64,000 bases of DNA. It comes from a bacterium (GTDB taxonomy: Bacteria; Patescibacteriota; Minisyncoccia; Phycocordibacterales; UBA2100). The translations under genes and the position numbers were made by a program. Shown here one piece after another: positions 1-64,000 of the stretch. Positions within the stretch are counted from its first letter, which is position 1, and every line of letters starts with the position of its first letter. The notes under the pieces were generated by a model. That model made no database searches. It was not told where the DNA came from and saw nothing but the letters and a program-made list of their open reading frames with translations. The stretch lies in contig JAUSGQ010000007.1 of the NCBI GenBank assembly GCA_030674455.1, forward strand, positions 83,947 through 147,946. The letters are read 5' to 3'.

Positions 1-864
1 GGAAATTCTTTGCGCCGCATCGTGCTTTCATCTCTGCCGGGAGCCGCTGTCACGCATGTAAAGATACCGGGCGTAGCGCACGAATTCTCTACTATTGAAG
101 GCGTCAAGGAAGACGTCGTTACAATATTGCTTAATATACGAAAGATACGCCTCAAGCTCGTTACCGACGAGCCTCAAACGATTACGCTTCACGTCAAAGG
201 ACCAAAGGCTGTGACAGCTGCAGACTTGAAGCTCCCAGGCCAAGTTGAAGTTCTGAATCCCGAGAGCCATATCGCAGACATCAGCGGAAAAGTGACATTG
301 GAAGTTGAACTTCGCGCGGAACGCGGCCTCGGCTACATTCCGAAGGAAGTGCATCAGAAAGAGCGCGTTGATGTGGGTACTATCGCATTAGACGCTATTT
401 TCTCTCCGATTCGCCGCGTGAATTACGAAGTCGAGAACATGCGCGTGGGCGACAGAACGGATTTCAACCGTTTGCGAATCCTCATTGAGACGGATGGAAC
501 CATCGCCCCGAGAGAGGCGCTTGAGCGCTCAATAGAGACAATGATCCACCAACTTAAGGCCGTCGTCGGCTTCAGAGAAGAGGATGTCGCTGAGCGCGAT
601 GTCATGGCCTCTGCCGGTATACGGGAATCAAGGCGCGATGAGAAAGCGGCGCCTGACGCAGAAGTCCTCAAGACTCGCATCACCGAATTGAACATGCCGC
701 AGCGAGTAACGGATGCCTTAGATAACGCTTCGATACGGACAGTCGGCGGACTCGTGCGCAAGCGCGAAGACGACCTGCTTTCTATTGAAGGGCTCGGCCA
801 AAAGGGCCTGCAAGACATCAAGCGCGCGCTTTCTAACCTCGGCCTAACACTTCGCTCCCAATAA
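1..864 (+). CDS. rpoA: DNA-directed RNA polymerase alpha subunit, 5-prime truncated at window edge (starts near residue 40 of the E. coli alignment)
   Basis: The translation aligns with RpoA N-terminal, dimerisation and C-terminal domains (LRRIVLSSLPGAAVTHVKIPGV..., alpha-CTD LNMPQRVTDALDNASIRTVGGLV...GLGQKGLQDIK). The reading frame is open from nt 1. Confidence 0.9.
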   Translation, partial: GNSLRRIVLSSLPGAAVTHVKIPGVAHEFSTIEGVKEDVVTILLNIRKIRLKLVTDEPQTITLHVKGPKAVTAADLKLPGQVEVLNPESHIADISGKVTLEVELRAERGLGYIPKEVHQKERVDVGTIALDAIFSPIRRVNYEVENMRVGDRTDFNRLRILIETDGTIAPREALERSIETMIHQLKAVVGFREEDVAERDVMASAGIRESRRDEKAAPDAEVLKTRITELNMPQRVTDALDNASIRTVGGLVRKREDDLLSIEGLGQKGLQDIKRALSNLGLTLRSQ

Positions 865-974
865 GTATGTCCCAATTTACAAATGATACGAATACTACGA
901 ATGGCCACGAATATACGCGGATTAACATTTGTAGTTATTTGTAGATTGGAATTGATTCGTAGATTGGTAACCAT

Positions 975-1343
975 ATGAAGCATCACAACAAAAAGAGAAC
1001 GCTCGGACGAAAGACAGGACAACGGACAGCGCTATTGCGCAGCTTGGCCAGGTCTCTCATTCTTGCCGGAGGAATAACGACAACCATTGCCCGTGCAAAA
1101 GAATTGCGTCCTTTTGTTGAGAAATTGATTTCTGCAAGCAAAGCAAACACGACTGCTTCTCGCCGGACCGTTTCGGCGCGCCTGGGCGGCAGTCCTGACG
1201 CAGTCTTAGAGCTTCACCAAAAAATAGCGCCCGGCTTTAAGGCACGAGTCGGTGGATATACGCGAATTGTCCGGTTAGGGCGCGTTGGGAAGAGGGCGAT
1301 TGAATCCGCACGCATTGAATTAGTGACTGCAGACGGCAAATAA
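975..1343 (+). CDS. rplQ: 50S ribosomal protein L17
   Basis: MKHHNKKRTLGRKTGQRTALLRSLARSL...GYTRIVRLGRV is a typical L17 sequence. The gene sits directly after rpoA as in the conserved alpha operon. Confidence 0.9.
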   Translation: MKHHNKKRTLGRKTGQRTALLRSLARSLILAGGITTTIARAKELRPFVEKLISASKANTTASRRTVSARLGGSPDAVLELHQKIAPGFKARVGGYTRIVRLGRVGKRAIESARIELVTADGK

Positions 1344-1348
1344 TTTTT

Positions 1349-1705
1349 ATGGCTAAACAATCCGAATATACTATTGATGCGGCCGGCAAGAGCATGGGGC
1401 GCGTTGCCTCGCTTGCAGCGAAGACGCTTATGGGAAAGACCGAAGCGCAATACACGCCGCACATTCGCTCCGACGTTAAAGTAACCATCGTGAACGCATC
1501 CAAGCTGATTAATACTGATAAGAAGCAGCTTGGAAAGAAATACACTTCGTACTCCGGCTACCCTGGCGGATTGAAGACTGAAGCGCTCGGCAAGCTCCAG
1601 ATTCGCAAGGGCCATGGCGAGCCGCTTCGTCGCGCGATCGAGAGAATGCTCCCTCGCAACACTATGCGCGTTGCCAGAATGAAGAACCTCACAATCGTTG
1701 TATAA
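1349..1705 (+). CDS. rplM: 50S ribosomal protein L13
   Basis: The L13 pattern (SGYPGGLK, RAIERMLPRN) is present. It is followed by rpsI as in the conserved L13-S9 operon. Confidence 0.9.
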   Translation: MAKQSEYTIDAAGKSMGRVASLAAKTLMGKTEAQYTPHIRSDVKVTIVNASKLINTDKKQLGKKYTSYSGYPGGLKTEALGKLQIRKGHGEPLRRAIERMLPRNTMRVARMKNLTIVV

Positions 1706-1830
1706 TGCAATTTATAATTCTCAATTTTGCAATTTATAATCAATATGCAATGAGCTAATTATCAAACATGGAACATTGAAAATTCAATGAAAATTGGAAA
1801 TTAATAATTGAAAATTCATTTACTATCACT

Positions 1831-2226
1831 ATGTCAACCAAAGAAAGATACGTAGAAGCAGTTGGACGAAGAAAGACCGCGAGCGCACGAGTTCGGCTTG
1901 TTCCCGCAAAGACTTCATCAATGACAGTAAACGGAAAGACTGCCGCGGAATATTTCCCGCTCGAAGCGCTCGTAAAGACCGCTTTTGAATCGTTAACCTC
2001 AACCAATTCGACGTACGCAGTTTCGGTGCACGTATCCGGCGGAGGCCACAAAGGGCAGGCAACAGCAGTGCGGCACGCGATTTCCCGCGCACTCACGGAA
2101 ATCACACCCGAATTCCGCAAAGACCTTAAGCACAGAGGATTTTTGAAACGCGACCCGAGAGCGAAAGAGCGAAAGAAATTCGGTCTCAAGAAAGCGAGAA
2201 GGGCTCCTCAATGGAGTAAGCGCTAA
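1831..2226 (+). CDS. rpsI: 30S ribosomal protein S9
   Basis: YVEAVGRRKTASARVRL...GGGHKGQATAVRHAISRAL...KRDPRAKERKKFGLKKARRAPQWSKR is a canonical S9. Confidence 0.9.
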   Translation: MSTKERYVEAVGRRKTASARVRLVPAKTSSMTVNGKTAAEYFPLEALVKTAFESLTSTNSTYAVSVHVSGGGHKGQATAVRHAISRALTEITPEFRKDLKHRGFLKRDPRAKERKKFGLKKARRAPQWSKR

Positions 2227-2239
2227 CAAACCAATTGGT

Positions 2240-2497
2240 ATGCATCCAATACGTGTCGGTATAATCAACGCGATCCTGCCCGGCCTCGGCTATTTATTAC
2301 TTGGGCGACGTCTGCTATTCGGTTGGCTTATCTTCGCCGGGACTATACTGTTGATCATTGCCAGTTTTGTAGAACCTGCGGCAAATGATCTACTTCTTAG
2401 TACGACTTTTGAAGGAAGAATTCTTGAGGCTTTCTTCATGGGTGTGTGGGCAATAGCCTTTGGAGTTGATGCGTATAACGAAGCGCGAGTAAAATGA
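2240..2497 (+). CDS. small hypothetical membrane protein (85 aa, 2 predicted TM helices)
   Basis: The ORF has a hydrophobic helical composition. No recognisable family. Confidence 0.35.
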   Translation: MHPIRVGIINAILPGLGYLLLGRRLLFGWLIFAGTILLIIASFVEPAANDLLLSTTFEGRILEAFFMGVWAIAFGVDAYNEARVK

Positions 2498-2569
2498 ACT
2501 CCTGCTTAGCCCTAGGCCATAGACTCTCGGTCTAGAAGTCGAAAGGTTTTTTTGTTATACTCACGCTCC

Positions 2570-3148
2570 ATGACAGAGGAGCGTAAAAAAAATGAGGCTC
2601 CTGAAACGGAGTCTCATGATGAAGTCGATTTTGAACCCGAAGAAGAGTTCGGAACTTTTGGTGCTGCAAAAGCAAAACTCGCCAAATTAAGGGCGGAGCT
2701 TGAGAAGTGCAAAGAAGAAAAGCAGGAATATCTTGTCGGCTGGCAGAGATGCAAAGCCGATTCAATCAATGCGAAAAAAGATGCAATTAATATGGCGGAG
2801 CGGGCGGGAAATCGCGCGCGAGATTCGCTCATCGAAGATATCATTCCGGCGCTTGATAGCTTTGATATGGCGATATCGAGCGGCACATGGGCAACCATGG
2901 ACGAGAATTGGCGCAGGGGAATGGAAAATGTCCGTTCGCAATTGCTTTCGGCTATTTACAATCAGGGGGTTGAAGACTTCGCTGAAATTGGAGACGAATT
3001 TGACCCGGCCATGCATGAAGCGGTGCAAGAAGTTGAAGAGAATGGCGGAAAACCCGGAACTATCGCAAACGTAATTCGCCGCGGGTATCGGAGAGAAAAT
3101 CAGATAATTCGAGCAGCCCAGGTTTCAGTTGTAGTTCACAAAAAATAG
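2570..3148 (+). CDS. grpE: nucleotide exchange factor GrpE
   Basis: It has the GrpE coiled-coil plus C-terminal beta domain (IEDIIPALDSFDMA, FDPAMHEAVQ). The start is set at the internal ATG (MTEERKK). It sits upstream of dnaK. Confidence 0.85.
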   Translation: MTEERKKNEAPETESHDEVDFEPEEEFGTFGAAKAKLAKLRAELEKCKEEKQEYLVGWQRCKADSINAKKDAINMAERAGNRARDSLIEDIIPALDSFDMAISSGTWATMDENWRRGMENVRSQLLSAIYNQGVEDFAEIGDEFDPAMHEAVQEVEENGGKPGTIANVIRRGYRRENQIIRAAQVSVVVHKK

Positions 3149-3160
3149 AGTACGATTAGA

Positions 3161-3189
3161 TTGACAAAAGCTTTCTAACTATTTATATA
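3161..3189 (+). promoter_or_regulatory. sigma70-like promoter upstream of dnaK (TTGACA-17-TATATA)
   Basis: A TTGACA hexamer at 3161-3166, a 17-nt spacer and TATATA at 3184-3189 are seen directly. No CIRCE inverted repeat was found nearby. Confidence 0.45.
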
Positions 3190-3332
3190 TAATGTTGATA
3201 AAATCCAAATCTCAAAATCCAAATCTCAAACAAATTACAATGATTAAATTCCAAACAATTCCGGTTTGTTTAATTAGTTTATTTACTGGAGCTTGTTTGT
3301 AATTTGGAGCTTGGAGCTTAATATATAAATAC

Positions 3333-5249
3333 ATGGGAAAAATAATTGGCATCGACTTAGGAACTACAAACTCGGCAGTTGCCGTTGTTCGCGGCGGTGA
3401 GCCGGAAATCGTCGAGAACGCGGAAGGGGCGCGAACCACTCCATCCGTAGTCGCAATCTCTAAAACAGGGGAGCGCCTCGTGGGACTACTGGCGAGAAGG
3501 CAAGCTGTTACGAATCCAAAAAACACGATATTCCAAATAAAGCGCTTTATCGGCCACTCGTTTGACGAGCCCGCCGTCGACAAAGACAGAAAGGCCGTAC
3601 CGTTTGAGATACGAAAATCTACCAGCGGCGGCATTGAGGTGCACATGGGCGCCGCTCCGGGCGGGTCGGACGAGCCAAAGTGGTACCGTCCTGAAGAAAT
3701 TTCAGCGATGATTTTGCAGAAATTAAAACAGGATGCGGAAGCAAAGCTGGGAGAGACAATAACCGAAGCTGTTATAACGGTACCCGCATACTTTAACGAT
3801 GCACAGCGCCAGGCAACGCGAGATGCCGGAAAAATCGCCGGTCTTGATGTAAAAAGAATAATCAATGAGCCGACTGCGGCCGCGCTTGCATATGGTTTTA
3901 ATAAAAAGAAAAACGAGAAGATCGTCGTATTCGATTTTGGCGGAGGAACGTTTGACATATCGGTTCTCGAAGTCGGCGATGACGTGATAGAGGTGCGTTC
4001 AACCGATGGTGACAGCCACCTAGGAGGAAAAGACATCGACCAAAAGATAATGGCGTGGATTGCCGATGAGTTTAAGAAAGAGTCGGGGATTGATGTGCGT
4101 AATGATGCCCTAGCCCGCCAGCGCCTTGATGAGGCAGCGGAAAAGGCAAAAATAGAGCTCTCAACCGCTCTCGAAACCGAGATTAACATTCCATTCATCA
4201 CCTCTGATGCGTCCGGTCCGCGGCACTTGCTTGTTAAGATGACGCGGGCAAAGCTGGAAGATATTGCCCGCGAATTCATCGAGAAAGCGATGACCATTAC
4301 CAAGCGGGCGATGGACGCATCACCTTTTAAAAACGGCGACCTGAACGAAGTCATCCTGGTCGGCGGACAAACGCGCATGCCTGCCCTCCAAAAAGCCGTT
4401 GAGGATTTCTTTAAGAAGAAGCCCAACATGACGGTGAATCCGGACGAGGTAGTCGCAATCGGAGCCGCCATACAAGGAGGCATTCTTCAGGGCGATGTAA
4501 AAGATGTTTTGCTTCTTGATGTAATCCCTCTGTCTATGGGAATTGAAACGATGGGAGGAGTGGCGACAAAAATCATTGAACGAAATACGACGATACCAAC
4601 ATCGCGCTCGCAAGTATTTTCGACTGCATCCGACAACCAGCCGTCTGTTGAAATACACATCGTGCAGGGCGAGAGGCCGATGGCAGCTGACAACAAATCG
4701 CTCGGAAGATTCAACCTCGACGGTATTCCACCGGCGCCGCGCGGCATGCCTCAAGTTGAGGTAAAATTCGACATAGACGCGAACGGCATCTTGAGCGTTA
4801 CCGCAAAAGACAAAACGACCGGAAAGGAACAGTCAATCAGAATTGAAGCGCGTTCCGGCCTCACGGATGCCGAAGTTGAAAAGATGCGCAAAGATGCTGA
4901 CACTAATGCCGAGGCCGACAAACAAAAACGGGAACTTGTTGAAGCCCAAAATGCAGCAGACCAGCTCCAATATTCCGCAGAAAAAGCTCTCAAAGAGCAC
5001 GGAGAGAAGGTGAGCGAGGATATACGCAAGAATGTAGAGGTGAGAATTGACGCTCTTAAGACTGCGCGCGCAGGCACCGATGCCGCAGCGATAAAAACGG
5101 CGTCTGAGGCGCTTTCATCAGCGATGAGCGCGATTGGCCCCGCCGTCGCCAAGGCTAAGGCGGACGAGGAAGCGCAGTCGAAGACTCCGCCTGCGCAAGA
5201 GCCGCCAAATGGTGACGAGCAAAAACCGCCGGATAGTGAAACAAAGTGA
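3333..5249 (+). CDS. dnaK: chaperone DnaK (Hsp70)
   Basis: [32 protein letters not shown] and the full length (638 aa) are unambiguous Hsp70. Confidence 0.95.
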
Positions 5250-5311
5250 GCGAGCAGTCTTAAGGTTCTAGGTTCTAATAATTGACGCCTAGGCTGTTGA
5301 TGTTAGAGTTA

Positions 5312-5905
5312 TTAAAGCCCGAAGATTTTCTTGAAAGAATTCTCGTGGGTAATGCGCTCTGCAACCGCAATTTCAATATTATTTGTAATGTTGAAATAAT
5401 CAGCGATGACCTCAAGTTCTTCTTCGCACGGATAGGGACATATAAATACTGACTTTTGATACCTTTCAAACCCAAGCCGCTTTAACGTGGCCGCGAATGC
5501 GTCGCGCGCTGATTTCATCTGATTTGGTATATCGAAGAACACGAGATGCCACCTGCTATCCCAGACAGCCAGTTTGGCCGGCCTGAGATCATATATCGCA
5601 TTACGTGCAACGACCTTGGCACCAGCCTTTGTAAGCTCAATCTCAGCCCGTTCATTCCCATATCTACGGATTCTTATATATTTCTTGTCAATAATATATT
5701 TTGAAATATATCTAAGCTGGCGCTCCGAAGCCTGCTGAAGTTTCTCGAAATCACGAAGTGCGCGGTAGGCACTCAATGAGTTTCGGGCAGGGTGTCGCGA
5801 AATTGCTATTGCTGCATTGCCAATGGTACTCAATACCTTATAGAGAAGTTGACTCTTGCGACTTGACGAGATTTTCATAGAAAGCCTGTCAAGAAAGTAT
5901 AACAT
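5312..5905 (-). CDS. PaaX-family-like transcriptional regulator (N-terminal wHTH plus PaaX_C-like domain)
   Basis: The C-terminal motif WDSRWHLVFFDIPNQMKSARDAFAATLKRLGFERYQKSVFICPYP matches the PaaX C-domain (Cas2/VapD-like fold) signature W.G.W.lv.fDiPe...R..lr..L..lGfg.lq.SVwv.P. The N-terminus is HTH-like. Confidence 0.55.
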   Translation of the reverse strand: MLYFLDRLSMKISSSRKSQLLYKVLSTIGNAAIAISRHPARNSLSAYRALRDFEKLQQASERQLRYISKYIIDKKYIRIRRYGNERAEIELTKAGAKVVARNAIYDLRPAKLAVWDSRWHLVFFDIPNQMKSARDAFAATLKRLGFERYQKSVFICPYPCEEELEVIADYFNITNNIEIAVAERITHENSFKKIFGL

Positions 5906-5968
5906 CCTACGCCTAGGCGTGTGCAGATAGATTCTTGCGATTAGTTCTTCGGGTTATACTTCACTGTA

Positions 5969-6490
5969 ATGAAGCTGGTCAGGCCTTCTGCAAAATACGA
6001 GAAGAGTTTTAAACAAGCGGTGCAAGAGTTTAAGGACGCAAAGTTTGATTCGCATTATCATGATGCTTTTGCAAATTTGCAAAATATAGGATTTGATGAA
6101 TTTGTAAAAAATGAGGTCGAGAAATCTAAAGGCAAGCATCTGCAGAAAGGGTACGTTCCGGAAACTGTGTTTTGGCTAGTCGAGGGCAATGAATATATAG
6201 GGCGCATATCAGTGCGGCACGAGTTGAATGATAATTTACTGCGCATTGGCGGACACATTGGTTATGAGATACGTCCCTCGCGCCGAGGCCAGGGATATGG
6301 AACCGCTATTCTCGCCAAAGTGCTAACAAAGGTAAGGAGACTGGGAATAAAGCGCGTGCTTCTTACATGCGACGCGACAAATATAATTTCACGAAGGATT
6401 ATTGAGCGCGCAGGTGGTGTCTTGGAAAATGAAGTTTCAAATGCAAGCGGTCCCAACAAGTTAAGATTTTGGATCGATATTACGCGATAG
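5969..6490 (+). CDS. GNAT family N-acetyltransferase
   Basis: The acetyl-CoA binding motif RRGQGYGTAIL and the surrounding GNAT core (VRRLGIKRVLLTCDATN) are present. Size is 173 aa. Confidence 0.7.
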   Translation: MKLVRPSAKYEKSFKQAVQEFKDAKFDSHYHDAFANLQNIGFDEFVKNEVEKSKGKHLQKGYVPETVFWLVEGNEYIGRISVRHELNDNLLRIGGHIGYEIRPSRRGQGYGTAILAKVLTKVRRLGIKRVLLTCDATNIISRRIIERAGGVLENEVSNASGPNKLRFWIDITR

Positions 6491-6525
6491 CTTTTCTTTT
6501 GAAGACATTCAACTATAATGGATGG

Positions 6526-7599
6526 ATGAAAAACTATTACGATATTCTCGGTATATCTAAGACGGCGACGGATGATGAGATAAAATCTGCATTTCGAAAG
6601 CTTGCACATAAGTATCACCCCGACAAGAAAGGAGGCGACGAAAAGAAATTCAAAGAAGCGAGCGAGGCGTACGCAGTACTATCCGACAAGAAAAAGCGCG
6701 CTCAGTACGATACGTACGGAAGTGCGTTTGCGGGAGGCCAGGAAGGGCCGCGAGGCGGTTTCGGCGGCTTTGATTTCTCCAATTTCGCGCGCGGAAGCGC
6801 AAACTTTGACCAAGAATTCGACCTCGGCGATATTTTCGGCGAGTTCTTTGGCGCGGGCGCCCGAGGCGGGTCCGCGCGAAGAGGGCGTGATATTTCAGTT
6901 GATATTGAGCTTCCGTTCCGCGAAGCGATTTTTGGTACAGAGCGGCGGATGCTCATCGCTAAAATGGCGGTCTGCGGGGTCTGTGATGGCACAGGAGCCA
7001 AAAAAGGCACAAAGCGCACCACATGCTCATCTTGCAACGGCAAGGGCAGCATTCGCGAAGCGCGCAATACATTCTTCGGCAATTTCACCACAGAGCGCGT
7101 TTGCCCGCGCTGTTTGGGGAGGGGCGAAGTTCCCGAGCATGAGTGCGAAGTCTGCAAAGGCCAGGGAGTTGCAAAACGGGAAGAAGAAATACATGTCGTT
7201 ATTCCTGCTGGTATATCCGATGGAGAAATGATACGCATGCCCGGCCGCGGCGAAGCAGTGGCGGGAGGCACTGCTGGCGATTTGTACGTCAAACTTCATA
7301 TTAAAGAAGACAAAGCATTTGCCCGAGACGGACACAATCTTATGACCGTACTTCATTTGAAACTTACGGATGCTCTGCTTGGCGGTGAATTCAAAGTTGA
7401 AACACTCGACGGCCCGACAACCGTGCGCGTTCCTCAAGGCGTCGCGCATGGCGAACTTATACGCGTAAGAGAACGAGGAGTGCCATACGGCAGAGGTTCG
7501 CGGGGTGACCTGTTTGTTCGCGTTGATATACAATTGCCTAAGAAACTCTCGCGCGCGGCGAGCGAGCTTATTGCACAGCTTCGTAAAGAGGGACTGTAA
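6526..7599 (+). CDS. dnaJ: chaperone DnaJ
   Basis: It has a J domain (YYDILGISKTATDDEIKSAFRKLAHKYHPDK), a G/F-rich region, and four CxxCxGxG zinc-finger repeats. The start is set at the ATG 6 nt downstream of a TATAAT (6514-6519). Confidence 0.9.
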   Translation: MKNYYDILGISKTATDDEIKSAFRKLAHKYHPDKKGGDEKKFKEASEAYAVLSDKKKRAQYDTYGSAFAGGQEGPRGGFGGFDFSNFARGSANFDQEFDLGDIFGEFFGAGARGGSARRGRDISVDIELPFREAIFGTERRMLIAKMAVCGVCDGTGAKKGTKRTTCSSCNGKGSIREARNTFFGNFTTERVCPRCLGRGEVPEHECEVCKGQGVAKREEEIHVVIPAGISDGEMIRMPGRGEAVAGGTAGDLYVKLHIKEDKAFARDGHNLMTVLHLKLTDALLGGEFKVETLDGPTTVRVPQGVAHGELIRVRERGVPYGRGSRGDLFVRVDIQLPKKLSRAASELIAQLRKEGL

Positions 7600-7665
7600 G
7601 GGCAGGTTTAAGGTTTTAGGTGTCAGGTTATAGGAAATCTTTAAAACCAAACAAGAAATCTTTTC

Positions 7666-8157
7666 ATGGAAATATCCTCAATTAGCAATTTCTTTGCTTA
7701 CGTTCCGACGGACTGGATAATCATAGTCGCTCTCGCGGTCATTGCTTCATTTGATGCTATTCGTTCCGGCATGGGAAGGCAGGTCGCTCTCGCACTATCG
7801 CTGCCGGTCGCACTTTTATTTTCCACATCACTTCAAAGCGCTAAATTCCTCTCCGGCATTTTGCCGCAAATTGGAACTCCCATTTTAAAAGCGGCTTTTT
7901 TCGGGGTCCTTTTTGTGGTCGCATATTTTCTCATCCGCCGCATGACCGAATCGTATGGAAGCGGAAGCGGCGCAGTAATACAAGCTGTCGTAGCAGGCGT
8001 AGCAACGACTGCAATTATAGTCATCATCTGGTTGCAAGTGCCGGAGCTTCAAGCTATTTGGAACTTTGGCCCGCAGGTACAGGCTGTTTTTGCTGAAGCG
8101 TATCGTTTCTGGTGGCTGCTCGGCTCCTACGTTGCTCTCGCGTTTGTGAGGGGCTAA
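7666..8157 (+). CDS. hypothetical integral membrane protein (possibly CvpA-like, 4 TM)
   Basis: The sequence is hydrophobic with four helices. Length and topology are reminiscent of the CvpA family, but no diagnostic motif. Confidence 0.4.
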   Translation: MEISSISNFFAYVPTDWIIIVALAVIASFDAIRSGMGRQVALALSLPVALLFSTSLQSAKFLSGILPQIGTPILKAAFFGVLFVVAYFLIRRMTESYGSGSGAVIQAVVAGVATTAIIVIIWLQVPELQAIWNFGPQVQAVFAEAYRFWWLLGSYVALAFVRG

Positions 8158-8205
8158 AGCGCAAAAACGCTCGCCCGACCAATCGCTAATGCGATTGGTT
8201 TAGGG

Positions 8206-9681
8206 CTAATTCTTGCCAATCAAAGTTTCCGCTCCTCCGCTTATCGTTGTAACGGAACCGGAAAAGAACGGTTTGATGCTATCCGTATCTGTCGTGCCAT
8301 CTTCGGTAAGAAACACTGAATTTCCGGAGACATCTGTGTTGCCTCCCGGCAATGTATAAATTCCATAGCCATAGTTTTGTCCAACGAGATATATGTATGT
8401 AGCATCGTCTATATCAAACTGAATTGTGCGATTCGAGCCGGTAATACCGATGTCGCCCTGAATATACGCGTCTACGGAATTTCCTTTCCGAATGAGAACT
8501 CCCTCGGGAAACGATGCAGTGTAATCCCTGCCATCCGCCTCCGTTTGATATGACTGTTCGTCAACGACTACTTTGACATTCGATATGTCAGAGTTGCTCG
8601 CAGTGCCGCTCTGCCGCCACGTCAGGGAATATAGCCTCAAATCTTCCGTAGAACCCGCGGTAATGCGAATACCGGAAAATCTAACGGCCGTGTCGTTGAC
8701 ATAGCGAGTCATCGCGTTGTTCGGGTCATATTGCGAAAGAACCGCCGAAGCAGTGCCGATTTGAAGCGAAGAGTTTATGCTTTGAGAAGCGCCGCGTATG
8801 GGCAATTGCCCCTCAACGGGAACCGACGCGTCAATCGTCCTCACTTGAAGAATGGCCACTTCTCCAGAATGTTCCGAAAGGTCCCACGCCATATTTCCGT
8901 CGACAGAGAGCGCCAGAGGTTCCCCGACGCGAACTTCGAGCGGTTTTTTGAATTTAAACACTGCCGTGTGGTCAGAACGGATATACGCGTAACTTAATTC
9001 GTTATCATCTCCATCGACAAGAGACAAGTAATCAAACACCTTGTCACTCGACGGTCCTGTTCTTTGAACAGTTATGCTGTTCACTGTTAAATCCGCGCCC
9101 CTGGCGCTAATCTCGAAACTGGTGAATGGTACGTAGTACGCCTGCTGAGGCGCGATTGTGGAAACCGGCTGTTCTGCGGAGGAGACCACAAGAGCGGCAG
9201 ATTCTGTACTTACAGACGAAGAAGACAAGGCCTGCGCAGAGATTGCCGAAGCAACTTGCGTCATCGGCAGGTTAGTCTGACTAACCGCAGGTGCAACACA
9301 AAGCGCATTCAGCTTCGCGCGAGTTCTAATGCCTACAATGCCGGTACCTTTAAACAAACCTGCCGGAGTCAAGATTTCTGAGGCGAATTTCTCCTGAAAT
9401 TTGATTACCGACGTTTTCGTACGCGGACCGAAGACATTTGATTCATTGCCGGGAGAACCCGCGCTAGTTTCTGCAATCCGAGTTTCCGGGCTGGAATTCA
9501 AAAATCTTTGCAATGCCAGAACATCAACGCCAGTAGAACCAACTTTCAAATTTCTCTCCCAAGCGAAAGGGCATGCCGAAGAAGTATCGGCAAAAGCTGT
9601 TGAGGCAAAAAGAAGGAGAAAGACCGGCAAAATGAGCAACCAACGACCGCGACCGACCCGAGCAAGGGCATTAACATACAT
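8206..9681 (-). CDS. secreted protein with peptidoglycan-binding (PG_binding_1) domain
   Basis: A signal/TM segment (WLLILPVFLLLFASTAFA) and a PG_binding_1-like segment (GSTGVDVLALQRFLN...FGPRTKTSVIKFQEKF) are present. The start is set at an internal ATG (MYVNALARV) because the annotated 5-prime 68 codons overlap the next gene region. Confidence 0.6.
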   Translation of the reverse strand: MYVNALARVGRGRWLLILPVFLLLFASTAFADTSSACPFAWERNLKVGSTGVDVLALQRFLNSSPETRIAETSAGSPGNESNVFGPRTKTSVIKFQEKFASEILTPAGLFKGTGIVGIRTRAKLNALCVAPAVSQTNLPMTQVASAISAQALSSSSVSTESAALVVSSAEQPVSTIAPQQAYYVPFTSFEISARGADLTVNSITVQRTGPSSDKVFDYLSLVDGDDNELSYAYIRSDHTAVFKFKKPLEVRVGEPLALSVDGNMAWDLSEHSGEVAILQVRTIDASVPVEGQLPIRGASQSINSSLQIGTASAVLSQYDPNNAMTRYVNDTAVRFSGIRITAGSTEDLRLYSLTWRQSGTASNSDISNVKVVVDEQSYQTEADGRDYTASFPEGVLIRKGNSVDAYIQGDIGITGSNRTIQFDIDDATYIYLVGQNYGYGIYTLPGGNTDVSGNSVFLTEDGTTDTDSIKPFFSGSVTTISGGAETLIGKN

Positions 9682-9780
9682 ACGATTAGTATAATATGCA
9701 TCAAGCATGGCAAGGGTATGTAACGTGATTTCTGTGCATATCCTGTGGTATATTGACTGTGCACAATAGTGCCGTAATTT

Positions 9781-11106
9781 ATGAGATTTAAGGAGGCCAA
9801 AGGAGCCATAAAGAGATCTAGGTCTATAGAGGATATTAGGCAGGCACGCGAAACAATCAAGGGTCTTGACGATGAACATTATCATCTTCCTTTTGAATTC
9901 CCGGTTGCGAGCGAGTTATTAGACGCCTATCTTGCGCGAAAATCATTGCCGTATAATAAACAGCCAAATGCAAGGATTTATCTTTCTGCGGACGGAAAGG
10001 TTAATTACGACGCGTACACGCTTGGAGAAGTACATGACCCAACTTACGTTTTCGGCATTGCCGATGAGAGCAGGCACGCAGAAGTCAATGGGTTACAGAC
10101 ACCTCAATTTAGCGACGTCGTGGCAAGTGCCCCGATTGAGCAACCATCAATTACAAACATAATTCATGTCAAGAATACCGGATTAGTGGTTTTTAAGGCA
10201 TTTCTTAAAAAGTCGCTTAGCACAATGGCAAGAAGCAAGATTCCCCGGGCCAATGCCTTGTATGACGAGAAAAGGGCCGTCAGCGAGAGTGCACAGCTTG
10301 CACTGTTGGGAGATATTTTTAAGAATAGCGCCGATGTTTATGTTCCGCGAGTACTCGGCCACAGTCGTTCCGTAATCGCGATGGAGTATATCCAGGGAGA
10401 GGACATCTCAGAATTGACTTTCAAAAGATTCCTAAATAAACACGATTTTCTTGCAATTGCTGATGTACTTGCAACGATACACATTGAATTTGCTAGAAAT
10501 GCCGAGAAAATCAAGGGTAAATTCAATATTCCTGAAAGTCACACCGCGAATAGCGTCGTAAGTTTCGAAAAGAGAACGAGTCAGTTTCATCACGAGCATC
10601 GGGATAACGGCTTGAAACAAGAGTTATTTGATAGATTTACATCGTTAATTGAACGCGGGCGTCAAGTCATTGCTGATAATCACGAGGCATACCATGATTA
10701 TCGGGATTTGATTTACGGTGACTTTAAGGATGAAAATCTGATTAAAATGCCAGATGGCAGAATAGCACTGATTGACCCGACTATTTGTGCTGGCAGAAAT
10801 AGTATGGACATAGCAAAATTTGCGCGAAGTATTCTTTTCAAGGACCCAACGACTTACACTAAACACTTCCATGATTTCTTGAGAAGGTATCAGGAGCAGA
10901 CCGATACTGTCGTTAATGAGAGAGAGGTCGCAAATATGCTGGGTATTGACATGCTCAACATCATGCGAAGCTATTTTCTGATACCCGAAAAGCAGGTACT
11001 GGTATTTCCACCTACGGTTCGTAATGTCCGACAACATGCAAAATATTACCTTGATTTTATTGACAATGTGTTTGCAAGCAATCTACAGCTCGAGCTTGCG
11101 CATTAA
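9781..11106 (+). CDS. protein-kinase-like fold phosphotransferase (APH/RIO/Kdo-kinase-like)
   Basis: A hinge-like VIAMEYIQGEDI, the catalytic loop LIYGDFKDENLI (HGDxxxxN-like, with D and N conserved) and the metal-binding RIALIDPT (DFG-equivalent) are present. The first ~180 aa have no recognisable family. The gene is AT-rich relative to its neighbours. Confidence 0.5.
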   Translation: MRFKEAKGAIKRSRSIEDIRQARETIKGLDDEHYHLPFEFPVASELLDAYLARKSLPYNKQPNARIYLSADGKVNYDAYTLGEVHDPTYVFGIADESRHAEVNGLQTPQFSDVVASAPIEQPSITNIIHVKNTGLVVFKAFLKKSLSTMARSKIPRANALYDEKRAVSESAQLALLGDIFKNSADVYVPRVLGHSRSVIAMEYIQGEDISELTFKRFLNKHDFLAIADVLATIHIEFARNAEKIKGKFNIPESHTANSVVSFEKRTSQFHHEHRDNGLKQELFDRFTSLIERGRQVIADNHEAYHDYRDLIYGDFKDENLIKMPDGRIALIDPTICAGRNSMDIAKFARSILFKDPTTYTKHFHDFLRRYQEQTDTVVNEREVANMLGIDMLNIMRSYFLIPEKQVLVFPPTVRNVRQHAKYYLDFIDNVFASNLQLELAH

Positions 11107-11114
11107 TCATACAT

Positions 11115-12545
11115 ATGAAATTGGGGACGTATAAGCTTTCCAATAAAGACTTCTTGCGAAGCTATGGCCCTGAGGATATAGAGAATCTCGATACGTCAAG
11201 CAGATACGATTGTGATGTGCTAGTTTGGAATAACAGATATGATTTTTGCTCGGAAATGCTAGTGAGTTTCCCACGTCTAAAATTATTCATAAATTGGGGA
11301 ACTGATGACGCTAACTTGCCTGATTTAGACATGTTGGCGAAGAGGGTTATGGTCAAGAAAGTTGATTTTTACGCACAACAAAGCCTGTGTGAATATGTTC
11401 TTATGTTGATGGTTGCGTTTGAGCACGCTCAAGAGAAAATCTTTCATGATGATGCAGACAATTTCACTATGCAGATTTATGGCAAAAAGATAGGAATTAT
11501 CGGCTTAGGCAAGATCGGTTTTAACGTGGCAAGCTTTCTTCACAAATCCTTCAATTGCATTATCTATTACAACACTACTAAAGATTACCGTATCCCAGAT
11601 TACCAATACGCGTCTAAGGATGACTTGATAAGAGTCTGCGATTACGTAATTATTGTGGCGAAGTCAAGAACGTGTTCTGTTGACCCAAAAGTCATGGAAC
11701 ACGCAAACCCAGATCTTGTTATTCTTAACATCTCGCGGGACAGCATATTGCCCTTCAAGATAATATGTCCATATCTGCAGAGTGGAAAAATTAGAGGGTT
11801 CATAGGCGATGTTACAAAACTAAACCCAGGCGATGGAGTTGCCAAGAATATCCTTATCTCTCCTCGAATTGGCTATCAAACAAAAGAGGCCGTAGAGTTA
11901 AAGCAAAACATCTTATTGTTCTATTTGAAACAATATATGTTTTGTGAGGCCAATAAGAAATCGTATGTTCATATTGCCCGGCATGGTAAGACAGAATGGA
12001 ACTCTTTAAGAATCTACCAAGGCACATATGATTCGCCGCTAACGCACAATGGCAAAGAGGATGCTGAGAAAATTGCTGAATCTCTTGCAGATAAAAAAAT
12101 CGTTCACGTCTTTACAAGTCCTCTCGGTAGGGCTAAAAGAACCGCGGAAATAATTGTCGATAAACTTAATGTACCAATATCAACAATCCCTTCTTTTATT
12201 GAGATGAATTTTGGCATCTTTCAACAAAAACCTCAAGAGCAAATCAAGGAATTGTTTGATGATTTCTTCACAAATCGAAATAATAATGCGCACTACAAGT
12301 TGTTTGTGCCATATCCATCTGGTGAAAGTTATTTTGACGTATATCAACGAATTCTATTTGACATTATGAGGATATTGGTTACGTATGATAATTTTGCAAT
12401 CGTCGGGCACGAAAGTGTTAACAGGATGATAAGGGGAATAATAACCGGCAAGAATCTAACAGAAATGGTTAACGCTAGACAAAAGAATAATGAACTCATT
12501 GCAATAGAATTATCGGAAAATATTGAAAGTGTGATTGTCGTTTGA
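11115..12545 (+). CDS. fusion protein: D-isomer 2-hydroxyacid dehydrogenase-like NAD-binding domain (catalytic Glu/His apparently substituted) plus histidine phosphatase (phosphoglycerate-mutase-like) domain
   Basis: The N-terminal half has a Rossmann GKKIGIIGLGKIGFNVA and an ILNISRDSIL...GKIRGFIGDV core, but the expected EP/PH catalytic residues read NP/PR. The C-terminal half has the RHG motif (HIARHGKTEWN), SPLGRAKRTAEII and a second His (VGHESVNRMIRG) typical of His_Phos_1. Confidence 0.6.
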   Translation: MKLGTYKLSNKDFLRSYGPEDIENLDTSSRYDCDVLVWNNRYDFCSEMLVSFPRLKLFINWGTDDANLPDLDMLAKRVMVKKVDFYAQQSLCEYVLMLMVAFEHAQEKIFHDDADNFTMQIYGKKIGIIGLGKIGFNVASFLHKSFNCIIYYNTTKDYRIPDYQYASKDDLIRVCDYVIIVAKSRTCSVDPKVMEHANPDLVILNISRDSILPFKIICPYLQSGKIRGFIGDVTKLNPGDGVAKNILISPRIGYQTKEAVELKQNILLFYLKQYMFCEANKKSYVHIARHGKTEWNSLRIYQGTYDSPLTHNGKEDAEKIAESLADKKIVHVFTSPLGRAKRTAEIIVDKLNVPISTIPSFIEMNFGIFQQKPQEQIKELFDDFFTNRNNNAHYKLFVPYPSGESYFDVYQRILFDIMRILVTYDNFAIVGHESVNRMIRGIITGKNLTEMVNARQKNNELIAIELSENIESVIVV

Positions 12546-12576
12546 ACATCTGTTGCTATACCAATGTGCGCGATAA

Positions 12577-13191
12577 ATGATTTCGTCCATGGCATCAATA
12601 ATAACTGAACGAGGAAGAGCAATTCACGGCTGGTTTTTACGCCACAAGGAGCGGATTGGGATTATCGCTATAGGACATACGGCAAAACAGATTGAGGAGT
12701 TTTTCTTAGACTGGCTTTTATACGGATTTGTCGTGTTCAAGAGCGCCGAAATTTGGGGTCCTTATTACGGCGCCTTGGTTGCTTTCGCTGTGATGTCGCC
12801 ATTCTCGGCTTTGCTTTGCTATCTCTACATTCGTTTTTACGACTGGGCAAAAAAAGATTGGCTCGGCTTGGAAACTATCGAGGAGTTTAGGCAATCCGAA
12901 GCAACAGCTGGCCCAATAATGCGATGGGTAATTAAGTTCACTAAACTTGGCGACTTTCCGATGTTCGTTGTGTTATCAATATATGGAGACCCGTTTGTAG
13001 TTACTTTGTATTTCCGGCGCGGAGCGCACTTGTACAACGGCCTTTCAAAACGGGACTGGTCTATTTTTTGGGCAAGCGTAGTGTTCTCCAACGCGTACTG
13101 GACGCTCCAGTGGGGAATTATTGTCGCGCTTTTGCATCCGCTTTGGCAGTATGTATTGCAACCGATTCTCCATTTTGTGGGATTTTTCTAA
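12577..13191 (+). CDS. hypothetical membrane protein (204 aa, ~4 TM)
   Basis: The ORF is hydrophobic. It is co-oriented with, and 31 nt after, the previous gene. No recognisable family. Confidence 0.4.
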   Translation: MISSMASIITERGRAIHGWFLRHKERIGIIAIGHTAKQIEEFFLDWLLYGFVVFKSAEIWGPYYGALVAFAVMSPFSALLCYLYIRFYDWAKKDWLGLETIEEFRQSEATAGPIMRWVIKFTKLGDFPMFVVLSIYGDPFVVTLYFRRGAHLYNGLSKRDWSIFWASVVFSNAYWTLQWGIIVALLHPLWQYVLQPILHFVGFF

Positions 13192-13245
13192 TTCGCGTAA
13201 GTAAGGTTGACAACGTGGTGGAAAACGTCGTATCTCAACTGACGA

Positions 13246-13291
13246 GAAGATTGACTTAAAATATCCGGTCGGATATTTTAAGTCAATCTTC
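13246..13291. promoter_or_regulatory. perfect 22-2-22 palindrome (operator-like) containing an embedded promoter TTGACT-17-TATTTT
   Basis: GAAGATTGACTTAAAATATCCG-GT-CGGATATTTTAAGTCAATCTTC is seen directly. TTGACT lies at 13251-13256, the spacer is 17 nt, and TATTTT lies at 13274-13279, ~45 nt upstream of the MazF-like start. Confidence 0.55.
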
Positions 13292-13325
13292 TAAATTCCA
13301 CTTGAGTTCCCATGCTGGTGCTACA

Positions 13326-13727
13326 ATGGCGCGAATGGGGAAGGAGTTTGACAACTGGAACGAGCGGAAGAAAAAGCTACATAACAGTGAGCGACAGTTA
13401 TTATTTCACGAGCGCGAAATCTGGTGGTGTTCGCTCGGCATCAATATCGGGTTTGAACAAGACGGGACGAATGAACTCTTCGAGCGGCCGGTGTTAATCG
13501 TGAAGAAATTCAATCGGGATGTACTGTGGGCGTTGCCACTCACGCGCTCCGATAAGAAAAACCGATATTATATTCCTATCAGTGTTGGCGGCGCGAATTC
13601 TGCTGTCATACTCTCTCAATTGCGGCTCATCAGTAGCAAGCGTCTCCAAAGGCATATGCACAAGTTGCCACAGGGGCAGTTCAAAGAGATATTGCGTCTC
13701 GTGCAACAGTTTTTCCCGAGCAGGTAA
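13326..13727 (+). CDS. MazF/PemK-family toxin-like endoribonuclease (solitary, no adjacent antitoxin ORF)
   Basis: It aligns motif for motif with MazF/EndoA: [30 protein letters not shown] versus [33 protein letters not shown] versus [26 protein letters not shown] versus ERDSVILLEQIRTIDKQRL. The annotated ORF begins with TTG at 13302. The first ATG is at 13326. Confidence 0.65.
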   Translation: [133 protein letters not shown]

Positions 13728-13732
13728 AATCG

Positions 13733-13761
13733 AAACCCGCCTTGCGGCGGGCTTCTCGGTT
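13733..13761 (+). terminator. putative Rho-independent terminator after the MazF-like gene
   Basis: A GC stem CCCGCC-TTGC-GGCGGG is followed by CTTCTCGGTT, 6 nt after the stop codon. Confidence 0.5.
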
Positions 13762-13815
13762 GGCCTAGTGGCCATTTGTGCTTGCATAATAACAAACCGA
13801 GGAATCCAGTCAAGG

Positions 13816-13845
13816 TTGACAACTGGGTAGAAAACGTCGTATTAT
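13816..13845 (+). promoter_or_regulatory. sigma70-like promoter TTGACA-18-TATTAT upstream of the secreted-protein gene cluster
   Basis: Seen directly. It lies within the second copy of the ~31-bp direct repeat AAGGTTGACAAC..GAAAACGTCGTAT. Confidence 0.5.
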
Positions 13846-13941
13846 ACGGCTACTTCAGCTTCAAATAGTCGTTGGAGGATGCTCTTTTTGTTAGTGAGTG
13901 TTCTTTGACAGGTATCTCAATCGCAATTTTCAGGAGAACTC

Positions 13942-14928
13942 ATGATTTCCCTCAAAGGATTTACCCGTGGCTTCATCGCCACGGTTCTGCTCGCGCTGGC
14001 CGGAGTGAGCGTTGCACAAGCCGGAATCTTTCGGGCACTTTTCAGCGGCTCCCAGGATTCCTTTACCCTGTCGGCCGTACTGCCTGCGTACTGCGGTGGC
14101 AAACGTGTGTATGTCGTCGGTATCACCCGGTCAGGGGAAGCCGCTACGTACGTTGCGTTCACTTCGGTGAACGCACCGGTCGTGTTCGATTTGAACGCGG
14201 CCATTCAGGGACTTGCGGAAATCCCTGAATACACGGCAGCTCGCGCGAGCGACGGGAGTATACCCATCCTCGCGTCTTTCAACGTCACCCCCTACCCCGG
14301 AGGGGAAATCTGGGTCGGCTGCGGAACGTCCACGGTAGACGTTCTCGCAAACTCGAGGTACGGCCGGATTTTGGTTGTGAGCATCTCCTGGTGGCCATCG
14401 CAAAGGTCACCAAACGTTGGGGACACTAGCCAGGGCCCGCAACAAATTCCCAACGATGCGGTGTATGTTGGCGACTGGGGTTGGCAAAGGGCAGTCATAA
14501 ACGGCCTCGTGCCATTCCTAGCCTCAGGAGTGGAACTGACCGGTTATACCACCCGTGCAATTCGATTCGCCTTCTACATTTCCGCCAGCAACACCTCGTG
14601 TATGAAAATGATATATGAGGATGACGGAAGCGCGGTTGGTTTCCCCAATACCAGTGGTGGGGAATGCTTCACCAACAGAATTTCCTGGGCAACAGGTACT
14701 GACGATGGTTATATTGCCTTTTCTCCGGATTTCCAGGGTGGTGTGTGCGCTCATTACACCTGGAACGAGAGCCGATTGACACTCGTCGGACAGAGAATTG
14801 TATGTCCACCTGACTTTCTCCAGATGCACTCTCCAGATACCCTGCCGGCCAGCAGGGTATGTTTTTTATTCACACAAATTGTTGCGCACAATTTGCGTTG
14901 CAAAAGAGATGATATACTTTTTATGTAA
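13942..14928 (+). CDS. hypothetical secreted protein (signal peptide, Cys-containing), GC-rich
   Basis: The N-terminal signal peptide is MISLKGFTRGFIATVLLALAGVSVAQA. An SD AGGAG lies 8 nt upstream. There is a marked GC increase versus the preceding island. No family recognised. Confidence 0.5.
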   Translation: MISLKGFTRGFIATVLLALAGVSVAQAGIFRALFSGSQDSFTLSAVLPAYCGGKRVYVVGITRSGEAATYVAFTSVNAPVVFDLNAAIQGLAEIPEYTAARASDGSIPILASFNVTPYPGGEIWVGCGTSTVDVLANSRYGRILVVSISWWPSQRSPNVGDTSQGPQQIPNDAVYVGDWGWQRAVINGLVPFLASGVELTGYTTRAIRFAFYISASNTSCMKMIYEDDGSAVGFPNTSGGECFTNRISWATGTDDGYIAFSPDFQGGVCAHYTWNESRLTLVGQRIVCPPDFLQMHSPDTLPASRVCFLFTQIVAHNLRCKRDDILFM

Positions 14929-15392
14929 TGAAACTTTCCAAATCTCTGGCCATAGTGTCCGTGGTTGTTCTTGTAAGTCCGGTCGGATTTGTCCATGCCA
15001 AGGTTTACTGCCCGGGTGAGACGGCAATTCTAAATTACAGCATCTCTAATGTAGTAACAGGCGGAAGCTGTGATAGCCAAATTACCCCTCCATTCCTTTC
15101 TCCTTATCCATCACTTCCTAGTGGAGGAATAACAGTCAGTCAGGGAACTGCGCAGGGTTCGGTTTCGTACACTGTTTCGGAAGGCGGAACGTTTTCATTC
15201 AGTTGCACGAACCCGGGCGCAAGCCCAACAACTGGCAGTACTGTACTTGAAGTCAATGCAAACCAAGAGAGATGTTGCGGTAATTGGGACCTATCGAGTA
15301 AATCATCGTGGAATGGAACCACTTGCGTGGACCCTTTTTCTGTCGTGCCGCAAGCTCCGGCTTGGATTGGCGGTTCTTGCAGGAGAATTTGA
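14928..15392 (+). CDS. hypothetical secreted Cys-rich protein
   Basis: It has the signal peptide MKLSKSLAIVSVVVLVSPVGFVHA and multiple Cys residues. The start overlaps the previous stop (ATGA-type coupling). Confidence 0.5.
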   Translation: MKLSKSLAIVSVVVLVSPVGFVHAKVYCPGETAILNYSISNVVTGGSCDSQITPPFLSPYPSLPSGGITVSQGTAQGSVSYTVSEGGTFSFSCTNPGASPTTGSTVLEVNANQERCCGNWDLSSKSSWNGTTCVDPFSVVPQAPAWIGGSCRRI

Positions 15393-15484
15393 ACGGCTGT
15401 TTTCAATAAATAACAGGAAAAACATACGCACAGTAAGCGCCGATAACGCAGTGCTGGCTCTGTAGTTTGCGGTATAATGGCCAT

Positions 15485-15817
15485 ATGCGATTGCGCGCTT
15501 TCTTGATTTTCTTGATTGTAGTCGGGGCCGTGGTTTCTTCGGGACTAGCATGGAAGCGGTTTTATGTTGATAGGAATTACTACATCTACGCGCAAGTGCC
15601 GTGCGACCCTCTTGTAAATTCCTGCTTTATCGGTGAGGGAACGGGCGCGTCTCAGTATTACAAAAAAATACAAAAACTTGCTTACTTGGTTCCGGCCTGC
15701 AATGGATGGAACGAGGCGTGTCCGCCATTGAAATGCGAGCCGAATGAACCGCAATGCAAAGAGACTTATTGCACTCCAGAGGAAGACACGCCTTGTACAT
15801 CTGGCATATTCCAATAA
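15485..15817 (+). CDS. small membrane-anchored Cys-rich protein
   Basis: It has an N-terminal TM/signal anchor (MRLRAFLIFLIVVGAVVSSGLA) and a Cys-rich C-terminus. The ATG lies 6 nt downstream of a TATAAT box (15473-15478). Confidence 0.4.
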   Translation: MRLRAFLIFLIVVGAVVSSGLAWKRFYVDRNYYIYAQVPCDPLVNSCFIGEGTGASQYYKKIQKLAYLVPACNGWNEACPPLKCEPNEPQCKETYCTPEEDTPCTSGIFQ

Positions 15818-15827
15818 TAAAGATTAT

Positions 15828-16613
15828 ATGTCGCCTCACAGAGTTGATGAAGCCGGAAAGATATATACGCCGCTTCAAATTGCCTTAAGCGAGATAGAGG
15901 AGCGCAGGCGAAATCCGGTTCTTGCGGAGAAAATAAAGAAGTTCTTCGGGGATTTTCCTCCTCCGAAAGAATTCGGCGATATGCCGCGCGTGGTTCTGGT
16001 TCGTTACATTATGAGTCCCACATTTGAATACTCTTATTTCCTTGACATGTGTAAAGGACTTCGTTTCAAGCCCTTATTTCTGGAGTTCGCGAGCGATAAA
16101 TTTGTCGCTAAAAATCCGTCGAAATATTCCTTATGTAATATGTCTTTTTTCACCCAAAATATTTCTGGAGAGAAGAAAGTGAAATCCAGAATGAAGCTCG
16201 TTAATTTCAATAAGGATGAGGGGAAGCTACTTTGTGATATTGTCGCGAAAAATGGTGAGAAATTGGTTGACTTGCACCATCGAATATTAAAAGAGTCTGG
16301 AGGCCATGTTCCAGGAAGTCTTGTTGATTTCTCGGAATGGTTCCGCAAAAGCACGACACTATCCAAGGAATATTATTATCTTTATTACTTGGCATTGTTC
16401 CTTGTCAACGGAATTTTGTTCGAGAATTTCCTTCTGAATAAAACGGAGTCTGCTTTTACAAAAGGTAAAGTTATACCGGCCTTTGACAAACTCGTTGAAA
16501 TGTTCGGGGTTCGGCCGCTCATTGTTCACTTGGCACCGCGCGAGACCGACGAGGACCCGTTTTGGGAATATTATGATAAGCGCATCAAGCCAATGGTAGA
16601 GAAAAGCAAATAA
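15828..16613 (+). CDS. hypothetical protein (262 aa)
   Basis: It is an intact ORF, AT-richer than its neighbours, ending 2 nt before the histidine kinase gene. No recognisable domains. Confidence 0.4.
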   Translation: MSPHRVDEAGKIYTPLQIALSEIEERRRNPVLAEKIKKFFGDFPPPKEFGDMPRVVLVRYIMSPTFEYSYFLDMCKGLRFKPLFLEFASDKFVAKNPSKYSLCNMSFFTQNISGEKKVKSRMKLVNFNKDEGKLLCDIVAKNGEKLVDLHHRILKESGGHVPGSLVDFSEWFRKSTTLSKEYYYLYYLALFLVNGILFENFLLNKTESAFTKGKVIPAFDKLVEMFGVRPLIVHLAPRETDEDPFWEYYDKRIKPMVEKSK

Positions 16614-16615
16614 AT

Positions 16616-18265
16616 ATGGATTACAATCTTCTAGAGAACCTTCAATTTTGCGGACAAATAGTAGCGGACAGCTCCGCGCTGTTGTATTACACCCACATAC
16701 CGTCCGCTGTTATAGCCATTTTTATTGGAGCGTACGTACTTTATAAAACAAGGGCATTGTCTGGGGTTCTTCTGTTTGGAATATCTCTTGTTTTTTCTTT
16801 GTGGGTTACGTTGAATCTCTTTATATGGCTGGAATTTGACAACAACGCAGTGATGATAACGCTGTGGTCGGTACTTGGGCTTCTATCGGTCTTGCTATGT
16901 TTTCTTACACACTGGTTTACGCACGAGTTTATGGCTGAAAAGCCGCTTCCGCTTTGGGTACTTGCCATGTGGGCAATTCTTATAGCTCCAGTGGCAATTT
17001 TTACACCGACATCTTTTAATCTTTCCGGAGTTGATATACAACAATGTGTTTCTGTAGAAGGACACAATTTCCTGAATTATTATTATCTGGTGGGAGTGTT
17101 GACAATGATTTTTGCGTCCATCTCGGCATTTTACGCAAGAAATATCTCACCAAGTAAAAAAATTGCACCGGCAAAGTGGTTAATCTTTGCAGGCGTTCAA
17201 TTATTTTTATTGTCTTTTCTTACAACAGGTTTCGTGGCGAGTTATCTAGTTGACTCGGGGCTTATTCCGGATTTCGGACTGGAACAATATGGCGTAGCGA
17301 CCATGGCTGTGTTCATGGGCTTTCTCGCGTATGCCACTGTTCGTTATCACGCATTCAATCTTAAGCTTCTCGCTGCGCAGGCGCTTGTTTTGTCTCTTGT
17401 GGCGCTTATCGCATCGGAGTTTCTGTTTGTCACCAGCGCAATAAATCAAATTCTTGTTGGACTAACCTTGGGACTTGCCGTAATTTTCGGTTTCTTTTTG
17501 GTGCGTAGCGTAAAAGCAGAGGTGCTACAGCGCGAGCTTATCCAAAAACAGGAGGAGGAATTGGAAGCGGTTAACAAACAGCAAGAGGGGCTTCTGCACT
17601 TCATCAGCCATGAAATTAAGGGGTACTTGTCCAAGAACGAGGCGGGTTTTGCCGCGATTGCCGAGGGCGATTACGGAACCGTCTCTGTATCTCTGAAAGA
17701 AATGGCCGCTTCCGCGCTCCAAGATACGCGCCGCGGCGTTGAAACTGTCATGGATATTTTGGACGCTTCCAATCTGAAGAAGGGAACTGTTGCCTATGAT
17801 AAAAAGAGTTTCGATTTTCCTAAAGCAATTCAAGAAGTTGTTAATTCCCTAAAACCGATGGCGCAGGAAAAAGGGATTTCATTGGAATATACCGACAGCA
17901 CCGGCGGTTCGGCGAAGATTAACGGGGACGAAAACAAGCTATGCCATCATGTAATCCGAAATTTGATAGATAATTCTATTCGCTACACGCCTTCAGGAAG
18001 CGTGAAAGTAAGCGTGGACAAAGGCGGTTCCGTACTTCGAATGACAGTAGCGGACACTGGTGTCGGTATCTCGCCGGAAGACATGAAGAAACTCTTTACC
18101 GAAGGCGGACGCGGTGCCGACTCGATAAAAGTAAATGTACATTCAACCGGCTACGGATTGTTCATCGCAAAAACGATAGTCGAAGCGCACGGCGGCAAAA
18201 TCAGGGCGGAGTCGGAAGGAAAGGGCAAGGGTTCGAGATTTATTGTTGAGTTGCCTGCGGTTTAG
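16616..18265 (+). CDS. membrane sensor histidine kinase (multi-TM N-terminus, HisKA plus HATPase_c)
   Basis: It has ~8 predicted TM helices, the H-box LHFISHEIKGYL, the N-box NLIDNSIRYT, G1 VADTGVGIS and G2 GYGLFIAKTIVEAHGG. No response regulator gene is adjacent. Confidence 0.8.
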   Translation: MDYNLLENLQFCGQIVADSSALLYYTHIPSAVIAIFIGAYVLYKTRALSGVLLFGISLVFSLWVTLNLFIWLEFDNNAVMITLWSVLGLLSVLLCFLTHWFTHEFMAEKPLPLWVLAMWAILIAPVAIFTPTSFNLSGVDIQQCVSVEGHNFLNYYYLVGVLTMIFASISAFYARNISPSKKIAPAKWLIFAGVQLFLLSFLTTGFVASYLVDSGLIPDFGLEQYGVATMAVFMGFLAYATVRYHAFNLKLLAAQALVLSLVALIASEFLFVTSAINQILVGLTLGLAVIFGFFLVRSVKAEVLQRELIQKQEEELEAVNKQQEGLLHFISHEIKGYLSKNEAGFAAIAEGDYGTVSVSLKEMAASALQDTRRGVETVMDILDASNLKKGTVAYDKKSFDFPKAIQEVVNSLKPMAQEKGISLEYTDSTGGSAKINGDENKLCHHVIRNLIDNSIRYTPSGSVKVSVDKGGSVLRMTVADTGVGISPEDMKKLFTEGGRGADSIKVNVHSTGYGLFIAKTIVEAHGGKIRAESEGKGKGSRFIVELPAV

Positions 18266-18432
18266 GAAGACACGTTATTTTGATGATGCGAAACAATTAT
18301 TTCAAGGTTGCCGCCGGCGCGGGATTTGTCTTGGCGATAATGCTGTTCGTCGCGGCCGGCGGCGCGGAGCGGTTGCGCGAAACGGTCAAGTGGGTATCAA
18401 AGGAAGCTCAATCAAATGTGAATAATGGGATA

Positions 18433-19219
18433 GGATAATGGGGTCAGCCACCATTTATGATATCATGCGCGCATGCCAAGGATGCAATAATGGATAATGG
18501 GGTCAGCCACCATTTATGATATAATAACCGCATGCCAAGAATAGAACGAACTGACATTGGTGATTATGTGTATCACGTAATCAATAGAGCAAACGCTCGA
18601 GTACAGATATTTGACAGCGACAAAGATTACGAGCTTTTTGAGAATATCCTTGAGGAAGCGGTGGAGAAATTCGACATGAGACTCTTGGCTTATTGCATCA
18701 TGCCAAATCACTGGCACTTAGTTCTGTATCCAAGAAATGACGGAGACCTTTCTCTCTTTATGGGCTGGCTTACTAACACGCACACAAGAAGATGGCATAC
18801 CGGAAAGGGAACCATAGGACAAGGCCATCTTTATCAGGGCAGATACAAGTCATTCTTATGCCAAGATGATAGTCATTTTCTTTCCCTCGTGCGCTACGTG
18901 GAACGTAACGCGAAAAGAGCAAATCTAGTTAAAAAAGCGGAAAACTGGAAATGGTCTAGCGCATGGCGAAAAGAATATGGAACAACTAAACAAAAGAAGA
19001 TTCTCTCACCATGGCCGGTTCCTGCACCGAGAAACTATCTGCAATGGCTAAATCAAGCACAAACAGAAGATGAAGAAGAGGCAATAAGGAGGTCTGTTAC
19101 AAAGGGTAACCCATATGGTGGGAGTGGCTGGACAGATAACGTAGTAAAAAGATTCGGCCTTGAGCAAACACTAAGGAAAGTAGGCAGGCCGAACACAAAC
19201 AATGGTGGCTGACCCCATT
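18433..19219 (+). mobile_element. IS200/IS605-family (tnpA-only) element or REPtron-like unit with a tandem-duplicated left end
   Basis: The 31-bp GGATAATGGGGTCAGCCACCATTTATGATAT occurs twice in tandem (18433-18463 and 18493-18523) before the transposase gene. Its inverse complement (AATGGTGGCTGACCCCATT) lies at 19201-19219, overlapping the gene stop. Confidence 0.5.
18532..19212 (+). CDS. IS200-like / REP-associated Y1 (HUH) tyrosine transposase
   Basis: It has the HUH motif CIMPNHWHLVLYP and a conserved Tyr region (RYVERNAKRANLV). It is 226 aa long and flanked by inverted copies of a hairpin-forming repeat. Confidence 0.75.
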   Translation: MPRIERTDIGDYVYHVINRANARVQIFDSDKDYELFENILEEAVEKFDMRLLAYCIMPNHWHLVLYPRNDGDLSLFMGWLTNTHTRRWHTGKGTIGQGHLYQGRYKSFLCQDDSHFLSLVRYVERNAKRANLVKKAENWKWSSAWRKEYGTTKQKKILSPWPVPAPRNYLQWLNQAQTEDEEEAIRRSVTKGNPYGGSGWTDNVVKRFGLEQTLRKVGRPNTNNGG

Positions 19220-19425
19220 TCTGCCATTTCCAGTGTAGTAAAATCAACCGATATGTTGACAGGTGCAGATATTAAGAAATTAAAAGTTGTCTTTACTTCA
19301 AAACCTAACTATATTCCAATCAGAAAACAACTAGCGCGCCACGAGCATTGGATAAAACAGATTGCTAGGAAGGTTGGTGTCGTGCTAGCTGAATGAATCC
19401 ATACATCATATAATTTCAATTTGTT

Positions 19426-19457
19426 CTACAGGACAATTCCATGGAATTGTCCTGTAG
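19426..19457. repeat. 32-bp perfect palindrome CTACAGGACAATTCCATGGAATTGTCCTGTAG
   Basis: Seen directly, 47 nt upstream of the ArsR-like gene. Confidence 0.8.
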
Positions 19458-19503
19458 AATGAGTTATGTCGATAACGATTAACAATTATAAATCGAGGTT
19501 TCT

Positions 19504-19788
19504 ATGAAAATCAACGCAAAAACCAACATGAAACGATGGACGGTGGTATTTCGTACTTTGTCCAATATAAATCGGCTGAAAATCATAGCTATGCTTTCCG
19601 ACGGCCGTAAGATGAATGTCGGTGATATCGCAGAAGACTTGAGGATTTCCTTCAAGGGTACATCGAATCATCTGGCTATGCTCAAAAATCTAGATGTTTT
19701 AGAAGCACAAGGTGCTTCCGGGCACGTGTTCTATTTTATAAATCCCAACATGCCTAAAGATTTCAAGATGGTAGTGGGTGTAATGTAA
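19504..19788 (+). CDS. ArsR/SmtB-family HTH transcriptional regulator
   Basis: LSNINRLKIIAMLSDGRKMNVGDIAEDLRISFKGTSNHLAMLKNLDVLEA matches the ArsR wHTH signature. Size is 94 aa. Confidence 0.6.
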   Translation: MKINAKTNMKRWTVVFRTLSNINRLKIIAMLSDGRKMNVGDIAEDLRISFKGTSNHLAMLKNLDVLEAQGASGHVFYFINPNMPKDFKMVVGVM

Positions 19789-19808
19789 ATCCTAGCCTCG
19801 GTTAGTTG

Positions 19809-19840
19809 TAATGGAACAATTCCATGGAATTGTTCCATTA
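19809..19840. repeat. 32-bp perfect palindrome TAATGGAACAATTCCATGGAATTGTTCCATTA
   Basis: Seen directly, 21 nt after the ArsR-like stop. It shares the core CAATTCCATGGAATTG with the upstream palindrome. Confidence 0.8.
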
Positions 19841-20019
19841 GCTGAAGCAAAAAACTCGGTAGAATATATATCGTTGCAAAAGATATCCATTAAGAAAGAT
19901 TCCTACCTCGGTTCTTGGACGGAATGAGAGATACTTCAAGTTGGGAACTGGATTCATGATTTACTAGAACTTGTGTAATAAGTGGTGCTAGATGCGGTTT
20001 TTCTGTTATTATAAGCCGT

Positions 20020-20955
20020 ATGCAACGGCTTCTAACCGGTGTTCAGCCATCCGGCACAACCCACCTTGGCAACTATTTTGGCGCGCTCCGGCCTTTCGTT
20101 TCCATGTATAAGGAATACGAGAGCATGCTGATGCTCGCCGATTACCACGCACTCACCACGCTCAAAGACCACGCCGAACTGCGCGAAAATGTAATGAATG
20201 CCGTCAGAGATTACATTGCTATCGGAGTGGACCCGAAACAAGCAACAATTTTCCAGCAATCCTCCGTTCCCGCTCACACGGAACTAGCATGGATTCTTGA
20301 GTGCCAAGTTACAGTTCCATTTCTGATGCAAGCGCACGCTTATAAAGACAAAGTTGCCAAAGGACTCGAGGCGAACGCCGGCCTGTTTTGCTATCCGATG
20401 CTCATGGCAGCCGATATTCTTATGTACGATACTGATGTGGTTCCGGTTGGTATTGACCAGAAACAGCACGTGGAATACGCGCGAGAGGCTGCCGCGAAAT
20501 TTAATACCGCGTACGGCGAGACTTTTAAGGAGCCGAAGGAAATGGTTTTGCGCGACTCGGCGACAGTTCCCGGCACTGACGGCAAGAAAATGAGCAAGAG
20601 TTATGGAAACACAATACCGCTTTTTGGCACAAAAGATGAAATTCACAAAGCGGTGATGGCGATCGTTACAGACTCAAAAGGTGAGAGCCCGGAGAATGTG
20701 TACGCGATACACCGCCTTGTAAAAGACGAGTCAGAAATCGCAACTCTATATAAATCTAATAAAGGAAAATACAAAGTTGTTAAAGACGCGCTTGCGGACG
20801 ATATTGATGCAATGGTCGCGCCAATGCGTGAAAAGCGCGAGTCTATAAGCGATGCCGATGTCATAAAAATACTCAAAGACGGTGCAGAAAGGGCGCGCGA
20901 GCAGGCCGAAGCGAAAATGGAAATTGTCCGGCAGAAAGTCGGAGTAACAATATGA
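20020..20955 (+). CDS. trpS: tryptophan--tRNA ligase
   Basis: It is a class I enzyme with an N-terminal TGVQPSGTTHLGNY (HIGH-like) and KMSKS (KMSKSYGNTIPLF). The ~311 aa size is typical of TrpRS. Confidence 0.9.
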   Translation: MQRLLTGVQPSGTTHLGNYFGALRPFVSMYKEYESMLMLADYHALTTLKDHAELRENVMNAVRDYIAIGVDPKQATIFQQSSVPAHTELAWILECQVTVPFLMQAHAYKDKVAKGLEANAGLFCYPMLMAADILMYDTDVVPVGIDQKQHVEYAREAAAKFNTAYGETFKEPKEMVLRDSATVPGTDGKKMSKSYGNTIPLFGTKDEIHKAVMAIVTDSKGESPENVYAIHRLVKDESEIATLYKSNKGKYKVVKDALADDIDAMVAPMREKRESISDADVIKILKDGAERAREQAEAKMEIVRQKVGVTI

Positions 20956-21066
20956 GGTGCCAATCTACAAATGGATTCCAATCTACAAATAACTACGAAT
21001 TAGAAATTCTAACATTTGTAGCCATTCGTAGTATTCGGATGATTCGTAGATTGGTACATCAATAAT

Positions 21067-22467
21067 ATGAAAAACCGAGTGATGATAAAGGAACTAAGAA
21101 CTTTCATTGGGACGTCAGTAACCATTTGCGGATGGGTTTCGGTGCGGCGCAATCAGGGCAAGCTCGTATTCTTCGATTTTCGCGATGCAAGCGGGACTGT
21201 CCAGGGAGTCGTTTTACCGGCATCTCCTGCAATGGAAGCGGCAAAGACGATTCGTACGGAATATGTTGTCGCAGTTACCGGAGAAGTCGTGAAGCGCGGC
21301 GAGAAAAATGTTCAGCAAGGAAAGGAAAATGGCGACCTTGAACTGCGCGTAGAAAACATTGTCATTCTTAACTCATCCGAAACTCCTCCATTTGACGTTA
21401 CCGCAGACACTTCTGGGATAAGCGAAGAAGCTCGCCTGGAATACCGTTACATTGACCTGCGGAGCGAGAGAATGCAGAAGAACATACGAATGAGAAGCGA
21501 ATTCGTCCGCCGGGTACGGGAGTTTCTTTTTAGCAAGTCGTTCGCCGAAATTGAGACTCCGCTTCTTACGGAATCCACGCCCGAAGGCTCGCGGGATTTC
21601 GTCGTTCCGTCAAGGTTACACCCCGGCAGTTTTTATGCGCTGCCACAATCGCCTCAGCAGTACAAACAACTTCTTATGGTCGGCGGGTTCGAGAGATACT
21701 TCCAGATAGCGCGCGCCGTTCGCGACGAAGACCTTCGAGCAGACCGCGGATTTGAACATTCGCAGGTTGATATCGAGATGTCTTTTGTGGAACAGAGCGA
21801 CGTCATGGATATTATCGAAGAAATGATGATTGAGACATGCGAAGGTATGGGATTCAAGATAAAGGAAAAACCGTTTCCTCGATTTACATACGCGGAAGCA
21901 ATGGCGAAGTTTGGCTCCGACAAGTTTGACCTTCGCAGCGATGAAGACAAAGCCAACGGGGTACTAGCATATGCATGGGTATACAAATTCCCGTTCTTCG
22001 AAAAAACCGACGAAGGCAAATGGACATTCACGCACAACCCGTTCTCAAAAGCAGCCGATGAACATTCGGAATTGCTTTTACAGAAGAAAGATATTGCTGA
22101 AATCCTGACGCTCCAATACGACCTCGTCTGTAATGGATACGAGACCGGCGGCGGTAGCATTCGCGAACATCGCCCCGAGTATCTCAAGAAAGTATATGAG
22201 GTCATGGGCTTCAACGATGAGGAAATCGAGGAGCGCATCGGGCACATGCTTCGGGCGTTTACCTTTGGCGCTCCTCCGCACGGAGGCATCGCGCTTGGCG
22301 TCGAGAGAATACTGATGACCCTTACAGGCGAGCAGTACTTGCGAGAAGTTCAGGCATTTCCGATGACGCGCAGGGGGCAAACAGCCGTCATGAAGGCGCC
22401 GAAGCCGCTCACATCCGAACAGCTCCGGGAACTTGGCCTAAGTGTCGCCAAGAAAACAAAGGAATAA
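21067..22467 (+). CDS. aspS: aspartate--tRNA ligase (compact archaeal/eukaryal-type)
   Basis: An OB-fold anticodon-binding N-terminus is present. Class II motifs are FRDEDLRADRGFEHSQVD, the QSPQQYKQLLMVGG flip loop and GGGSIREHR motif 3. Size is 466 aa. Confidence 0.9.
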   Translation: MKNRVMIKELRTFIGTSVTICGWVSVRRNQGKLVFFDFRDASGTVQGVVLPASPAMEAAKTIRTEYVVAVTGEVVKRGEKNVQQGKENGDLELRVENIVILNSSETPPFDVTADTSGISEEARLEYRYIDLRSERMQKNIRMRSEFVRRVREFLFSKSFAEIETPLLTESTPEGSRDFVVPSRLHPGSFYALPQSPQQYKQLLMVGGFERYFQIARAVRDEDLRADRGFEHSQVDIEMSFVEQSDVMDIIEEMMIETCEGMGFKIKEKPFPRFTYAEAMAKFGSDKFDLRSDEDKANGVLAYAWVYKFPFFEKTDEGKWTFTHNPFSKAADEHSELLLQKKDIAEILTLQYDLVCNGYETGGGSIREHRPEYLKKVYEVMGFNDEEIEERIGHMLRAFTFGAPPHGGIALGVERILMTLTGEQYLREVQAFPMTRRGQTAVMKAPKPLTSEQLRELGLSVAKKTKE

Positions 22468-22605
22468 ACATGCCCGGTAGGACAATTTCGAATTGCCTTG
22501 AATGAATATTCACCAACATATGGCAGGAAAGATTGCTGAAACACTTAAAGGCATATTCGCAGTTGAATATACGGCCGTAATTATTCGAAATTGTACTAAC
22601 CGGGT

Positions 22606-23346
22606 ATGACCGCGTTCACCGTTTCAACTGAAAAGTTCAGCGGTCCGCTTGAGGCTCTGTTTAATCTTATCGAGGAGCGGCGAATGTCGGTCTCCGACGT
22701 TTCTCTTGCAGAAGTGACGGATGCATACCTTTCATACGTTGAGAAGCTGCCTGAACTTCCGCTGGCGGAAACGTCTCAATTTATCCTTGTCGCCTCTACG
22801 CTGCTGCTCATCAAATCACGCCAGCTTCTGCCGATGCTTCAGTTGTCCGATGACGAGCGCGAAAGCGTCGAAGAGCTTGAACGGCGGCTGGCGCGCTACG
22901 CAATCATTCGCAAATCGGCTAAGCTGCTTCGCCGCTCCTGGGGTACATCGCCGCTTATACTCCCGAAACGAGCGCCCATGGCAGAACCGATATTTTCTCC
23001 CGGGAAGATTTCTCTCGATGCAATCCTTGAGGCAGTCACGCGAATGATAAGCGTGCTTCCGAATGTCATGAAATCCGCACAGGCACTCGTCGCGCCAGTT
23101 TTAGCGCTCGAAGATGTTATCGTCCGCCTCGAGAAACGATTGGTCGGAGCCGTGCGCGCAAAATTCAGCGAGCTTACAAAGTCGGCAGAGAAGCATGAGG
23201 TAATTGTTTATTTTCTCGCCATGCTGGAACTCGTGCGCTCCGGCTCCATTAGCGCAACGCAAGAGCGCATTTTCAGCGATATCACGCTAGAGACGGAATC
23301 GCTTGTAGCGCCCAAATATGGGGATGGGGCAGGGAGTAGGTTATAG
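22606..23346 (+). CDS. scpA: segregation and condensation protein A
   Basis: FSGPLEALFNLIEERRMSVSDVSLAEVTDAYLSYV is a typical ScpA N-terminus. scpB follows. Confidence 0.8.
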   Translation: MTAFTVSTEKFSGPLEALFNLIEERRMSVSDVSLAEVTDAYLSYVEKLPELPLAETSQFILVASTLLLIKSRQLLPMLQLSDDERESVEELERRLARYAIIRKSAKLLRRSWGTSPLILPKRAPMAEPIFSPGKISLDAILEAVTRMISVLPNVMKSAQALVAPVLALEDVIVRLEKRLVGAVRAKFSELTKSAEKHEVIVYFLAMLELVRSGSISATQERIFSDITLETESLVAPKYGDGAGSRL

Positions 23347-23375
23347 GTTTCAGGTTTCAGGTTTCAGGAACAATT

Positions 23376-23954
23376 ATGATCGAAGAATATCAAACTGACA
23401 CAGTAGAAAAAATCGAGCAATTGGCGGCGAGGGCTGAAGCTTTTTTATTTGCAGAGGGCGAGCCCATGGCAATCGGCAGATTAAAGAAGCTCCTATCATG
23501 CACGGATGAAGAACTTGAGGGAGCGCTTCAGTCGCTCTCAAATAGACGGGAAGGGAGCGGTATGACGCTGATACGGACAACAAAAGAAGCGGCCCTTGCA
23601 GTTTCACCTTCATGCGCTCCAGCCATACGCGCCGAAATCGAAAAAGATCTTGAACGGGAAATAGGGGATGCAGGGCTTGAGGTTCTTGCGATACTTTTAT
23701 ATCGAGGGCCTTCAACAAGGTCGCAAATCGATTATATCCGGGGAGTGAATACGAGTACCACTCTGCGCACGCTTTTGGCGCGCGGACTCACAATGCGCAC
23801 TGAAAATCCGAATGACTCGCGCGAGTATCTGTATCATCCGACTGCTGAACTGTTGGCGCATTTGGGAGCATCAGACATTACAAAGCTACCCGATTATGAA
23901 AAGATAATCGAGGAATTGAAAGCTTTTGAAGAATCTAAAGAAAAGACTTTGTGA
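23376..23954 (+). CDS. scpB: segregation and condensation protein B
   Basis: It has a tandem winged-helix ScpB pattern (AEAFLFAEGEPMAIGRLKKLL; LEVLAILLYRGPSTRSQIDYIRGVN). Confidence 0.8.
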   Translation: MIEEYQTDTVEKIEQLAARAEAFLFAEGEPMAIGRLKKLLSCTDEELEGALQSLSNRREGSGMTLIRTTKEAALAVSPSCAPAIRAEIEKDLEREIGDAGLEVLAILLYRGPSTRSQIDYIRGVNTSTTLRTLLARGLTMRTENPNDSREYLYHPTAELLAHLGASDITKLPDYEKIIEELKAFEESKEKTL

Positions 23955-24942
23955 TTATATGAACATTGATATTTCGAAAATAGTCGGAGAAAAGAGGCAC
24001 GGATTGATTCCCATTGTGGCCATGCTTCTTCTATTCCTCGTTGCGGTCGCCGTAATCATGGAAAGTGAGTACCACCCTCCCATGGAAGGAAAATCGCAAG
24101 TCGCATCCGCATCCGATACGCGCGATGAGTTTGCCGAACTGGACATCAAAGCCGTAGCCGCGATAGTCGTTGACCTTAAAAACGGCAAGGTTCTTTATGA
24201 AAAAAATCAAAACGTCCAGTTGCCGCTCGCGTCGCTCGCAAAAATTGCGCTTGCGCTTGCCGTGGACGATGTTTTGCCGGCCGACACGGTAATAACTATT
24301 TCGCGCGATACCGCTCCTAAGGGAAGCGCAGAACGGCTTGCGAAAGGAGATGCGTGGCGTGTAAAAGATGTTATTGATTTCACGCTCGTTTCTTCTTCAA
24401 ATGAGGGCGCTGAAATTCTTGCAAATGCATCAAACCGCGCGATTCCGGCAAAATATCCGTATGCTCCGGAAGACTTTGCGGCAATATGGCGCATGAACGA
24501 GTTTGCAAAGCAGCTCGGTCTTAAACAAACATTCTTCCTCAATGCGAGCGGTCTCGACATAAGCCCGACTCTTTCGGGGGCGTACGGTTCCGCGCGAGAT
24601 GTTGCGACGCTGTTCGGGTATGCGGCTTCTGAACGCCTGCCTGTATTCGCAAGCACTGCGGAGGATGGAGTCATCCTCACATCAGCAAACGGCCGGAGTA
24701 CCGCGCGAGCATTCAACACCAACGAAGCTTTGGGAGACATACCGGGACTCATGATGGGAAAGACCGGAATTACCGACCTTGCCGGCGGCAACCTTGCAGT
24801 AGTCTTTGACGCTGGCCTGACCCATCCGGTAGTCGCAGTAGTACTGGGCTCCACCCGCGAAGGTCGCTTTTCGGATATACGACAGATTGTGACAGAGGTA
24901 AGAAATGTCCTTTCGGAACAAAACTTAACCTCAGCAAATTAG
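23926..24942 (+). CDS. D-alanyl-D-alanine carboxypeptidase (serine-type, PBP5/S11-like)
   Basis: It has an N-terminal TM anchor, the SxxK motif (ASLAKIALA), the SxN motif (SSNEGAE) and KTG (KTGITD). The start may alternatively be the ATG at 23959. Confidence 0.7.
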   Translation: MKNLKKRLCDYMNIDISKIVGEKRHGLIPIVAMLLLFLVAVAVIMESEYHPPMEGKSQVASASDTRDEFAELDIKAVAAIVVDLKNGKVLYEKNQNVQLPLASLAKIALALAVDDVLPADTVITISRDTAPKGSAERLAKGDAWRVKDVIDFTLVSSSNEGAEILANASNRAIPAKYPYAPEDFAAIWRMNEFAKQLGLKQTFFLNASGLDISPTLSGAYGSARDVATLFGYAASERLPVFASTAEDGVILTSANGRSTARAFNTNEALGDIPGLMMGKTGITDLAGGNLAVVFDAGLTHPVVAVVLGSTREGRFSDIRQIVTEVRNVLSEQNLTSAN

Positions 24943-24969
24943 GCATCCGGCACTCTGGACAAGGCACGG

Positions 24970-27900
24970 ATGTATGCCACTATTCGATTATTACCATGCC
25001 TAAAAGCGAGCCTCCTTTTCATGCTTAGAAAATTCACCTTCGGAGGCATTGGCTTAGCTCTTCTCATAACTCCTTTATTTGCTAGTGCTGATACGACAAG
25101 CGATGCGACTGAATTATCGCGCTGGGAGGCGGTAGTAACTTGTCTAAAAATCAAAGTTGACAACCATGATTACGTTAATGCACTTTCTTGTTTAGGAGCT
25201 GGAACAGCCGCGAACACATTATTTTCTCCGTCTGTGAGTTCTCTCAAAGCTGGCGCGCTTGCCGCCGTAGCAACGACATTCACACAGTCGTCCGGCTCAA
25301 ACAGCGCCGAGCCGGCAACAGATGCGGAAAAGGAGGCGGAGATGCTTACCGATCTCCTTAGCTCCAAAATTGCGCCGGAACCGGTAACGAGGTCAAAAGT
25401 CGGCGCGTTCGCTTCAGAATCTGAGAAAGTAAAACAGCAGGTACAAGTCGCGAAGCATCGCGGACAGCTTATGAAACAGTTGGCTGAAGATAACCCCGAG
25501 GCCTTTCTTCGCAATGTTATGCCGGAGTCTCAGCGCTCCAAATTCTCAACCGAGGTTAAGAACGAAATTGAGCAAAAAGTGGCACTAACGGGGAAAGTGG
25601 AGGTCGTACACCTTGATGATTTCACAAACCATGAAAACTCAAAGTTTAATTATTTTCTTCAATCGGGAGGTTCCAGAATCTCGCTTAAGGTCGCAGGGAA
25701 CACGCCAGCAATGTTATCCGGCTCTTCAGTGCGCGCGAATGGATATAAACTCGGTCAAACTCTTGTTGTGGCTGCAAATTCAAATTCAGATGGGGATTCA
25801 GGCGGAGGAGGAGGTTTGACGGTACTTTCGCGGCCAGCTCTTGAATCTGCCAGAACGCAAAGAACTCTGGTAATTCTTGTAACTAGTCCTGGGCAGGCAA
25901 GTACGCCGACAAAAGAAGAAATGAGAAACCTTATATTCTCCGGAAATATTAATAGATATTACGAGGAGCAATCATACGGAAACGTACGATTTGAAGGAGA
26001 CGTGACTGATTGGATATCAGTGCCTGCTTCTTCATATCCTGTGTATGGGCCTATCGAACTCGACCAGTCGGATATAAGTAGCTATATTTCACGAAATCAC
26101 ATAGACTTGTCGCTCTATGATCGAGTCATGACCGTTGTAAACGGCTGGGCCGGTGGTTATGCATGGGCCGGCAAGGTGGACAGGTTAATCAACGGTGTAA
26201 CCTATCGCCTTTCCATAGGTTCGACGGGCTGGTCGGTTTCAGGATGGGCAGTAGAGAACATGTCCGGCTTTGAAAATGTATTCTCGCACGAAATGGGGCA
26301 CGAGCTTGGAGTCATGCATGCTAATTCACGGGAATGTAGCGGTCCATCTCTGGATAGAGATTGTCGTCACAATGAATATGGCAATGCCTTCGACATTATG
26401 GGATATGGAAATAATGCGGAGCATTTCAATGCATATTACAAAGATTCTCTAGGATGGCTTGATAATTCCTCGAAGGTTTCCATTACTCAAAGCGGAAGAT
26501 ATTCACTCTCGCCAATCGAGGCGCGGACAGGCGTGCGAGCTGGCATTATCACCAACCCTGCTACTCCTTCCGCGCTACCCTTGTATCTCGAATTTAGGCA
26601 ACCGATGGGATATGACAGTATATTGCCGCCCAACTCGGCAGGCCTGCAGTTAAATCAAGTTGTTACAAGAGGTCCATATGATTGGCTTCCATTTCCATGG
26701 CTCATTAACGCGAATTACGCGACCGATCCTCCATGTAATCCAGGTTTCCCATGTTTTTCACAGCCGTCGCTTATGCAGGGTAGCAATTTCTCATGGGCTG
26801 GTCGTGGCATCAGCATAGGTTCACTCGTTACAACACCAACATTGGCAACTTTTGATGTCGGGCTTACACAGCCATTGTGCGAACGAAACGGTTTATATGA
26901 TAGTAATAACAATCCATACTGGCAACAGCGTGTGGCTGCCGGCTCAAGCGCAACACTGCAAATTAATTTGACGAACGGCAACACTATCGCATGCGGTCCG
27001 AGTACAGTAGAATTTTCGACCTCTGTGACGAATTCGAGCGGATGGTCTATCTCGCAATATCCGAACGAGAGTAACGAAAGAGTTGTTATTGCGCCCGGCG
27101 AGACTGAGCGTGTGTATGTATCCCTTTCTCTGCCAGAAGATGCAGCACCGGGCAATAGAACTGTACGTATCACGGTGTCTGATTTGACCAACGGTCGTTC
27201 ATACAATATTGAGAGGACAATTACGGTCACGGCGAGACCAACGATAACCGAAATCTTTCCTTCAAGCGGAAGAGCGGCGACTGCCGTGACATTAAAAGGT
27301 ACGGGGTTCAATGAGTACCCAGGAAACACTATAAATATCAATGGAGGAAATCTCTCTGCCACTATTAGAAATGTTATTGCTAGAGCCGGAACTCTAACCT
27401 TCACCTTTCCTACAACCTTTGAGAGTTACGGCGGAGGAAGCGAGCCGCGACCTTCACAAGTTCCACCGCCATTGGGTCAGTACTCAATTGCTGTTTCTCG
27501 AAATGATGACGGCGGAACCGCAAGCGCAACGTTCACAGTAACGTCGGGTAATTCAGCTTTTCCCACCATCACATCAATTAATCCTTCGAGTACAACAGGA
27601 AGACCAACAAACTTTACGATTATTGGGACAAACTTCCAGTCTGGGTCAATGATTTACTACACCTATGCTGGCACTGGCAGTATTCCTTCTGGCACTTTTA
27701 CGCCGACGTTCAACCCCTCTAGACCTGATAGATTGACGTTCACTACGGCATCATTGCCTAAAGGAATCTACACTTTTTATGTTAAGAATCCTGACGGTCA
27801 AATTTCAGACACCGAGAATGTGACGGTTTTCTGTTACGACTTCAGAAGTATTCCATTGCAGGAGGGAAGTCAGGGAGCTGATGTTATTGCTCTCAAGCAG

Positions 27901-30711
27901 GCATTGCGTCTGGCTTTGAATAATTCATACGGCGAATCCGGTCGAGAGCCTCAGGATTATTATGGCACTGAAACTGTCGCTAACGTTAAGACATTCCAAT
28001 CAATACATCGTATTGAGCAGACTGGCATTGTTGAAGTTCAAACCTCAGCAAAATTGAACGATATCTTTGGATGCCAGCAGACAACCCCCACCTCTGACCC
28101 CATTATCTCTTCATTCACCCCCGAGTCGGTTGTGGCCGGAGCAACAACAAACATAGTAGTTAAAGGCCGCAACTTCCAGTTGGGAGCGGTTCTTGTCTAC
28201 ACTCTCGGTTCTGATACAGGCGAGTTGCCAACGACTTTTACGCCTGCGCCGATTCCGGGGCAAGAACAAAAATTGACCACCGGACGATATACCATTGACG
28301 CAGTAGGAAGTTATACCTTCCACGTCAAAAATCCCGACGGAAGAAGAAGCGAGGAAAAGATATTTGTTGTTACTCCGCGTGGGCAAGGAACTCAAACAAA
28401 CACTACTGCCGATAGTCCGCTGGCGTCCGCTCCCCAAATCCAATTTACCGTGAATGGTTCTGCGTATAGCGGTTCTAGATACGATGTATCTTTTGGAAGC
28501 ACAGTAAATATCGGGTGGAAGGTCACCAATCCATCCGGCGCAATATGTTCCGCCGCAGGAAACGGCATTGGAGATAATTTAGGTTCCGGCTCTATGCAAG
28601 CCAGCAATTCGTGGACAAACTGGACAACGCCGCCTCTTTACACCAGCACCACATACGGCATCAAATGCACCAACTCTCGAGGAACTACATACAAATACGT
28701 GTATGTGACGGTTGCGCCGCAGACAAACACATCGGGGGGCCCCGGTATCAGCATCACTGTTGACCCTGTTGACGCCAATACTAGCAACACATCTTACAGT
28801 GAAAGTTCTCCGCGAGTCAGCGTTGGGTTTGGAAAGAAGGTCAATATCGGTTGGGGCGTCACCAACGCCGGGGGCAGTACTTCGGGCATTACATGCTACG
28901 CAGCCGGAACAGGGCTAGGCGGAAGAAATGGTTATGAGAGCACTCCTTTAAGCGGCCTATGGACTACGCCGGCACTCTATACCGACACTACCTATGGAAT
29001 ACAATGCAAGAACTCGGCAGGCGCAATCACAAACAGATACATCTCTATTGATGTCGGCGAGCAGGCGAACACCGCCACTGCAATCACCCCGCCCGCCATC
29101 ACCATTAACGGTGATAGTAGTAACAATCAGCAACTTACATATTCCCCAGAAGTTGCATTTGGCGGCACTGCCAATATCAACTGGAGCGTTTCTCCGACGA
29201 GCGGCACCACTTGCTCCGCCGCAGGCAACGGCGTCTGGGGCAACACCGGTTCCGGTTCCGCAGAGTTAAGCGGCTCGTTCGCTACGCCGCCCCTCTACAC
29301 CAAAACCACGTACGGCATCAGATGCACTAACTCCGCCGGTACTACGTACAAGTACATAACCATCGGCATTCAAGAACAACAAAACACCACCACCACCGCC
29401 AGCACTCCCGCGCCAACTATCACCATTACGCCGCCTAGCGCGTCAATCGACTTTGGCGATAGCGCCACCTTCGGCTGGGATGTGACGCCACAAACTGCCG
29501 ATACCAAGTGCTATGCCGCGGGAACTGGTCTGGGCGGGGCAGAGGGATACCAAGAGATAGGCCTAACCGGAAGAAATTGGGTTACGCCGGCGCTCTACAC
29601 TTACACTACGTATGGAATAAAGTGTACAAACCCGGGCGGCACGACATACAAGTACGTGAACGTTTCTGTCGCCCCACAGCAGAGTACGACTTGCACCGAA
29701 GTCCCACAAACTCCGCTACCATGCGCCGACTATGCCGGTTCGTACGGAGTTCCTGCAGGATACACAGTCGGCAACGGCTCGTGGACAAAGAACAGCTGCA
29801 CCGGCAATCCAACCTACACTGGCGGGTGTTCGGCTCCCGCTCCAACCACACAGTCCTGCACCGAAGTTCCACAAACCCCACTGCCATGCGCCGACTACGC
29901 CGGCTCATACGGAGTCCCATCCGGATACACAGTCGGCAACGGTTCATGGACGAAAAATAGCTGCACAGGCAATCCAACTTATACCGGCGGCTGTTCTGCG
30001 CCAGCTCCAACGCAATCTTGCACCGAGGTCGCTCAAACTCCTCTACCGTGCGCCGACTACGCCGGCTCATACGGAGTCCCATCCGGATACACAGTCGGCA
30101 ACGGTTCATGGACGAAAAATAGCTGCACAGGCAATCCCACATACACGGGTGGTTGCTCCGCTCCCTCTGTCCCGACAGTCCGGCTCTCACAAAATTCGAG
30201 CAGTGGTACATCGGTCACTGTCACCTGGAGTTCCGACAATGCCGATTCATGCCGCCTTCAATACAATCTAAACGGAGGAGCCTGGACTGATTGGACATCG
30301 GGCGGTTCAAGCGGTTCAGTGAGCGGAGATTTGACTTCAGGAACGTGGAAAGCCAGAGCCATATGCACCGGCCCGGGCGGTACGACGACGAGTAGCACGA
30401 TAACCCACACTGTGGCAATCAGTTCTTCGCCCTTGAGCCAGACGGCGAGCGCCGCTGGCGCATTTCCAGAAGGAGAGGATGCGTTTATCTACACATGGAA
30501 CAATGACCTTCAGCTTAACTCGCGGTACGCGGCAGACATCAAGGCATTGCAGACTGCACTCGCGAAAGAAGGGGTGTACATCGGAGAAGTAACTGGAGGA
30601 TTCCACATGCAAACGTATTACGGGGTTAAAAGATTCCAAGAGAAGTACGGAATTGACTCCACCGGCTTTGTCGGCCCGCAAACGAGGGCAAGACTCAACG
30701 AGCTGTACTGA
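24970..30711 (+). CDS. giant secreted multidomain protein: metzincin-type zinc metallopeptidase domain, Ig-like/repeat domains, two peptidoglycan-binding domains
   Basis: A signal peptide is present (start possibly at MLRKFTFGGIGLALLITPLFASA, 25021). HEMGHELGVMH equals the HExxHxxGxxH metzincin motif. There are 4-5 ~95-aa repeats ending ...YGIKCTNSxGTTYKYVxV, and 3 tandem ~55-aa Cys repeats (CTEVPQTPLPCADYAGSYGVP...). PG_binding_1-like segments are present internally and at the C-terminus (YAADIKALQTALAKEGVY...GVKRFQEKYGIDSTGFVGPQTRARL). Confidence 0.7.
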   Translation: MYATIRLLPCLKASLLFMLRKFTFGGIGLALLITPLFASADTTSDATELSRWEAVVTCLKIKVDNHDYVNALSCLGAGTAANTLFSPSVSSLKAGALAAVATTFTQSSGSNSAEPATDAEKEAEMLTDLLSSKIAPEPVTRSKVGAFASESEKVKQQVQVAKHRGQLMKQLAEDNPEAFLRNVMPESQRSKFSTEVKNEIEQKVALTGKVEVVHLDDFTNHENSKFNYFLQSGGSRISLKVAGNTPAMLSGSSVRANGYKLGQTLVVAANSNSDGDSGGGGGLTVLSRPALESARTQRTLVILVTSPGQASTPTKEEMRNLIFSGNINRYYEEQSYGNVRFEGDVTDWISVPASSYPVYGPIELDQSDISSYISRNHIDLSLYDRVMTVVNGWAGGYAWAGKVDRLINGVTYRLSIGSTGWSVSGWAVENMSGFENVFSHEMGHELGVMHANSRECSGPSLDRDCRHNEYGNAFDIMGYGNNAEHFNAYYKDSLGWLDNSSKVSITQSGRYSLSPIEARTGVRAGIITNPATPSALPLYLEFRQPMGYDSILPPNSAGLQLNQVVTRGPYDWLPFPWLINANYATDPPCNPGFPCFSQPSLMQGSNFSWAGRGISIGSLVTTPTLATFDVGLTQPLCERNGLYDSNNNPYWQQRVAAGSSATLQINLTNGNTIACGPSTVEFSTSVTNSSGWSISQYPNESNERVVIAPGETERVYVSLSLPEDAAPGNRTVRITVSDLTNGRSYNIERTITVTARPTITEIFPSSGRAATAVTLKGTGFNEYPGNTININGGNLSATIRNVIARAGTLTFTFPTTFESYGGGSEPRPSQVPPPLGQYSIAVSRNDDGGTASATFTVTSGNSAFPTITSINPSSTTGRPTNFTIIGTNFQSGSMIYYTYAGTGSIPSGTFTPTFNPSRPDRLTFTTASLPKGIYTFYVKNPDGQISDTENVTVFCYDFRSIPLQEGSQGADVIALKQALRLALNNSYGESGREPQDYYGTETVANVKTFQSIHRIEQTGIVEVQTSAKLNDIFGCQQTTPTSDPIISSFTPESVVAGATTNIVVKGRNFQLGAVLVYTLGSDTGELPTTFTPAPIPGQEQKLTTGRYTIDAVGSYTFHVKNPDGRRSEEKIFVVTPRGQGTQTNTTADSPLASAPQIQFTVNGSAYSGSRYDVSFGSTVNIGWKVTNPSGAICSAAGNGIGDNLGSGSMQASNSWTNWTTPPLYTSTTYGIKCTNSRGTTYKYVYVTVAPQTNTSGGPGISITVDPVDANTSNTSYSESSPRVSVGFGKKVNIGWGVTNAGGSTSGITCYAAGTGLGGRNGYESTPLSGLWTTPALYTDTTYGIQCKNSAGAITNRYISIDVGEQANTATAITPPAITINGDSSNNQQLTYSPEVAFGGTANINWSVSPTSGTTCSAAGNGVWGNTGSGSAELSGSFATPPLYTKTTYGIRCTNSAGTTYKYITIGIQEQQNTTTTASTPAPTITITPPSASIDFGDSATFGWDVTPQTADTKCYAAGTGLGGAEGYQEIGLTGRNWVTPALYTYTTYGIKCTNPGGTTYKYVNVSVAPQQSTTCTEVPQTPLPCADYAGSYGVPAGYTVGNGSWTKNSCTGNPTYTGGCSAPAPTTQSCTEVPQTPLPCADYAGSYGVPSGYTVGNGSWTKNSCTGNPTYTGGCSAPAPTQSCTEVAQTPLPCADYAGSYGVPSGYTVGNGSWTKNSCTGNPTYTGGCSAPSVPTVRLSQNSSSGTSVTVTWSSDNADSCRLQYNLNGGAWTDWTSGGSSGSVSGDLTSGTWKARAICTGPGGTTTSSTITHTVAISSSPLSQTASAAGAFPEGEDAFIYTWNNDLQLNSRYAADIKALQTALAKEGVYIGEVTGGFHMQTYYGVKRFQEKYGIDSTGFVGPQTRARLNELY
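29692..30180 (+). repeat. three tandem in-frame coding repeats (165/162/162 nt), copies 2 and 3 near-identical at DNA level
   Basis: An ~86-nt stretch (29889-29974 versus 30051-30136) is identical between copies 2 and 3. Copy 1 starts at 29692. Confidence 0.8.
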
Positions 30712-30753
30712 CCTCTATTCAAGGTTCCACCTTGAATAGAGGTTTCAAGTTTT
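30712..30753 (+). terminator. Rho-independent terminator after the giant gene
   Basis: A 13-bp perfect stem CCTCTATTCAAGG / CCTTGAATAGAGG with loop TTCCA, then TTTCAAGTTTT, begins the nucleotide after the stop codon. Confidence 0.6.
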
Positions 30754-30876
30754 GACAATCGAAGCCCCCGAGGAAACACCTTCCATGGTCAAGGAGTTAC
30801 CTCGAAGACAAATTAGACATCCGATGTCTAATTTGCTTGGTTTGGCGGGAAAGAATGGAGGACGTACAATAGGGCA

Positions 30877-31938
30877 ATGATATCCGACCTCGCGCGGGTG
30901 CTTATTCCGGCTGGAGCGTCGTTTGCAATTGGGATTCTATTAACGCCGCTGTTGACCCACTATTTATACAAATACAAAGCCTGGAAAAAACAACCGGGGA
31001 AAACCGCCATCGATGGCACGCAGGCATCGGAGTTCTACAGGCTTCACGAGAAGAACGAAGTGCGCGCTCCGCGCATGGGCGGCATCGTCGTGTGGGGAAG
31101 CGTAGTGCTTACAATACTGGGAATTGCAATTGTTTCTAAATTCGTAGCGGGCGCGGAAATTCTCAACCTGGACTTTTTGAGCCGAAGTCAGACATGGATA
31201 CCGCTCGCGGCGCTCATCATCGGTTCGCTTGCCGGCCTCATAGACGACTTAATGGTCATTAGACCAAGCAAGGATGGTATGCCGCTTCGCCTGCGGCTCC
31301 TCATCGTCATCTTTCTTTCTTCGTATGCCGGCTGGTGGTTTTGGCACAAGCTCGACGTAACAACGGTCAACATCCCGTTCGGAACACCGCTTGAGCTCGG
31401 GTGGTTAATCGTCCCTCTCTTCGTCACCATCGCTCTTGCAGTATACGCATCGGGCGTTATAGACGGCATAGATGGCCTATCCGGCGGAGTATTTGCTTCG
31501 ATTTTTGCGTCGTACTCGATCATTGCATTCGCACAGAATCAAATCGACCTCGCTGCCTTTTGCGCCGCCATAGTCGGAGGCCTTCTTGCGTTCTTGTGGT
31601 TCAACATACCGCCTGCGAGATTTTATATGTCGGATACCGGTACGATGGGGCTCACGCTCGCGCTCGCAGTTATCGCGTTCATGACGGACAGCCTGGGCGA
31701 AGGAGTAGGCATTGCGGTATTGCCAATTATCGGAGGATTGCTCGTCGTTACAGTGGCATCGAATATCGTGCAAGTGGCATACAAAAGAATCTTGGGGAGA
31801 AAATTACTGCGCATCGCCCCGCTCCACCATCACTTTGAGGCGATAGGGTGGCCGGGATATAAGGTCGTCATGCGCTACTGGGTGCTTTCAATCGTGTTAG
31901 CTTTCGCGGGTGTTATCGTCGCGCTGGTTTCTATCTAG
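30877..31938 (+). CDS. mraY: phospho-N-acetylmuramoyl-pentapeptide transferase
   Basis: It is a multi-TM protein with the conserved MraY motifs (DDLMVI..., the HHHFE motif near the C-terminus, and the GIDGLSGG aspartate-rich loop). Confidence 0.9.
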   Translation: MISDLARVLIPAGASFAIGILLTPLLTHYLYKYKAWKKQPGKTAIDGTQASEFYRLHEKNEVRAPRMGGIVVWGSVVLTILGIAIVSKFVAGAEILNLDFLSRSQTWIPLAALIIGSLAGLIDDLMVIRPSKDGMPLRLRLLIVIFLSSYAGWWFWHKLDVTTVNIPFGTPLELGWLIVPLFVTIALAVYASGVIDGIDGLSGGVFASIFASYSIIAFAQNQIDLAAFCAAIVGGLLAFLWFNIPPARFYMSDTGTMGLTLALAVIAFMTDSLGEGVGIAVLPIIGGLLVVTVASNIVQVAYKRILGRKLLRIAPLHHHFEAIGWPGYKVVMRYWVLSIVLAFAGVIVALVSI

Positions 31939-32059
31939 AAAATGTTATGCGCAAAGCGAATTACAATTTCTTTATTCAGCACCTTCGTTTTTCAATGAAA
32001 CAAAGGTGCTGGGTCTAATATTTACTAACCTCGCTTCGCTCGCTAATTAAATCTAGGAC

Positions 32060-33169
32060 ATGACAAAAAAGGGTGCACATGTCGATAAGCCGTTAGCCAT
32101 TTTGATTTTTGTTCTCTTGGTCGGCGGAAGCATGATATTCGCCTCTGCGGCTCTCGGATATCTTGCTCGCGGGGGCGGGAATGTCTCTTCCGTCGTCTTT
32201 AACCATCTCGTATTGGGTGCGGGCATCGGCGTCATCGCGCTCCTCATAACGAGCAGCATTGATTATCGCGTGTGGAGACGCTATGCGCCGTTCTTTTTTA
32301 TTCTCGCCGTCATCGCGACCGCGCTGGTTTTTGTACCGCAGCTAGGAATAGTTCACGGTGGAGGAAGACGCTGGCTCGAGATCGCGGGAATGTCAATCCA
32401 GCCTTCGGAAGCAATGAAGTTGGGGACCGTATTCATGGCTGCAGCATATTTCTCCGCCATTCGAGCTCACATTCAATCCTATTGGCATACAATCGGCGGC
32501 CTGCTTGGAATCCTTGCTCTTCCCGCGGCACTTTTGATTCTTCAGCCGGACATAGGAACGCTCGGCATTATCGTTGCAAGCGCGCTCGCCGTGTACCTGG
32601 CTGCGGGAGTTCCATGGAAACATATCGCCATTATGGCGTGTATCGTACTTATTGCTTTCGGGGCGTTAATCGCGGTCAAGCCCCACGCGCGGGAGAGGAT
32701 TGTAACGTTCTTTTATCCCTCTCAAAACCAGCAGGCAGAAGGGTATCAGATCAGGCAGTCGCTCATTGCGATCGGCTCCGGTGGGCTCGCGGGGCGCGGA
32801 TTCGGGCAAGGGGTCCAAAAGTTCACCTATTTGCCGGAGCCGATGGGAGATTCCATATTCGCAGTTGCCGCTGAAGAACTTGGCTTTATCGGCAGTGTTT
32901 TCATCATAGCGCTATTTCTCGTGGTGGCTCTAAGGGGATTTGCGCTTGCTTCGCGAGCTCCTGATGTGTTCGGTGGCCTGCTCGGCATCGGCATCTCCAC
33001 ATATCTCGTGAGCGAGGCGTTCATCAACATCTCCTCTATGCTCGGAGTCCTTCCACTCACGGGTATTCCGCTCACATTCATAAGCCAGGGCGGAACTGCT
33101 ATGCTCGTTTCGCTCGCGAGTGCAGGAATACTTCTGAATATATCTAAATATTCCACATCAAACCGCTAG
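32060..33169 (+). CDS. ftsW: SEDS-family peptidoglycan glycosyltransferase FtsW/RodA
   Basis: It has 10-TM SEDS topology with conserved LQPDIGT and GFIGS motifs. The mraY-ftsW-murG gene order is conserved. Confidence 0.85.
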   Translation: MTKKGAHVDKPLAILIFVLLVGGSMIFASAALGYLARGGGNVSSVVFNHLVLGAGIGVIALLITSSIDYRVWRRYAPFFFILAVIATALVFVPQLGIVHGGGRRWLEIAGMSIQPSEAMKLGTVFMAAAYFSAIRAHIQSYWHTIGGLLGILALPAALLILQPDIGTLGIIVASALAVYLAAGVPWKHIAIMACIVLIAFGALIAVKPHARERIVTFFYPSQNQQAEGYQIRQSLIAIGSGGLAGRGFGQGVQKFTYLPEPMGDSIFAVAAEELGFIGSVFIIALFLVVALRGFALASRAPDVFGGLLGIGISTYLVSEAFINISSMLGVLPLTGIPLTFISQGGTAMLVSLASAGILLNISKYSTSNR

Positions 33170-33191
33170 CTGTTTGTGTTAAACTGTTAGG

Positions 33192-34334
33192 ATGCGCATT
33201 GTACTCACAGGCGGCGGTACCGGAGGGCATTTTTATCCGCTTATTGCCGTTGCCGAAGCCATAGAGGACATCTCGAAAGAGCGCGTTTTAATCGAGCCGG
33301 AGCTCTACTATTTCGGGCCTAACGCTTTTGATGCTGAGGCACTGCACGAGCACGACATTACTCATGTTGCCATTCCTGCGGGACGAATGAGAAGGTACGG
33401 AAGCATTCTCAATTTCTTCGATATTTTTAAGACACTGTGGGGAATCATAATCGCTACGATACGGCTTTTTGGCATTTATCCCGACATAGTATTCTCGACA
33501 GGAGGTTTTGCTTCGTGCCCCGCGCTCGTTGCGGCGCGCGTGCTTGCTATACCAGTCGTCATTTACGATGCCGATGCGGTACCCGGCAGGGTCTCTCTCT
33601 GGTCCTCAAAATTCGCGCGATGGATAGCGGTGGCTCATCCCGACGCGGTTTCCGGCTTCCACGAAAGCGTGCGGGATAGAATCGCGCGTACGGGCCACCC
33701 GATACGAAAAGAGATAGAAAAGCCTACTGGCGAGGGCGGTCATGAATTCCTCAAACTGGACACGGCAGTTCCCACGATATTTATTATGGGAGGCTCGCAG
33801 GGTTCAGTCGCAATTAATAATGTCGTATCGAGCGCGCTTCCTGAATTAGTTAAGAAATATAACATTGTTCATCAAGCCGGTCTTGCGAATTTAGATGAAG
33901 TATCAAAGGTATCAAAATTAATCCTGCGAGATTCTTTCTTCGACAAACGCTACAAGGTTTTTGGATTACTGAACACGCTTGCTTTGCGGATGACAGCCGG
34001 AATATCATCGCTCGTAGTGTCTCGTGCCGGAAGCGGTTCAATTTTCGAAATAGCATCGTGGGGAATACCGGCAATTCTTATTCCAATACCAGAGGACGTA
34101 TCGCACGACCAGAAAGAGAATGCTTATTCATACGCGCGCAGCGGAGCTGCCATCGTACTTGAACAGCGCAACGTGACTCCGCACCTCTTTATCGCAGAAA
34201 TTGACCGCGTAATCAGTGATCCGGAAATGCAAAAAAAGATGTCCGCGGCTGCGCTTGAATTTGCACGGCCGGAAAGCGCTCGGAAAATTGCGGCAATAAT
34301 CATCGACACTGCGCTCGAGCACGAGTCCGCATAA
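33192..34334 (+). CDS. murG: undecaprenyldiphospho-muramoylpentapeptide beta-N-acetylglucosaminyltransferase
   Basis: The N-terminal GGGTGGHFYPLIAVAEAI and the GT28 C-terminal domain are present. Confidence 0.85.
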   Translation: MRIVLTGGGTGGHFYPLIAVAEAIEDISKERVLIEPELYYFGPNAFDAEALHEHDITHVAIPAGRMRRYGSILNFFDIFKTLWGIIIATIRLFGIYPDIVFSTGGFASCPALVAARVLAIPVVIYDADAVPGRVSLWSSKFARWIAVAHPDAVSGFHESVRDRIARTGHPIRKEIEKPTGEGGHEFLKLDTAVPTIFIMGGSQGSVAINNVVSSALPELVKKYNIVHQAGLANLDEVSKVSKLILRDSFFDKRYKVFGLLNTLALRMTAGISSLVVSRAGSGSIFEIASWGIPAILIPIPEDVSHDQKENAYSYARSGAAIVLEQRNVTPHLFIAEIDRVISDPEMQKKMSAAALEFARPESARKIAAIIIDTALEHESA

Positions 34335-34347
34335 CTCGAATTTAGGT

Positions 34348-35706
34348 ATGGGTACTTCTAACAAGGTGAGAGTGCGATTTCCTCCGAGTCCGACAGGTTT
34401 CTGCCACGTCGGCACTGCGCGAATGGCAATAATTAATTTCTTATTTGCCAAAAAAAACAACGGAGCGGTAATATTTCGAAGCGAGGATACCGATAAAGAG
34501 CGAAGCACCGCGGAATTCGAAACGGACATCATCGATTCCTTACATTGGCTCGGACTCGAATGGGATGAGTTTTATCGCCAGTCGGAACGCACAGATATAT
34601 ATCGCCAATCGCTCGCATCGCTCATAGCTTCCGACAAGGCGTATGTTTCTGAAGAAGAGAGCAAAAAAGAACCGGGAACAAAGGCGCGCGTTGTTCGTCT
34701 CCGAAATCCGGGGACAAAGGTTACATTTTCCGACCTTATTCGCGGAGACATTACTTTTGACACGGCCGAGCTCGGTGATTTTGTTGTTGCCCGTTCCGAG
34801 ACAGACCCTTTGTACCATTTCGCCGTCGTGGTTGATGACGCCCAACTGAACATCACACATGTCATTCGGGGTGATGACCATATTTCAAACACACCCCGCC
34901 AAATTCTCATTCAAGAAGCGCTGGGTTTCGAGAGGCCGCTGTATGCCCACTATCCGCTCTTACTTGGTACGGACAAGTCGAAATTGTCAAAAAGAACTGG
35001 TGATACGGCAATAAGAGATTATAGAGAAAACGGCTATTTGGCGGATGCATTCCTCAATTACATAGCAATACTTGGCTGGACTCCGAAATCCCAAAGAGAG
35101 CTAATTTCACTTGAAGAAATGATAGACGAATTCGATATTGGTGACTTGCACAAAAGCGGGGCTGTTTTTGATATTGAAAAATTGCGTTGGTTCAACCGCC
35201 AGTATTTGCTCAAAATACCGCACCAAGAATTTGCGGTATCCGCTCTCGGAATAATGGAGGAGGCTTTTTCAAAGCGCGGGCTCAAATGGAATTCCGATAT
35301 TGCCGCCAAACTCGTAGACATGCTGTGGGAACGAATATCCGTATGGAGCGATCTGCGGCAGCTCATAGACGAAGGAGAACTGGACTACTTCTTTTCAGAC
35401 CCTACGTATGACAAAGGCCTCATACCGGGGAAAAAAGGAAACGCGGAATCCGCGGCTGTGCATCTTGGCGCATTGCAGAAACTGATTGCCGACGTTCCAG
35501 AAAGTGAATTCTCAAAAACAGATACGATTAAACAGACCGTGTGGGCCTACGCAGAAAAAGAGGGAACCGGCGCAGTCCTGTGGCCGTTCCGCTATTCTCT
35601 TACAGGAAAGGAGCGTTCGCCCGACCCGTTTTTTGTAGCATCCGTAATCGGAAAGCAATCGGTCGCCAGGCGCGTCTCCACTGCCATTTCCGCGCTTACT
35701 GTATGA
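34348..35706 (+). CDS. gltX: glutamate--tRNA ligase
   Basis: RFPPSPTGFCHVGTARMAIINFLFAKK (HIGH region), EDTDKERST and KLSKR (SKLSKRTGD) are present. Confidence 0.85.
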   Translation: MGTSNKVRVRFPPSPTGFCHVGTARMAIINFLFAKKNNGAVIFRSEDTDKERSTAEFETDIIDSLHWLGLEWDEFYRQSERTDIYRQSLASLIASDKAYVSEEESKKEPGTKARVVRLRNPGTKVTFSDLIRGDITFDTAELGDFVVARSETDPLYHFAVVVDDAQLNITHVIRGDDHISNTPRQILIQEALGFERPLYAHYPLLLGTDKSKLSKRTGDTAIRDYRENGYLADAFLNYIAILGWTPKSQRELISLEEMIDEFDIGDLHKSGAVFDIEKLRWFNRQYLLKIPHQEFAVSALGIMEEAFSKRGLKWNSDIAAKLVDMLWERISVWSDLRQLIDEGELDYFFSDPTYDKGLIPGKKGNAESAAVHLGALQKLIADVPESEFSKTDTIKQTVWAYAEKEGTGAVLWPFRYSLTGKERSPDPFFVASVIGKQSVARRVSTAISALTV

Positions 35707-36980
35707 ACAGTGCTCGCAGGAGGTTATCGGCGCTTATAGCCGCAGTGCTTATTATTCCCGGCCTTCTCTTCGCGCAAACTGCCGACGAATTGCAGCGGCA
35801 GATCGATGAACAGAACGCGCAAATCGCAACGCTGAACAAAGAAATAGCGCAATATCAGACGCAACTTAATGCGACATCGAAAAAAAAACAGACTCTTCAA
35901 AATGAGTTGGACCAGTTGAACATTTCACGCAAGAAGATTACCGCCTCCATCAACGTGACGAAGAAACAGATAAACTCTACGCAGTTACAGATTCAGCAGC
36001 TGGCAAAAGGAATCGTAAGCAAGGAGGCCTCCATCAGCGGGTTTCAGGACTCCATCGCGGAAACATTGCGTAACTTGAGTCAATCTGAAAGCGTGCCGCT
36101 CGCACAATCCCTCTTGTCATCGGATTCTATCAGTGATGCGTGGGATGATTCAGAACAGATCGCGCAACTGCAGGCAGCGGTGCGCGGCGATATTAACCGC
36201 CTTGCGGGAGAGAAGAAAATCCTTTCGCAAACGAAAACAACAGCGGAGCAGAAGCGCGCGCAACTGCAGAAGCAGCAGCAAACTCTAGTGGTACAGCAAG
36301 GCTCGCTTGATGCGACAGTTAAAGCGCAAAAAGAGCTACTCGCCCAAACAAAGTCCCAGGAGTCCACGTATCAAAAGATAATCGCGCAAAAGAGAGCCCA
36401 GGAAGCGGCGTTCGAGCAAGCTCTCGGCGACCTCAAGGCAAAATTGCAGTACACCGTCAATCCTAATGAAATACTAAGGGCAGGGAAGGGAATCCTTGCG
36501 TGGCCCCTTGATTCGGTGAGAATTACCCAGCAATTTGGCGACACCGATTTTGCGAGGGCAGGCGGGTACAATGGAAAAGGCCATAATGGTATGGACTTGG
36601 CAGCACAGACAGGAACACCCGTAAAAGCAGCTCTCTCCGGGCGCGTAGTGGATACTGGCAACACGGACTTGGTCAGAGGCTGCTATTCCTTCGGAAAATG
36701 GGTTCTCATCCGGCATGACAACGGACTCGATACTATGTATGCGCACTTCTCGCAGATCAGCGTTTCCCCTGGTCAGCAAGTCGCCACTGGCCAACTCATA
36801 GGCTACAGCGGACAATCCGGCTACGCCACCGGCCCGCATTTACACTTTGGCGTCTACGTATCATCGGCTACGCAAATAATGAAGCTAGGCGACGCAACAA
36901 ATAAAAAGTCGCCATGCTCGACCGCTACCATGCCAATCGCCCCGCTGTCCGGTTATCTTAATCCCGCAAATTATCTTTGA
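35703..36980 (+). CDS. M23-family (LytM) metallopeptidase with N-terminal coiled-coil (EnvC-like architecture)
   Basis: It has a signal anchor, a long coiled-coil (LQRQIDEQNAQIATLNKEIAQYQTQL...), then the M23 motifs GHNGMDLAAQTGTPV and GPHLHFGV. The start overlaps the gltX stop. Confidence 0.7.
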   Translation: MNSARRRLSALIAAVLIIPGLLFAQTADELQRQIDEQNAQIATLNKEIAQYQTQLNATSKKKQTLQNELDQLNISRKKITASINVTKKQINSTQLQIQQLAKGIVSKEASISGFQDSIAETLRNLSQSESVPLAQSLLSSDSISDAWDDSEQIAQLQAAVRGDINRLAGEKKILSQTKTTAEQKRAQLQKQQQTLVVQQGSLDATVKAQKELLAQTKSQESTYQKIIAQKRAQEAAFEQALGDLKAKLQYTVNPNEILRAGKGILAWPLDSVRITQQFGDTDFARAGGYNGKGHNGMDLAAQTGTPVKAALSGRVVDTGNTDLVRGCYSFGKWVLIRHDNGLDTMYAHFSQISVSPGQQVATGQLIGYSGQSGYATGPHLHFGVYVSSATQIMKLGDATNKKSPCSTATMPIAPLSGYLNPANYL

Positions 36981-37023
36981 TGATTGCTCCTCTCATAACC
37001 CGTACTTACTTAACGCGGTCGCA

Positions 37024-37731
37024 TTAGTTATGTACAGGATTAGGTATTTGGTTTTTCCATTCCACGTTGTTGATTGCCTTCACTTCGATAGCGGAAGCTT
37101 TTCGTATTTTTCTTAAAGAGCTCTTTGGCGCTACATTAAAATGACGGCTGTCGTCGAGCGCGTCCACAAGCCAGAACAACTCTTCCTCCTCCGTAACCCA
37201 TTTAGCGGGTGAATATCGGCTTAAGTCAAACGCATCTGAATACCGACGCAGAGACTTGGTTCCGTCATCCATGATGTACTCATGGAAATACGACATCGCG
37301 AGTTCCCGAACGCTTCTATAAACCGGGTCGCGATACCTCAATATTGGGTGATTGGTTTTGCTTATTGCGCCCCACAAACTATCCTCCTTGAACAAGGCGA
37401 CAACATGGTCTTCGTCGCGGTCAATCGTACCAAGGTCAAGCAAAAGCGGTTTTTGGCCGTGATAGGCAAGCGCCGTACACGCGAAAAGCGACCCTTCGAA
37501 GCAATGCGCGGTCTGTTCGCGAATAACGCGCCGCGGCGACATATACGTTTCTTTTCCAATTTCGAAATTTATCGGAAGCGTATCTAAATAGTCTTGGATT
37601 TTCCCGGGAGAAGTTAGTTTGGCAAAAATCGAGCGCTCGAAAGGGGAGAGTATGGCTCTTAATTTGTCCCCATATTTCATGGCTCTATCATACCTGTGGA
37701 TAGGTTGATTGACAGGTGAACCTTGGTTCAC
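37024..37731 (-). CDS. hypothetical protein, possible NAT/transglutaminase-like Cys-His-Asp fold
   Basis: TAHCFEGSLFACTALAYHG resembles the catalytic Cys region of arylamine N-acetyltransferase/transglutaminase-like folds, and DEDHVVALF supplies a His. This is weak. The true start may be the internal ATG (MKYGDKL). Confidence 0.35.
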   Translation of the reverse strand: MNQGSPVNQPIHRYDRAMKYGDKLRAILSPFERSIFAKLTSPGKIQDYLDTLPINFEIGKETYMSPRRVIREQTAHCFEGSLFACTALAYHGQKPLLLDLGTIDRDEDHVVALFKEDSLWGAISKTNHPILRYRDPVYRSVRELAMSYFHEYIMDDGTKSLRRYSDAFDLSRYSPAKWVTEEEELFWLVDALDDSRHFNVAPKSSLRKIRKASAIEVKAINNVEWKNQIPNPVHN

Positions 37732-37738
37732 TTATACT
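37709..37738 (+). promoter_or_regulatory. lexA promoter with Cheo-type LexA box (GAAC-N4-GTTC) in the spacer
   Basis: TTGACA lies at 37709-37714, GTGAACCTTGGTTCAC at 37716-37731 and TATACT at 37733-37738. The lexA ATG is at 37745, so the transcript is probably leaderless. Confidence 0.6.
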
Positions 37739-37744
37739 TACAGC

Positions 37745-38323
37745 ATGTACGAAAGGTATAAGAAGGCGATTATTTCATTCTACGATTTACATGGTCGCTT
37801 GCCTGGATATCGGGAAATGATGGAGCTGACGGGATTCAAATCGAAGAACGCGGTTTTTAAATTAATACAAAAATTAATTGAGGATGGCATCGTGACAAAA
37901 GACAAATTGGGAAAACTGATTCCGCGCAACATAAAAGGAGGCGTACGCCTGCTCGGGCTCGTAGAAGCCGGTTTTCCAAGCCCGGCCGAGGAAGAACTCC
38001 TTGATGTCATGAATTTTGACGAATTCCTGACCCCCAACAAAGAGTCCAGTTATATTCTTAAAGTAAAAGGGGATTCAATGATAGATGCAGGGATTCATCC
38101 GGGCGACATGGTGATAGTCGAGCGGCGCGCCACGTATAAACCCGGCCAGATAGTTATCGCGAATATCGATAACGAACATACGATGAAATATTTAAGAAAG
38201 ACCGCCGGAGGAAAAGGCGGGGAGTTTTTTCTGGAACCGGCTAATAAAAAATATAAACCAATATACCCGCGCGAGTCGTTCCGCGTTGAGGCTGTTGTTA
38301 CCGCAGTGGTAAGGAAGTATTAA
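37745..38323 (+). CDS. lexA: LexA repressor (S24 peptidase)
   Basis: The N-terminal wHTH is MYERYKKAIISFYDLHGRLPGYREMMEL. The Ser nucleophile lies in VKGDSMIDAGI and a Lys in the C-terminal domain. The annotated ORF starts with TTG at 37709. The ATG at 37745 is preferred. Confidence 0.85.
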   Translation: MYERYKKAIISFYDLHGRLPGYREMMELTGFKSKNAVFKLIQKLIEDGIVTKDKLGKLIPRNIKGGVRLLGLVEAGFPSPAEEELLDVMNFDEFLTPNKESSYILKVKGDSMIDAGIHPGDMVIVERRATYKPGQIVIANIDNEHTMKYLRKTAGGKGGEFFLEPANKKYKPIYPRESFRVEAVVTAVVRKY

Positions 38324-38447
38324 AACCATACTTAATTTCCAATTCACAATTTGCAATTTGCATTGAATTTCCAATTTTCAATGTTTAAAACTTAATTCAT
38401 TGTAAATTGATTGAAAATTGCAAAATTAGAAATTGTAAATTCATTTT

Positions 38448-39719
38448 ATGATGTTTGAGCGGGCAATTCTTCATATCGACGGCGATTCTTTTTTTGCTTC
38501 CTGCGAAGTCGCGAAAAATCCGAGTTTAAAAGGGAAGCCGGTCATAACCGGGCGCGAGCGCGGCATTGTTTCCGCCATGACGTATGAGGCAAAAGCGAAA
38601 GGCATAAAACGAGGAATGATCCTCTCCGAAGTGCGCCGAATATGTCCAGACGCCATAATTCTGCCTTCCGATTACGAAACGTACAGCATCTTCTCCAAGC
38701 GCATGTATGCCATCGTACGGCGATATACGGACATTGTAGAGGAATACAGCATAGATGAGTGCTTCGCAGGGATTGAAGGGCCAAATGGCAGGGAAGTAGC
38801 AACCTCGATAAAACAGACCCTGGAGAGGGAACTCGGAATGACTTTTTCCATTGGTCTTTCCGCTACAAAAGTGCTGGCTAAAATCGGTTCCAAATGGAAG
38901 AAGCCCGACGGCCTTACCGTGATTGCGCTTAAAGACGCGCCTCTGTACCTCGACAAAACGCCCGTGGAAAAGATATGGGGTATCGGACCCGCCACTTCGC
39001 TTTTATTAAATTCCCGCGGGGTACGGACAGCTCTTGAATTTTCCCTGAAGAATGACGCGTGGGTCAGGGGCTTGCTCGCAAAACCGTATGTGGAAATTTG
39101 GAAAGAACTGAACGGGGAAGTCGTGAATGAGCTGGATGTGGATGGCAGGCAAACCTACAAATCCATAGCAAAGACAAAGACATTTACTCCGCCATCCCAC
39201 GATCCCGCGTTCGTATACTCTCAGCTCTCCAAAAATGTCGAGAACGCCTGCATCAAACTCCGCCGATGGCATCTTGAGGCGCGCGAGGCCCACATATTCT
39301 TGAAGACGCAAAGTTTCGCATATCACGACGCTAAAATCTCTCTGCCGCACCCCACCTCCGCGCCGCAGGAAATTCTTTCTGCCATATCAAAAAGTTTCCC
39401 CCGGATTTTCCAAAGGGGAGTACGGTATCGGGCAACCGGCATTTCACTCATGAATTTAATCGACAGCCAATTGCCAAAGCAATTGAATCTGTTCAACGAA
39501 TATTCAAGCGGGGATGACATTAAAGCGGTCTACGAGAGCATGGACGCGCTTAGTAGCCGATACGGCAAGCATGCAGTTTTCTTATGTTCTAGCTTCAGCG
39601 CGATGAACCATAAGAACCCACAAGACGGCTACGGCGCTACCTCGGAGCGCACAACTAATATTTTTAAAGGGGAATCAGGCCGTAAACGCCTTGGCATACC
39701 GATGCTCGGGGAAGTATGA
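38448..39719 (+). CDS. dinB: Y-family DNA polymerase (DinB/UmuC-like)
   Basis: ILHIDGDSFFASCE, SIDECF and the little-finger domain are present. It is downstream of lexA (SOS cassette). Confidence 0.8.
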   Translation: MMFERAILHIDGDSFFASCEVAKNPSLKGKPVITGRERGIVSAMTYEAKAKGIKRGMILSEVRRICPDAIILPSDYETYSIFSKRMYAIVRRYTDIVEEYSIDECFAGIEGPNGREVATSIKQTLERELGMTFSIGLSATKVLAKIGSKWKKPDGLTVIALKDAPLYLDKTPVEKIWGIGPATSLLLNSRGVRTALEFSLKNDAWVRGLLAKPYVEIWKELNGEVVNELDVDGRQTYKSIAKTKTFTPPSHDPAFVYSQLSKNVENACIKLRRWHLEAREAHIFLKTQSFAYHDAKISLPHPTSAPQEILSAISKSFPRIFQRGVRYRATGISLMNLIDSQLPKQLNLFNEYSSGDDIKAVYESMDALSSRYGKHAVFLCSSFSAMNHKNPQDGYGATSERTTNIFKGESGRKRLGIPMLGEV

Positions 39720-39743
39720 GAAAGTTAGTGGTAAAAGCGCACA

Positions 39744-40364
39744 TCACAAAAGAGGGTTGGAATACGCTTTTCTCGCCTTAAGCAGAGTAAATAATGTATC
39801 CATAGTTACAATTCTTGTTGTTTTGGGCAAAGGTTTGAGTTTAGTGATAGCATAACGATCAATGTCATCCTGCCTTAAACTTTCATTTGCCGTGACGAGA
39901 AATAATTCAATGGGAAAATTGCGATATTTGCCCATTTTGATATTTATGTTCGACTTCAGATACCTCATTGTATCGGTATAGAAAACGTCAATACCAAAAT
40001 TCCCATCAGGCGAATAAACATAAAAATCAACGCGATTCTTTGAAGATTCAAAGAACTTTTCCGTGTGGACAAAAACTTCCCCGAACCTATCGCGCAACAC
40101 TTTCTCTAATGCAAGTTCAGTCTTGCGCCCTCTGTCCTTTACGCGGCTCGCAATCTCGCTTCTAAAGGAACCTTTGCCAAAATGAACATCAGAATATCCC
40201 AGCTGTTTGCGTAATCGTGCGAGACCGCCAAATCTTTTTTGAATATTCCGAGAAGAGGGAAGATATTCAAGTTGATCAATTTCCAAAGCGCGCGGAAGTC
40301 GTCCGTGTTCATTTTTGAAGCGTTCGAATCCCTCTTTGATCTTATCAACAGTCCAGATTTTCAT
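39744..40364 (-). CDS. hypothetical protein with N-terminal homing-endonuclease-associated (HNH-repeat-like) module, possible nuclease
   Basis: WTVDKIKEGFERFKNEHGRLPRALEIDQLEYLPSSRNIQKRFGGLARLRKQLG fits the W..e.I......f....GR.P...e......PS...i...FGsw..A repeat seen in homing endonucleases. The C-terminal half has no clear motif. It lies 15 nt downstream of the recombinase gene. Confidence 0.4.
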   Translation of the reverse strand: MKIWTVDKIKEGFERFKNEHGRLPRALEIDQLEYLPSSRNIQKRFGGLARLRKQLGYSDVHFGKGSFRSEIASRVKDRGRKTELALEKVLRDRFGEVFVHTEKFFESSKNRVDFYVYSPDGNFGIDVFYTDTMRYLKSNINIKMGKYRNFPIELFLVTANESLRQDDIDRYAITKLKPLPKTTRIVTMDTLFTLLKARKAYSNPLL

Positions 40365-40378
40365 AAAAATGTTATTTA

Positions 40379-41335
40379 TTATTTAAGTGGATGGAATCTT
40401 TTATGCGTAGCTTCTGCATACTTATCCGATGCATGAACATATCTGGTGGTCGTTTCAAGCGACTCATGTCCAAGAAGAATCTGTATTGCGGCAGGATTCG
40501 CGCCTTGCTCGGCAAGATAGGTTGCAAAACCATGTCGTAAAGAGTGAGCGCTGGTAGGCACGTTAATATTCAAAAGTTCTCGATACTGTTTGATTTTCAT
40601 CTGAAGATAGTTAGGAGAAATGTGTTTATTCTTGTCCGATGCATTCTTTCCCCGATTCGGAATAAAGAGAAAGGGGGAGTCATCTGCACGTTTCTTTAAG
40701 TAGTTGTCTATGTGTTTTTTTGCACGTTCCGTAAGGTACACAAATCTCTGTTTCTTTCCTTTGCCCTGAATGAATATCTTACCCGTTCTGTCGATCTGGG
40801 TTCTTTTAATACTAATGAGTTCCGAAATACGCATGCCTGACGCAAATAAGGTTTCCAGAGCTGCGCGATTGCGCAGCGCAATCATGGAGTCCTTTTCAAA
40901 TTTCATCGGGGATTCTATTAATTTTTGTAGTTCAGCCAATTCAGATATTTGAGGATGCTTCTTTTCCATGCGCAGCAATTTAATAGATTCGGGCGCAATT
41001 GGTGTCTCTGTGTCCATATCAATCAAATAGGACAAATAGCGCCTTAGAGAGGTCAGGGTGCGGTTAATGGAGCCGCTTTTGAGCTCTTTCTCTGCGGCAA
41101 AACCATTAGCTGTTTTACGGTCTTGAGAATTTAAATACGCTTTAAATTGCTCTATGGTCCGTTTCGTAATATTCAAAAAAGGAAGGCCGTCCATATCTTG
41201 AGAGAGGAAGCGCTCAAAAGTCTCTAAATCTCTCTCATAGTTATACAAAGTTTCCTTTGAATAGTTATTCGCTTGAATGTGTAATAGAAAGTCTTCTCGA
41301 AAGGGAAGCCTTGATTTATCCGATTTTGTCGCCAT
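40379..41335 (-). CDS. tyrosine site-specific recombinase (XerC/XerD family)
   Basis: It has an N-terminal SAM-like domain, and the catalytic region HSLRHGFATYLAEQGANPAAIQILLGHESLETTTRYVH carries the R...HxxR...Y signature. Confidence 0.8.
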   Translation of the reverse strand: MATKSDKSRLPFREDFLLHIQANNYSKETLYNYERDLETFERFLSQDMDGLPFLNITKRTIEQFKAYLNSQDRKTANGFAAEKELKSGSINRTLTSLRRYLSYLIDMDTETPIAPESIKLLRMEKKHPQISELAELQKLIESPMKFEKDSMIALRNRAALETLFASGMRISELISIKRTQIDRTGKIFIQGKGKKQRFVYLTERAKKHIDNYLKKRADDSPFLFIPNRGKNASDKNKHISPNYLQMKIKQYRELLNINVPTSAHSLRHGFATYLAEQGANPAAIQILLGHESLETTTRYVHASDKYAEATHKRFHPLK

Positions 41336-41659
41336 ATTTATAATATATATAACTGAGTATAATAACTCTAATACTCAGTTAGTATAGCAGTCTTTGAGAG
41401 CCATGCAAATATTATGCCACATAAGGCCGGTTATGACTCTCGCCAGGGCGATATCTGTAAACTCGACTTTATACGCGCTACGATTCAAATCAGCGATAAA
41501 ATATTATTTAAAAATACTTAAGCAACTGCGCGGAAAAGAAAAATATCTTTAAAGATGAAGAAAGATTGTCGACATCCGCGATGCTCTATATGGAAGGGTA
41601 TGCGCCCGCTTGCCACTCCCCTACTCGCCCTTCGTAGCTTTAGCGAAGTAGGGTTCGTT

Positions 41660-42253
41660 CTACTTTTTCCACGGAATCTCAAACTGTTCAAATTCCGGCA
41701 AAAGCTTTCTTCCGTACAAAAGGCGCGCGATTACTTCGGCGTGCGACAAAGCGCCAGTGAGTGCATTGTGAGGCGATGGTTCTTCGGGGATACCGCAATA
41801 GTTGAGAACTGCGTCGAGGTCAAGCGCCGAGCGGCGGTGCTTTACCGGCGGCTGGAGCCCTCTTTCTATCATGTGCATGTAGCAAAGGGAATGCGTGTCA
41901 ATCGTACGGTACGCAAATTGCCAATCCGTGTGTCCCGCGCGCTCGGCGGCCGCTTTTAAGAAATCGCGGTCAAAAGAAACATTTTGTCCGGCAAGCGTCC
42001 TTTCTTCCAAGCCTTCGCTCCAATGCAAAAAAGCGTGTATTAAATCGCCCTCGCTTTGCTTTTTTTTGTCCGTAATTTGCCCTTTTGTAAAACCATTTAC
42101 CGCGAGCGCCTCGTCCATGATATGCGCGCCGTCCCACACGCGGCATTCCTCGTAAAATCGATTGGTCGGATTTGCGAAATCAAGAGCGCCAACCGATACG
42201 ATGGAATGTTTTTTTGCTTCTACTCCTGAAGCTTCTACATCGACGACGAGCAT
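41660..42253 (-). CDS. DEDDh-family 3-prime-to-5-prime exonuclease (DnaQ/RNase T-like)
   Basis: Exo I is VVDVEASG, Exo II is FDRDFL, and Exo III is HNALTGALSHAEV (H-x4-D). Confidence 0.7.
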   Translation of the reverse strand: MLVVDVEASGVEAKKHSIVSVGALDFANPTNRFYEECRVWDGAHIMDEALAVNGFTKGQITDKKKQSEGDLIHAFLHWSEGLEERTLAGQNVSFDRDFLKAAAERAGHTDWQFAYRTIDTHSLCYMHMIERGLQPPVKHRRSALDLDAVLNYCGIPEEPSPHNALTGALSHAEVIARLLYGRKLLPEFEQFEIPWKK

Positions 42254-42329
42254 AGGACACAGCGTACAGCGATTAGCGGCTAGCGTAAAGGGACAAAAAA
42301 TAATAAATCTGTGATCTATACGCTAAACG

Positions 42330-42707
42330 CTATTCGCTAGTCGCTACCCCGAGTCCTTTGCAATTCTTTGCCGGCAAATACCCCGCCGCGCGAGCTTTTT
42401 CCTCGCTCGCAAACCACACCTGATTTTGAGGCAATATTTTAGAGGCAGAAGCGCACCACGGGAAATAGTACGCGTTCCCCGTGCGAGAGGCCATGATTAG
42501 ACCGCCAATGCTCATTTCTCTTAGATTCGCCTGGGATGGCGCTTGTGTGATAGAAACAGGCGGCATAACGGCTTCCAAAACAGACAAACGGCCAAGTCCG
42601 AACGAGCCTAAGACGACCAAAAACACAATGAGCACGGTTCCCCATCCGTCCACTAAATCTTCCGTCAAATTCTTGATTTTGAGCCACCATTCATGTATAC
42701 TCCCCAT
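42330..42707 (-). CDS. membrane-anchored Ada-like zinc-binding domain protein
   Basis: An N-terminal TM helix is present. The C-terminal YYFPWCASASKILPQNQVWFASEEKARAAGYLPAKNC matches the Ada N-terminal Zn-binding domain pattern (YY....C..PsC....rpeN.vfF.s..eA.aaGfRPC.rC). The start is set at the internal ATG (MGSIHEWW). Confidence 0.5.
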   Translation of the reverse strand: MGSIHEWWLKIKNLTEDLVDGWGTVLIVFLVVLGSFGLGRLSVLEAVMPPVSITQAPSQANLREMSIGGLIMASRTGNAYYFPWCASASKILPQNQVWFASEEKARAAGYLPAKNCKGLGVATSE

Positions 42708-42767
42708 GTTCTTAATTATAGTATATTTCCTGGTACCTAAAACCTGATACCTAGCACCTAATGCATT

Positions 42768-43046
42768 ATGGCCCATACAAAAGCTGGCGGAACAGCGCAT
42801 AACCTAAATGATTCGAATCCTAAGTACCTCGGAGTTAAGCGCTCCGATGGACAAAAGGTTGGTGTGGGCGAAATCATCGTCCGCCAACGCGGTACAAAGA
42901 TTTTGCCCGGCAAGAACATCGGCGTCGGAACCGACCACACTCTTTTTGCAATGGCGACCGGTATTGTCCGTTTTCGTACAAAAAGAAAAACTGATTTTGA
43001 CGGACGCTCCAACACGCGCCGCGTGGTGGACGTTCTAACCGTTTAA
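42768..43046 (+). CDS. rpmA: 50S ribosomal protein L27
   Basis: [31 protein letters not shown]...[26 protein letters not shown] is canonical L27. Confidence 0.9.
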
Positions 43047-43486
43047 GAAGCAAGTATCTCAACAGTTGCTGTGGCTCGGTGAACACCGAGTTTTATCTCT
43101 ATCTTTGCCACCCCTACCCTCTTTATCGGTTCGTCCAACACAACTGCGCCTTCGCCGATATCTTGATTATATTTCTTTGCGATTTCGCTTGCTATTCTTT
43201 TCGCAGAAATACTCTCATATAGGTGTCCCGATTCATTTACCCTGACTTTCAATGCGATTTTATCGGCGGAGAGCTTGCGGGCGAGTTCTTGAAATTGCGC
43301 ATCTTGCACTTGTGCAGTAATTTCAGAAATTCTTTGGCGCTTGTCGTGCTCGGCAATATTCTTCGTTGACGCTTCTTGCGCCAGTCCTCGGGGAATAAGA
43401 AAATTGAGCGCGTACCCGTCTGCCACCTCTTTTGTCTCATCCCGCTTCCCCACCTTCGCCACATCCTTAAGCAGAATGATTCTCAT
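43043..43486 (-). CDS. rplI: 50S ribosomal protein L9
   Basis: [36 protein letters not shown] is the L9 N-domain, and a C-domain is present. It is convergent with rpmA, with a 4-nt overlap. Confidence 0.85.
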
Positions 43487-43530
43487 GGACCCATGGTACA
43501 TGAGATTTCGTGACGCGCAAAAACCTCTTA

Positions 43531-44276
43531 AGGTTAGTCAGACTAACCTTTATTCAAACTCCGCTTGCAACCATTTTCCCCCTTCAATTACGTCTCTAGC
43601 GAAATTCTTGAAAGATCTCGGTGTCGTAAATATCTCTCCTAGCAAATCTTTCTCGATAATCGGCAGCTGTGAAGAGTTTGCATAATGACTAAGACTTGAG
43701 TATTTGTACTCAATCCCCCATTCCCATGCATCTTCAAAATGCTCGGTAGCGCCGCGCAGACCACCCTTCGGATATAACTCAAACACATTTTTCACCATGA
43801 TGTATGCCGATACATACCGTAAATAATTATCGTTCTCTATGGTGCGTCCTCGGTACGAACCCTGAAAGATGCTTCCTTGCTGGTCGTATTTCTCGTTGTG
43901 ATAGTTCGTCATGCTCTGACACAGCTTTTGCATGAAGGCAGAAATCCCGCCTTCACGTATCTCTTTTAGGAGAAGATGAAAGTGATTCGGCATGAGCGTG
44001 TACGCGAGAATTCGCACAAGTGGTTCTCTGTCGGGCCACGTCGCAGGCCTAAAGAATCGCCCATCAAGGTCTGCGCTATACCAGTTCTCATCGAAAAATT
44101 CGTCGTTCATATAATACAGCAGGCGCAAAAAACGCCACTGCTCCGATTCGTCTTCAGTGATGGGCAATCCTCGCGCACCTCGCTTTACCACATGCACATA
44201 CGAGTCAACCCCGAAAGGCTCTACACGCATACCTCATTCTACCCTATAGGTTAGTCTGACTAACCTTTATTCAAAC
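43531..44276 (-). mobile_element. IS200/IS605-family (tnpA-only) element bounded by direct copies of the hairpin repeat GGTTAGTCWGACTAACC-TTTATTCAAAC
   Basis: The 28-bp repeat is present at ~43531-43558 and ~44249-44276, flanking the transposase ORF. The core GGTTAGTC/GACTAACC is an imperfect palindrome. Confidence 0.55.
43550..44230 (-). CDS. IS200-like / REP-associated Y1 (HUH) tyrosine transposase
   Basis: It has the HUH motif LMPNHFHLLLKE and a conserved Tyr region (YLRYVSAYIMVKN). It is 226 aa, the same size as, and related to, the transposase at 18532-19212. Confidence 0.75.
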   Translation of the reverse strand: MRVEPFGVDSYVHVVKRGARGLPITEDESEQWRFLRLLYYMNDEFFDENWYSADLDGRFFRPATWPDREPLVRILAYTLMPNHFHLLLKEIREGGISAFMQKLCQSMTNYHNEKYDQQGSIFQGSYRGRTIENDNYLRYVSAYIMVKNVFELYPKGGLRGATEHFEDAWEWGIEYKYSSLSHYANSSQLPIIEKDLLGEIFTTPRSFKNFARDVIEGGKWLQAEFE

Positions 44277-44318
44277 GAAGTTGTGGATAAAAGAGTCATA
44301 CTGCAAGCCAATGCGTCC

Positions 44319-44335
44319 GGTTAGTCAGACTAACC
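44319..44335. repeat. solo copy of REP-like hairpin GGTTAGTCAGACTAACC
   Basis: Seen directly, 43 nt from the IS end. An identical 19-mer also occurs at 59900-59918. Confidence 0.7.
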
Positions 44336-44344
44336 CCTGGAAGA

Positions 44345-45109
44345 TTAGGCAAGATTGCGCAAGAGCTTGTCCACACTTGCGCGCGTGCTGAAGTAATATT
44401 TTGCCGCGCTTTTTGATGATCTGCCAACCCGGATAGTAATGCCGTCGGTAAGGGCGCGAAAGGCGTCTTCATCGGTGGCGTCGTCGCCGATATATATCGG
44501 CACGGCTTTCGCGAGTGAGCACCTGCTCGCGAGACGGACCGCATCGCCTTTCGTGCGGCTCTCGAGCGAACGTATGTTGAAAATGTATTCGCTCCCTTCG
44601 CTAATATCAAGAAAATTTGTAAATTGTTTTGAGATACTCCTCATCTCCCTGCTAAATCGCGCAACACGCCTGCGCGCGAGTGCGCGAAAATGCACGCTAA
44701 AAGTCAACTTTTTGTCCTCCACAACGACTCCTCGGTAACATCGCGAAAGTTCAGTGAACGCTCTTCGCGCTTCGCTAAGCTTCGCGCACGCCGCGCGCGT
44801 AAGCTTCTCGCGGCCTCGCATCTTTCCCATCCGCCATTCTGCGCCGTGATTGCCGGCGTACCATACGCCTGCCTGATTGACACGAGCGCGCACATCCGCA
44901 AGAGCTCGGCCGGAAATTACGGCAACGCGGCCGCCCGCAGCGCATTTGGCGAGGCAGGCGCGCGTGCGCCTCGACACGCGCGCCATGCGAGGACGAGCAA
45001 CGATAGGCGCAAGAACCCCGTCAAAATCAAGAATGAGCAAGAAACCGTTTTCTTTGACGCGCCTAAGTATACTGCCCATGTGTTTGTCGGCGTTTCTCAT
45101 CCTATTCAA
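44345..45109 (-). CDS. otsB: trehalose-6-phosphate phosphatase (HAD-IIB)
   Basis: HAD motif I is LILDFDGVLAP and motif IV is IGDDATDEDAF. It lies immediately downstream of, and overlapping, otsA. The region is GC-rich. Confidence 0.75.
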   Translation of the reverse strand: MNRMRNADKHMGSILRRVKENGFLLILDFDGVLAPIVARPRMARVSRRTRACLAKCAAGGRVAVISGRALADVRARVNQAGVWYAGNHGAEWRMGKMRGREKLTRAACAKLSEARRAFTELSRCYRGVVVEDKKLTFSVHFRALARRRVARFSREMRSISKQFTNFLDISEGSEYIFNIRSLESRTKGDAVRLASRCSLAKAVPIYIGDDATDEDAFRALTDGITIRVGRSSKSAAKYYFSTRASVDKLLRNLA

Positions 45110-47306
45110 GCTGCGAAAGTGCTTTAATAAGTTCTGCCGACCAGCGGTAAATATTGTATTCGCGGACTGAAGCGCGCATCGTTTTCATGCGGCGGTGCTG
45201 TTCCGTCTTCGGCATCGAGAGCGCCGTGTGAAGCGCGGCGGAAGTTTCTTCCGCGCTATATGGATTGACCACAAGCGCGCCTTTGAGGTCTCGAGACGCC
45301 CCCGCAAACTGGCTAATGACCAGTACTCCTGATTCATCGCGCCTTGCGGCCGCAAATTCTTTGGCGACGAGGTTCATGCCGTCATGCAGAGAGGTGACAA
45401 GGCATACGTCGGCGAGCTGATAGAGGTTGCGAAGCTCCGCGTGGCTATAACTGCGTCGTTCAAGGATAATCGGCTTCCAGTCCTTGGTACCGAATTTCTC
45501 GTTTATCCTCTCGGATTCGGCAACGACCCTTTGGGCGTACTCGCGGAACATACCGACCGATTCGCGCGTGGGAGACCCTATTTGCAGAAGCGTGGTCGTG
45601 CCTCGGTATTCTGCATGGCCGTCCAGAAGAAATTCAAACCCTTTGAAGCGCTCCGGTATGCCTTTGATGTAGTCTAGCCGGTCGACTCCGAGTATAAGGT
45701 TGCCGCGTATCTTTAGTTTAACCAATATGTTTCTATCGGGCGTCTCGCTCGGCTCGGCATTGCCAGGATATGCGATGGATATCGGGAACGGCTTCACGAA
45801 AGTGCGGTGGGCTTCGCGAAAAATAGAGAAGTGCTCGTAGTCTATGCGCGATTCGACTTCGCTCGCGACCGTGTCCATGAAATTGTTGCAGTTTTGCTGA
45901 GTATGAAATCCCATTAGGTCCGCGCCGAGCATTCCCTCAAGTATCTCCTTTCGCCACGGGCAGATGTTGAATTGAGTGGCCGACGGCCAGGGAATATGCC
46001 AGAACATCGCTACCTGCGCGTCGGGACGGCTCTTTTTGATGAGCGCAGGCACGAGAGCCAGATGATAGTCTTGCACGAGTACTATAGGGTGCTCAACATG
46101 GCGTATTTCCTCAAGAAGCGTCTTCGCGAAGAGGCCGTTCACTTTGCGATACGCAAGCCAGTCCTCTTTCCGAAATTGCGGCCGCACATGAGCCATGTGG
46201 CATAGCGGCCAGAGCGCCTCGTTAGAGAAACCGTTGTAGTATCCCTTGGCGTCTTTGGGAGAGACCCAAACGCGCTTCAGCGTATATTTCGGCTCTTCTG
46301 GCGGGACACTAAGCTTCCCATCCGCACCAGCGGTTTCTCTGTCGGCAGCGCCGCTGCCATGGGCAATCCACATGCCTCCGCACGCCTCCATTACCGGTTC
46401 CATCGCTGTGATGACTCCGCCTGCTGGCGTTGTCCACTTGACCTCGCCCCTCACCTTGGTGTTCACATACGGTTCTCCATTGGAAAGAATGAATATCGGC
46501 CTGTCTTTGAGATGCGCTTTTATAAATTCCTTGAGGCGCTCGGCTGTCCATGGCGAATCCAGTTTTTCCAGACGCATCCGTGCTTCTTCGCTCGCCACTC
46601 GCCGCGCTTGGCGCAGACTCGTTGTAACTTTGGAAATTTCACCTGCGAGCGGTTCAAAGAAACTTGAACTCGGTGCCGTGTCGACTTCGGAATCGCCTTT
46701 GCGCACCGCCTTGAGCGACTCGACCATCTTGGAGATAGCTTGGGAAAAAACCCATCGCACCAGGACAAAGATAGCGGCTGAAAAAATCAGTAGAAGGAAT
46801 AGCAGACGAATAATGTTGTCTTTCCAAATGAGGCGAATGTTTTCGTCGATGTATGTAGCGTTCTGCGCGACAGCGAGAGCTCCAACGACTCGCTCGTCTT
46901 CGTGGAGCGGTATCACATGTACATAGTAGGTACCGTCGTTGCGGCGAATGAACTCTCCTCCGGCTTCGTCGCTATCCATCGCCGTTGCTACAAGTTTGCC
47001 ATCTTTCGTAATCGGCATGTCTAAAGACCCCGCGACTAGGACTCCCGAACTGTTAAAAACGCTAATGCCCGCAAGTCGTTCGCTGCTGACAAACCTATCG
47101 ATTATCCTTTGCACAGTGCTCGTCGCACGCGTGTTGTATGACGGCTCAATGCTTTCCGCAAGACTGTCCGCCAATACCTGGCTTCGGGATTGCATGCGCG
47201 AGGTAAGCTCAAGCTTTGCCTGATTGGCTTGGCTCATCGCGAAATACCCCGCAATGAGAATTACAACCAGAACGGCGCTACCCGCGATCTGTAGGACCTG
47301 CTTCAT
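45102..47306 (-). CDS. otsA: alpha,alpha-trehalose-phosphate synthase (GT20) fused to an N-terminal two-TM sensor domain plus HAMP-like linker
   Basis: The GT20 core spans ~250-734 ([44 protein letters not shown]...). The N-terminus has TM1 ([13 protein letters not shown]), an ~150-aa extracytoplasmic segment, TM2 ([23 protein letters not shown]) and a HAMP-like helix pair ([12 protein letters not shown]...[14 protein letters not shown]). Confidence 0.8.
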
Positions 47307-47368
47307 TCGTAAATAATACCCGTTGTATTGATTAAATCCAGAGTGTTAAGAACCAGCCAATGAGCCGG

Positions 47369-50002
47369 CTAGCTTGCAAATCCTCGCGGCGCCAGTTGCC
47401 GTTTACGGCGAAAGAACCATTTTCCTAATTCTATCAAAGCTATGTTCAATACGCCCACCCCGACAACACCCAATAGCCAAGTGCCCGGCAAAGCTACCGT
47501 ATCAAACAATATCTGCAGGAACGGAACATACACGGCGGCTCCCATAAGAACAAAACCGATGAGCACTCCTACGATGAGAAAATGATTAGAGAAAAACGGG
47601 TATCTGAAAATGCTATTGTCCAAGCTCCTTACGGAAAATGCCAAGAATAGTGAGTAGCTTCCAAAACTTGCGAAAATGAATGTCCGCACCACATCTGCAG
47701 GAAAGCCGATCTCAAGCAACAGCCAATACAAACCGAACAGGAATGCGCTCGTTGAGAGTCCAATAAATATAATCAGAAATTTCATCAGCGGGTTAAAGAG
47801 TTCTACCGCATGGTCTCGCCGGCGAACAACAAGACCGCCCCCATCTCTCTCGAATGCGAACGCAATCGCAGGGAAACTGTCTGAAAAGAAATTTACCCAA
47901 AGAATTTGCAGCGCGTTCATAGGCAGGGCAATGCCGGTTACTATCGAACCGCCGATGAGGATCAGCGCGTCGGCCACGCTCGACAAAAGGTATACAAGCA
48001 CCTTGCGTATATTGTTCATTATCTGCCTCCCCTCTTCGACGGCGGCCGCAATCGTTTCAAAATTGTCATCCAATAATACGAGGTCTGCAACATCGCGTGT
48101 TACTGCGGTGCCTGAACCCATGGCTATACCGATATCAGCCCGCTTTATGCTTGGGGCGTCATTTACCCCGTCGCCTGTCATGGCAACTACCTCGCCAGCC
48201 TCTTGGAAAGCCTTAACAATCCTCAATTTATCCAAAGGAGAAACGCGCGAGATTACACTGAGAGCGGGCAATCTCTTTTGCAAATCCTCATCCGACAACA
48301 GGCGCAATTCCGCGGCGTCGAGTACTCCGCCTTCGCCGACGCGGAGCCCTACTTCGCGCGCGATAGCGAGAGCTGTACCGCGATGGTCGCCGCTCATTAC
48401 GACTACCCGTATACCGGCTGATTCAACATCGCGGATTGCCTGCTTTACCGTTACGCGAATGGGGTCGCGCAATGTTATCAAGCCCTCAAAGGATAGGTCT
48501 TCCAGCTCTAAATCTTTTGAAAAATCAAAGTCTTTTGATTCAGCTACGATTTTTGTCGCAACACCGATGACGCGCTCTCCTGATTCCGCCAATGTATCGA
48601 CAGTCGCAAGCACTCTCTCGCGCTCTCCGGCGACGAGTGTTGAGCGATTAATGAATATGTCAGGCGCGCCGACGAACACCAGAATATTCTTGCCGTTCTG
48701 GTGAACGAGCGAAACCGAAAATTTATTCACCGCATTGAACGGAAGAGTACCTATCACAATGGTCTTGTTTTTTACATCGGACGCCAGTATTCCGCGAAGT
48801 GCGGCTGATTGAACCAGCGTAGTCTCCAGAATCCGGCCGGACATTTTCCATTTATTCGGCGGATCTTCCTGATTTTCTATTACAACGCTCGTGTTGATGA
48901 GCGCCATCTCAAGAAGCGCTTCTTCGCTCGTGCCCCCAGCTGGCAATAGTTTGCTTAATTTCATTTTCGCCATTGTCAGAGTTCCGGTTTTATCAGTTAG
49001 GATTACCGACGTACTCCCCAAAGCCTCGGCTGCAACAAGCTTTCTCACCACGCCTTTCCGCCGCGCCATGCGCTGAACTCCTGTCGCGAGAATGACGGTC
49101 ATTGCGACGGGCAGTCCTTCGGGAACGGCTGAAACAGCAATGGCCACGGCCATCAGAAACATATCTATGCGAGAATGTCCGAGATAAATGCCGGCGGCAA
49201 AGATAATTACCGTGAGAACCGCCAAGGAAATACCGGCGCGTATGCTGAACCGCCGTATTGCACCCTGCAAGGGAGTCTCTTCTCTCCGCGCCTCGGCTAC
49301 CAACTCCGCAATCTTGCCGATCTCCGTCGAGAAGTCCGTGCGGCAAACAATCGCCGTTGCGACGCCCTGCGTCACCAATGTTCCTGCAAATACCATGGAT
49401 TTCTGGTCTGCTAGACCCACTTCCAGACCTACCGAATCTGTCGATTTCACGACGGGGAGAGATTCACCCGTAAGTACAGCTTCGTCGATCTGCACATCAT
49501 TCGCGTACACGAGACGTCCATCGGCGGGCACTCTATCGCCTTGCGAGATACGTATCACATCTCCAGGCACGAGGTACTCGGCATCAATTTCGTACTCCCT
49601 TCCGTTTCTCTGTACGCGCGCGCGCTGTTTTAAATACGTTTTTAGTTCGGATATAGCTTTATCGGCCTTATACTCCTGATAAAATCCGAGTGCGCTATTC
49701 ACGAGAACGGCCGCAAAAATAAATATTGCATCGCGAAGATGGTCTATAAAAATGGTCACAAAGCCGGCAAACAACAGCATCAAAATCAAAGGACTCTTGA
49801 ACTGGTTTGCAAGTATATAAAAAATCGAAGTGTCTTCTATTCTTTCAATGATATTCCTGCCGAATATCCTCAACCTCTTCGCAGCCTCCTCTTTAGAAAG
49901 TCCGCTTTGAATGTCCGTTTCCAGTAATCCAACCACCTCGGAATCGGATAATGACCAGAAGGGCTTTTTTTGTATTTCAGTCGCGAGCTTCTGATGCATC
50001 AT
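47369..50002 (-). CDS. cation-transporting P-type ATPase (type II, Ca2+/Mg2+-ATPase-like)
   Basis: It has DKTGTLT (phosphorylation site), TGDGVNDAPSIKRADIGIAMG, a TGES-like loop and 10 TM segments. The N-terminus is typical of PacL/SERCA-type pumps. Confidence 0.9.
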   Translation of the reverse strand: MMHQKLATEIQKKPFWSLSDSEVVGLLETDIQSGLSKEEAAKRLRIFGRNIIERIEDTSIFYILANQFKSPLILMLLFAGFVTIFIDHLRDAIFIFAAVLVNSALGFYQEYKADKAISELKTYLKQRARVQRNGREYEIDAEYLVPGDVIRISQGDRVPADGRLVYANDVQIDEAVLTGESLPVVKSTDSVGLEVGLADQKSMVFAGTLVTQGVATAIVCRTDFSTEIGKIAELVAEARREETPLQGAIRRFSIRAGISLAVLTVIIFAAGIYLGHSRIDMFLMAVAIAVSAVPEGLPVAMTVILATGVQRMARRKGVVRKLVAAEALGSTSVILTDKTGTLTMAKMKLSKLLPAGGTSEEALLEMALINTSVVIENQEDPPNKWKMSGRILETTLVQSAALRGILASDVKNKTIVIGTLPFNAVNKFSVSLVHQNGKNILVFVGAPDIFINRSTLVAGERERVLATVDTLAESGERVIGVATKIVAESKDFDFSKDLELEDLSFEGLITLRDPIRVTVKQAIRDVESAGIRVVVMSGDHRGTALAIAREVGLRVGEGGVLDAAELRLLSDEDLQKRLPALSVISRVSPLDKLRIVKAFQEAGEVVAMTGDGVNDAPSIKRADIGIAMGSGTAVTRDVADLVLLDDNFETIAAAVEEGRQIMNNIRKVLVYLLSSVADALILIGGSIVTGIALPMNALQILWVNFFSDSFPAIAFAFERDGGGLVVRRRDHAVELFNPLMKFLIIFIGLSTSAFLFGLYWLLLEIGFPADVVRTFIFASFGSYSLFLAFSVRSLDNSIFRYPFFSNHFLIVGVLIGFVLMGAAVYVPFLQILFDTVALPGTWLLGVVGVGVLNIALIELGKWFFRRKRQLAPRGFAS

Positions 50003-50562
50003 AGTGCTTTCGCGATTGAACCTATCAGTAATATGCCGAGACCGTTGAACATGAAGGAAAGAGGGATGAACCAGTACATCCTCACTTTAGAGAAACCCAG
50101 AAGACTAATGCCCAGCTCATCAGGCAACGGAGAGGCAATAATTAGCCCTGCAATCACAAACGTAAACCACCTGATAAATCTAAGGTGGAGAAACGCGCTT
50201 ACCTTTCTTCCCGCGCGCCAGTGTCCGGCCAATTCCATCAAATGCTTTGAGAATCTGTCGCGTATAAAGCGAAAGATTATCAGGTCGCCAAATACTGCAC
50301 CCATACCTCCAAAAATAGCCGTCAAAAATATCGAGTTGGCATTGGCAATCTCGCCAAGAGCAACGATTGCCGGAGCAGTCGTAAAAACAGACGTGAAGAA
50401 CATACCGGCGATAAAACTACCGAGCAGTTCCCGCTCTTGCGTGGCTGTCAAGATTTCTATTAATATCTCCGTTTTTACCAGAACAACGGCAACAAAAATG
50501 CTTAACGCAATAACACATAAATCGCGCAGCAAGAAATTCCCCCCCACCCTTTTCTTTTTCAT
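49999..50562 (-). CDS. hypothetical membrane protein (187 aa)
   Basis: It is a hydrophobic multi-TM protein. The start overlaps the ATPase stop by 4 nt. Confidence 0.4.
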   Translation of the reverse strand: MKKKRVGGNFLLRDLCVIALSIFVAVVLVKTEILIEILTATQERELLGSFIAGMFFTSVFTTAPAIVALGEIANANSIFLTAIFGGMGAVFGDLIIFRFIRDRFSKHLMELAGHWRAGRKVSAFLHLRFIRWFTFVIAGLIIASPLPDELGISLLGFSKVRMYWFIPLSFMFNGLGILLIGSIAKAL

Positions 50563-50618
50563 GGATGCAATAACCTTAGCAAAGAAGGAGAATTGTTACA
50601 GGCACGGCTGTGTATTGC

Positions 50619-51839
50619 TCATTGGCCGAGAAGCATTTCGACTGCTTTGTCCATCTGCGGGTCTTTCTCCGCTTTCGCGTCTTCTTCCGTCATTTTTACT
50701 TCCACATCCGGAACAATTCCGGTTGTCGGGATTTGTTTTCCATCCGGTGCAAGCCACCTTGCAATCGTCAACTTAAGCGACGTGTCGGCTGTTATATCTA
50801 TAAGCTCCTGCACGGACCCTTTGCCGAATGTTGGTTCACCGACAAGTTTGGCTTTTCCGTAGTGGCGAAGCGCTTCAGAGAGAATCTCTGAAGCCGAGGC
50901 GGAGCCGCGGTTTACGAGAATAACCATCTTTAATTTATCCGTAAAAATATCGTAGCCGCGAGAACGATGCACGATGTTTTGCGCATTGCCGGCATAATCC
51001 TCGGTAACGATCACCTTCCCTATCGGCAGAAACCAGCTGGCCATATCCACCGCAGACTCAAGGTATCCTCCGGGATTCCCGCGCATATCGATAATGAGGC
51101 GCGAATTACCCGACTGAATGAATTTTCGCAAGCTGCTCCTGAAAAGATCGGAGGAATTTGCGGTAAAGCTCATCACCGATATTACGAACACTCCGTTAGA
51201 TAGCGTCTTTGTCTCAATTGCCGGAACGTTTATCACCCCGCGCGTTACTTTAATTTCTTTTGCCGCAGGCCAGCCGTCGCGAAGAATCGTCAAGACAACC
51301 TCGCTTCCCCCAGGTCCGCGGATTTTCTTGACCGCCGCAGATATATCGATTCCCTTCGTGTCGACGCCGTCAATTTTCAGGACTTTATCCCCGCTTTTGA
51401 TACCAGCTTTTTCCGCAGGTGAACCCTTTAGCGGAGACACAACAGTGAGAATTTGGTCGCGCACGGCGATTTCCATGCCCACGCCCTCGAAACTGCCGCT
51501 CATGTCGTCGGTAAAAAGCTTGGTATCGCTCGGCGGAAGAAAGTACGTATAGGGGTCATTAAGAGATGCGGCCAATCCCGCGACCATGCCCCACACTTTG
51601 TCCAGATTTGCTTCCTCAGTGCTTGTCGCGATAGGCGTACTCGTTGCCACCGATGCCGGTACGAACTTCTCGTCTATGATGTTCCACGCTTTCCAAACAG
51701 GTGAAAAATCCACACCTGCGGGCGGCTCCGCAGATAAGACCGCGGAATTTACTGTCGGAAAATCGCGGATACCGATGGCATATCCGGATGCAGCACCGAG
51801 CGCAACAAAAACGACAGCGCCCACAACGGCATGCCGCAT
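50619..51839 (-). CDS. ctpA: carboxyl-terminal processing protease (S41, PDZ-containing)
   Basis: It has a PDZ domain (GSPAEKAGIKSGDKVLKIDGV), S41 catalytic regions (LVNRGSASASEI, Ser; a Lys downstream), and a signal anchor after the internal start MRHAVVGAVVFVALG. The annotated ORF extends to 51953 with a TTG start. Confidence 0.75.
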   Translation of the reverse strand: MRHAVVGAVVFVALGAASGYAIGIRDFPTVNSAVLSAEPPAGVDFSPVWKAWNIIDEKFVPASVATSTPIATSTEEANLDKVWGMVAGLAASLNDPYTYFLPPSDTKLFTDDMSGSFEGVGMEIAVRDQILTVVSPLKGSPAEKAGIKSGDKVLKIDGVDTKGIDISAAVKKIRGPGGSEVVLTILRDGWPAAKEIKVTRGVINVPAIETKTLSNGVFVISVMSFTANSSDLFRSSLRKFIQSGNSRLIIDMRGNPGGYLESAVDMASWFLPIGKVIVTEDYAGNAQNIVHRSRGYDIFTDKLKMVILVNRGSASASEILSEALRHYGKAKLVGEPTFGKGSVQELIDITADTSLKLTIARWLAPDGKQIPTTGIVPDVEVKMTEEDAKAEKDPQMDKAVEMLLGQ

Positions 51840-51952
51840 GCTTATACCATCCTTTCCCTCATCAATCATCGGCGAATTATCGCATATTAGGATTGGAAGC
51901 CAAAGCTGCATTCGGCTGCTGTCGCGGCTTAGAGATACGGTATAATGTCTCA

Positions 51953-52864
51953 ATGCGCACAGACTATAAGCACAACGGTATTATGTGGATAGACCTTGAA
52001 TCGCCGACAAAAGAGGAAGTGAGCGGGATAGTCGACCAATTCGGTGTGTCAACGATGGTAGCGGAGGAGCTGCTCGTTCCTTCTATGAAGCCGCGGACGG
52101 AATTTTATGATTCTTACGTGTACGTAGTCCTGCACTTCCCTTCCCTGCGACGTTCGCACAGACCGATAGAACAGGAAATTGATTTCATTGTCGGGCGCGA
52201 TTTCATAATTACGACCCATTACGACATCGTTGACCCACTTCACAAATTTTCAAAAGTGTTTGAAGTTAATTCTCTGTTGGACAAGAGCAATATGGGCAAC
52301 CATGCGGGGTTTTTCTTTTTTTATATGCTGAAGAAGCTGTATAAAGGCGTCGAATACGAAGTTGAGCGTGTTCGCCATCATTTAAGTACTATTGAGGGAG
52401 ACATATTCACGGGACACGAGGCAGGTATGGTGGAAGTAATATCAAGGGCGGCACGGGACCTCCTGAATCTGCGACAAATTATTGAGCCTCACCGCGAAGT
52501 TTTGCGTACAATTGAAGCAGAAGGGGCGAGGCTTTTCGGTGAAGATTTCATGCCTTATTTACGCGCCTTATCCAATGATTATTACCGCGTCCACAACCAT
52601 GTCATGCGCAATACTGAATCGCTTCACGAACTTCGTGAGACCAATAATTCACTCCTTTCGACGAAAGAGAACGAAACGATGCGCGTACTTACCATCATGG
52701 CGCTTCTCACTTTCCCGCTGTCGCTTCTCGTGGCGATAATGGAAATCGACAGTGTTTACAACCCCATCAAAGGTCAGCCGTACGATTTTTGGATCGTCGT
52801 AGGTATTGTTCTTTTGCTCGGTTCGTCCATGATCGCATACTTCAAGCACAGAAAGTGGTTCTAA
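51953..52864 (+). CDS. CorA-like (MIT family) divalent cation transporter with non-canonical pore motif
   Basis: The N-terminal CorA cytoplasmic domain pattern is present (MWIDLESPTKEEVSGIVDQFGV...FIVGRDFIITTHYD), with two C-terminal TM helices. The canonical YGMNF after TM1 is replaced by IMEIDS. TATAAT lies 6 nt upstream of the ATG. Confidence 0.6.
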   Translation: MRTDYKHNGIMWIDLESPTKEEVSGIVDQFGVSTMVAEELLVPSMKPRTEFYDSYVYVVLHFPSLRRSHRPIEQEIDFIVGRDFIITTHYDIVDPLHKFSKVFEVNSLLDKSNMGNHAGFFFFYMLKKLYKGVEYEVERVRHHLSTIEGDIFTGHEAGMVEVISRAARDLLNLRQIIEPHREVLRTIEAEGARLFGEDFMPYLRALSNDYYRVHNHVMRNTESLHELRETNNSLLSTKENETMRVLTIMALLTFPLSLLVAIMEIDSVYNPIKGQPYDFWIVVGIVLLLGSSMIAYFKHRKWF

Positions 52865-52872
52865 AATCCTTC

Positions 52873-54378
52873 ATGGGCATTCCATTCATTAAAAAGTTGT
52901 GGAACAGAGTATCGGGAAAGCCCGCTCTCTTTTTCTACAACACCCTCGGTGCCTCAAAGCAGGAATTTACTCTGCCTCCCCCGGCAAGAACCGTTCGTAT
53001 GTACAACTGCGGGCCGACCGTATACGACGTCCAGCATATAGGCAATCTTTCCATGTTCGTTTTTACCGACACGCTGCGGAAAGTACTCGAATACAATAAT
53101 TATTCGGTCAAGCAAGTCATCAACATTACCGACGTGGGCCATCTGACTTCAGACAGTGACGAGGGCGAAGACAAGATGACCAAGGGCATTGAGCGCGAAG
53201 GGCTCGAGATGACGCTTGAGAATATGCTGAGCCTCGGGGAGAGATATACAGGGATATTTCTGCAAGATCTGACTAATCTCGATATCCCTATTGATAAGAT
53301 CAAGTTCCCGCGGGCGAGCGAGTACATCAAAGCACAAGTGGCGATGATAGCGACTCTTATTGAGAAAGAATTCGCGTATCGCACTTCTGACGGAGTCTAT
53401 TTTGATACCTCTCGATACCCGGCCTATGGAGCCCTCGGAGGATTACACTCGGAAGCCCAAATTGAAGGAGCGCGGATAGCCGCAAATAGAAACAAGCGCA
53501 ACCAGGCAGATTTTGCTTTATGGAAGCTCTCCTCCAGAGGAGGATCCGCCTCCGGCGGAAATATATCAGGCTGGGATAGCCCCTGGGGAAAGGGTTTTCC
53601 CGGCTGGCACATCGAGTGCTCGGCAATGGCACGCGCCGAACTCGGGCAACAAATCGACATTCACACCGGCGGTATCGAGCACATCTCAATACATCACAAC
53701 AACGAAATCGCGCAATCAGAATGTGCGACAGGGCGAAAGCCATTTTCAAGGTTCTGGATGCACCGTGCCCATATACAGATAGACTCTAAGAAAATATCAA
53801 AATCGCTTGGTAACGTTTTATATTTATCAGACATAACCGCTCGCGGGTTACATCCCTTGTCTTTCCGCTATTTGCTTTTGGGAGCGCATTACCGCACACC
53901 TCTTAATTTTACGTGGGCAGCCCTTGCCTCCTCAGAAAAAGCATTTCTCCGGTTGCGCATGATCGCCGACAGTTACCCCGCAGGCGGCAACGTGCCTAAG
54001 CAATATAAAAAGCGATTTCATAAACGCGTCAATGATGATGTGGATACCGCCGGCGCTCTCGCCGTAATTTGGGAAATGGTAAAGGATAATTCGTTGTCTC
54101 GCGCGGACGTCCGCGCCGGTATTTTGGATGTAGACAAAGTGCTTGGACTGAATCTTGCGGGCACTGATGAGAAAGCGACTGCCGCGTGTATTAAACTCTT
54201 TGGCAAGAAGGTTGAGATTGAGCAGTTGCCCGAAAATGTGCGGACAATGATAGATGAAAGAAATGTCGCGCGAGAAAAGAAGGAATGGGAACAAGCCGAC
54301 CTATTGCGCAAGAATATTGAGAACATGGGGTATATTCTGGAAGACACGGGGACAGAAACGATAATTTTCAAGAAATAA
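52873..54378 (+). CDS. cysS: cysteine--tRNA ligase
   Basis: CGPTVYDVQHIGN (HIGH), the zinc ligand region GWHIECSAM, KISKS (KMSKS), and the C-terminal anticodon-binding domain with ARKEKEWEQADLLRKNIENMGYILEDTGTET are present. Confidence 0.85.
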   Translation: MGIPFIKKLWNRVSGKPALFFYNTLGASKQEFTLPPPARTVRMYNCGPTVYDVQHIGNLSMFVFTDTLRKVLEYNNYSVKQVINITDVGHLTSDSDEGEDKMTKGIEREGLEMTLENMLSLGERYTGIFLQDLTNLDIPIDKIKFPRASEYIKAQVAMIATLIEKEFAYRTSDGVYFDTSRYPAYGALGGLHSEAQIEGARIAANRNKRNQADFALWKLSSRGGSASGGNISGWDSPWGKGFPGWHIECSAMARAELGQQIDIHTGGIEHISIHHNNEIAQSECATGRKPFSRFWMHRAHIQIDSKKISKSLGNVLYLSDITARGLHPLSFRYLLLGAHYRTPLNFTWAALASSEKAFLRLRMIADSYPAGGNVPKQYKKRFHKRVNDDVDTAGALAVIWEMVKDNSLSRADVRAGILDVDKVLGLNLAGTDEKATAACIKLFGKKVEIEQLPENVRTMIDERNVAREKKEWEQADLLRKNIENMGYILEDTGTETIIFKK

Positions 54379-54436
54379 CGGAGTTTATCAAAACATTCCA
54401 ACATTCTCAAGAATGTTGGAATGTTTTGACGGCATT

Positions 54437-57400
54437 TCACTCCCCTTCCAAAACAAAATTTACAAGTCGGCTGGGTACATAAATCGTGCGTAATATCTTC
54501 TTGCCCTCCACGCGCGAGCCAACTGCCGCGAGCGCCGCATCTTCAACAGTCTTTTTATCCGAATCAGTCGGCACTTGAACTTCTCCGCGTGTTCTGCCGT
54601 TTATCTGAATTGCGATAGTAACATTCTCGTCTCTCAGCAAAGCAGGATCAAACACCGGCCACTTTTCAAGATGAATCGATGATTTATTTCCGGCTTCATG
54701 CCACAACTCTTCTGTTATATGCGGAGCGAACGGTGATAAAAGCTTCAGAAATACTCCAAATTGTTCCTGGCCGATTGCGCCTTCTTTTTCTATCGCATTC
54801 AAAAGTATCATCAAAGAGCTGATAGCCGTATTGAATTTGAGCAGAGCTATATCTTCTCCAATTTTTTTAACAGTCCTGTGCAACACCGGTTCTATGTTCG
54901 CATTTACTGTCAACTGTGGACTGTCAACTGTAGACTGTCCCATCCGCCACACTCGTTCAAGAAATCTGCGGATTCCTACGACGCCGTCCGGATTCCACGG
55001 GTAGCTTGAAACCTCGTTGTAAGGGCCGATGAACGCAAGATACATGCGCACCGTGTCGGCTCCCAAGCGCTCCACTACCAGGTCGGGGTCAATGACATTC
55101 CCGCGCGACTTGCTCATCTTCTGCCCGTCGGGCCCCAGTATCAAACTCCTGTTCATTCGCCGCTTGTATGGTTCCGATTCCCCCACCAGCCCCAAGTCAA
55201 ATAGCGCTTTGTGCCAGAAGCGCGAATAGAGAAGGTGCATGGTCGTATGTTCCGCTCCTCCCGAATAAAGATTTACGGGCATCCAATTCGCTTGCTTCTC
55301 TTTGCTAGCGAATTCCTTCTTGTTGTTGGGGTCTGTGTAGCGCAGGAAATACCATGACGAATCGACGAACGTATCCAGCGTGTCTGTCTCGCGCTCCGCC
55401 TCGCCTGCGCACTTTGGGCACTTTGCGGCAACCCATTTCTTCGCCTTGGCGAGCGGCGACTTCCCGCTCCCTTCGGGTAGATAATCTTTGACCTCGGGCA
55501 GCTCCACGGGCAAGTCCACGTCTCCGACCGGCTGTGAGCCGCACTTTCCGCAATGGATAATCGGTATTGGCACTCCCCAATATCTCTGCCTCGATACTAT
55601 CCAATCGCGAAGCTTGTAAGTGGTTTTCTTAACGCCCAATTCTTCCGTAATGGCTTCCCTTCCTTTCTGCGATGTCAGGCCACTGAACCTGCCGGAATCT
55701 ATCATCAGCCCTTCTCCCATGTAGGGAAGTTCGCCGCCGTTTTTGTCCGCGTTGTTCCGCGTTTGGGCCGATAGGGTTTGTATCGGCACCTGTAGACGGT
55801 CTGCGTTAATCTGCGCCGATATGACTTCCCTTATGGGAAGACCATATCGGGATGCAAACTCAAAGTCGCGCTCGTCGTGCGCCGGCACTGCCATAATCGC
55901 ACCCGTGCCGTAATGGCCGAGTACGTAATCGGCAATATAAACAGGAATCCTTTCCCGTGTCGCGGGATTGATTGCATCCACACCCTCGAGCCTCACTCCT
56001 GTTTTTTCTTTATTCGTCTGGCGGTCCATATCTGATTTCTTTTCAGTTAGGGCGATATATCGCCCTATTTCCTTCTCATTGCGGAGAAGCCGCTGATGCG
56101 CGAGGGCGCGTTTGACCCAAGGATGTTCAGGTGCAAGCACGACGTACGTTGCACCAAAGAGCGTGTCTGGGCGGGTCGTAAAGACAGTAATGCGCGGCAT
56201 AAGCTGTGCTAATACGAGCGGCTCTTGCGCGCCCAGGAAATGCTCCTCATTGGCTTTTCCTTCTGCTATCTGCGCATCAAGAATGTCGGCTAGGTGTGCA
56301 ATGTACGCCCCGCGCTTGCCTTTTTCCGCCGCATCAGAAAGTACGAGTCTTAAACCGGCAAGCGTCTTGAGTTTGTCGTACTTGATATCCCACGAAAAGT
56401 CTTTCCAATACGTTCTCGGTTCCGCATTCGCAAATGCCGAATCTATTGCCGGAGCTACGAGAACCAACCCGCCTACCGGACGATTTATTTTTTGCAGCAA
56501 TTTCATCGCCACAACTGCTCCCAGGCTATGGCCGATGATGACGGTGTTCTCATCTATGTGGCAGTGGTCGAACACGTATTTGACTTGCTCGTATTCCTTC
56601 GGCTCGCTCGTATTTGGAAGTTCAGGTGCTTGGACGGCATACCCCTTGCTCTCGAGCTCTCGCTTGAGCCACGAAAAAAATGCGCCGGTAGGGCTTCCTT
56701 TGTAGCCGTGCAGAAGCAAAAAATTCGGCTGCGGAGCATTTTTATTCTCAAATTCAATCGGAAAACTTATTTCGGCCCCATTGCTGCGCCCTATCCAATT
56801 CCTTTGCGACTCCTTGATTTGCTCCGGCCAATCTAAGCCGGATAGATCGTCTATCAATCTATCCGCGTAATCCGTTATCTTGATATTCCACTGGAGCATC
56901 TTCTTCTGCACCACTTCGCTGTCACAGCGTTCGCATTTACCGTCCGTAACTTGTTCATTGGCAAGAACCGTTTTGTCTTTTGGACACCAATTAACCGCAG
57001 TCTCTTTTTGATACGCCAACCCTTTCTTAAAAAGCTGCAGGAACAACCATTGCGTCCATTTGTAATAATCAGGGTTGCACGTGATTACTTCGCGCGACCA
57101 GTCAAACGATGTCCCCATAGAGGCAATTTGCTTTTTCATATATGCAATATTCCCTTCCGTCCACGTGCGCGGATTGAGCTTGTTCTTTATTGCCGCATTT
57201 TCCGCAGGCAGGCCGAAGGCGTCAAAACCAATCGGATACATCACGTTCTTGCCTTGCATGCGAAGCGCGCGCGCTAAAATATCCGGCACGGCAAATGCGT
57301 ACCAATGCCCGGCGTGAAGATTTCCGGAAGGATACGGGAATTCTACGAGCAGGTAGAAGTTCTCTTTCTTGCCCGCCGTAGCTTTACTGTGTCCGTCCGT

Positions 57401-57523
57401 AGCCTTGAGCGAAGGAGGAGCGGAGGCGGGACCGGGCGCCTTGTCCGGCGTTGTGTAAATCTTGCTTGTCTTCCAATATTTCTGCCACTTGCGCTCAATG
57501 GCCTTATGGTCGTATTTCTTCAT
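54437..57523 (-). CDS. leuS: leucine--tRNA ligase with an inserted alpha/beta-hydrolase (Ser_hydrolase/YdeN-RBBP9-like) domain preceding the CP1 editing domain
   Basis: LeuRS motifs are FPYPSGNLHAGH (HIGH), NWIGRS, TTRPDTLFGATY plus GTGAIMAVPAHDERDFEFA (CP1 editing), and KMSKS. Between NWIGRSNGAEISFPIEF and ITVFTTRPDT lies a ~195-aa insert with LLLHGYKGSP (oxyanion HG), GHSLG (nucleophile elbow), and candidate Asp (LVLSDAAE) and His (AYIAHL) residues. Confidence 0.85.
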   Translation of the reverse strand: MKKYDHKAIERKWQKYWKTSKIYTTPDKAPGPASAPPSLKATDGHSKATAGKKENFYLLVEFPYPSGNLHAGHWYAFAVPDILARALRMQGKNVMYPIGFDAFGLPAENAAIKNKLNPRTWTEGNIAYMKKQIASMGTSFDWSREVITCNPDYYKWTQWLFLQLFKKGLAYQKETAVNWCPKDKTVLANEQVTDGKCERCDSEVVQKKMLQWNIKITDYADRLIDDLSGLDWPEQIKESQRNWIGRSNGAEISFPIEFENKNAPQPNFLLLHGYKGSPTGAFFSWLKRELESKGYAVQAPELPNTSEPKEYEQVKYVFDHCHIDENTVIIGHSLGAVVAMKLLQKINRPVGGLVLVAPAIDSAFANAEPRTYWKDFSWDIKYDKLKTLAGLRLVLSDAAEKGKRGAYIAHLADILDAQIAEGKANEEHFLGAQEPLVLAQLMPRITVFTTRPDTLFGATYVVLAPEHPWVKRALAHQRLLRNEKEIGRYIALTEKKSDMDRQTNKEKTGVRLEGVDAINPATRERIPVYIADYVLGHYGTGAIMAVPAHDERDFEFASRYGLPIREVISAQINADRLQVPIQTLSAQTRNNADKNGGELPYMGEGLMIDSGRFSGLTSQKGREAITEELGVKKTTYKLRDWIVSRQRYWGVPIPIIHCGKCGSQPVGDVDLPVELPEVKDYLPEGSGKSPLAKAKKWVAAKCPKCAGEAERETDTLDTFVDSSWYFLRYTDPNNKKEFASKEKQANWMPVNLYSGGAEHTTMHLLYSRFWHKALFDLGLVGESEPYKRRMNRSLILGPDGQKMSKSRGNVIDPDLVVERLGADTVRMYLAFIGPYNEVSSYPWNPDGVVGIRRFLERVWRMGQSTVDSPQLTVNANIEPVLHRTVKKIGEDIALLKFNTAISSLMILLNAIEKEGAIGQEQFGVFLKLLSPFAPHITEELWHEAGNKSSIHLEKWPVFDPALLRDENVTIAIQINGRTRGEVQVPTDSDKKTVEDAALAAVGSRVEGKKILRTIYVPSRLVNFVLEGE

Positions 57524-57636
57524 ACTCTTTCTGCCTGCCCGTCCGAAGCTTTACTGTGTCCGTCCGTAGCCTTGTGCGAAGGAGGAGCGAAGGCGGGCCA
57601 GTTCTTTTCTATCTTTTTATGGTCGTATTTCTTCAT
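57520..57636 (-). CDS. 38-aa upstream ORF derived from a partial duplication of the leuS 5-prime end, stop overlapping the leuS ATG (ATGA)
   Basis: It translates to MKKYDHKKIEKNWPAFAPPSHKATDGHSKASDGQAERV, compared with leuS MKKYDHKAIERKW...PASAPPSLKATDGHSKATAGK. The DNA segment 57541-57636 is a near-copy of 57370-57523 with an internal deletion. Confidence 0.4.
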   Translation of the reverse strand: MKKYDHKKIEKNWPAFAPPSHKATDGHSKASDGQAERV

Positions 57637-57705
57637 ATATTTACCATATCATAACGCATACATGCCGAAAACCCCGCATAGTATGCGGGGTTTTCGGCTA
57701 TTAAT

Positions 57706-58662
57706 CTATTGAACCCTGGTTTTTGAATACGGAGGATAACGCTGTGGGTCTATGGTGCGCTCAAAGCAAGTCCTGCCCTCGCCGTGCTGCCAATTATCCG
57801 GAAGTTCTTTGCCGTTTATGGCTACCGGCGACATGGGTCGCGCGACAGAACCATTTCCGTAACTGCTCCCTTCTCGCGCAAATGTTGCGCACAAGCGGAA
57901 CGAAAGTGGCCCCGTTACAGCAAATTCATACTGATCCTTTGTCTGCGGGTCCACCGGAATAATTGTGTTGCTGATGGGGTCGGCAACTTCAAGAAGATTG
58001 GCCGGCAGCTTTTCTTTCTGCTGCCAGTAATTCACGACCTGCCACTGAATAGACTGTAAGTCCTGCACGCGAATATTGTCTTGCTTCCCCTCGCGCAGCT
58101 CCTGCGGAGTCCCCAGGATAAAGAATCCTGCGACGATAGTGACTAGAACAAGTGCGCCGACAGCCCAGTTCACCATTTTTGCTTTTGCGGGCTCGCGCTG
58201 CCAGTAGCCGCGAAGGTCGGCAAGGAAATGCAAAAATGCCAATCCAACTACAAGGAATACTGCAAGAACTTTCAGAAGAAAACCGGCGGTAATATCCTCT
58301 CCTTGCAGATATGTGTTTACGAGTACGATGAGGTCAATGACGATTGTGACCCCTGCGAGAAAGAGAGTAACGAACAGCGCCCATCGGCGTATCCAAATGT
58401 CGCGTCTTGAAGGGTCGTTCGCAATATCGCGGCGAATGAGCCGCATGAGTATTAAAAGAACCGGCGTCAGCACGATGAGGGTCGCCGTCTCATAACTGAT
58501 ACTGGGAGAGCCCGAGTAATACAGGTTAGTTACGGGATTCGGAAAGGCATAATTTATATAGTCAAAAAGAAGCGTGATGAATGCGATGATGCCTCCATAG
58601 AGAGCAACCATGCTCCCTATCCACAAGAAGAAATCCTTTGGCGTTACTTTCGGTTTGTCCAT
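57706..58662 (-). CDS. hypothetical integral membrane protein (318 aa)
   Basis: Several TM helices are followed by a hydrophilic C-terminal domain. No family recognised. Confidence 0.45.
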   Translation of the reverse strand: MDKPKVTPKDFFLWIGSMVALYGGIIAFITLLFDYINYAFPNPVTNLYYSGSPSISYETATLIVLTPVLLILMRLIRRDIANDPSRRDIWIRRWALFVTLFLAGVTIVIDLIVLVNTYLQGEDITAGFLLKVLAVFLVVGLAFLHFLADLRGYWQREPAKAKMVNWAVGALVLVTIVAGFFILGTPQELREGKQDNIRVQDLQSIQWQVVNYWQQKEKLPANLLEVADPISNTIIPVDPQTKDQYEFAVTGPLSFRLCATFAREGSSYGNGSVARPMSPVAINGKELPDNWQHGEGRTCFERTIDPQRYPPYSKTRVQ

Positions 58663-58791
58663 CCCGATAAGAATACCACAGTTGTCAGCTTGTCAAAACA
58701 GTCGCCTAGCCGCTGCTAAAAGGCTCGCATTTCTGCTATCCACAAGAAAAATGAGCGCGCGAGTCGAGACTCAAGTGATAGATTACATTCT

Positions 58792-58968
58792 ATGCTCGTA
58801 CACAAATGCGACCGTTGTAAGAAAACGCTTACCGACCGGGAGTTAACCGTTAAAGCGGGCGTAGGATATGATTCCTATGAATTCTGCAAAAAATGCGGTG
58901 CACCGATCGTGCGTATTTTAAAAGGCTACGGACTCGTAAAGAACTTAAAAACAGGCCTTGCACTTTGA
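58792..58968 (+). CDS. small zinc-ribbon protein (58 aa, CxxC...CxxC)
   Basis: MLVHKCDRCKKTLTDRELTVKAGVGYDSYEFCKKCGAPIVRIL... It is below the ORF-track size cutoff. Two CxxC pairs are spaced 22 aa apart. Confidence 0.3.
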   Translation: MLVHKCDRCKKTLTDRELTVKAGVGYDSYEFCKKCGAPIVRILKGYGLVKNLKTGLAL

Positions 58969-59022
58969 GTGCATGGGCGTCGTTCATATTGCAAGAATAC
59001 GTAGCGGGGCTATACTTGGAAC

Positions 59023-59292
59023 ATGATAAAGAAAAAAGTCACGCTTGAGGTTCTTGCGGCGCGAATACAAAAAGGCTTTGCCTCTGTTGAGACAAAAATG
59101 GAGAAGGGATTCTCTGCTGTAGCAGAAGACATTGCCGATATCAAGCGCGACATTGCCACCAAAGAGCAGGTGGTTGCGCTCCACACGCAGGTACAATCAA
59201 TTGAGACAGAGATTCGCGGCATGAGGCACGCAAAGATGCAATCGCGGGTCACCGATCTCGAAGAACATGCATTTGGTAAAAGCCGCGCCTAA
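59023..59292 (+). CDS. small hypothetical coiled-coil protein (89 aa)
   Basis: It is an intact ORF with a charged helical composition. Confidence 0.35.
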   Translation: MIKKKVTLEVLAARIQKGFASVETKMEKGFSAVAEDIADIKRDIATKEQVVALHTQVQSIETEIRGMRHAKMQSRVTDLEEHAFGKSRA

Positions 59293-59324
59293 ATAGATGC
59301 CGCTGTAAGTTCAGGGGCGTCGCG

Positions 59325-60464
59325 CTAGCTATGCTTGAATTCCATTACGTCACCATCTTGGACGACGTATTCCCTGCCTTCCGAGCGTAAAAGGCCTAAT
59401 TCCCTCGCTTTTGCGTATGCCTGCCCTGCGGAGCCTTGGCGAAGCAGGGAGCCCGATTCGAGTAGTTTCCCGCACTCTATAACGTCGGCGCGGATGAATT
59501 TATCCCTGAAGTCGGTATGAATTGCGGCTCCCGCCTCGGGCGCAGTCGAGCCGCGAGTTACGGTCCATGCCCTCGTTTCGTCCTCTCCTGTCGTAAAGAA
59601 AGATATGAGATTCAGCATTCTATAGCCTGCCCTAATAAGTCCGTTCAGTCCGTCATCCGGCACGCCGAGTTCGCGGCGAAAATTGTCGCGTTCATCTTCG
59701 TGCACATCCCGTAGTTCACCTTCGACTCCAGCATCGACGAACACCCACTCGGCTTTGGAGTCTTCAAGAAATCTCTGAAGCGCTTTCCACGCGTCTCCCC
59801 CTTCTGCATCAACGTTCACGACTCCGCTCTTGCGATTGAGAACGTATAGAACGGGCTTAAGCGTGAGGAGATGCAAGCTCTTGGCCGCTTCCCGCTCGAG
59901 GTTAGTCAGACTAACCCCCCGAGCGGGTTTTCCCTGTTTCAATACCGGCACAATTTTTCGCAACACGTCTCTCTCGGCAATCACCTCTTTATCGCCTCCT
60001 TTTGCATCCCGCTCCGCGCGCTCAAGACTTTTCTCCGCCGTCTGCATATCGGCGAGAACCAGTTCGAGGTTTATAACTTCAATGTCGCTCACGGGGTCAA
60101 TTTCTCCCGAGACATGATGAACGTCATCGTCATGAAAAATCCGCACTACTTCCGCTATCGCATCCACCTCGCGAATGTGAGACAAGAATTGATTTCCCAA
60201 GCCTTCGCCCTCCGATGCACCCTTGACGAGCCCCGCTATGTCCACAAATTGCACAGCGGCAGGAATAGTCTTTGCTGAATGAGACATCTCGGTCAATCTT
60301 CCAAGCCGCTCATCGGGAACTTCTACGACGCCCACCGAGGGGTCAATCGTACAAAATGGATAATTCTCGGCCGGTACTCCTTTAAGAGTGAGCGCATTGA
60401 ACAGCGTTGACTTGCCGACATTCGGTAGACCTACAATCCCTATCGTTAGATTTGAACTCGACAT
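59325..60464 (-). CDS. ychF: ribosome-binding ATPase YchF (Obg family)
   Basis: G1 is GIVGLPNVGKSTLFNALT, the G4 region is present, the TGS C-terminal domain includes GDVMEFKHS, and the conserved LTLKP segment is present. Confidence 0.85.
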   Translation of the reverse strand: MSSSNLTIGIVGLPNVGKSTLFNALTLKGVPAENYPFCTIDPSVGVVEVPDERLGRLTEMSHSAKTIPAAVQFVDIAGLVKGASEGEGLGNQFLSHIREVDAIAEVVRIFHDDDVHHVSGEIDPVSDIEVINLELVLADMQTAEKSLERAERDAKGGDKEVIAERDVLRKIVPVLKQGKPARGVSLTNLEREAAKSLHLLTLKPVLYVLNRKSGVVNVDAEGGDAWKALQRFLEDSKAEWVFVDAGVEGELRDVHEDERDNFRRELGVPDDGLNGLIRAGYRMLNLISFFTTGEDETRAWTVTRGSTAPEAGAAIHTDFRDKFIRADVIECGKLLESGSLLRQGSAGQAYAKARELGLLRSEGREYVVQDGDVMEFKHS

Positions 60465-60501
60465 AATTTGTTAAGCGCCTCGAACATTCTGCAGTAAAAA
60501 T

Positions 60502-61977
60502 TTAGGCCATTAACAGGAAAATTGACAAAGGCATTTCAAGAATTGGTTGTTCGATTTTCCAATCTTCTTTTGTGACTAGAATGCCGAAACTATTTTGCTT
60601 TCCTTGTGTTTCTAGAAACGAGCGAACTGAGTCACGATGATGGTTATCTGTTTGATTTTTATAAACAATTTCAATTGGTATCACGCGACTGCCAACTCGC
60701 ACTACAAAATCAATCTCCTGCTTACCGCTTGGCTCACGATAATACGAGACATCAGAAACGCCGGGGAATAATCGAATAACATTATGAGCAAGTGTTTCCG
60801 CAATTCTGCCGCGTTCCTCTCCCTCAAGAGAAGTAACAACTTTTGTTATTCCCTGCATAAGCACGAGGTCAGCCGCGTATAACTTCGCATGAGTAGAACG
60901 TAAACGCACCGGCTTGCCTGTAAAACGCTCAACTTTTCGGATTAACTCTGTTTGTAGGAGAAGAGGCAATGCTTCAGTGAGCGTAACACGAGTCGTCTGA
61001 ATGAGAGCCGCGAGTTTCTCAAGATTCATTTCGTCGCCCGTGCGCGCAAACGCGTAACGTAAAAATTGATGGAAAATCTCCGGCCGTCTGATTTCTTTCA
61101 CTAGACGCAAATCTTCTAATGTTACGCGTTCAACATACTGTTGGTCGATAAATACGGAACGCTCAACGGCCGTACCCATCAGCCACAATTGGGGAAAGCC
61201 ACCTTTCTGAGCATATTCATCTGCATAAAGATTCCATTGCCTTATTGTGCTTGGTTTTATTTCTTCCTGTAAGCGTCGATTCAATCGCATTACTGATGAA
61301 ACTTCGCCAATGTCCAAAACATCTTCTGCTAACTTGCTCAAAAAGACTCTGTGTTCGAGGTAATGATATCGAACGAACTCACGGAAAGTAAACGGTGGCA
61401 GAGAAATATCAACCAGTCTGCCAAGCAAACTTTCTAGAGATTTCCTGAAAATAGTATGGGATGCCGAACCTGAAATAATAAAACGAATCGGATATCGCAA
61501 ATCAACGTAGCGCTTGATGTATAATTCCCAGCGCGGTAAACGTTGAACCTCGTCAAGAAAACAGTAAAGCGTATCGGGCGATGTGCGCAACGCAGTGCCG
61601 GCAACTTGCGCCCACTGCGCGAGCAATGCCTCAAACAAGGTGCCTTGGTCTTTTTGTGGCAACTGCTGAATCAACGGGTCGTCAAGCGAGAAAAATAGGA
61701 TTTTATTGACCGGGATTTTCTTTTCTTCAATCAAACAGCGGATAACCTGATTTATAATGGTTGTTTTGCCGACACGGCGCGGACCGTTAATCAGCAAAGC
61801 GAGTCCGTGAGTCGCCTCCGTATGGCGCATGGCCTGAATAAACGCATCCCGTTTGAAATCGGGAACTCCGGGTATTGAAAACGACTTTGTTTTCCACCAC
61901 GGATTGTACGCAAGCAGGAATTGCCGTAAGTTATGTATACCTAGGGCTTCAAGGTATTTTTGCGGGTTTTTAGACAT
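60502..61977 (-). CDS. AAA+ ATPase of the DUF4143 (AAA_14-like) family
   Basis: Walker A is LLINGPRRVGKTTI and Walker B is LYCFLDEVQ. A C-terminal DUF4143-like region is present. Confidence 0.6.
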   Translation of the reverse strand: MSKNPQKYLEALGIHNLRQFLLAYNPWWKTKSFSIPGVPDFKRDAFIQAMRHTEATHGLALLINGPRRVGKTTIINQVIRCLIEEKKIPVNKILFFSLDDPLIQQLPQKDQGTLFEALLAQWAQVAGTALRTSPDTLYCFLDEVQRLPRWELYIKRYVDLRYPIRFIISGSASHTIFRKSLESLLGRLVDISLPPFTFREFVRYHYLEHRVFLSKLAEDVLDIGEVSSVMRLNRRLQEEIKPSTIRQWNLYADEYAQKGGFPQLWLMGTAVERSVFIDQQYVERVTLEDLRLVKEIRRPEIFHQFLRYAFARTGDEMNLEKLAALIQTTRVTLTEALPLLLQTELIRKVERFTGKPVRLRSTHAKLYAADLVLMQGITKVVTSLEGEERGRIAETLAHNVIRLFPGVSDVSYYREPSGKQEIDFVVRVGSRVIPIEIVYKNQTDNHHRDSVRSFLETQGKQNSFGILVTKEDWKIEQPILEMPLSIFLLMA

Positions 61978-62231
61978 AATTCTTTATATTATAGCTATGT
62001 ATACTATACTATACATAGCTAATTATGCTGTCAAGAGGCGCTTTCGTCCACGATTTTTATCTCCTCGTCGTTAAGGCCGAGTATACCAGAGCCATGCGCT
62101 ACTGGCGACGTAGCGCACAGACAAGTCAGCGCTCAGACTTGTCGGGAGTTGCGGCGGAGGGAGAAATATTTACAGATGATTAGGGTAAGCAGCACGGAAG
62201 TCCGACTTCCATACTTAGACCGATTAGTAGA

Positions 62232-62978
62232 TTAGTAGTCTGAACGTTTGCGGCGCCAGAACCAGATGCCCCCGCCAAGAACCACAAGGATAACGAGCGT
62301 CACAAGCGATGCGATAGCCGGACTGCCGGTACCGAACGTGAGGATGTTCTCAAACGGCGACAACGCCACTGCTGCGGCTTGCGCTGGTACTCCACTGTCT
62401 GTGGATGCGGCTTCCGTGGCCGTTGATTCTGTTACGGTGCCGGCAGTCACTGTCTTTGAAGGCGTACTGGGCTCTGTAACCGTCTGTGTCGGCGCAGGAG
62501 CCGTGCTTGCGGCAGAAATAGTCACTGCTACTGAACCTTGACTACCCGCGACTGCATTTTGATTGTTTGCATCCAGAATAAGCGATTCGGAGGTCGCTGA
62601 AATTGTTGCCGTGCCGTTTTTCTTCGCGCGAAAAGTTGCGGTGCCAAGAACAGTTGCTGAAGTAACGCCGCCCGGATATCCGCCGGTCTTCGCCATTACG
62701 CCGTTTGTATTGTCCTCCGTGTCATACCCAGATTGGGAGAGCGGCATCCACTTCGATGCAAACGAGAAGCCGGTGAGCGTTAACACTGCAGGATCAAACG
62801 AAAGATTCGCTCGCACGGTATATGCTTTCCCAGAGGTTGGATTCACGCCGACGGTCACACTGAACGTATTCCCAGCTACCGTCGCGACGGTCGCTGGCGC
62901 GAGCGTCACCGAGGACGCCATAGCCGCAGCCGGGAGCAAAAGCGCAGAAAGTGTAATCGCAGAAAGTATTTTTTTCAT
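62232..62978 (-). CDS. cell-surface protein with cohesin-like domain and C-terminal TM anchor
   Basis: It has a signal peptide and a beta-sandwich cohesin-like segment (TFSVTVGVNPTSGKAYTVRANLSFDPAVLTLTGFSF...TATFRAKKNGTATISA). A Thr/Ala/Ser-rich linker precedes the C-terminal TM helix plus RRKR. Confidence 0.5.
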   Translation of the reverse strand: MKKILSAITLSALLLPAAAMASSVTLAPATVATVAGNTFSVTVGVNPTSGKAYTVRANLSFDPAVLTLTGFSFASKWMPLSQSGYDTEDNTNGVMAKTGGYPGGVTSATVLGTATFRAKKNGTATISATSESLILDANNQNAVAGSQGSVAVTISAASTAPAPTQTVTEPSTPSKTVTAGTVTESTATEAASTDSGVPAQAAAVALSPFENILTFGTGSPAIASLVTLVILVVLGGGIWFWRRKRSDY

Positions 62979-62987
62979 AGTCTAGGG

Positions 62988-64000
62988 TTATGCAGTCCAG
63001 TGAACCATTAATAAGTTAAAGTCGAACACGTCGACTGTGCCGTTGCCGTCGAAGTCGGCAACGACTGTCGCTCCCTTCTCGCCCCAATGCACCATCAGGG
63101 AATTGAAGTCGAGGACGTCGATATGATTGTCGTTATTGGTGTCATACACCTTCTGTGCTGCGGTGAGCGCTGTGACTGTTGGCGTGACAGTTGGAGTGGT
63201 GTTCGTAGTCCCACCACCTCCTCCTCCGCCACCGCTCGGCGCCGGAGCCGGAGCCGGAGCCGGATTAGCCGCCAACGAACCGAAACTCGTGAAGTGGTAG
63301 GTCACAATCTTGGTATTAGTGCCGTCGCTGATCGAGCATTCGCTATTCGCCGGCGGATTACCTGGGGTTGCATAGGGGCTGGCACACACATTAGTAATCC
63401 GCACCCAGGTATCCGAGCCGGACGGCCGATATCCTACAGCCCCTGTAACGCCCGTCAGCACTAGCGTGACCGGTTTATCGAAGGTTAACGTTCCGTCGGG
63501 TGACCCGACTGAAACGACCGTGCTCCCAACACTATATCCGGCGGGAGCACTCCCGCCGCTTGGCGTACCGGAAACCGGCGGGGTTACCTTGCCATCCCAT
63601 CCGGACGGACCGGTAATTTTAGTCCCGTCGGGGAAGCTCGCGCTCACGCTGCTCAATGCGGAGTTGGTCAATACGATTGGCGTACCAGAAACACCTGAGT
63701 TGAGCGTGACCGCACGCCCGCTCAATCCGGACGATAGGTTCATTACGGTCGTGTCGTTCAAGACAACATTCGTCGCTCCTGCGGGCAAGCTAACCGACCC
63801 CGCGCCAGCAGAGGTGACCGAAACATCTGCGCCGTTGCCAAATACCGTATCACTAGGCACGGCTGTAGTGAAATTCAATTCTGTGTGTTCCCCATTCGCA
63901 AACACGGCCGTTGCACCGGTATCAACAGAGTCAATAAAGAACTTCAGAATTGACCCGGTTCTATTATTGTCTGGGTCAGTAACGAACAGTAGGTCGGGAT
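62988..64000 (-). CDS. surface protein with C-terminal dockerin-like tandem Ca-binding repeats (5-prime end beyond window)
   Basis: The C-terminus (YDTNNDNHIDVLDFNSLMVHWGE and DFDGNGTVDVFDFNLLMVHWTA) matches the dockerin duplicated EF-hand-like repeat (DxNxDGxIDxxD...L). A poly-Gly/Pro-Ala linker precedes it. The ORF is open to the window edge. Confidence 0.6.
   Translation of the reverse strand, partial: PDLLFVTDPDNNRTGSILKFFIDSVDTGATAVFANGEHTELNFTTAVPSDTVFGNGADVSVTSAGAGSVSLPAGATNVVLNDTTVMNLSSGLSGRAVTLNSGVSGTPIVLTNSALSSVSASFPDGTKITGPSGWDGKVTPPVSGTPSGGSAPAGYSVGSTVVSVGSPDGTLTFDKPVTLVLTGVTGAVGYRPSGSDTWVRITNVCASPYATPGNPPANSECSISDGTNTKIVTYHFTSFGSLAANPAPAPAPAPSGGGGGGGGTTNTTPTVTPTVTALTAAQKVYDTNNDNHIDVLDFNSLMVHWGEKGATVVADFDGNGTVDVFDFNLLMVHWTA

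Follow-up and report, generated by a model that had tools for sequence, protein, structure and literature searches.

The two palindromes that flank a small ArsR-like gene in the stretch of DNA analysed here (64,000 nucleotides, called the window below) probably serve as cognate operators for the regulator of ArsR/SmtB fold that they enclose, and we put the probability of this reading at roughly 70%. O1, the upstream predicted operator TTCTACAGGACAATTCCATGGAATTGTCCTGTAGAA, was located by the repeat finder as a perfect palindrome of 36 bp at 19424-19459, and O2, the predicted second operator, as a perfect palindrome of 32 bp at 19809-19840. A first-pass annotation of the same DNA had described two perfect 32-bp palindromes with a common 16-nt core. 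This length is right for O2 but not for O1, and the common core extends to the 18 nt ACAATTCCATGGAATTGT, found at 19433-19450 in O1 and with the same letters at 19816-19833 in O2. The core consists of the half-sites ACAATTC and GAATTGT, the centres of which are 11 bp apart.

A search of the window with the 16-nt core, allowing up to three mismatches, gave two matches, O1 and O2, both of them exact, while the chance expectation for an exact 16-mer is about 3e-5 per 64 kb. When up to three half-site mismatches were allowed, the window held nothing other than O1, O2 and a candidate at 22479-22497 between aspS and scpA, which the first-pass annotation had given as a degenerate half-site pair. This candidate was examined and discarded as a chance match, as the spacing of its half-sites is 4 bp shorter than in O1 and O2 and the related loci L001, L005 and L006 show no conservation of the region. 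The Rfam scan of the window returned no match at the gathering score, and the matches of the palindromes at E<1, miRNA hairpins only, were dismissed as meaningless.

The enclosed open reading frame (19504-19788, plus strand) encodes a winged-helix protein of 94 amino acids and matches Pfam HTH_5 with 36 bits (cutoff 22), which bears out the ArsR-family gene of the first-pass annotation. Its length may be 86 rather than 94 amino acids: in the alignment the conserved start of the homologues is M9 (19528, MKRW), and most homologues have 86-88 residues. A total of 169 homologues were found, with identities of 65-100% among the best 120 of these, and their sources are Patescibacteria/Paceibacterota, including Wolfe-, Sung-, Lipton-, Staskawicz-, Jorgensen- and Tagabacteria. 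Across Paceibacteria the regulator has 86-94 amino acids and is 60-90% identical, and its recognition helix ISFKATSNHLAMLKNLDVLE is nearly invariant in the homologue alignment. A profile search against PDB gave CzrA, HlyU and SmtB at about 1e-9. The AF2 monomer model (pLDDT 91) has helices at residues 5-31, 39-46 and 50-62, a beta-hairpin at 66-79 and a further helix at 85-93. All of the top 30 Foldseek matches of this model are ArsR-family or related winged-helix regulators, with HlyU, CzrA and SmtB at the top. The predicted ArsR/SmtB fold is therefore a confident assignment, based on Pfam, the PDB profile search, AF2 and Foldseek.

The protein has no cysteine and only two histidines, H56 in the recognition helix and H74 in the wing. 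This composition precludes every metal or metalloid site known from the ArsR/SmtB family. The match to the NCBIfam HTH_metalloreg model, 50.9 bits, is under the cutoff of 55. Judged on its sequence, the regulator is a member of the ArsR/SmtB fold family that stands outside the metal-sensor subset. The two-fold symmetry of the site appears consistent with a dimer.

Conservation of the arrangement was assessed with a protein-alignment scan using one genome per species, which yielded 27 loci; after addition of close relatives and redundancy reduction the set comprised 29. A core was accepted if it had at most three mismatches over 16 informative positions, and the regions covered were 260 bp upstream of the gene and 140 bp after the stop codon. 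All 29 non-redundant loci, found by protein similarity, carry the core upstream of the gene, and 27 of them carry it within 140 bp 3' of the stop codon as well, while the chance of such a match is about 1e-3 per region of 260 bp. The consensus core, ACAATTCyATrGAATTGT (18 bp), is 98-100% conserved in every column except the Y and R of the central YATR. Spacing between O1 and O2 varies from 323 to 408 bp across loci, these spacings having no common helical phase, and the upstream and downstream sites are not seen in a consistent direct or inverted relative orientation. The protein is usually encoded alone and does not head a resistance operon. On this comparison, a regulator bracketed by palindromes is an arrangement kept across the uncultivated class Paceibacteria.

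The strongest evidence that the enclosed protein reads the palindrome comes from a second ArsR family in Paceibacteria, of 86 amino acids and with 888 homologues. A member of this family at L011 3578-3838 is 29-31% identical to the regulator, and the ACAATTC core is absent nearby. In all five independent loci of the paralogue a different palindrome, CTCTAATTCGyGCGAAT, is found before the promoter and again at or just after the stop codon (L011 3520-3553 and 3827-3860; the other loci are L161, L163, L165 and L167). In L011 and L165 there is an overlap between the stop codon and the downstream copy; the two L011 copies are identical quasi-palindromes, forming a 45-bp direct repeat which includes the last codons of the gene. 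Both core types have AATTC-N4-GAAT in common, the differences lying in their centres and flanks. The recognition helices of both families have SFK-TS-HL in common and differ at four to five positions, among them A/S, N/K and KN/SA. Since the paralogue is bracketed by a different palindrome, the site changes with the protein family, and each palindrome is probably read by the protein it encloses. Neither the paralogue protein nor its palindrome is present in the window.

The logo of the upstream sites, oriented with the gene, is cATTGa-core-cCTATaat. We read this as a predicted promoter with a TTGAAC-like -35 box, the core as the 18-nt spacer, and TATAAT or TATGAT as the -10 box. In several lineages the predicted -10 is located 6-9 nt before the ATG, a leaderless arrangement, and in other lineages the -10 is found 8-15 nt further on, so that the palindrome lies over the -35 region. 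The palindrome overlaps the predicted -35/-10 in 29 out of 29 loci, and in every case the upstream site thus covers part of the predicted core promoter. In the window the predicted -10 is TAGAAT (19455-19460, plus strand), contained in the outer right arm of O1 and replaced by TACAAT or TATAAT in close relatives; the candidate -35, AGGACA (19430-19435), is weak and has a 19-nt spacer to TAGAAT. The outer arms of O1 read TAnAAT on both strands in the clade of the window, and in L005 and L006 TATAAT is present on both strands, thereby also facing the divergent glmS. As a separate observation, the 5' leader of the regulator gene contains a second conserved element, a direct repeat GATTAY-TA-GATTAY, which is GATAACGATTAAC at 19471-19483 in the window and was found in the long-leader lineages (L005, L006, L013, L017, L024, L025, L067, L102 and L150).

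As the site overlaps the predicted core promoter, repression by occlusion is predicted: protein on O1 would exclude RNA polymerase, and the result would be negative autoregulation. A single dimer would place its two recognition helices in successive major grooves, one on ACAATTC and one on GAATTGT. This placement is proposed because of the known binding mode of the family and the 11 bp between the half-site centres.

O2 begins 20 nt 3' of the stop codon in the window. For 52 unique loci the distance from the stop codon to the centre of the downstream site is 11-77 nt, mostly 16-57 nt and at most 57 nt in 51 of these. In the logo the downstream sites are mostly symmetric (cATTGa...tCAATg) and without a -10 box, and there is no T enrichment 3' of the stem. 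O2 might be considered the operator of the next gene's promoter, in which case the bracket would combine autoregulation with regulation of a downstream target. A -10-like right arm of O2 in about one third of the loci (such as L019, L026, L028, L032 and L033) is in line with this, and so are the -10-like boxes and short leaders that follow the downstream copy in the paralogue loci L165 and L167. However, the site is kept in front of a convergent next gene in 12 of 47 unique loci, the downstream neighbours belong to no recurrent family, and trpS, the downstream neighbour in the window, has its own predicted extended -10, TGtTATTAT (20004-20012), which is located about 165 bp past O2 and is also conserved in L005 and L006. 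For these reasons we assign O2 to the regulator gene and not to the neighbour gene, an assignment which the comparison of loci supports, and a role as operator of the next gene is quite unlikely. The extended -10 is positioned 7 nt before the ATG of trpS, which suggests a leaderless or near-leaderless trpS mRNA. A close arrangement of -10 and ATG like that of trpS is found in many regulator genes of this group.

A position directly behind a gene would also suit a hairpin, and bidirectional terminators had been among the readings offered by the first-pass annotation. In its general form this explanation takes the palindromes as mainly hairpins, in RNA or as extruded DNA, which act as factor-independent terminators or 3'-end stabilisers and shield the regulator gene from the genes next to it, the ArsR-like protein not being the reader of the core. 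The short distance between stop codon and O2 fits, as does the position of O1, often 13-60 nt past the end of a co-directional upstream gene. The stems are stable, with predicted folding of -17 to -29 kcal/mol and z from -5 to -8, the values for O2, which differ by strand, being about -17 to -19 kcal/mol. For canonical terminators consisting of a hairpin and a T run, the count in this genome, 18, does not exceed the 22 expected, and further genes of the window are followed by long perfect palindromes that have no sequence in common.

There are four such palindromes, perfect and with arms of 15-23 nt (13245-13292, 30711-30743, 54388-54429 and 57664-57698), each directly 3' of a stop codon. One is located in a convergent gap, and for one the stem is GC-rich and T runs are present. 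All four look like hairpins placed at gene ends, apparently a recurrent trait of this genome, and are unrelated to each other in sequence. Long perfect palindromes, which had been described as rare by chance, are therefore a feature of this genome; what does set O1 and O2 apart is that they are the only pair of window palindromes with sequence in common. A different kind of repeat was seen in the gap between trpS and aspS, where an inverted-repeat element of about 110 bp (20953-21061) contains CCAATCTACAAAT twice and ATTCGTAGATTGG in inverted orientation. Similar copies are present at two places in L006, and the element is possibly a small mobile or structured one.

Against hairpins as the main explanation, an 18-nt core invariant throughout the class and a different invariant core in the paralogue need a sequence-specific reader, whereas structure alone would drift by compensatory changes. 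The stems of both palindromes are AT-rich and flanked by tgagtt and gctgaagc, no T run follows 3' of the stems, and the terminator scan of the window called neither O1 nor O2. On the sense strand G.U mismatches are barely above A.C mismatches (26 against 17), which is not decisive as an RNA signature. Furthermore, the upstream copy comes with promoter hexamers in a defined orientation. By stem composition and the missing T run O2 does not qualify as a canonical terminator, and we regard it as unlikely that the palindromes are mainly hairpins. The position of O2 and the covariation of the arms do leave room for a hairpin or roadblock role of this copy.

This covariation concerns the outer arms of 6-10 bp, which are variable between sites and complementary within a site, so that pairing is preserved. 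An arm matches the opposite arm of its own site with a complementarity of 0.79-0.83, compared with 0.53-0.71 when the partner arm is taken from the locus's other site. A lineage-specific arm preference was considered as the cause and explains only a part, because the match within the own site exceeds that with the other site of the locus. Covariation of arms is not predicted for a homodimer on two independent half-sites. It points to selection for a hairpin or cruciform, or to 'correction' of quasi-palindromes by template switching (PMC7202029, PMC5453318).

Under the operator reading O2 would most likely bring the regulator transcript to an end or cut it short, as a roadblock with protein bound, as a hairpin or as both, and in this way would insulate trpS. 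Alternatively, O2 could anchor a repression loop with O1.

The gene order in relatives with 84-90% protein identity is HisK, glmS (minus strand), arsR, trpS, aspS, scpA and scpB, with an additional DUF3467 gene in one clade. Both palindromes are at the same places in all of these relatives, and the core and the position of O1 are kept in L001-L010. From palindrome to palindrome the DNA is 80-82% identical to that of the relatives, compared with about 69% for the flanking housekeeping genes. Downstream of O2, a non-coding block at 19841-19969 is about 80% identical to L001 4346-4453 and has no Rfam match. In L001 this block precedes an 88-aa DUF3467 gene; the window is without DUF3467, and homology resumes at trpS.

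The gene glmS is absent from the whole window, and the slot it occupies in relatives is held by a Y1 transposase gene (18532-19212), 210 bp upstream of O1. The first-pass annotation had noted an IS200-like neighbour, and this is a Y1 transposase indeed, but by profile matches it is nearer to the REP-associated tyrosine transposases (RAYT). RAYT-family enzymes recognise DNA hairpins, and the palindromes could on this account be REP-type repeats serviced by the adjacent enzyme. However, the transposase is framed by a repeat of its own, AATGGGGTCAGCCACCATT, with two direct copies (18437 and 18496, plus strand) and one inverted copy (19201-19219) in the region 18424-19219, no further copy in the window and no relation to the palindromes. 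No homologue of the transposase was found among the 156 loci that carry the palindrome or the regulator (L001-L156), and in the relatives with glmS in the slot the palindromes are unchanged. The unrelated repeats and the lack of a homologue in L001-L156 indicate that the transposase is next to the regulator by coincidence, and the REP/RAYT reading is effectively refuted. Elsewhere in the window, 43799-44017 on the minus strand holds a weak Y1-transposase-like fragment with 35% identity over 75 amino acids to the RAYT-like protein.

It had also been suggested that the palindromes are the ends of a hairpin-ended mobile unit carrying the regulator. Taken more widely, palindrome, gene and palindrome would constitute a present or past mobile or recombining cassette, with the palindromes as ends or recombination sites and copies away from a regulator gene (solo sites) as footprints or docking sites. 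For the window this does not hold: as the relatives keep the gene and both palindromes in order, a mobile unit is ruled out here, and no direct repeats that could represent a target-site duplication are present around 19424-19840. In other genomes several observations do resemble a cassette. Two contigs of one MAG contain a palindrome-gene-palindrome block of 403 bp with 95% identity and unrelated flanks (L011 2422-2824 and L018 2422-2824), and this keeps a cassette-like history possible, although the contigs could derive from two binned strains. In L102 two tandem paralogues each have their own pair of sites, and the direct repeat formed by the paralogue copies in L011 would suit a cassette too. 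The central YATR is asymmetric in 153 of 221 unique sites (69%), where 110 (50%) were expected, similar to the spacers of recombination sites; the perfectly symmetric CATG centres of the window are the minority form. L073 has six sites in 12.8 kb (within 1-4500, at 9870 and at 12617), located between small accessory genes (NYN, HTH, Doc/Fic), and four of the six are consecutive and in one orientation. On the other side, no integrase-like ORF was found among the L073 ORFs (12.8 kb inspected) and no recombinase or integrase recurs among the neighbours of the sites. The upstream and downstream sites, as stated, are neither consistently direct nor inverted. Taken together, this makes a cassette a very unlikely explanation of the bracket.

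The metagenome scan for the exact core gave at least 174 sites in at least 120 stretches. Among the matches listed, 58 of 174 exact-core sites are within 200 bp of an arsR-like gene and about two thirds are solo. The first-pass annotation had set a core found at many unrelated loci against the operator reading; solo sites are indeed the larger part of the metagenome matches listed, but the density is low, with two sites in 64 kb. About a dozen of the listed solo sites are situated inside long ORFs and are mostly poorly palindromic, and these look like chance matches. The other listed solo sites fall between genes and are full palindromes as a rule; a -10 box is absent in 80 out of 89, and they are found in co-directional, convergent and divergent gaps alike. 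No recurrent gene family, that is, no conserved regulon, was found beside the listed solo sites. Compared with random positions in the same gaps, solo sites showed no bias toward gene ends or gene starts, with crude ORF calls. Additional sites have a tendency to form clusters no more than 1-2 kb from arsR and are otherwise of low density: the two stretches analysed of a 621 kb contig contained three sites at the arsR locus and one that is intragenic and poorly palindromic.

In some lineages (L073, L118, L119, L135 and L102) the palindrome is part of a composite intergenic repeat consisting of GGCCAAC, an A-run, TTAGGCnAGTAAAT, the palindrome and GGCCAAC. In L119 (1414-1857) an ACAATTC palindrome is present on both sides of a gene for a 109-aa membrane-anchored winged-helix protein, which is non-ArsR, and a relative of this protein is encoded about 1 kb from a solo site in L091 (8421-8780). 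The viral contigs gave four exact core matches without extended arms; two are TTGACA-N17-TATAAT promoters that hold the core by chance, and we set these matches aside as uninformative.

The solo sites, being mostly symmetric, without a -10 box and present in all contexts, are not what would be expected of a simple promoter-operator regulon. A tentative extension of the operator reading, to which we give a low but appreciable probability, is that a single protein governs where its transcript begins as well as where it stops, and so forms a self-contained insulated module. The many solo copies would then act as protein-dependent roadblocks or insulators of transcription, or serve as docking sites when modules move, and would be spread through the compact genomes of Paceibacteria, in which canonical terminators appear scarce.

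The regulator was compared with known systems. SmtB, CzrA and CadC are ArsR/SmtB autorepressors with 12-2-12 inverted-repeat operators in their own promoters. The regulator resembles them in the HTH_5 fold, in a palindrome of similar length over its own predicted promoter and in the predicted negative autoregulation; unlike them it is without a metal site, has a second copy of the operator behind the gene, stands alone and has a new operator sequence. HlyU, PagR, NolR, BigR/SqrR and YgaV are non-metal members of the ArsR family, small homodimeric winged-helix proteins. They are among the top structural matches of the regulator and, like it, have no canonical metal site, but their identity to it is 17-26% and their operators differ. 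Moreover, BigR, SqrR and HlyU use a thiol switch, which a protein free of cysteine cannot have. None of these non-metal members is known to us as bracketed by operators. Nor do we know of any ArsR-family member with a second operator behind its own gene, or of a description of ArsR-type proteins whose genes are flanked by operators on both sides.

In the lac system (O1-O2-O3), looping allows auxiliary operators separated by a few hundred bp to cooperate. O1 and O2 of the regulator are 323-408 bp apart, without helical phasing, and the protein family is a different one. LacI bound at the lac operator O3, at the 3' end of lacI, is a roadblock to elongating polymerase and lowers its own synthesis (PMC3711431). 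Similarly, O2 is a predicted operator located where the regulator gene ends; the lac site serves the promoter of the neighbouring operon, whereas O2 is kept whatever is downstream.

With intrinsic terminators O2 has in common a stable hairpin directly after the stop codon, and as a perfect palindrome it folds on either strand; the AT-rich stem, the absence of a U tract and the class-wide invariance of the apical 18 nt are differences. Like REP elements, the palindromes are short and intergenic and have solo copies, and in some lineages they are part of the composite intergenic repeats. Unlike REP/RAYT systems, the palindromes appear to have a low copy number, and they have no link to RAYT and a transcription-factor gene as their constant partner. 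A MITE or hairpin-ended unit would differ by presence/absence polymorphism in relatives and a target-site duplication, and integron attC cassettes by an integrase.

The literature search found no mention of the motif, of a Patescibacteria ArsR operator or of an operator bracket. The regulator is of a known kind, a predicted autoregulated ArsR-family repressor; new are the undescribed operator sequence, the double-operator bracket conserved in two paralogous families and the solo sites without promoters.

Since the bacteria of the Candidate Phyla Radiation (CPR) are uncultivated, there is hardly any knowledge of how their transcription is controlled. The present analysis provides a concrete candidate pair of regulator and operator for the CPR, together with a paralogous pair of altered specificity, and a predicted promoter architecture, including leaderless starts, for Paceibacteria. 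If the downstream and solo sites are protein-dependent roadblocks, the finding would have a bearing on the way in which transcription units are ended and insulated in streamlined genomes.

Follow-up and report, generated by a model that had tools for sequence, protein, structure and literature searches.

A putative secreted metzincin-type protease with a peptidoglycan-binding surface-protein body encoded by a Patescibacteria genome

CPR/Patescibacteria make up a large share of bacterial diversity, and to our knowledge all of their cultivated representatives live on other cells, while the ways in which they feed on or hold to their partners are mostly obscure. A 64-kb window (the whole stretch of 64,000 nucleotides that was analysed) from the genome of a bacterium that is probably a CPR member of the Paceibacteria type contains a 5.7-kb reading frame, and the identical NCBI protein (MDO8552194.1) carries the record title "peptidoglycan-binding protein". 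What kind of protein is it, and where and on what could it act? We propose, with moderate confidence, that the gene product is a multidomain zinc endopeptidase of Patescibacteria, exported by the Sec route and tethered non-covalently to the wall, in which two pre-existing units have been fused.

The protease head and its family

The preliminary description spoke of a 1913-aa protein, which is correct as far as the uninterrupted reading frame is concerned (Table 1), but the protein itself is likely to be shorter. Because the 100% identical NCBI protein is 1896 aa long, the true start is likely M18 (nt 25021). A start at this codon yields a canonical signal peptide, MLRKFTFGGIGLALLITPLFASA, followed by DTT, and an N-terminus in agreement with that of the paralogue P0002 (MLRKLAFGGLGFALLITPLLASA). 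The signal peptide had been postulated before, and our reading by eye of MLRKFTFGGIGLALLITPLFASA, cut before D, agrees: n, h and c regions and an AxA cleavage site can be discerned from M18 onwards, the N-termini of homologues are equivalent, and inspection of aa 18-40 revealed no lipobox Cys.

Table 1. Features of the reading frame and of the region directly downstream of it (positions in the window)
Feature	Position (nt)	Residues (aa)	Strand	Basis and remarks
Whole ORF	24970..30711		+	ORF list; 1913 codons counted from the first ATG, stop codon included
Sec-type signal peptide, putative	25021..25089	18-40	+	read by eye; MLRKFTFGGIGLALLITPLFASA, cut before DTT
Leader, poorly conserved	25090..25416	41-149	+	two-Cys helical stretch (C58, C74), also in P0002
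N-terminal domain conserved in the protease family	25417..25854	150-295	+	family alignment; helices, then beta-sandwich
Metzincin-type catalytic domain	25855..26769	~296-600	+	TIGR03296, Pfam, PDB profile, Foldseek
Zinc-binding motif HEMGHELGVMH	26287..26319	440-450	+	sequence reading; intact
Candidate Met-turn methionine in EYGNAFDIMG	26398..26400	477	+	M460 in P0001 numbering; invariant
Beta-rich region with NEW3/CARDB-like Ig domain (aa 657-737)	26770..27204	601-745	+	conserved family core
TIG/IPT domain 1	27238..27537	757-856	+	Pfam TIG, 27.3 bits
TIG/IPT domain 2	27562..27819	865-950	+	Pfam TIG, 22.9 bits; internal repeat of aa 1044-1130
PG_binding_1 domain 1	27871..28056	968-1029	+	Pfam, 40.3 bits vs. 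cutoff 23
TIG-like domain 3	28099..28359	1044-1130	+	Pfam TIG, 19.7 vs. 20.9, just under cutoff; ~40% identical to TIG2
Four tandem ~100-aa two-Cys repeats	28438..29688	1157-1254, 1270-1368, 1375-1473, 1482-1573	+	
Three tandem 46-aa four-Cys modules (C-x9-C-x24-C-x9-C)	29689..30153	1574-1619, 1629-1674, 1683-1728	+	short linkers
89-nt tract in Cys copy 2	29887..29975		+	identical to 30049-30137 in copy 3
Fn3/Ig-like two-Cys domain, possible	30178..30459	1737-1830	+	weak Pfam Pur_ac_phosph_N, E 0.005
PG_binding_1 domain 2	30532..30696	1855-1909	+	Pfam; PDB SleB domain 6tci
Perfect hairpin right after the stop codon	30712..30745		+	sequence reading; CCTCTATTCAAGG-TTCCA-CCTTGAATAGAGG, then TTTCAAGTTTT
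Second hairpin	30809..30835		+	terminator-like by scan; CAAATTAGACATC-CGA-TGTCTAATTTG
Promoter-like site TTGGCG-17-TACAAT and mraY start region	30842..30876		+	promoter scan, spacer comparison

The first domain behind the leader (aa 150-295), for which a Pfam scan gave no match, is predicted in the AF2 model to consist of helices (model residues 2-48) followed by strands (53-156), and could serve as a pro-domain or in substrate binding. It precedes the catalytic domain, where the HEMGHELGVMH sequence had been taken for a metzincin zinc site. Conservation bears this out, as the H, E, G, H, G and H of the motif are invariant in alignments of 60 and 48 family members. Besides this HExGHxxGxxH pattern, the same 48-60 relatives share two invariant Cys, an EYG, a D and a Met placed 27 residues past the third His. 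The latter, M477, which follows H450 by this distance and is surrounded by E, Y, G, D and G residues that are invariant as well, is our candidate for the methionine of the Met-turn. The AF2 model has low confidence (pLDDT 31-46) at model residues 299-337, that is, exactly around the third His and this Met. The order of its elements, b1-aA-b2-b3-b4-b5-aB(HExxH)-aC, is that of metzincins, with the HExxH sequence within a helix.

Curated models touch the protease module only marginally. Pfam Reprolysin_4 matches aa 411-484 (24.6 bits vs. cutoff 22) with positions 120-180 of its 203 only, and Peptidase_M6 (PF05547) matches aa 327-381 (24.0 vs. 22) with 54 of 294 profile positions only, while Reprolysin (PF01421) stays below its cutoff (12.1 vs. 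20.8). TIGR03296 aligns to aa 318-554 over almost its full length, with a score of 46 bits that is far below the cutoff of 110.8. Most matches in a profile search of PDB are metzincins (myroilysin, adamalysins, ADAMTS, MMPs and InhA), all of them weak, the best being myroilysin with E 0.002. The only metallopeptidase among the Foldseek fold matches is the catalytic domain of ADAM-8 (E 1.6e-4, 221 aligned columns), a weak match that ranks 26 after Ig-like ones.

The catalytic domain is followed by a beta-rich region, with a Pfam NPCBM_assoc/NEW3 match (28.3 bits vs. 24.4) and with CARDB and FixG-related domains among its Foldseek matches, and by the first TIG domain. For most family members the profile is covered as far as position ~600, which places the beta-rich region in the conserved core of the family. 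BLASTP alignments with the proteins P0003 and P0004 stop at aa 859-874; homology to other proteins of the protease family thus ends at about aa 860, after the first TIG domain. A profile search with the protease module yielded 12,686 cluster representatives at E<1e-3, and 302 loci of the family were found in a genome collection, where the 80 listed are mostly from Patescibacteria. Among 48 members that were scanned, each of Reprolysin_3, _4 and _5 matches 12-13, PG_binding_1 is present in five and Peptidase_M6 is matched in one. The module belongs to a very large family, seen above all in CPR genomes, that is experimentally uncharacterised. The impression of a rare family, given by the seven matches of the first whole-protein search, was dropped after the exhaustive profile search.

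The C-terminal body and its repeats

The part of the protein from about aa 860 to its end, approximately 55% of the whole, is non-catalytic and has the composition of a peptidoglycan-binding surface-protein body of the Paceibacteria type. The Ig-like or IPT-like segments reported earlier correspond to three TIG domains, the third just below the cutoff, and to the NEW3/CARDB-like Ig domain of the head. Two PG_binding_1-like domains had also been described, and both were recovered, with a joint Pfam score of 74.8 bits (cutoff 23) and with a match to the SleB peptidoglycan-binding domain 6tci at E 7e-6. The protein ends four residues past the second of them, and that terminus has neither a sortase motif nor a membrane anchor. 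As regards the four to five repeats of ~95 aa in the preliminary description, four clear copies of ~100 aa are detected by HMM (i-E 1e-36 to 1e-40), with the consensus FGGTA..W.V.P..G..C.AAG.G...W.TP.LYT.TTYGI.C.N..G.TYKY, but a fifth one at aa 1737-1830 was rejected (i-E 0.34). That segment has its homologue in the C-terminal part of P0002. The DNA of the four copies is 62-81% identical (DNA repeat families D2-D4), and the repeat occurs also in other peptidoglycan-binding proteins, some of them labelled Patescibacteria or Kaiserbacteria, although searches of Pfam and PDB sequences with it gave no match.

The three Cys-containing repeats noticed previously are indeed present, as 46-aa four-Cys modules with DNA periods of 165 and 162 nt. 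AF2 predicts the triple confidently (pLDDT 87.9), and neither Pfam, PDB nor a BFVD fold search gave a match, which suggests an undescribed small domain of the disulfide type. The identity of about 86 nt between copies 2 and 3 was confirmed (86 of 86 positions, 29889-29974 vs. 30051-30136), but the exact run is 89 nt long; given the background divergence, a run of this length would arise by chance with a probability of ~8e-7. A recent expansion or ongoing slippage, which this identity had been taken to imply, is not supported by the synonymous differences between the copies. While the three copies are 95% identical as proteins, with 2-4 non-synonymous differences only, 17-22 of 51 codons differ synonymously, which corresponds to dS of ~1.1-1.2 and dN of ~0.02-0.04 between copy 1 and the other two. 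Between copies 2 and 3 the identity is confined to the tract: its flanks inside these copies show 20 differences in 66 nt, almost all of them synonymous, and dS outside it is saturated. The copies are therefore old and strongly constrained rather than recently duplicated, with dN/dS of ~0.02-0.03 indicating very strong purifying selection. Since they differ almost only synonymously, the 89-nt tract is best read as a local patch of gene conversion in old copies.

The other carriers found of this module are a few unrelated secreted proteins with a single copy and otherwise proteins with tandem arrays: three proteins with the array at the C-terminus (P0152-P0154, 53-58% identical), one of which is labelled Bdellovibrio sp., and the protein P0156. 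It was found at eight loci in a metagenome scan and at none in a viral scan, and a profile search with the module alignment returned no matches (just seven word-index candidates).

Genomic context and alternative readings

The gene lies on the same strand as its neighbours, between a Peptidase_S11 (DD-carboxypeptidase) gene and mraY, with ftsW, murG and an M23 peptidase gene downstream. In both informative relatives, L003 and L013, no gene intervenes between the S11 gene and mraY, and therefore the position is a lineage-specific insertion, not conserved synteny. The hairpin right after the stop codon was not called by a consensus terminator scan. The core of the second hairpin is conserved in the spacer between the DD-carboxypeptidase gene and mraY of the Taylorbacteria relative, L013 (CGACTTGGACATCCAATGTCCAAGTCG), and the mraY start region shares ACGTACAATAGGGCA with the closest relative. 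Its own hairpin past the stop and the retained promoter region of mraY count in favour of the gene as an independent transcription unit. A dispersed-repeat origin of the second hairpin was rejected, as this sequence is unique within the window, where tRNA and Rfam scans were empty. Also rejected was a simple read-through fusion with the relatives' downstream gene, as the C-terminal half resembles the proteins encoded there in L081 and L003 no more than generically, in PG_binding_1 or Ig-like parts.

According to the model that we favour, the first unit, the head (aa ~150-860), would comprise the N-terminal helical/beta-sandwich domain, the catalytic domain with HExxHxxGxxH and the conserved Met, the CARDB/NEW3-like Ig domain and a TIG domain. 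The second (aa ~860-1913) would comprise the further TIG domains, the internal PG_binding_1, the four ~100-aa repeats, the three 46-aa modules, the possible Fn3-like domain and the terminal PG_binding_1. The two PG_binding_1 domains would keep the C-terminal part in the peptidoglycan of the cell itself, and a stalk, a chain of small beta domains of about 1,000 residues, would hold the protease head outside the wall. There it could cleave extracellular proteins or proteins on the surface of partner cells, and the cleavage would supply the organism with peptides. The CPR group is generally predicted to depend on others owing to extensive biosynthetic deficits. The motif, the profile matches and the conservation likewise support the earlier view of a secreted multidomain metzincin with Ig-like modules and two PG_binding_1 domains; export, wall tethering, topology and substrate are predictions. 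Several points run counter to the model. The AF2 confidence is low around the third His and the Met, the fold match to ADAM-8 is weak, and TIGR03296 scores far below its cutoff. The PG_binding_1 domains might bind the wall of a host instead of the own one, and the internal one is placed between head and stalk, which misfits a picture with the anchor at one end and the enzyme at the other.

The neighbourhood of the gene, the two PG_binding_1 domains and the presence of protease relatives no more than a few kb away from this cell-wall cluster in two related genomes would also suit an endopeptidase that remodels the own peptidoglycan, alongside the DD-carboxypeptidase, MraY, FtsW, MurG and the M23 peptidase, in growth and division. 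We consider such a function quite improbable in view of the insertion described above, of the rarity of PG_binding_1 in the family (5/48) and of the nature of the catalytic matches, all of which are protein-degrading metzincins, with zero wall hydrolases of M15, M23 or NlpC type; a stalked build of 1,900 aa is, from general knowledge, also unlike that of housekeeping wall endopeptidases. Mainly structural significance, as an S-layer-like protein or fibril of Ig-like repeats whose head serves self-processing or maturation of envelope proteins, is very unlikely in our opinion. The large share of the non-catalytic body, the existence of a protease-less paralogue with the same body and the place of this class among the Paceibacteria proteins with the highest expression (PMC10936435) argue for it, but the protease core forms a family unit complete in itself, ~600 aa long, that occurs in most relatives without this body, and no sign of a self-cleavage site was seen. 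An assembly artefact, that is, a protease gene wrongly joined to one for a peptidoglycan-binding protein, a wrong number of Cys repeats called from short reads across the 89-nt repeat, or both, would be conceivable in a metagenome-assembled sequence with C-terminal parts in common with a paralogue and with a GC3 step from ~0.42 (aa 1-1200) to ~0.57 (aa 1201-1913); moreover, at a period of 162 nt, a multiple of 3, miscounting of copies bearing the exact repeat would keep the frame. Yet the frame is intact across 5.7 kb, the end of protease homology (aa ~860) does not coincide with the GC3 step (aa ~1200), and the protease core is joined to PG_binding_1 in independent assemblies too (P0003; five of the 48 members). 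The Cys units have three different left flanks and three different right ones, and therefore at least three copies must exist. Altogether, an artefact seems highly improbable.

Binding to a foreign wall is the core of a reading in which the protein attacks a host or attaches to it: with its PG_binding_1 domains and four-Cys modules it would grip the envelope of a host or prey cell, whose surface the metzincin head would open or process, so that the protein would be a weapon or adhesin of an episymbiont and not a nutrient scavenger tethered to the own wall. The tandem four-Cys arrays of P0152-P0154 and P0156 are consistent with this, and so is the dN/dS of the modules, which would be expected of a surface binding a specific ligand. 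The module is rare, however, and its single copies in unrelated secreted proteins would suit a generic function in structure or binding as well. Methanogenic archaea, moreover, are understood to be without murein. The hosts of Paceibacteria according to Kuroda et al. 2024 are methanogenic archaea (PMC10936435), in which the target of PG_binding_1 would be missing, although the same authors proposed a role in host attachment for extracellular peptidoglycan-binding proteins of Paceibacteria. Taken together, we regard attack or attachment as rather unlikely. A more specific version, to which we assign a low probability, holds that the 46-aa module is an undescribed cell-surface recognition domain common to proteins that resemble one labelled Bdellovibrio sp. 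and to this CPR episymbiont, and that the protein is a tethered attack enzyme whose Cys modules and PG_binding_1 domains dock on the envelope before the head breaches it. If that were true, the near-perfect protein identity of the Cys copies despite saturated dS would be the outcome of selection favouring multivalent contacts with a repetitive ligand.

Significance and comparison with known systems

In our preferred reading, that of a wall-tethered protease, the fusion appears unusual, but each of its parts is known from other proteins. Our results do not overturn current ideas and offer concrete constructs for the surface biology of such organisms. They point to a metzincin family that seems to be one of the commonest secreted protease cores in CPR genomes and that has neither a dedicated curated model nor a studied member. 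The core can be fused to a peptidoglycan-binding body of a kind highly expressed in Paceibacteria, in which case the NCBI name conceals the enzyme. They also add a new 46-aa domain with a confident model and unusually strong purifying selection.

The closest counterpart of the body is P0002 (MDO8552382.1, 2466 aa), a paralogue apparently from the same MAG. The two proteins share the type of signal peptide and the two-Cys leader (51% identity over aa 18-80), the ~100-aa repeats (65% over two units) and the C-terminal, possibly Fn3-like domain with PG_binding_1 (72%). P0002 differs in the absence of the protease core and of these four-Cys modules, and carries in their place six TIG-like units and another kind of four-Cys repeat. 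Kuroda et al. 2024 (PMC10936435) described high expression of extracellular proteins containing peptidoglycan-binding, Ig-like and PKD domains in Paceibacteria, with which our bacterium shares the broad lineage. By their description, these proteins resemble our protein in body plan (signal peptide, Ig-like repeats, PG_binding_1), whereas peptidase-like proteins and those with peptidoglycan-binding domains are separate there and fused here.

The four-Cys modules have their counterparts in P0152-P0154 and P0156, with 53-61% identity, ungapped from the first to the last Cys, and 19 positions are invariant in 26 copies. Those arrays comprise 5-8 copies at the extreme C-terminus instead of three, their N-terminal parts are unrelated (Tyr/Cys-rich repeats and a weak CBM_14 match), and they are associated with neither a protease nor PG_binding_1.

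Among proteases, InhA/thuringilysin (MEROPS M6; PDB 4yu5) is likewise a secreted multidomain bacterial metzincin. The InhA chain 4yu5 and Pfam Peptidase_M6 are matched by the N-terminal catalytic part of our protein (FYEEQSYG region), TIGR03296, aligned to aa 318-554, is the broad NCBIfam "M6 family metalloprotease domain", and one relative bears the JGI name "M6 family metalloprotease-like protein". However, the accessory domains differ, and the third zinc ligand is His in our protein and in all aligned relatives, while it is Asp in thuringilysins (PMC12237041). With M12B reprolysins/adamalysins (Reprolysin_3/4/5; ADAM-8, 4dd8; myroilysin, 5gwd), which include both the best PDB sequence match and the metallopeptidase fold match, the family shares the HExxHxxGxxH region. 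The reprolysin models match only the active-site helix and its surroundings, not the whole domain, the disintegrin and Cys-rich domains of ADAM proteins are absent, and in our own comparison the FDxMG sequence around the conserved Met is unlike the adamalysin Met-turn.

Domain organisation and the catalytic head

The ORF at 24970..30711 (+) comprises 1913 codons without interruption. The identical protein is deposited at NCBI as MDO8552194.1, "MAG: peptidoglycan-binding protein [bacterium]", with a length of 1896 aa, and therefore its start corresponds to M18 (nt 25021). Read from this residue, the N-terminus is MLRKFTFGGIGLALLITPLFASA followed by DTT, contains no lipobox and is nearly the same as that of the paralogue P0002; it is predicted to be a textbook Sec signal peptide, as had been claimed in the preliminary description. 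The domain map was compiled from Pfam searches with the whole protein and its segments, self-comparison and a repeat HMM. It includes the two PG_binding_1 domains and the Ig-like/IPT-like segments described earlier, the latter as TIG and NEW3/CARDB-like matches. The C-terminus lies 4 residues beyond the second PG_binding_1, and neither a sortase signal nor a membrane anchor was found there.

Domain map of the giant protein (ORF numbering)
Feature	Residues (aa)
Signal peptide	18-40
Variable leader with two Cys	41-149
Conserved N-terminal domain	150-295
Catalytic domain	~296-600
Beta region including NEW3/CARDB-like Ig domain (657-737)	601-745
TIG1	757-856
TIG2	865-950
PG_binding_1, first copy	968-1029
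TIG3	1044-1130
Four ~100-aa two-Cys repeats	1157-1573
Three 46-aa four-Cys modules	1574-1728
Possibly Fn3-like domain	1737-1830
PG_binding_1, second copy	1855-1909

The proposed metzincin zinc site, HEMGHELGVMH, is located at aa 440-450. The Pfam models Reprolysin_4 (24.6 vs. cutoff 22) and Peptidase_M6 (24.0 vs. cutoff 22) match narrowly above threshold and over partial stretches. The alignment of TIGR03296, a broad NCBIfam model named "M6 family metalloprotease domain", covers aa 318-554 with a score of 46 vs. cutoff 110.8. In the search of PDB sequences with a six-relative profile, metzincins predominated (myroilysin, adamalysins, ADAMTS-5, ADAM-8, MMPs, karilysin, and InhA), every match being weak (best E 0.002). 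Residues H440, E441, G443, H444, G447, H450, C456, C465, E469, Y470, G471, D475, M477, and G478 are invariant in alignments of 60 and of 48 relatives, in line with the zinc site claimed earlier; M477, 27 residues past the third His, is a natural candidate for the Met-turn. Taken together, these sequence data are consistent with metzincin identity.

Structural support for a metallopeptidase is only moderate. An AF2 model covering aa 150-760, built from a 6-sequence alignment (pLDDT 72), has the HExxH within a helix and the elements preceding it in metzincin order; confidence collapses from the third His to the Met (model residues 299-337). Foldseek comparison with PDB returned mostly matches to Ig-like domains, and the sole metallopeptidase among them was the ADAM-8 catalytic domain (rank 26, E 1.6e-4, 221 columns, target-normalised TM 0.47). 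Modelling of this region thus did not contradict the earlier assignment.

Tandem repeats and the four-Cys module

Tandem Repeats Finder and a repeat finder delimited four units of ~300-340 nt at 28.4-29.7 kb, 62-81% identical, and, between 29.68 and 30.17 kb, three shorter units (162-165 nt). The latter are the three Cys-containing repeats described previously; of the 4-5 longer repeats proposed, four were recovered, and a fifth was not supported (HMM i-E 0.34). The ~100-aa repeat has no Pfam match and no sequence relative in PDB.

The four-Cys module (C-x9-C-x24-C-x9-C) has a fixed length of 46 residues, its outermost Cys included, and is free of gaps across 28 copies, with 19 positions invariant. 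The AF2 model of the three modules consists of three small beta-rich beads (pLDDT 87.9). No match to the module was found in Pfam or, even at E 10, among PDB sequences, and none to its fold in PDB (best E 0.096) or BFVD. The module is rare, being present at 8 loci of the metagenome collection and in none of the viral contigs scanned. C-terminal arrays of 5-8 copies occur in three proteins (one labelled Bdellovibrio sp.) and in P0156, and single copies in a few secreted proteins, some of them from groundwater metagenomes; none of the other proteins found combines the module with the ~100-aa repeat. Two Hainich groundwater metagenome contigs (L086 and L087) encode a secreted protein in which a single four-Cys copy precedes several copies of a different Cys motif, CSSARYSCSSG...YQWWCNGSNGG..LC, resembling the second repeat type of P0002. 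Groundwater bacteria may thus draw on a common pool of small Cys modules.

The ~86-nt identity reported for copies 2 and 3 was confirmed (86/86 positions), with the exact run extending to 89 nt (29887-29975 = 30049-30137). Between copies 1 and 2, 22 codons differ synonymously and 2 non-synonymously; the respective numbers are 21 and 4 for copies 1 and 3, and 17 and 2 for copies 2 and 3, whose differences all fall outside the identical tract. By the Nei-Gojobori method, dN is 0.018-0.036 vs. dS of 1.1-1.2, and for copies 2 and 3 the dS of the flanks is saturated. These values indicate old copies and a very strongly constrained peptide, and the recent expansion proposed in the preliminary description is not supported. 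At the divergence of the flanks, an 89-nt identical run has a probability of ~8e-7; the tract most likely reflects a short gene conversion and gives no evidence of recent duplication of a whole unit. The array of the locus matching P0154 (L083) shows a similar, less extreme pattern (dN 0.05-0.2, dS 0.5-3.6). Three distinct left and three distinct right flanks of the units imply that at least three copies exist, and because the 89-nt exact repeat recurs at an in-frame period, the assembly alone is compatible with extra ones. The module is both previously undescribed and under unusually strong purifying selection.

The body of the protein, its genomic setting and possible function

Similarity of the giant protein to other proteases stops at aa 859-874. 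Beyond that point it is similar to surface proteins of the peptidoglycan-binding type, some of which are labelled Patescibacteria or Kaiserbacteria; these relatives (P0155, P0157, and P0160-P0167) carry the ~100-aa repeat, the TIG type of the giant protein and a C-terminal PG_binding_1. P0002 (MDO8552382.1) is the protein most closely related to the body and probably belongs to the same MAG submission, as its accession is 188 away from MDO8552194.1. The two proteins share the signal peptide with the two-Cys leader (51% identity), two colinear ~100-aa repeats (65%), and the last 133 residues (72%), and no protease was found in the 2466 aa of P0002. The genome thus appears to encode two or more giant proteins that are alike at both ends and differ in their payloads. 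P0002, apparently from the same MAG and on a different contig, also has a four-Cys repeat of another kind (ACGSASG...YTWTCSG...LGC) and six TIG-like units that are nearly identical. Within the ORF (24970-30708), GC3 rises from ~0.42 over aa 1-1200 to ~0.57 over aa 1201-1913, with 0.50-0.62 in neighbouring genes; this step is a weak hint of different histories of head and body, and either a mosaic origin or simply the amino-acid composition could account for it. Kuroda et al. (PMC10936435) reported high expression in Paceibacteria of extracellular proteins that bear peptidoglycan-binding, Ig-like, and PKD domains, and, separately, signal-peptide peptidases. Each part of the giant protein is of a recognisable kind (metzincin, Ig-like repeats, PG_binding_1), and the protein is already deposited; new is the fusion of the head to a Paceibacteria surface-protein body that is common to a paralogue.

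Genes of TrpRS/TyrRS, AspRS, ScpA, ScpB, and Peptidase_S11 DD-carboxypeptidase (S11) lie upstream of the giant gene, and those of MraY, FtsW, MurG, GluRS, and an M23 peptidase downstream, all on the same strand. Two relatives are informative for the S11/mraY junction. In L003, the closest genome found (MraY 70%, TrpRS 71% identical), mraY directly follows S11, and a protease relative is encoded ~6 kb upstream of the block; in L013, a Taylorbacteria genome, mraY also directly follows S11, and the protease relative is just after ftsW. In the spacer 30712-30876, the giant gene's own perfect hairpin (30712-30745) stands right after the stop codon. The hairpin at 30809-30835, which occurs once in the window, has the core GACATCC[G/A]ATGTC in common with a hairpin of the L013 S11/mraY spacer, and the last bases before mraY, ACGTACAATAGGGCA, a -10/start region with the -10-like TACAAT inside, are conserved between the window and L003. 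The adjacency of S11 and mraY in the relatives, together with these kept elements, indicates that the 5.7-kb gene entered between the stop codon of S11 and the ancestral spacer elements, with the hairpin core and the conserved bases marking the insertion point. Adjacency of the giant gene to cell-wall genes is real, though not conserved.

Elsewhere in the window, a 1028-aa leucyl-tRNA synthetase (54437-57523, -) contains, after its N-terminal catalytic region (aa 48-244) and ahead of its editing domain (aa 442-629), an inserted segment of the alpha/beta-hydrolase type (aa ~266-473; Pfam Ser_hydrolase 1.9e-10, Abhydrolase_6), which is unusual for an aminoacyl-tRNA synthetase. A single ORF at 11115-12545 (+) joins a D-2-hydroxyacid dehydrogenase NAD-binding domain (aa 106-238) and a histidine-phosphatase (PGAM-like) domain (aa 286-469). 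The ORFs at 8206-9885 (-; 559 aa) and 9781-11106 (+; 441 aa) run on opposite strands and share ~100 nt at their ends; neither is matched by Pfam at E<=1e-5.

In the reading that the data favour, the giant protein would be exported via Sec and held in the producer's peptidoglycan by its two PG_binding_1 domains, with ~1,000 residues of small beta domains forming a stalk that presents an active metzincin head outside, where it might cleave extracellular or partner-cell proteins. A role in docking to and attacking the host envelope would agree with the Bdellovibrio-like distribution of the four-Cys module and with the host attachment proposed by Kuroda et al. for Paceibacteria extracellular proteins (PMC10936435), and we regard it as rather unlikely. 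Remodelling of the producer's own peptidoglycan, to which the cell-wall gene neighbourhood could point, is less probable still, as synteny is not conserved and the affinities of the catalytic domain are to protein proteases. That the protein is mainly structural, serving the envelope, seems very unlikely, and that it is an assembly chimaera, highly improbable. The observation of the preliminary description was thus confirmed and its interpretation supported in part: the putative protease and wall binding hold up, and the recent duplication does not.

The protease family

A first, word-indexed search gave 7 matches, and the reading of the protein as rare was ruled out by an exhaustive profile search: 12,686 cluster representatives matched at E<1e-3, and 2,809 did so at E<1e-30. 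The majority have 700-1300 aa and are matched over the whole ~600-position core. In the species-representative genome collection, relatives are encoded at 302 loci, and the 80 listed are mostly from Patescibacteria (Taylor-, Nomura-, and Vogelbacteria, Paceibacteria); more distant relatives occur in Myxococcota, Verrucomicrobiota, and others. The name under which the giant protein was deposited hides its catalytic head, recognised here as a member of this huge, unstudied metzincin family. P0003, a 1899-aa ENA protein related to the protease core, bears a PG_binding_1 at each end, a DUF4214 domain, and repeats reminiscent of thrombospondin type-1 repeats (WTF..C...CGT.ASTQTAVC.GGNG.C.GSATTR.C); it shows an independent fusion of the core to wall-binding domains.

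No dedicated model captured the family among the 48 members scanned. Reprolysin_3, _4, and _5 each matched 12-13 of them, M11 and M10 three each, and M6 one, and PG_binding_1 was present in only five. The family passes the defining tests of neither M6 nor M12B. Its third zinc ligand is His, whereas in the M6 thuringilysins this position is taken by Asp (PMC12237041).

Follow-up and report, generated by a model that had tools for sequence, protein, structure and literature searches.

A membrane sensor module joined to trehalose-6-phosphate synthase in Patescibacteria: a candidate receptor-enzyme

Our analysis revealed a membrane sensor module joined directly to a trehalose-6-phosphate (T6P) synthase in one protein, here called sensor-OtsA, which is encoded in a 64 000-nucleotide stretch of a Patescibacteria genome (the window). 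The design is conserved in Patescibacteria and Acidobacteriota and is undescribed in the literature that we found. We propose that sensor-OtsA is probably, if by no means certainly, a membrane receptor-enzyme, in which an external Cache domain and a HAMP-like relay would switch T6P synthesis by a GT20 catalytic domain post-translationally. Direct gating of compatible-solute synthesis by the sensor is the reading that we favour and regard as plausible.

Architecture of the sensor-OtsA protein

Sensor-OtsA is encoded on the reverse strand by an ORF at 45102-47306 that starts with ATG, runs for 734 aa and forms a single uninterrupted reading frame. Its layout is TM1, an extracytoplasmic domain of ~140 aa, TM2, a HAMP-like segment, a linker and the GT20 domain (Table 1).

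Table 1. Features of the sensor-otsA gene and its neighbours (positions in the window; domain assignments predicted)
Feature	Position	Strand	Residues	Remarks
TM1	47235..47297	(-)	4-24	N-terminal helix running on into long first sensor helix
Putative WalK-like single Cache/PDC sensor domain, extracytoplasmic	46815..47234	(-)	25-164	
TM2	46746..46814	(-)	165-187	
HAMP-like helix-connector-helix	46587..46745	(-)	188-240	
Conserved helical linker	46497..46586	(-)	241-270	AS2 to GT20 strand 1
GT20 (OtsA-type) catalytic domain	45105..46496	(-)	271-734	
otsA stop codon TAG	45102-45104	(-)		
otsB, HAD-type trehalose-6-phosphate phosphatase	44345..45100	(-)		PF02358, TIGR00685
P-type (type IIA-like) cation ATPase	47369..50002	(-)		E1-E2_ATPase + Cation_ATPase_N/C

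The sequence-only reading had placed a first TM helix, an outside domain of ~150 aa, a second TM helix and a HAMP-like linker ahead of the GT20 domain, and evidence from the fold, from profiles and from the comparison of relatives now bears this arrangement out. Strong Kyte–Doolittle peaks were found at residues 4-24 and 165-187 and nowhere else, reaching 2.29 at residues 4-22 and 2.94 at residues 165-183, the latter followed by R184, and exactly two hydrophobic segments were present in 61 of 66 diverse family members. In the AlphaFold models TM1 lies within a helix spanning residues 2-58 and TM2 within a continuous helix spanning residues 151-202. Cleavage of TM1 as a signal peptide at an A-M-S motif near residue 25 was considered and is unlikely, because the segment has a ~20-residue hydrophobic core and its helix continues into the sensor; cleaved or not, the sensor faces outside and the GT20 domain inside.

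Judged from the models, the outside domain is a WalK-like single Cache/PDC domain, which specifies further what had been described as an extracytoplasmic sensor. Two AlphaFold models of the N-terminus (pLDDT 82-83) predict an ectodomain composed of a long helix, a short helix, a 5-stranded sheet and a C-terminal helix, so that the long N-terminal helix and alpha/beta PAS-like sheet of the PDC fold are found between two TM helices. The best Foldseek match of the N-terminal model was full-length WalK (9a5d_A; 266 of 275 module residues, E 1e-10, TMq 0.67), and the WalK ectodomain structures 4ywz, 7dud and 5is1 matched it at TM 0.71-0.78. The sensor domains of KinD, DctB, Tlp3 and CitA came after WalK; 59 matches had E<=1e-3. 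The family profile matched WalK Cache sequences at E 4e-7, and NCBIfam gave sub-threshold matches to the N-terminal regions of the WalK, CreC and AtoS kinases, with HK_WalK extending over residues 15-247. The protein was also considered as a two-component histidine kinase; this was rejected, as neither HisKA/DHp nor HATPase_c was found with Pfam or NCBIfam and the kinase-model matches cover the input region only.

Pfam returned no Cache match in the sensor-OtsA protein, where searches of residues 1-276 and 165-263 to E<=10 gave only SMP_2, GAF, TarH and PilJ at noise level. Among 33 family members, sub-threshold matches were obtained to dCache_1 (7/33), sCache_3_2 (7/33) and Cache_WalK (5/33). 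Across the wider family the residues around the putative ligand pocket vary, and therefore no common ligand can be proposed. The ectodomain as a whole has a dN/dS of ~0.05 against the close relative L010, indicating purifying selection as strong as that on the catalytic domain.

The proposal of a HAMP-like linker stood, though not as full HAMP membership: a helix-connector-helix does follow TM2, whereas Pfam HAMP (PF00672) gave no match in this protein even at E<=10. Both AlphaFold models predict a helix to residue 202/203, a loop to 214 and a helix at 215-250, which is the helix-connector-helix of ~50 residues directly after the last TM segment that characterizes HAMP domains, and its parts were assigned as AS1 (188-204), connector (205-218) and AS2 (from 219). 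Sub-threshold Pfam HAMP matches occurred in 5 of 33 family members (best E 0.0036), and P0186 separately gave one at E 0.0011; since the Pfam threshold was not reached, 'HAMP-like' is the right term. Alignment of the family profile to the chemoreceptor P0347 by hhalign (95.9 % probability, E 6e-9) spanned the sensor, TM2 and HAMP helix 1, and placed AS1 in register with helix 1 of the Pfam-verified HAMP domain of that chemoreceptor. Weak profile matches fell exactly on the HAMP-like segment, with Tsr TM2+HAMP at E 0.08 and the Af1503 HAMP reaching no better than E 0.2-0.6 over residues 188-237. Of the HAMP signature residues, E223 is invariant in the family and G204 nearly so, while the canonical HAMP proline, present in most divergent members, is Ala/Gln in the sensor-OtsA protein.

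Conservation in the N-terminal half peaks in the linker, which is also, with the lowest dN/dS (0.04), the most constrained segment. Residues A242, R245, W253, T254 and L258 are invariant across members 23-60 % identical overall, T254 being invariant in one family alignment and nearly so in another. Confidence in the linker region of the AlphaFold monomer is low (pLDDT 51-67), and the models represent a single chain, not a dimer.

The GT20 domain is predicted to be a complete T6P synthase, catalysing UDP-Glc + Glc-6-P -> T6P. Pfam PF00982 matched residues 287-731 (E 1e-116; 390.9 bits against a cutoff of 32.5) over profile positions 21-472 of 473, and Tps1/OtsA structures in the PDB matched the domain at E 1e-75 to 1e-66. 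The substrate contacts of E. coli OtsA, which we take to be Arg9, Gly21/22, Tyr76, Trp85, Asp130, His154, Arg262, Lys267, Arg300, Asp361 and Glu369, were conserved in the alignment at 10 of 11 positions (G296/G297, Y357, W366, D413, H437, R543, K548, R581, D642 and E650), with Gly277 as the equivalent of Arg9. In the family this column holds R44/G23/A7, so that Gly or Ala is found in about 40 % of sampled members. Arg9 is the G6P-phosphate-binding residue of OtsA, and substrate handling in this clade may therefore differ from that of textbook OtsA. The OtsA equivalog model TIGR02400 scored below threshold (424.8 bits against 564.85) and was nevertheless the best single-function NCBIfam model, ahead of GgpS at 309.6 bits, which was also sub-cutoff. 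Databases label these proteins only as 'trehalose-6-phosphate synthase' and leave the N-terminal third unannotated.

Distribution, origin and gene neighbourhood

A pattern describing the conserved linker, drawn from the closer family alignment, retrieved 181 GTDB species genomes across many Patescibacteria lineages; such patterns miss the Acidobacteriota branch, in which the sensor-GT20 fusion is also present. The junction was checked in 80 loci fetched from the 181 genomes and was contiguous and on one strand in all 80, with the N-terminal match ending no more than ~2 codons from the start of the GT20 match; in a single locus (L005) a 110-nt gap lies between the local alignments at the junction. 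More than 120 homologues of ~735 aa were aligned at ~97-100 % coverage, and the few database entries with unusual C-termini are evident products of read-through in a shifted frame beyond the GT20 start motif. Further searches at the protein level, using the N-terminus or its profile, yielded for the most part short fragments and little on architecture; the chemoreceptor P0347 came from them. Among the homologue architectures the sensor module is almost exclusive to GT20. One protein, P0193, carries the same module on a GCS2 ligase instead, and the module is therefore portable, as expected of a regulatory input.

Across phyla, sensor-fused proteins share ~50 % identity in their GT20 domains, as opposed to 33 % with E. 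coli OtsA; a single old fusion, since retained, fits the comparison. Among Patescibacteria, OtsA appears to occur commonly in this fused form. Literature searches on T6P synthase with HAMP or Cache, or in Patescibacteria, CPR or Kaiserbacteria, returned no description of the architecture.

As had been reported from the sequence, otsB comes next on the same strand, its ATG (45100) standing 1 nt after the TAG of otsA, and on sequence grounds it is translationally coupled to that gene. The product matched PF02358 at E 1.8e-28 and TIGR00685 at 115 bits (cutoff 68). A T6P phosphatase gene follows sensor-otsA in 41 of 67 related loci and is also found near it in Acidobacteriota. An inositol-monophosphatase-family gene replaces otsB in 8/67 loci, 9/67 have no adjacent phosphatase gene, and GT4 glycosyltransferase genes come after sensor-otsA in 8/67. 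Directly upstream of otsA, on the same strand and separated by a 62-nt gap, lies a P-type ATPase gene whose best NCBIfam match, a PMR1-type Ca-ATPase, is below cutoff. Such a gene adjoins sensor-otsA in 15 of 80 loci, in varying arrangements; at this spot it is absent in L010 and represented by a 34 %-identical paralogue in another close relative, L007. The ATPase is a possible functional partner of sensor-OtsA. A scan of 43.4-51 kb found 4 promoter-like sites compared to 6.6 +/- 2.7 in shuffled sequence, which is no excess, and 11 terminator-like sites compared to 8.2 +/- 3.1, an excess not beyond expectation; neither kind of site was seen in the ATPase-otsA gap.

Proposed mechanism and alternative readings

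In the proposed mechanism, sensor-OtsA would be an N-in two-TM protein exposing its WalK-like single Cache (PDC) domain outside the cell, with TM2 leading through the HAMP-like helix-connector-helix and the near-invariant helical linker of ~30 residues into the cytoplasmic GT20 domain. The linker is predicted to end ~10 residues before the first substrate-binding loops of GT20. A cue at the outer face or in the membrane, for which a ligand or the ionic, osmotic or envelope state are candidates, may shift TM2 and the HAMP-like segment within a dimer, and the linker would relay that shift to the GT20 N-terminal lobe, the part of the domain with the GG loop and the SN(R/G)EP strand 1. Such post-translational control could turn T6P synthesis on or off without involving a kinase, a second messenger or transcription, and the translationally coupled OtsB would then release trehalose. 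The proposal builds on the observed architecture, fold, conservation and spread, on the intact catalytic residues and on the link to a phosphatase gene; dimerization, the identity of the cue and the regulation of catalysis by the sensor are the parts that we infer.

A frameshift, or a separate upstream ORF contributing the N-terminal extension, is ruled out by the continuous ORF and the contiguous junctions. With the junction identical in 80/80 independent loci and in >120 full-length homologues, and the odd database C-termini explained as read-throughs, the chance that an assembly or frameshift artefact joined a separate sensor gene to otsA is negligible, and this explanation was rejected. 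The sequence-only reading had also called the 44.3-47.3 kb block conspicuously GC-rich and had taken it as acquired. Both genes are above average, at 53.7 % (otsA) and 55.7 % (otsB) against a gene mean of 48.7 % (SD 4.3 %) and a window mean of 48.5 %, but the excess is weak (+1.2 to +1.6 SD) and is equalled or surpassed by several genes in the window. An IS200/Y1-type transposase-like ORF just downstream of otsB (43550-44230) would, like the raised GC content, favour a recently acquired island and a foreign origin for the odd architecture. However, it is the Y1 ORF, not otsAB, that is the lineage-specific insertion. The flanks of otsAB are syntenic with the relatives L010 and L007 on either side (S41 peptidase, 187-aa membrane protein; rplI, rpmA, Ada-like, RNase T-like) and the otsAB genes of those relatives show the same GC offset, so any transfer predates their divergence; the architecture is, moreover, widespread in the same phylum. 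A recent island is accordingly very improbable, and on GC content, synteny and the offset in relatives the claim of recent horizontal transfer was rejected.

The N-terminal module might instead be just a membrane anchor and dimerization scaffold that passes no signal, its sensor-like fold being a remnant of a fusion derived from a kinase. Such an anchor would locate the making of T6P or trehalose to the membrane, where the product might for instance be channelled into an exporter or into the synthesis of envelope glycoconjugates. The variable pocket residues, the lack of a Pfam-level HAMP and the GT4 genes at 8/67 loci, with their hint of downstream glycosylation chemistry, are in keeping with this. 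An anchor would not, however, need a folded 140-aa ectodomain held at dN/dS ~0.05, nor an invariant Glu and a nearly invariant Gly at HAMP positions, nor a near-invariant linker, and reuse of the module on an unrelated enzyme (P0193) is typical of input modules; we regard a purely anchoring role as unlikely. A different question is what the enzyme makes. T6P acts as a signal in plants and fungi, and the GT20 output could be a regulatory metabolite of this kind, or another glucosyl-phosphate, rather than a compatible solute. This would agree with Gly or Ala at the Arg9 position in about 40 % of the sampled family, with sub-cutoff NCBIfam scores for OtsA and GgpS alike, and with the loci in which an inositol-monophosphatase-family gene stands for otsB (8/67) or no phosphatase gene is adjacent (9/67). 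The remaining contacts to G6P and UDP-Glc known from E. coli OtsA are nevertheless conserved, and T6P synthases head the PDB and NCBIfam matches. A dedicated T6P phosphatase is translationally coupled to the synthase here and in most relatives, which speaks for conversion of T6P to trehalose and against its accumulation as a signal. We hold either alternative product to be quite improbable.

Compatible-solute synthesis is normally described as being under transcriptional control or subject to direct ionic effects on soluble enzymes. If our preferred reading of a membrane receptor-enzyme is true, a sensor wired to OtsA would represent a third, signalling-free route of control and would add core metabolism to the signalling-enzyme outputs known for Cache-HAMP modules. 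With 181 species genomes carrying it, the design is widespread enough among Patescibacteria that it may have an important role there as a stress switch; the same may apply to soil Acidobacteriota. Sensor-OtsA would also offer a natural scaffold for engineering ligand-controlled glycosyltransferases.

Comparison with known systems

The input half of sensor-OtsA resembles WalK (YycG) of Firmicutes, with which it shares both the fold and the order TM1, extracellular Cache, TM2 and HAMP (here a HAMP-like segment), at a sequence identity of only ~15 %. Unlike WalK, it is without PAS, DHp (HisKA) and HATPase_c domains and has a GT20 glycosyltransferase as its output. YycH/YycI-like partner genes did not turn up in the scanned stretches.

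The catalytic half resembles E. coli OtsA (1GZ5/1UQU) and fungal Tps1 (6JBI/5HUT) in its complete GT-B domain, its substrate contacts and its otsB partner. The characterized OtsA/Tps1 proteins that were matched are soluble chains of ~455-515 aa (one of 693 aa) and align only from query residue ~270, whereas sensor-OtsA carries a 270-aa N-terminal TM sensor module. It further differs in strand 1, which reads SN(G)EPY compared to SNR(L/I)P in OtsA/Tps1, and in an insertion after the GG loop. In Arthrobacter, OtsA has been described as an osmotic stress sensor with a second role in regulating morphogenesis (PMC5685639). As presented in the abstract of that paper, this case, like our reading of sensor-OtsA, ties OtsA itself to osmotic sensing beyond transcriptional control; the abstract mentions no membrane sensor domain.

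In overall design, sensor-OtsA resembles the transmembrane one-component receptor-enzymes with Cache/CHASE and HAMP domains, in that an extracytoplasmic sensor, TM2, a HAMP or HAMP-like segment and a fused output are combined in one polypeptide. Those receptor-enzymes include diguanylate cyclases, adenylate cyclases, PP2C phosphatases and chemoreceptors, and their outputs make or destroy a signalling molecule or feed a signalling pathway. Sensor-OtsA differs from them in that its output is a biosynthetic enzyme of central stress metabolism. We tentatively suggest, at slightly less than even confidence, that it is the first example of a widespread class of transmembrane receptors with a primary biosynthetic enzyme as output. 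In this class an extracytoplasmic Cache domain would gate T6P synthesis post-translationally through a HAMP-like relay, bacteria with small genomes would have a stress response in a single protein, and the sensor module could be plugged onto other metabolic enzymes, such as the GCS2 ligase of P0193.

Integrity and catalytic domain of the fusion

The sensor-otsA reading frame was recovered exactly as the sequence-only reading had placed it (table below), and NCBI holds the same protein as MDO8552211.1, on a 154-kb MAG contig. A full GT20 domain occupies residues 287-731 (Pfam, E 1e-116), and a 19-residue Kyte-Doolittle scan of the protein found only two strong hydrophobic segments, 4-24 (peak 2.29) and 165-187 (peak 2.94), in agreement with the two transmembrane (TM) segments proposed ahead of GT20. 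More than 120 homologues of ~735 aa were found (coverage ~97-100 %, identity 62-87 %), mostly in Candidatus Kaiserbacteria and Paceibacterota. In 80/80 loci fetched, the N-terminal match continues straight into that of GT20 without a change of strand, and in 79 of them the two abut within about two codons; this excludes a frameshift or a separate upstream ORF, which had been named as a possible refutation, and an artefactual fusion is likewise rejected.

The gene 3' of sensor-otsA was confirmed as otsB, a HAD-type trehalose-6-phosphate phosphatase (PF02358, E 1.8e-28; TIGR00685, 115 bits, above the 68-bit cutoff). The otsA TAG and the otsB ATG at 45100 are 1 nt apart, and the genes are therefore translationally coupled.

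Comparison with E. coli OtsA (from NC_000913.3) suggests that the GT20 domain is catalytically competent, as the GG loop, Tyr76, Trp85, Asp130, His154, Arg262, Lys267, Arg300, Asp361 and Glu369 are all conserved. Arg9 (strand 1, SNR), which contacts the glucose-6-phosphate (G6P) phosphate, is replaced by Gly277; among 88 family sequences this column holds R in 44, G in 23 and A in 7, glycine being common to the closest relatives. Acceptor binding may thus be altered or compensated. The best PDB sequence matches were fungal and bacterial trehalose-6-phosphate (T6P) synthases (E 1e-75 to 1e-66), and the NCBIfam OtsA equivalog scored 425 bits, below its cutoff of 565 because of divergence.

Features in the window and in related loci
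Feature	Location	Strand	Remarks
sensor-otsA ORF	45102-47306	-	ATG start, 734 aa
Gly277 codon	46476-46478		within sensor-otsA
P-type cation ATPase, type-IIA-like	47369-50002	-	directly upstream of otsA, 62 nt gap
IS200/Y1-transposase-like ORF	43550-44230	-	PF01797, E 3e-8; between otsB and rplI
LeuRS	54437-57523	-	1028 aa; alpha/beta-hydrolase (Ser_hydrolase / Abhydrolase_6) at residues ~266-440
LexA-like S24 peptidase and DinB/Y-family polymerase pair	37709-39719; 40379-41335	+; -	beside tyrosine recombinase gene
Inositol-monophosphatase-family genes	L026 8214-8987; L054 8225-8986; L021 9526-10305		in related loci; five further loci
P0215 locus	L085 7254-12259		divergent sensor-otsA
P0193	L082 3373-5445		690 aa; 6.9-kb contig

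The N-terminal module

The first ~270 residues contain no significant Pfam domain. They were examined by modelling residues 1-275 with AlphaFold2 from 88 family sequences (mean pLDDT 82). The model predicts a helix at 2-58, comprising TM1 and its continuation outside the membrane, a helix at 62-75, five strands with one intervening helix, and a long helix at 151-202 that forms the return helix, TM2 and a cytoplasmic extension. A low-confidence loop (203-214) and helices at 215-250 and 255-266 follow. A full-length model (pLDDT 82.7) has the same elements, with helix 255-266 leading directly to GT20 strand 1 at 271-275.

The top Foldseek match in the PDB was a full-length WalK model (9a5d_A; E 1e-10, 266 aligned columns, TMq 0.67), with crystal structures of the WalK extracellular domain ranking second (4ywz, 7dud and 5is1; TM 0.71-0.78) and KinD, DctB, Tlp3 and CitA further down, every one a Cache/PDC sensor. 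A profile of 33 diverse N-termini matched WalK Cache chains (E 4e-7 to 3e-6). Sub-threshold NCBIfam matches were to the input regions of WalK (residues 15-247, E 2.8e-7), CreC and AtoS, and family members gave scattered sub-threshold Pfam matches to dCache_1, sCache_3_2, Cache_WalK and CHASE8. Sequence and fold matches thus agree in identifying the proposed outside sensor domain as a predicted WalK-like single Cache domain.

The HAMP-like linker of the sequence-only reading was upheld in topology and less so in sequence. The models place a helix, a ~12-residue connector and a second helix directly after TM2, the correct topology for HAMP. In the family alignment, the post-TM2 helix of the majority of divergent members reads P-[IL]-x-x-[LM]-x-x-W-[LM]-x-x-x-R-x-G, G204 is nearly invariant and the second helix begins around an invariant E223; at these positions HAMP domains have the AS1 proline, AS1-end glycine and AS2 glutamate. 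Using hhalign, the family profile matched a chemoreceptor, P0347 (95.9 % probability, E 6e-9, columns 16-210), in register through AS1 with its Pfam-verified HAMP (176-226, E 1.4e-13), and weak profile matches to Tsr TM2+HAMP (E 0.08) and Af1503 HAMP (E 0.2-0.6) fell exactly on residues 162-237. However, the protein itself has no Pfam HAMP match at all and lacks the AS1 proline, and only 5/33 family members gave sub-threshold Pfam HAMP matches. We therefore call the segment HAMP-like; it is probably a divergent HAMP.

Conservation within the N-terminal half is highest in residues 241-270, the linker to GT20, with A242, R245, W253 and L258 invariant and T254 and R257 nearly so among sequences otherwise 23-60 % identical.

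Gene neighbourhood and descent

The gene directly after sensor-otsA was tallied in the 67 loci with enough downstream sequence. It was a HAD-type otsB in 41, an inositol-monophosphatase-family gene in eight (PF00459, E ~1e-41), a GT4 glycosyltransferase in eight, a GH13 enzyme in one and none of these in nine. The inositol-monophosphatase-family gene may be a non-orthologous replacement of the T6P phosphatase. An Acidobacteriota locus carries a Trehalose_PPase gene 1.3 kb downstream.

In the window, the ATPase gene sits between otsA and a gene for a conserved 187-aa membrane protein; this slot is empty in the closest related locus (L010) and is occupied by a 34 %-identical paralogue in another (L007). 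P-type ATPases adjoin sensor-otsA in 15/80 loci, up- or downstream and on either strand, which by a rough estimate, counting loci regardless of kinship and assuming a few such genes per ~1000-gene genome, is several-fold above chance. This hints at a shared role in ion or osmotic stress. The sensor-otsA of L085 (P0215) lies beside response regulators, HATPase_c fragments and a multi-HAMP/GAF histidine kinase, with a CsbD stress protein gene nearby. Elsewhere in the window, LeuRS carries an alpha/beta-hydrolase between its catalytic core and CP1 editing domain, an unusual insertion for this enzyme, and the S24 peptidase/DinB pair looks like an ordinary SOS-type cassette.

The suggestion that a GC-rich block marks acquisition found no support. 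GC content is 53.7 % for otsA and 55.7 % for otsB, exceeding the average for 50 long ORFs (48.7 ± 4.3 %) by only 1.2 and 1.6 SD, and the genes at 13942, 62232 and 62988 match or surpass them. The flanking genes are shared with L010, both on one side (CysRS, S41 peptidase, 187-aa membrane protein) and on the other (rplI, rpmA, Ada-like and RNase T-like genes), and most of them also with L007. The GC offset is also equal, with otsA/otsB at 0.549/0.579 against flanks of 0.49 in L010 and 0.557/0.601 against 0.51 in L007. Recent transfer is therefore rejected; otsAB has been inherited vertically within the lineage, any transfer being older than it. The IS200/Y1-like ORF is absent at the equivalent position in L010 and L007, and so is a lineage-specific insertion.

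When one genome per GTDB species was scanned, 181 genomes encoded the module; the fetched loci include Kaiser-, Taylor-, Nomura-, Yonath-, Komeili-, Doudna-, Jackson-, Magasanik-, Gottesman- and Daviesbacteria (as named in the records). HMMER, run exhaustively against 1.84 billion cluster representatives, matched residues 1-275 to 547 clusters (E<=1e-3), the more divergent members (N-terminus identity 23-32 %) being in Acidobacteriota/Terriglobales. Among 337 module proteins, 203 also matched GT20, 122 were fragments ending at a contig edge, and in 11 the GT20 start was too short for scoring, the sequence looked like a frameshifted read-through, or a low-complexity tail defied interpretation. 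The one remaining, the metagenomic P0193, carries this TM/Cache/TM/HAMP-like module (residues 4-234; 33 % identity) joined to a GCS2 carboxylate-amine ligase domain, the one such fusion found. The module thus occurs almost solely with GT20 but can be transferred, which is usual for input modules. The GT20 domains of sensor-fused proteins share ~50 % identity between Patescibacteria and Acidobacteriota but only ~33 % with E. coli OtsA, as would fit one ancient fusion whose halves co-evolved.

Proposed function and comparison with known systems

An N-in/C-in topology is required, since GT20 draws its UDP-glucose and G6P from the cytoplasm; the two TM helices and basic residues after TM2 fit this. 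We infer a receptor-enzyme whose Cache domain would sense an external or envelope cue; in a dimer, TM2 and the HAMP-like segment would pass the cue on. From the end of the invariant linker it is ~10 residues to the SN(R/G)EP motif of strand 1 and ~25 to the GG loop, and the linker could reposition the N-terminal lobe of the GT-B fold, so gating T6P synthesis; OtsB would then finish trehalose formation.

The main rival is that the module is a non-signalling anchor or scaffold. Nei-Gojobori dN/dS against L010, rough values since dS is near saturation, was 0.04 for the linker, 0.05 for the ectodomain and 0.06 for both TM2 plus HAMP-like segment and GT20. Constraint on the ectodomain is thus as strong as on GT20, which speaks against the module being no more than an anchor. 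A second rival accepts the sensor and holds that the product serves for signalling or as a building block and not as an osmolyte. Sensor gating of compatible-solute synthesis, as first suggested, remains a plausible hypothesis.

Full-text literature searches turned up no description of a T6P synthase fused to a membrane sensor; the nearest idea is an Arthrobacter OtsA reported to double as an osmotic stress sensor (PMC5685639). Database labels for these proteins read only 'trehalose-6-phosphate synthase' or 'hypothetical protein'. The input of the sensor-otsA protein resembles that of WalK-type kinases, Cache-HAMP chemoreceptors and cyclases; its output is an ordinary OtsA. As known Cache/HAMP receptors, to our knowledge, drive signalling outputs, and the characterised OtsA/Tps1 enzymes matched in the PDB are all soluble, it is the combination of a Cache-HAMP-like input with an OtsA output that is unusual.
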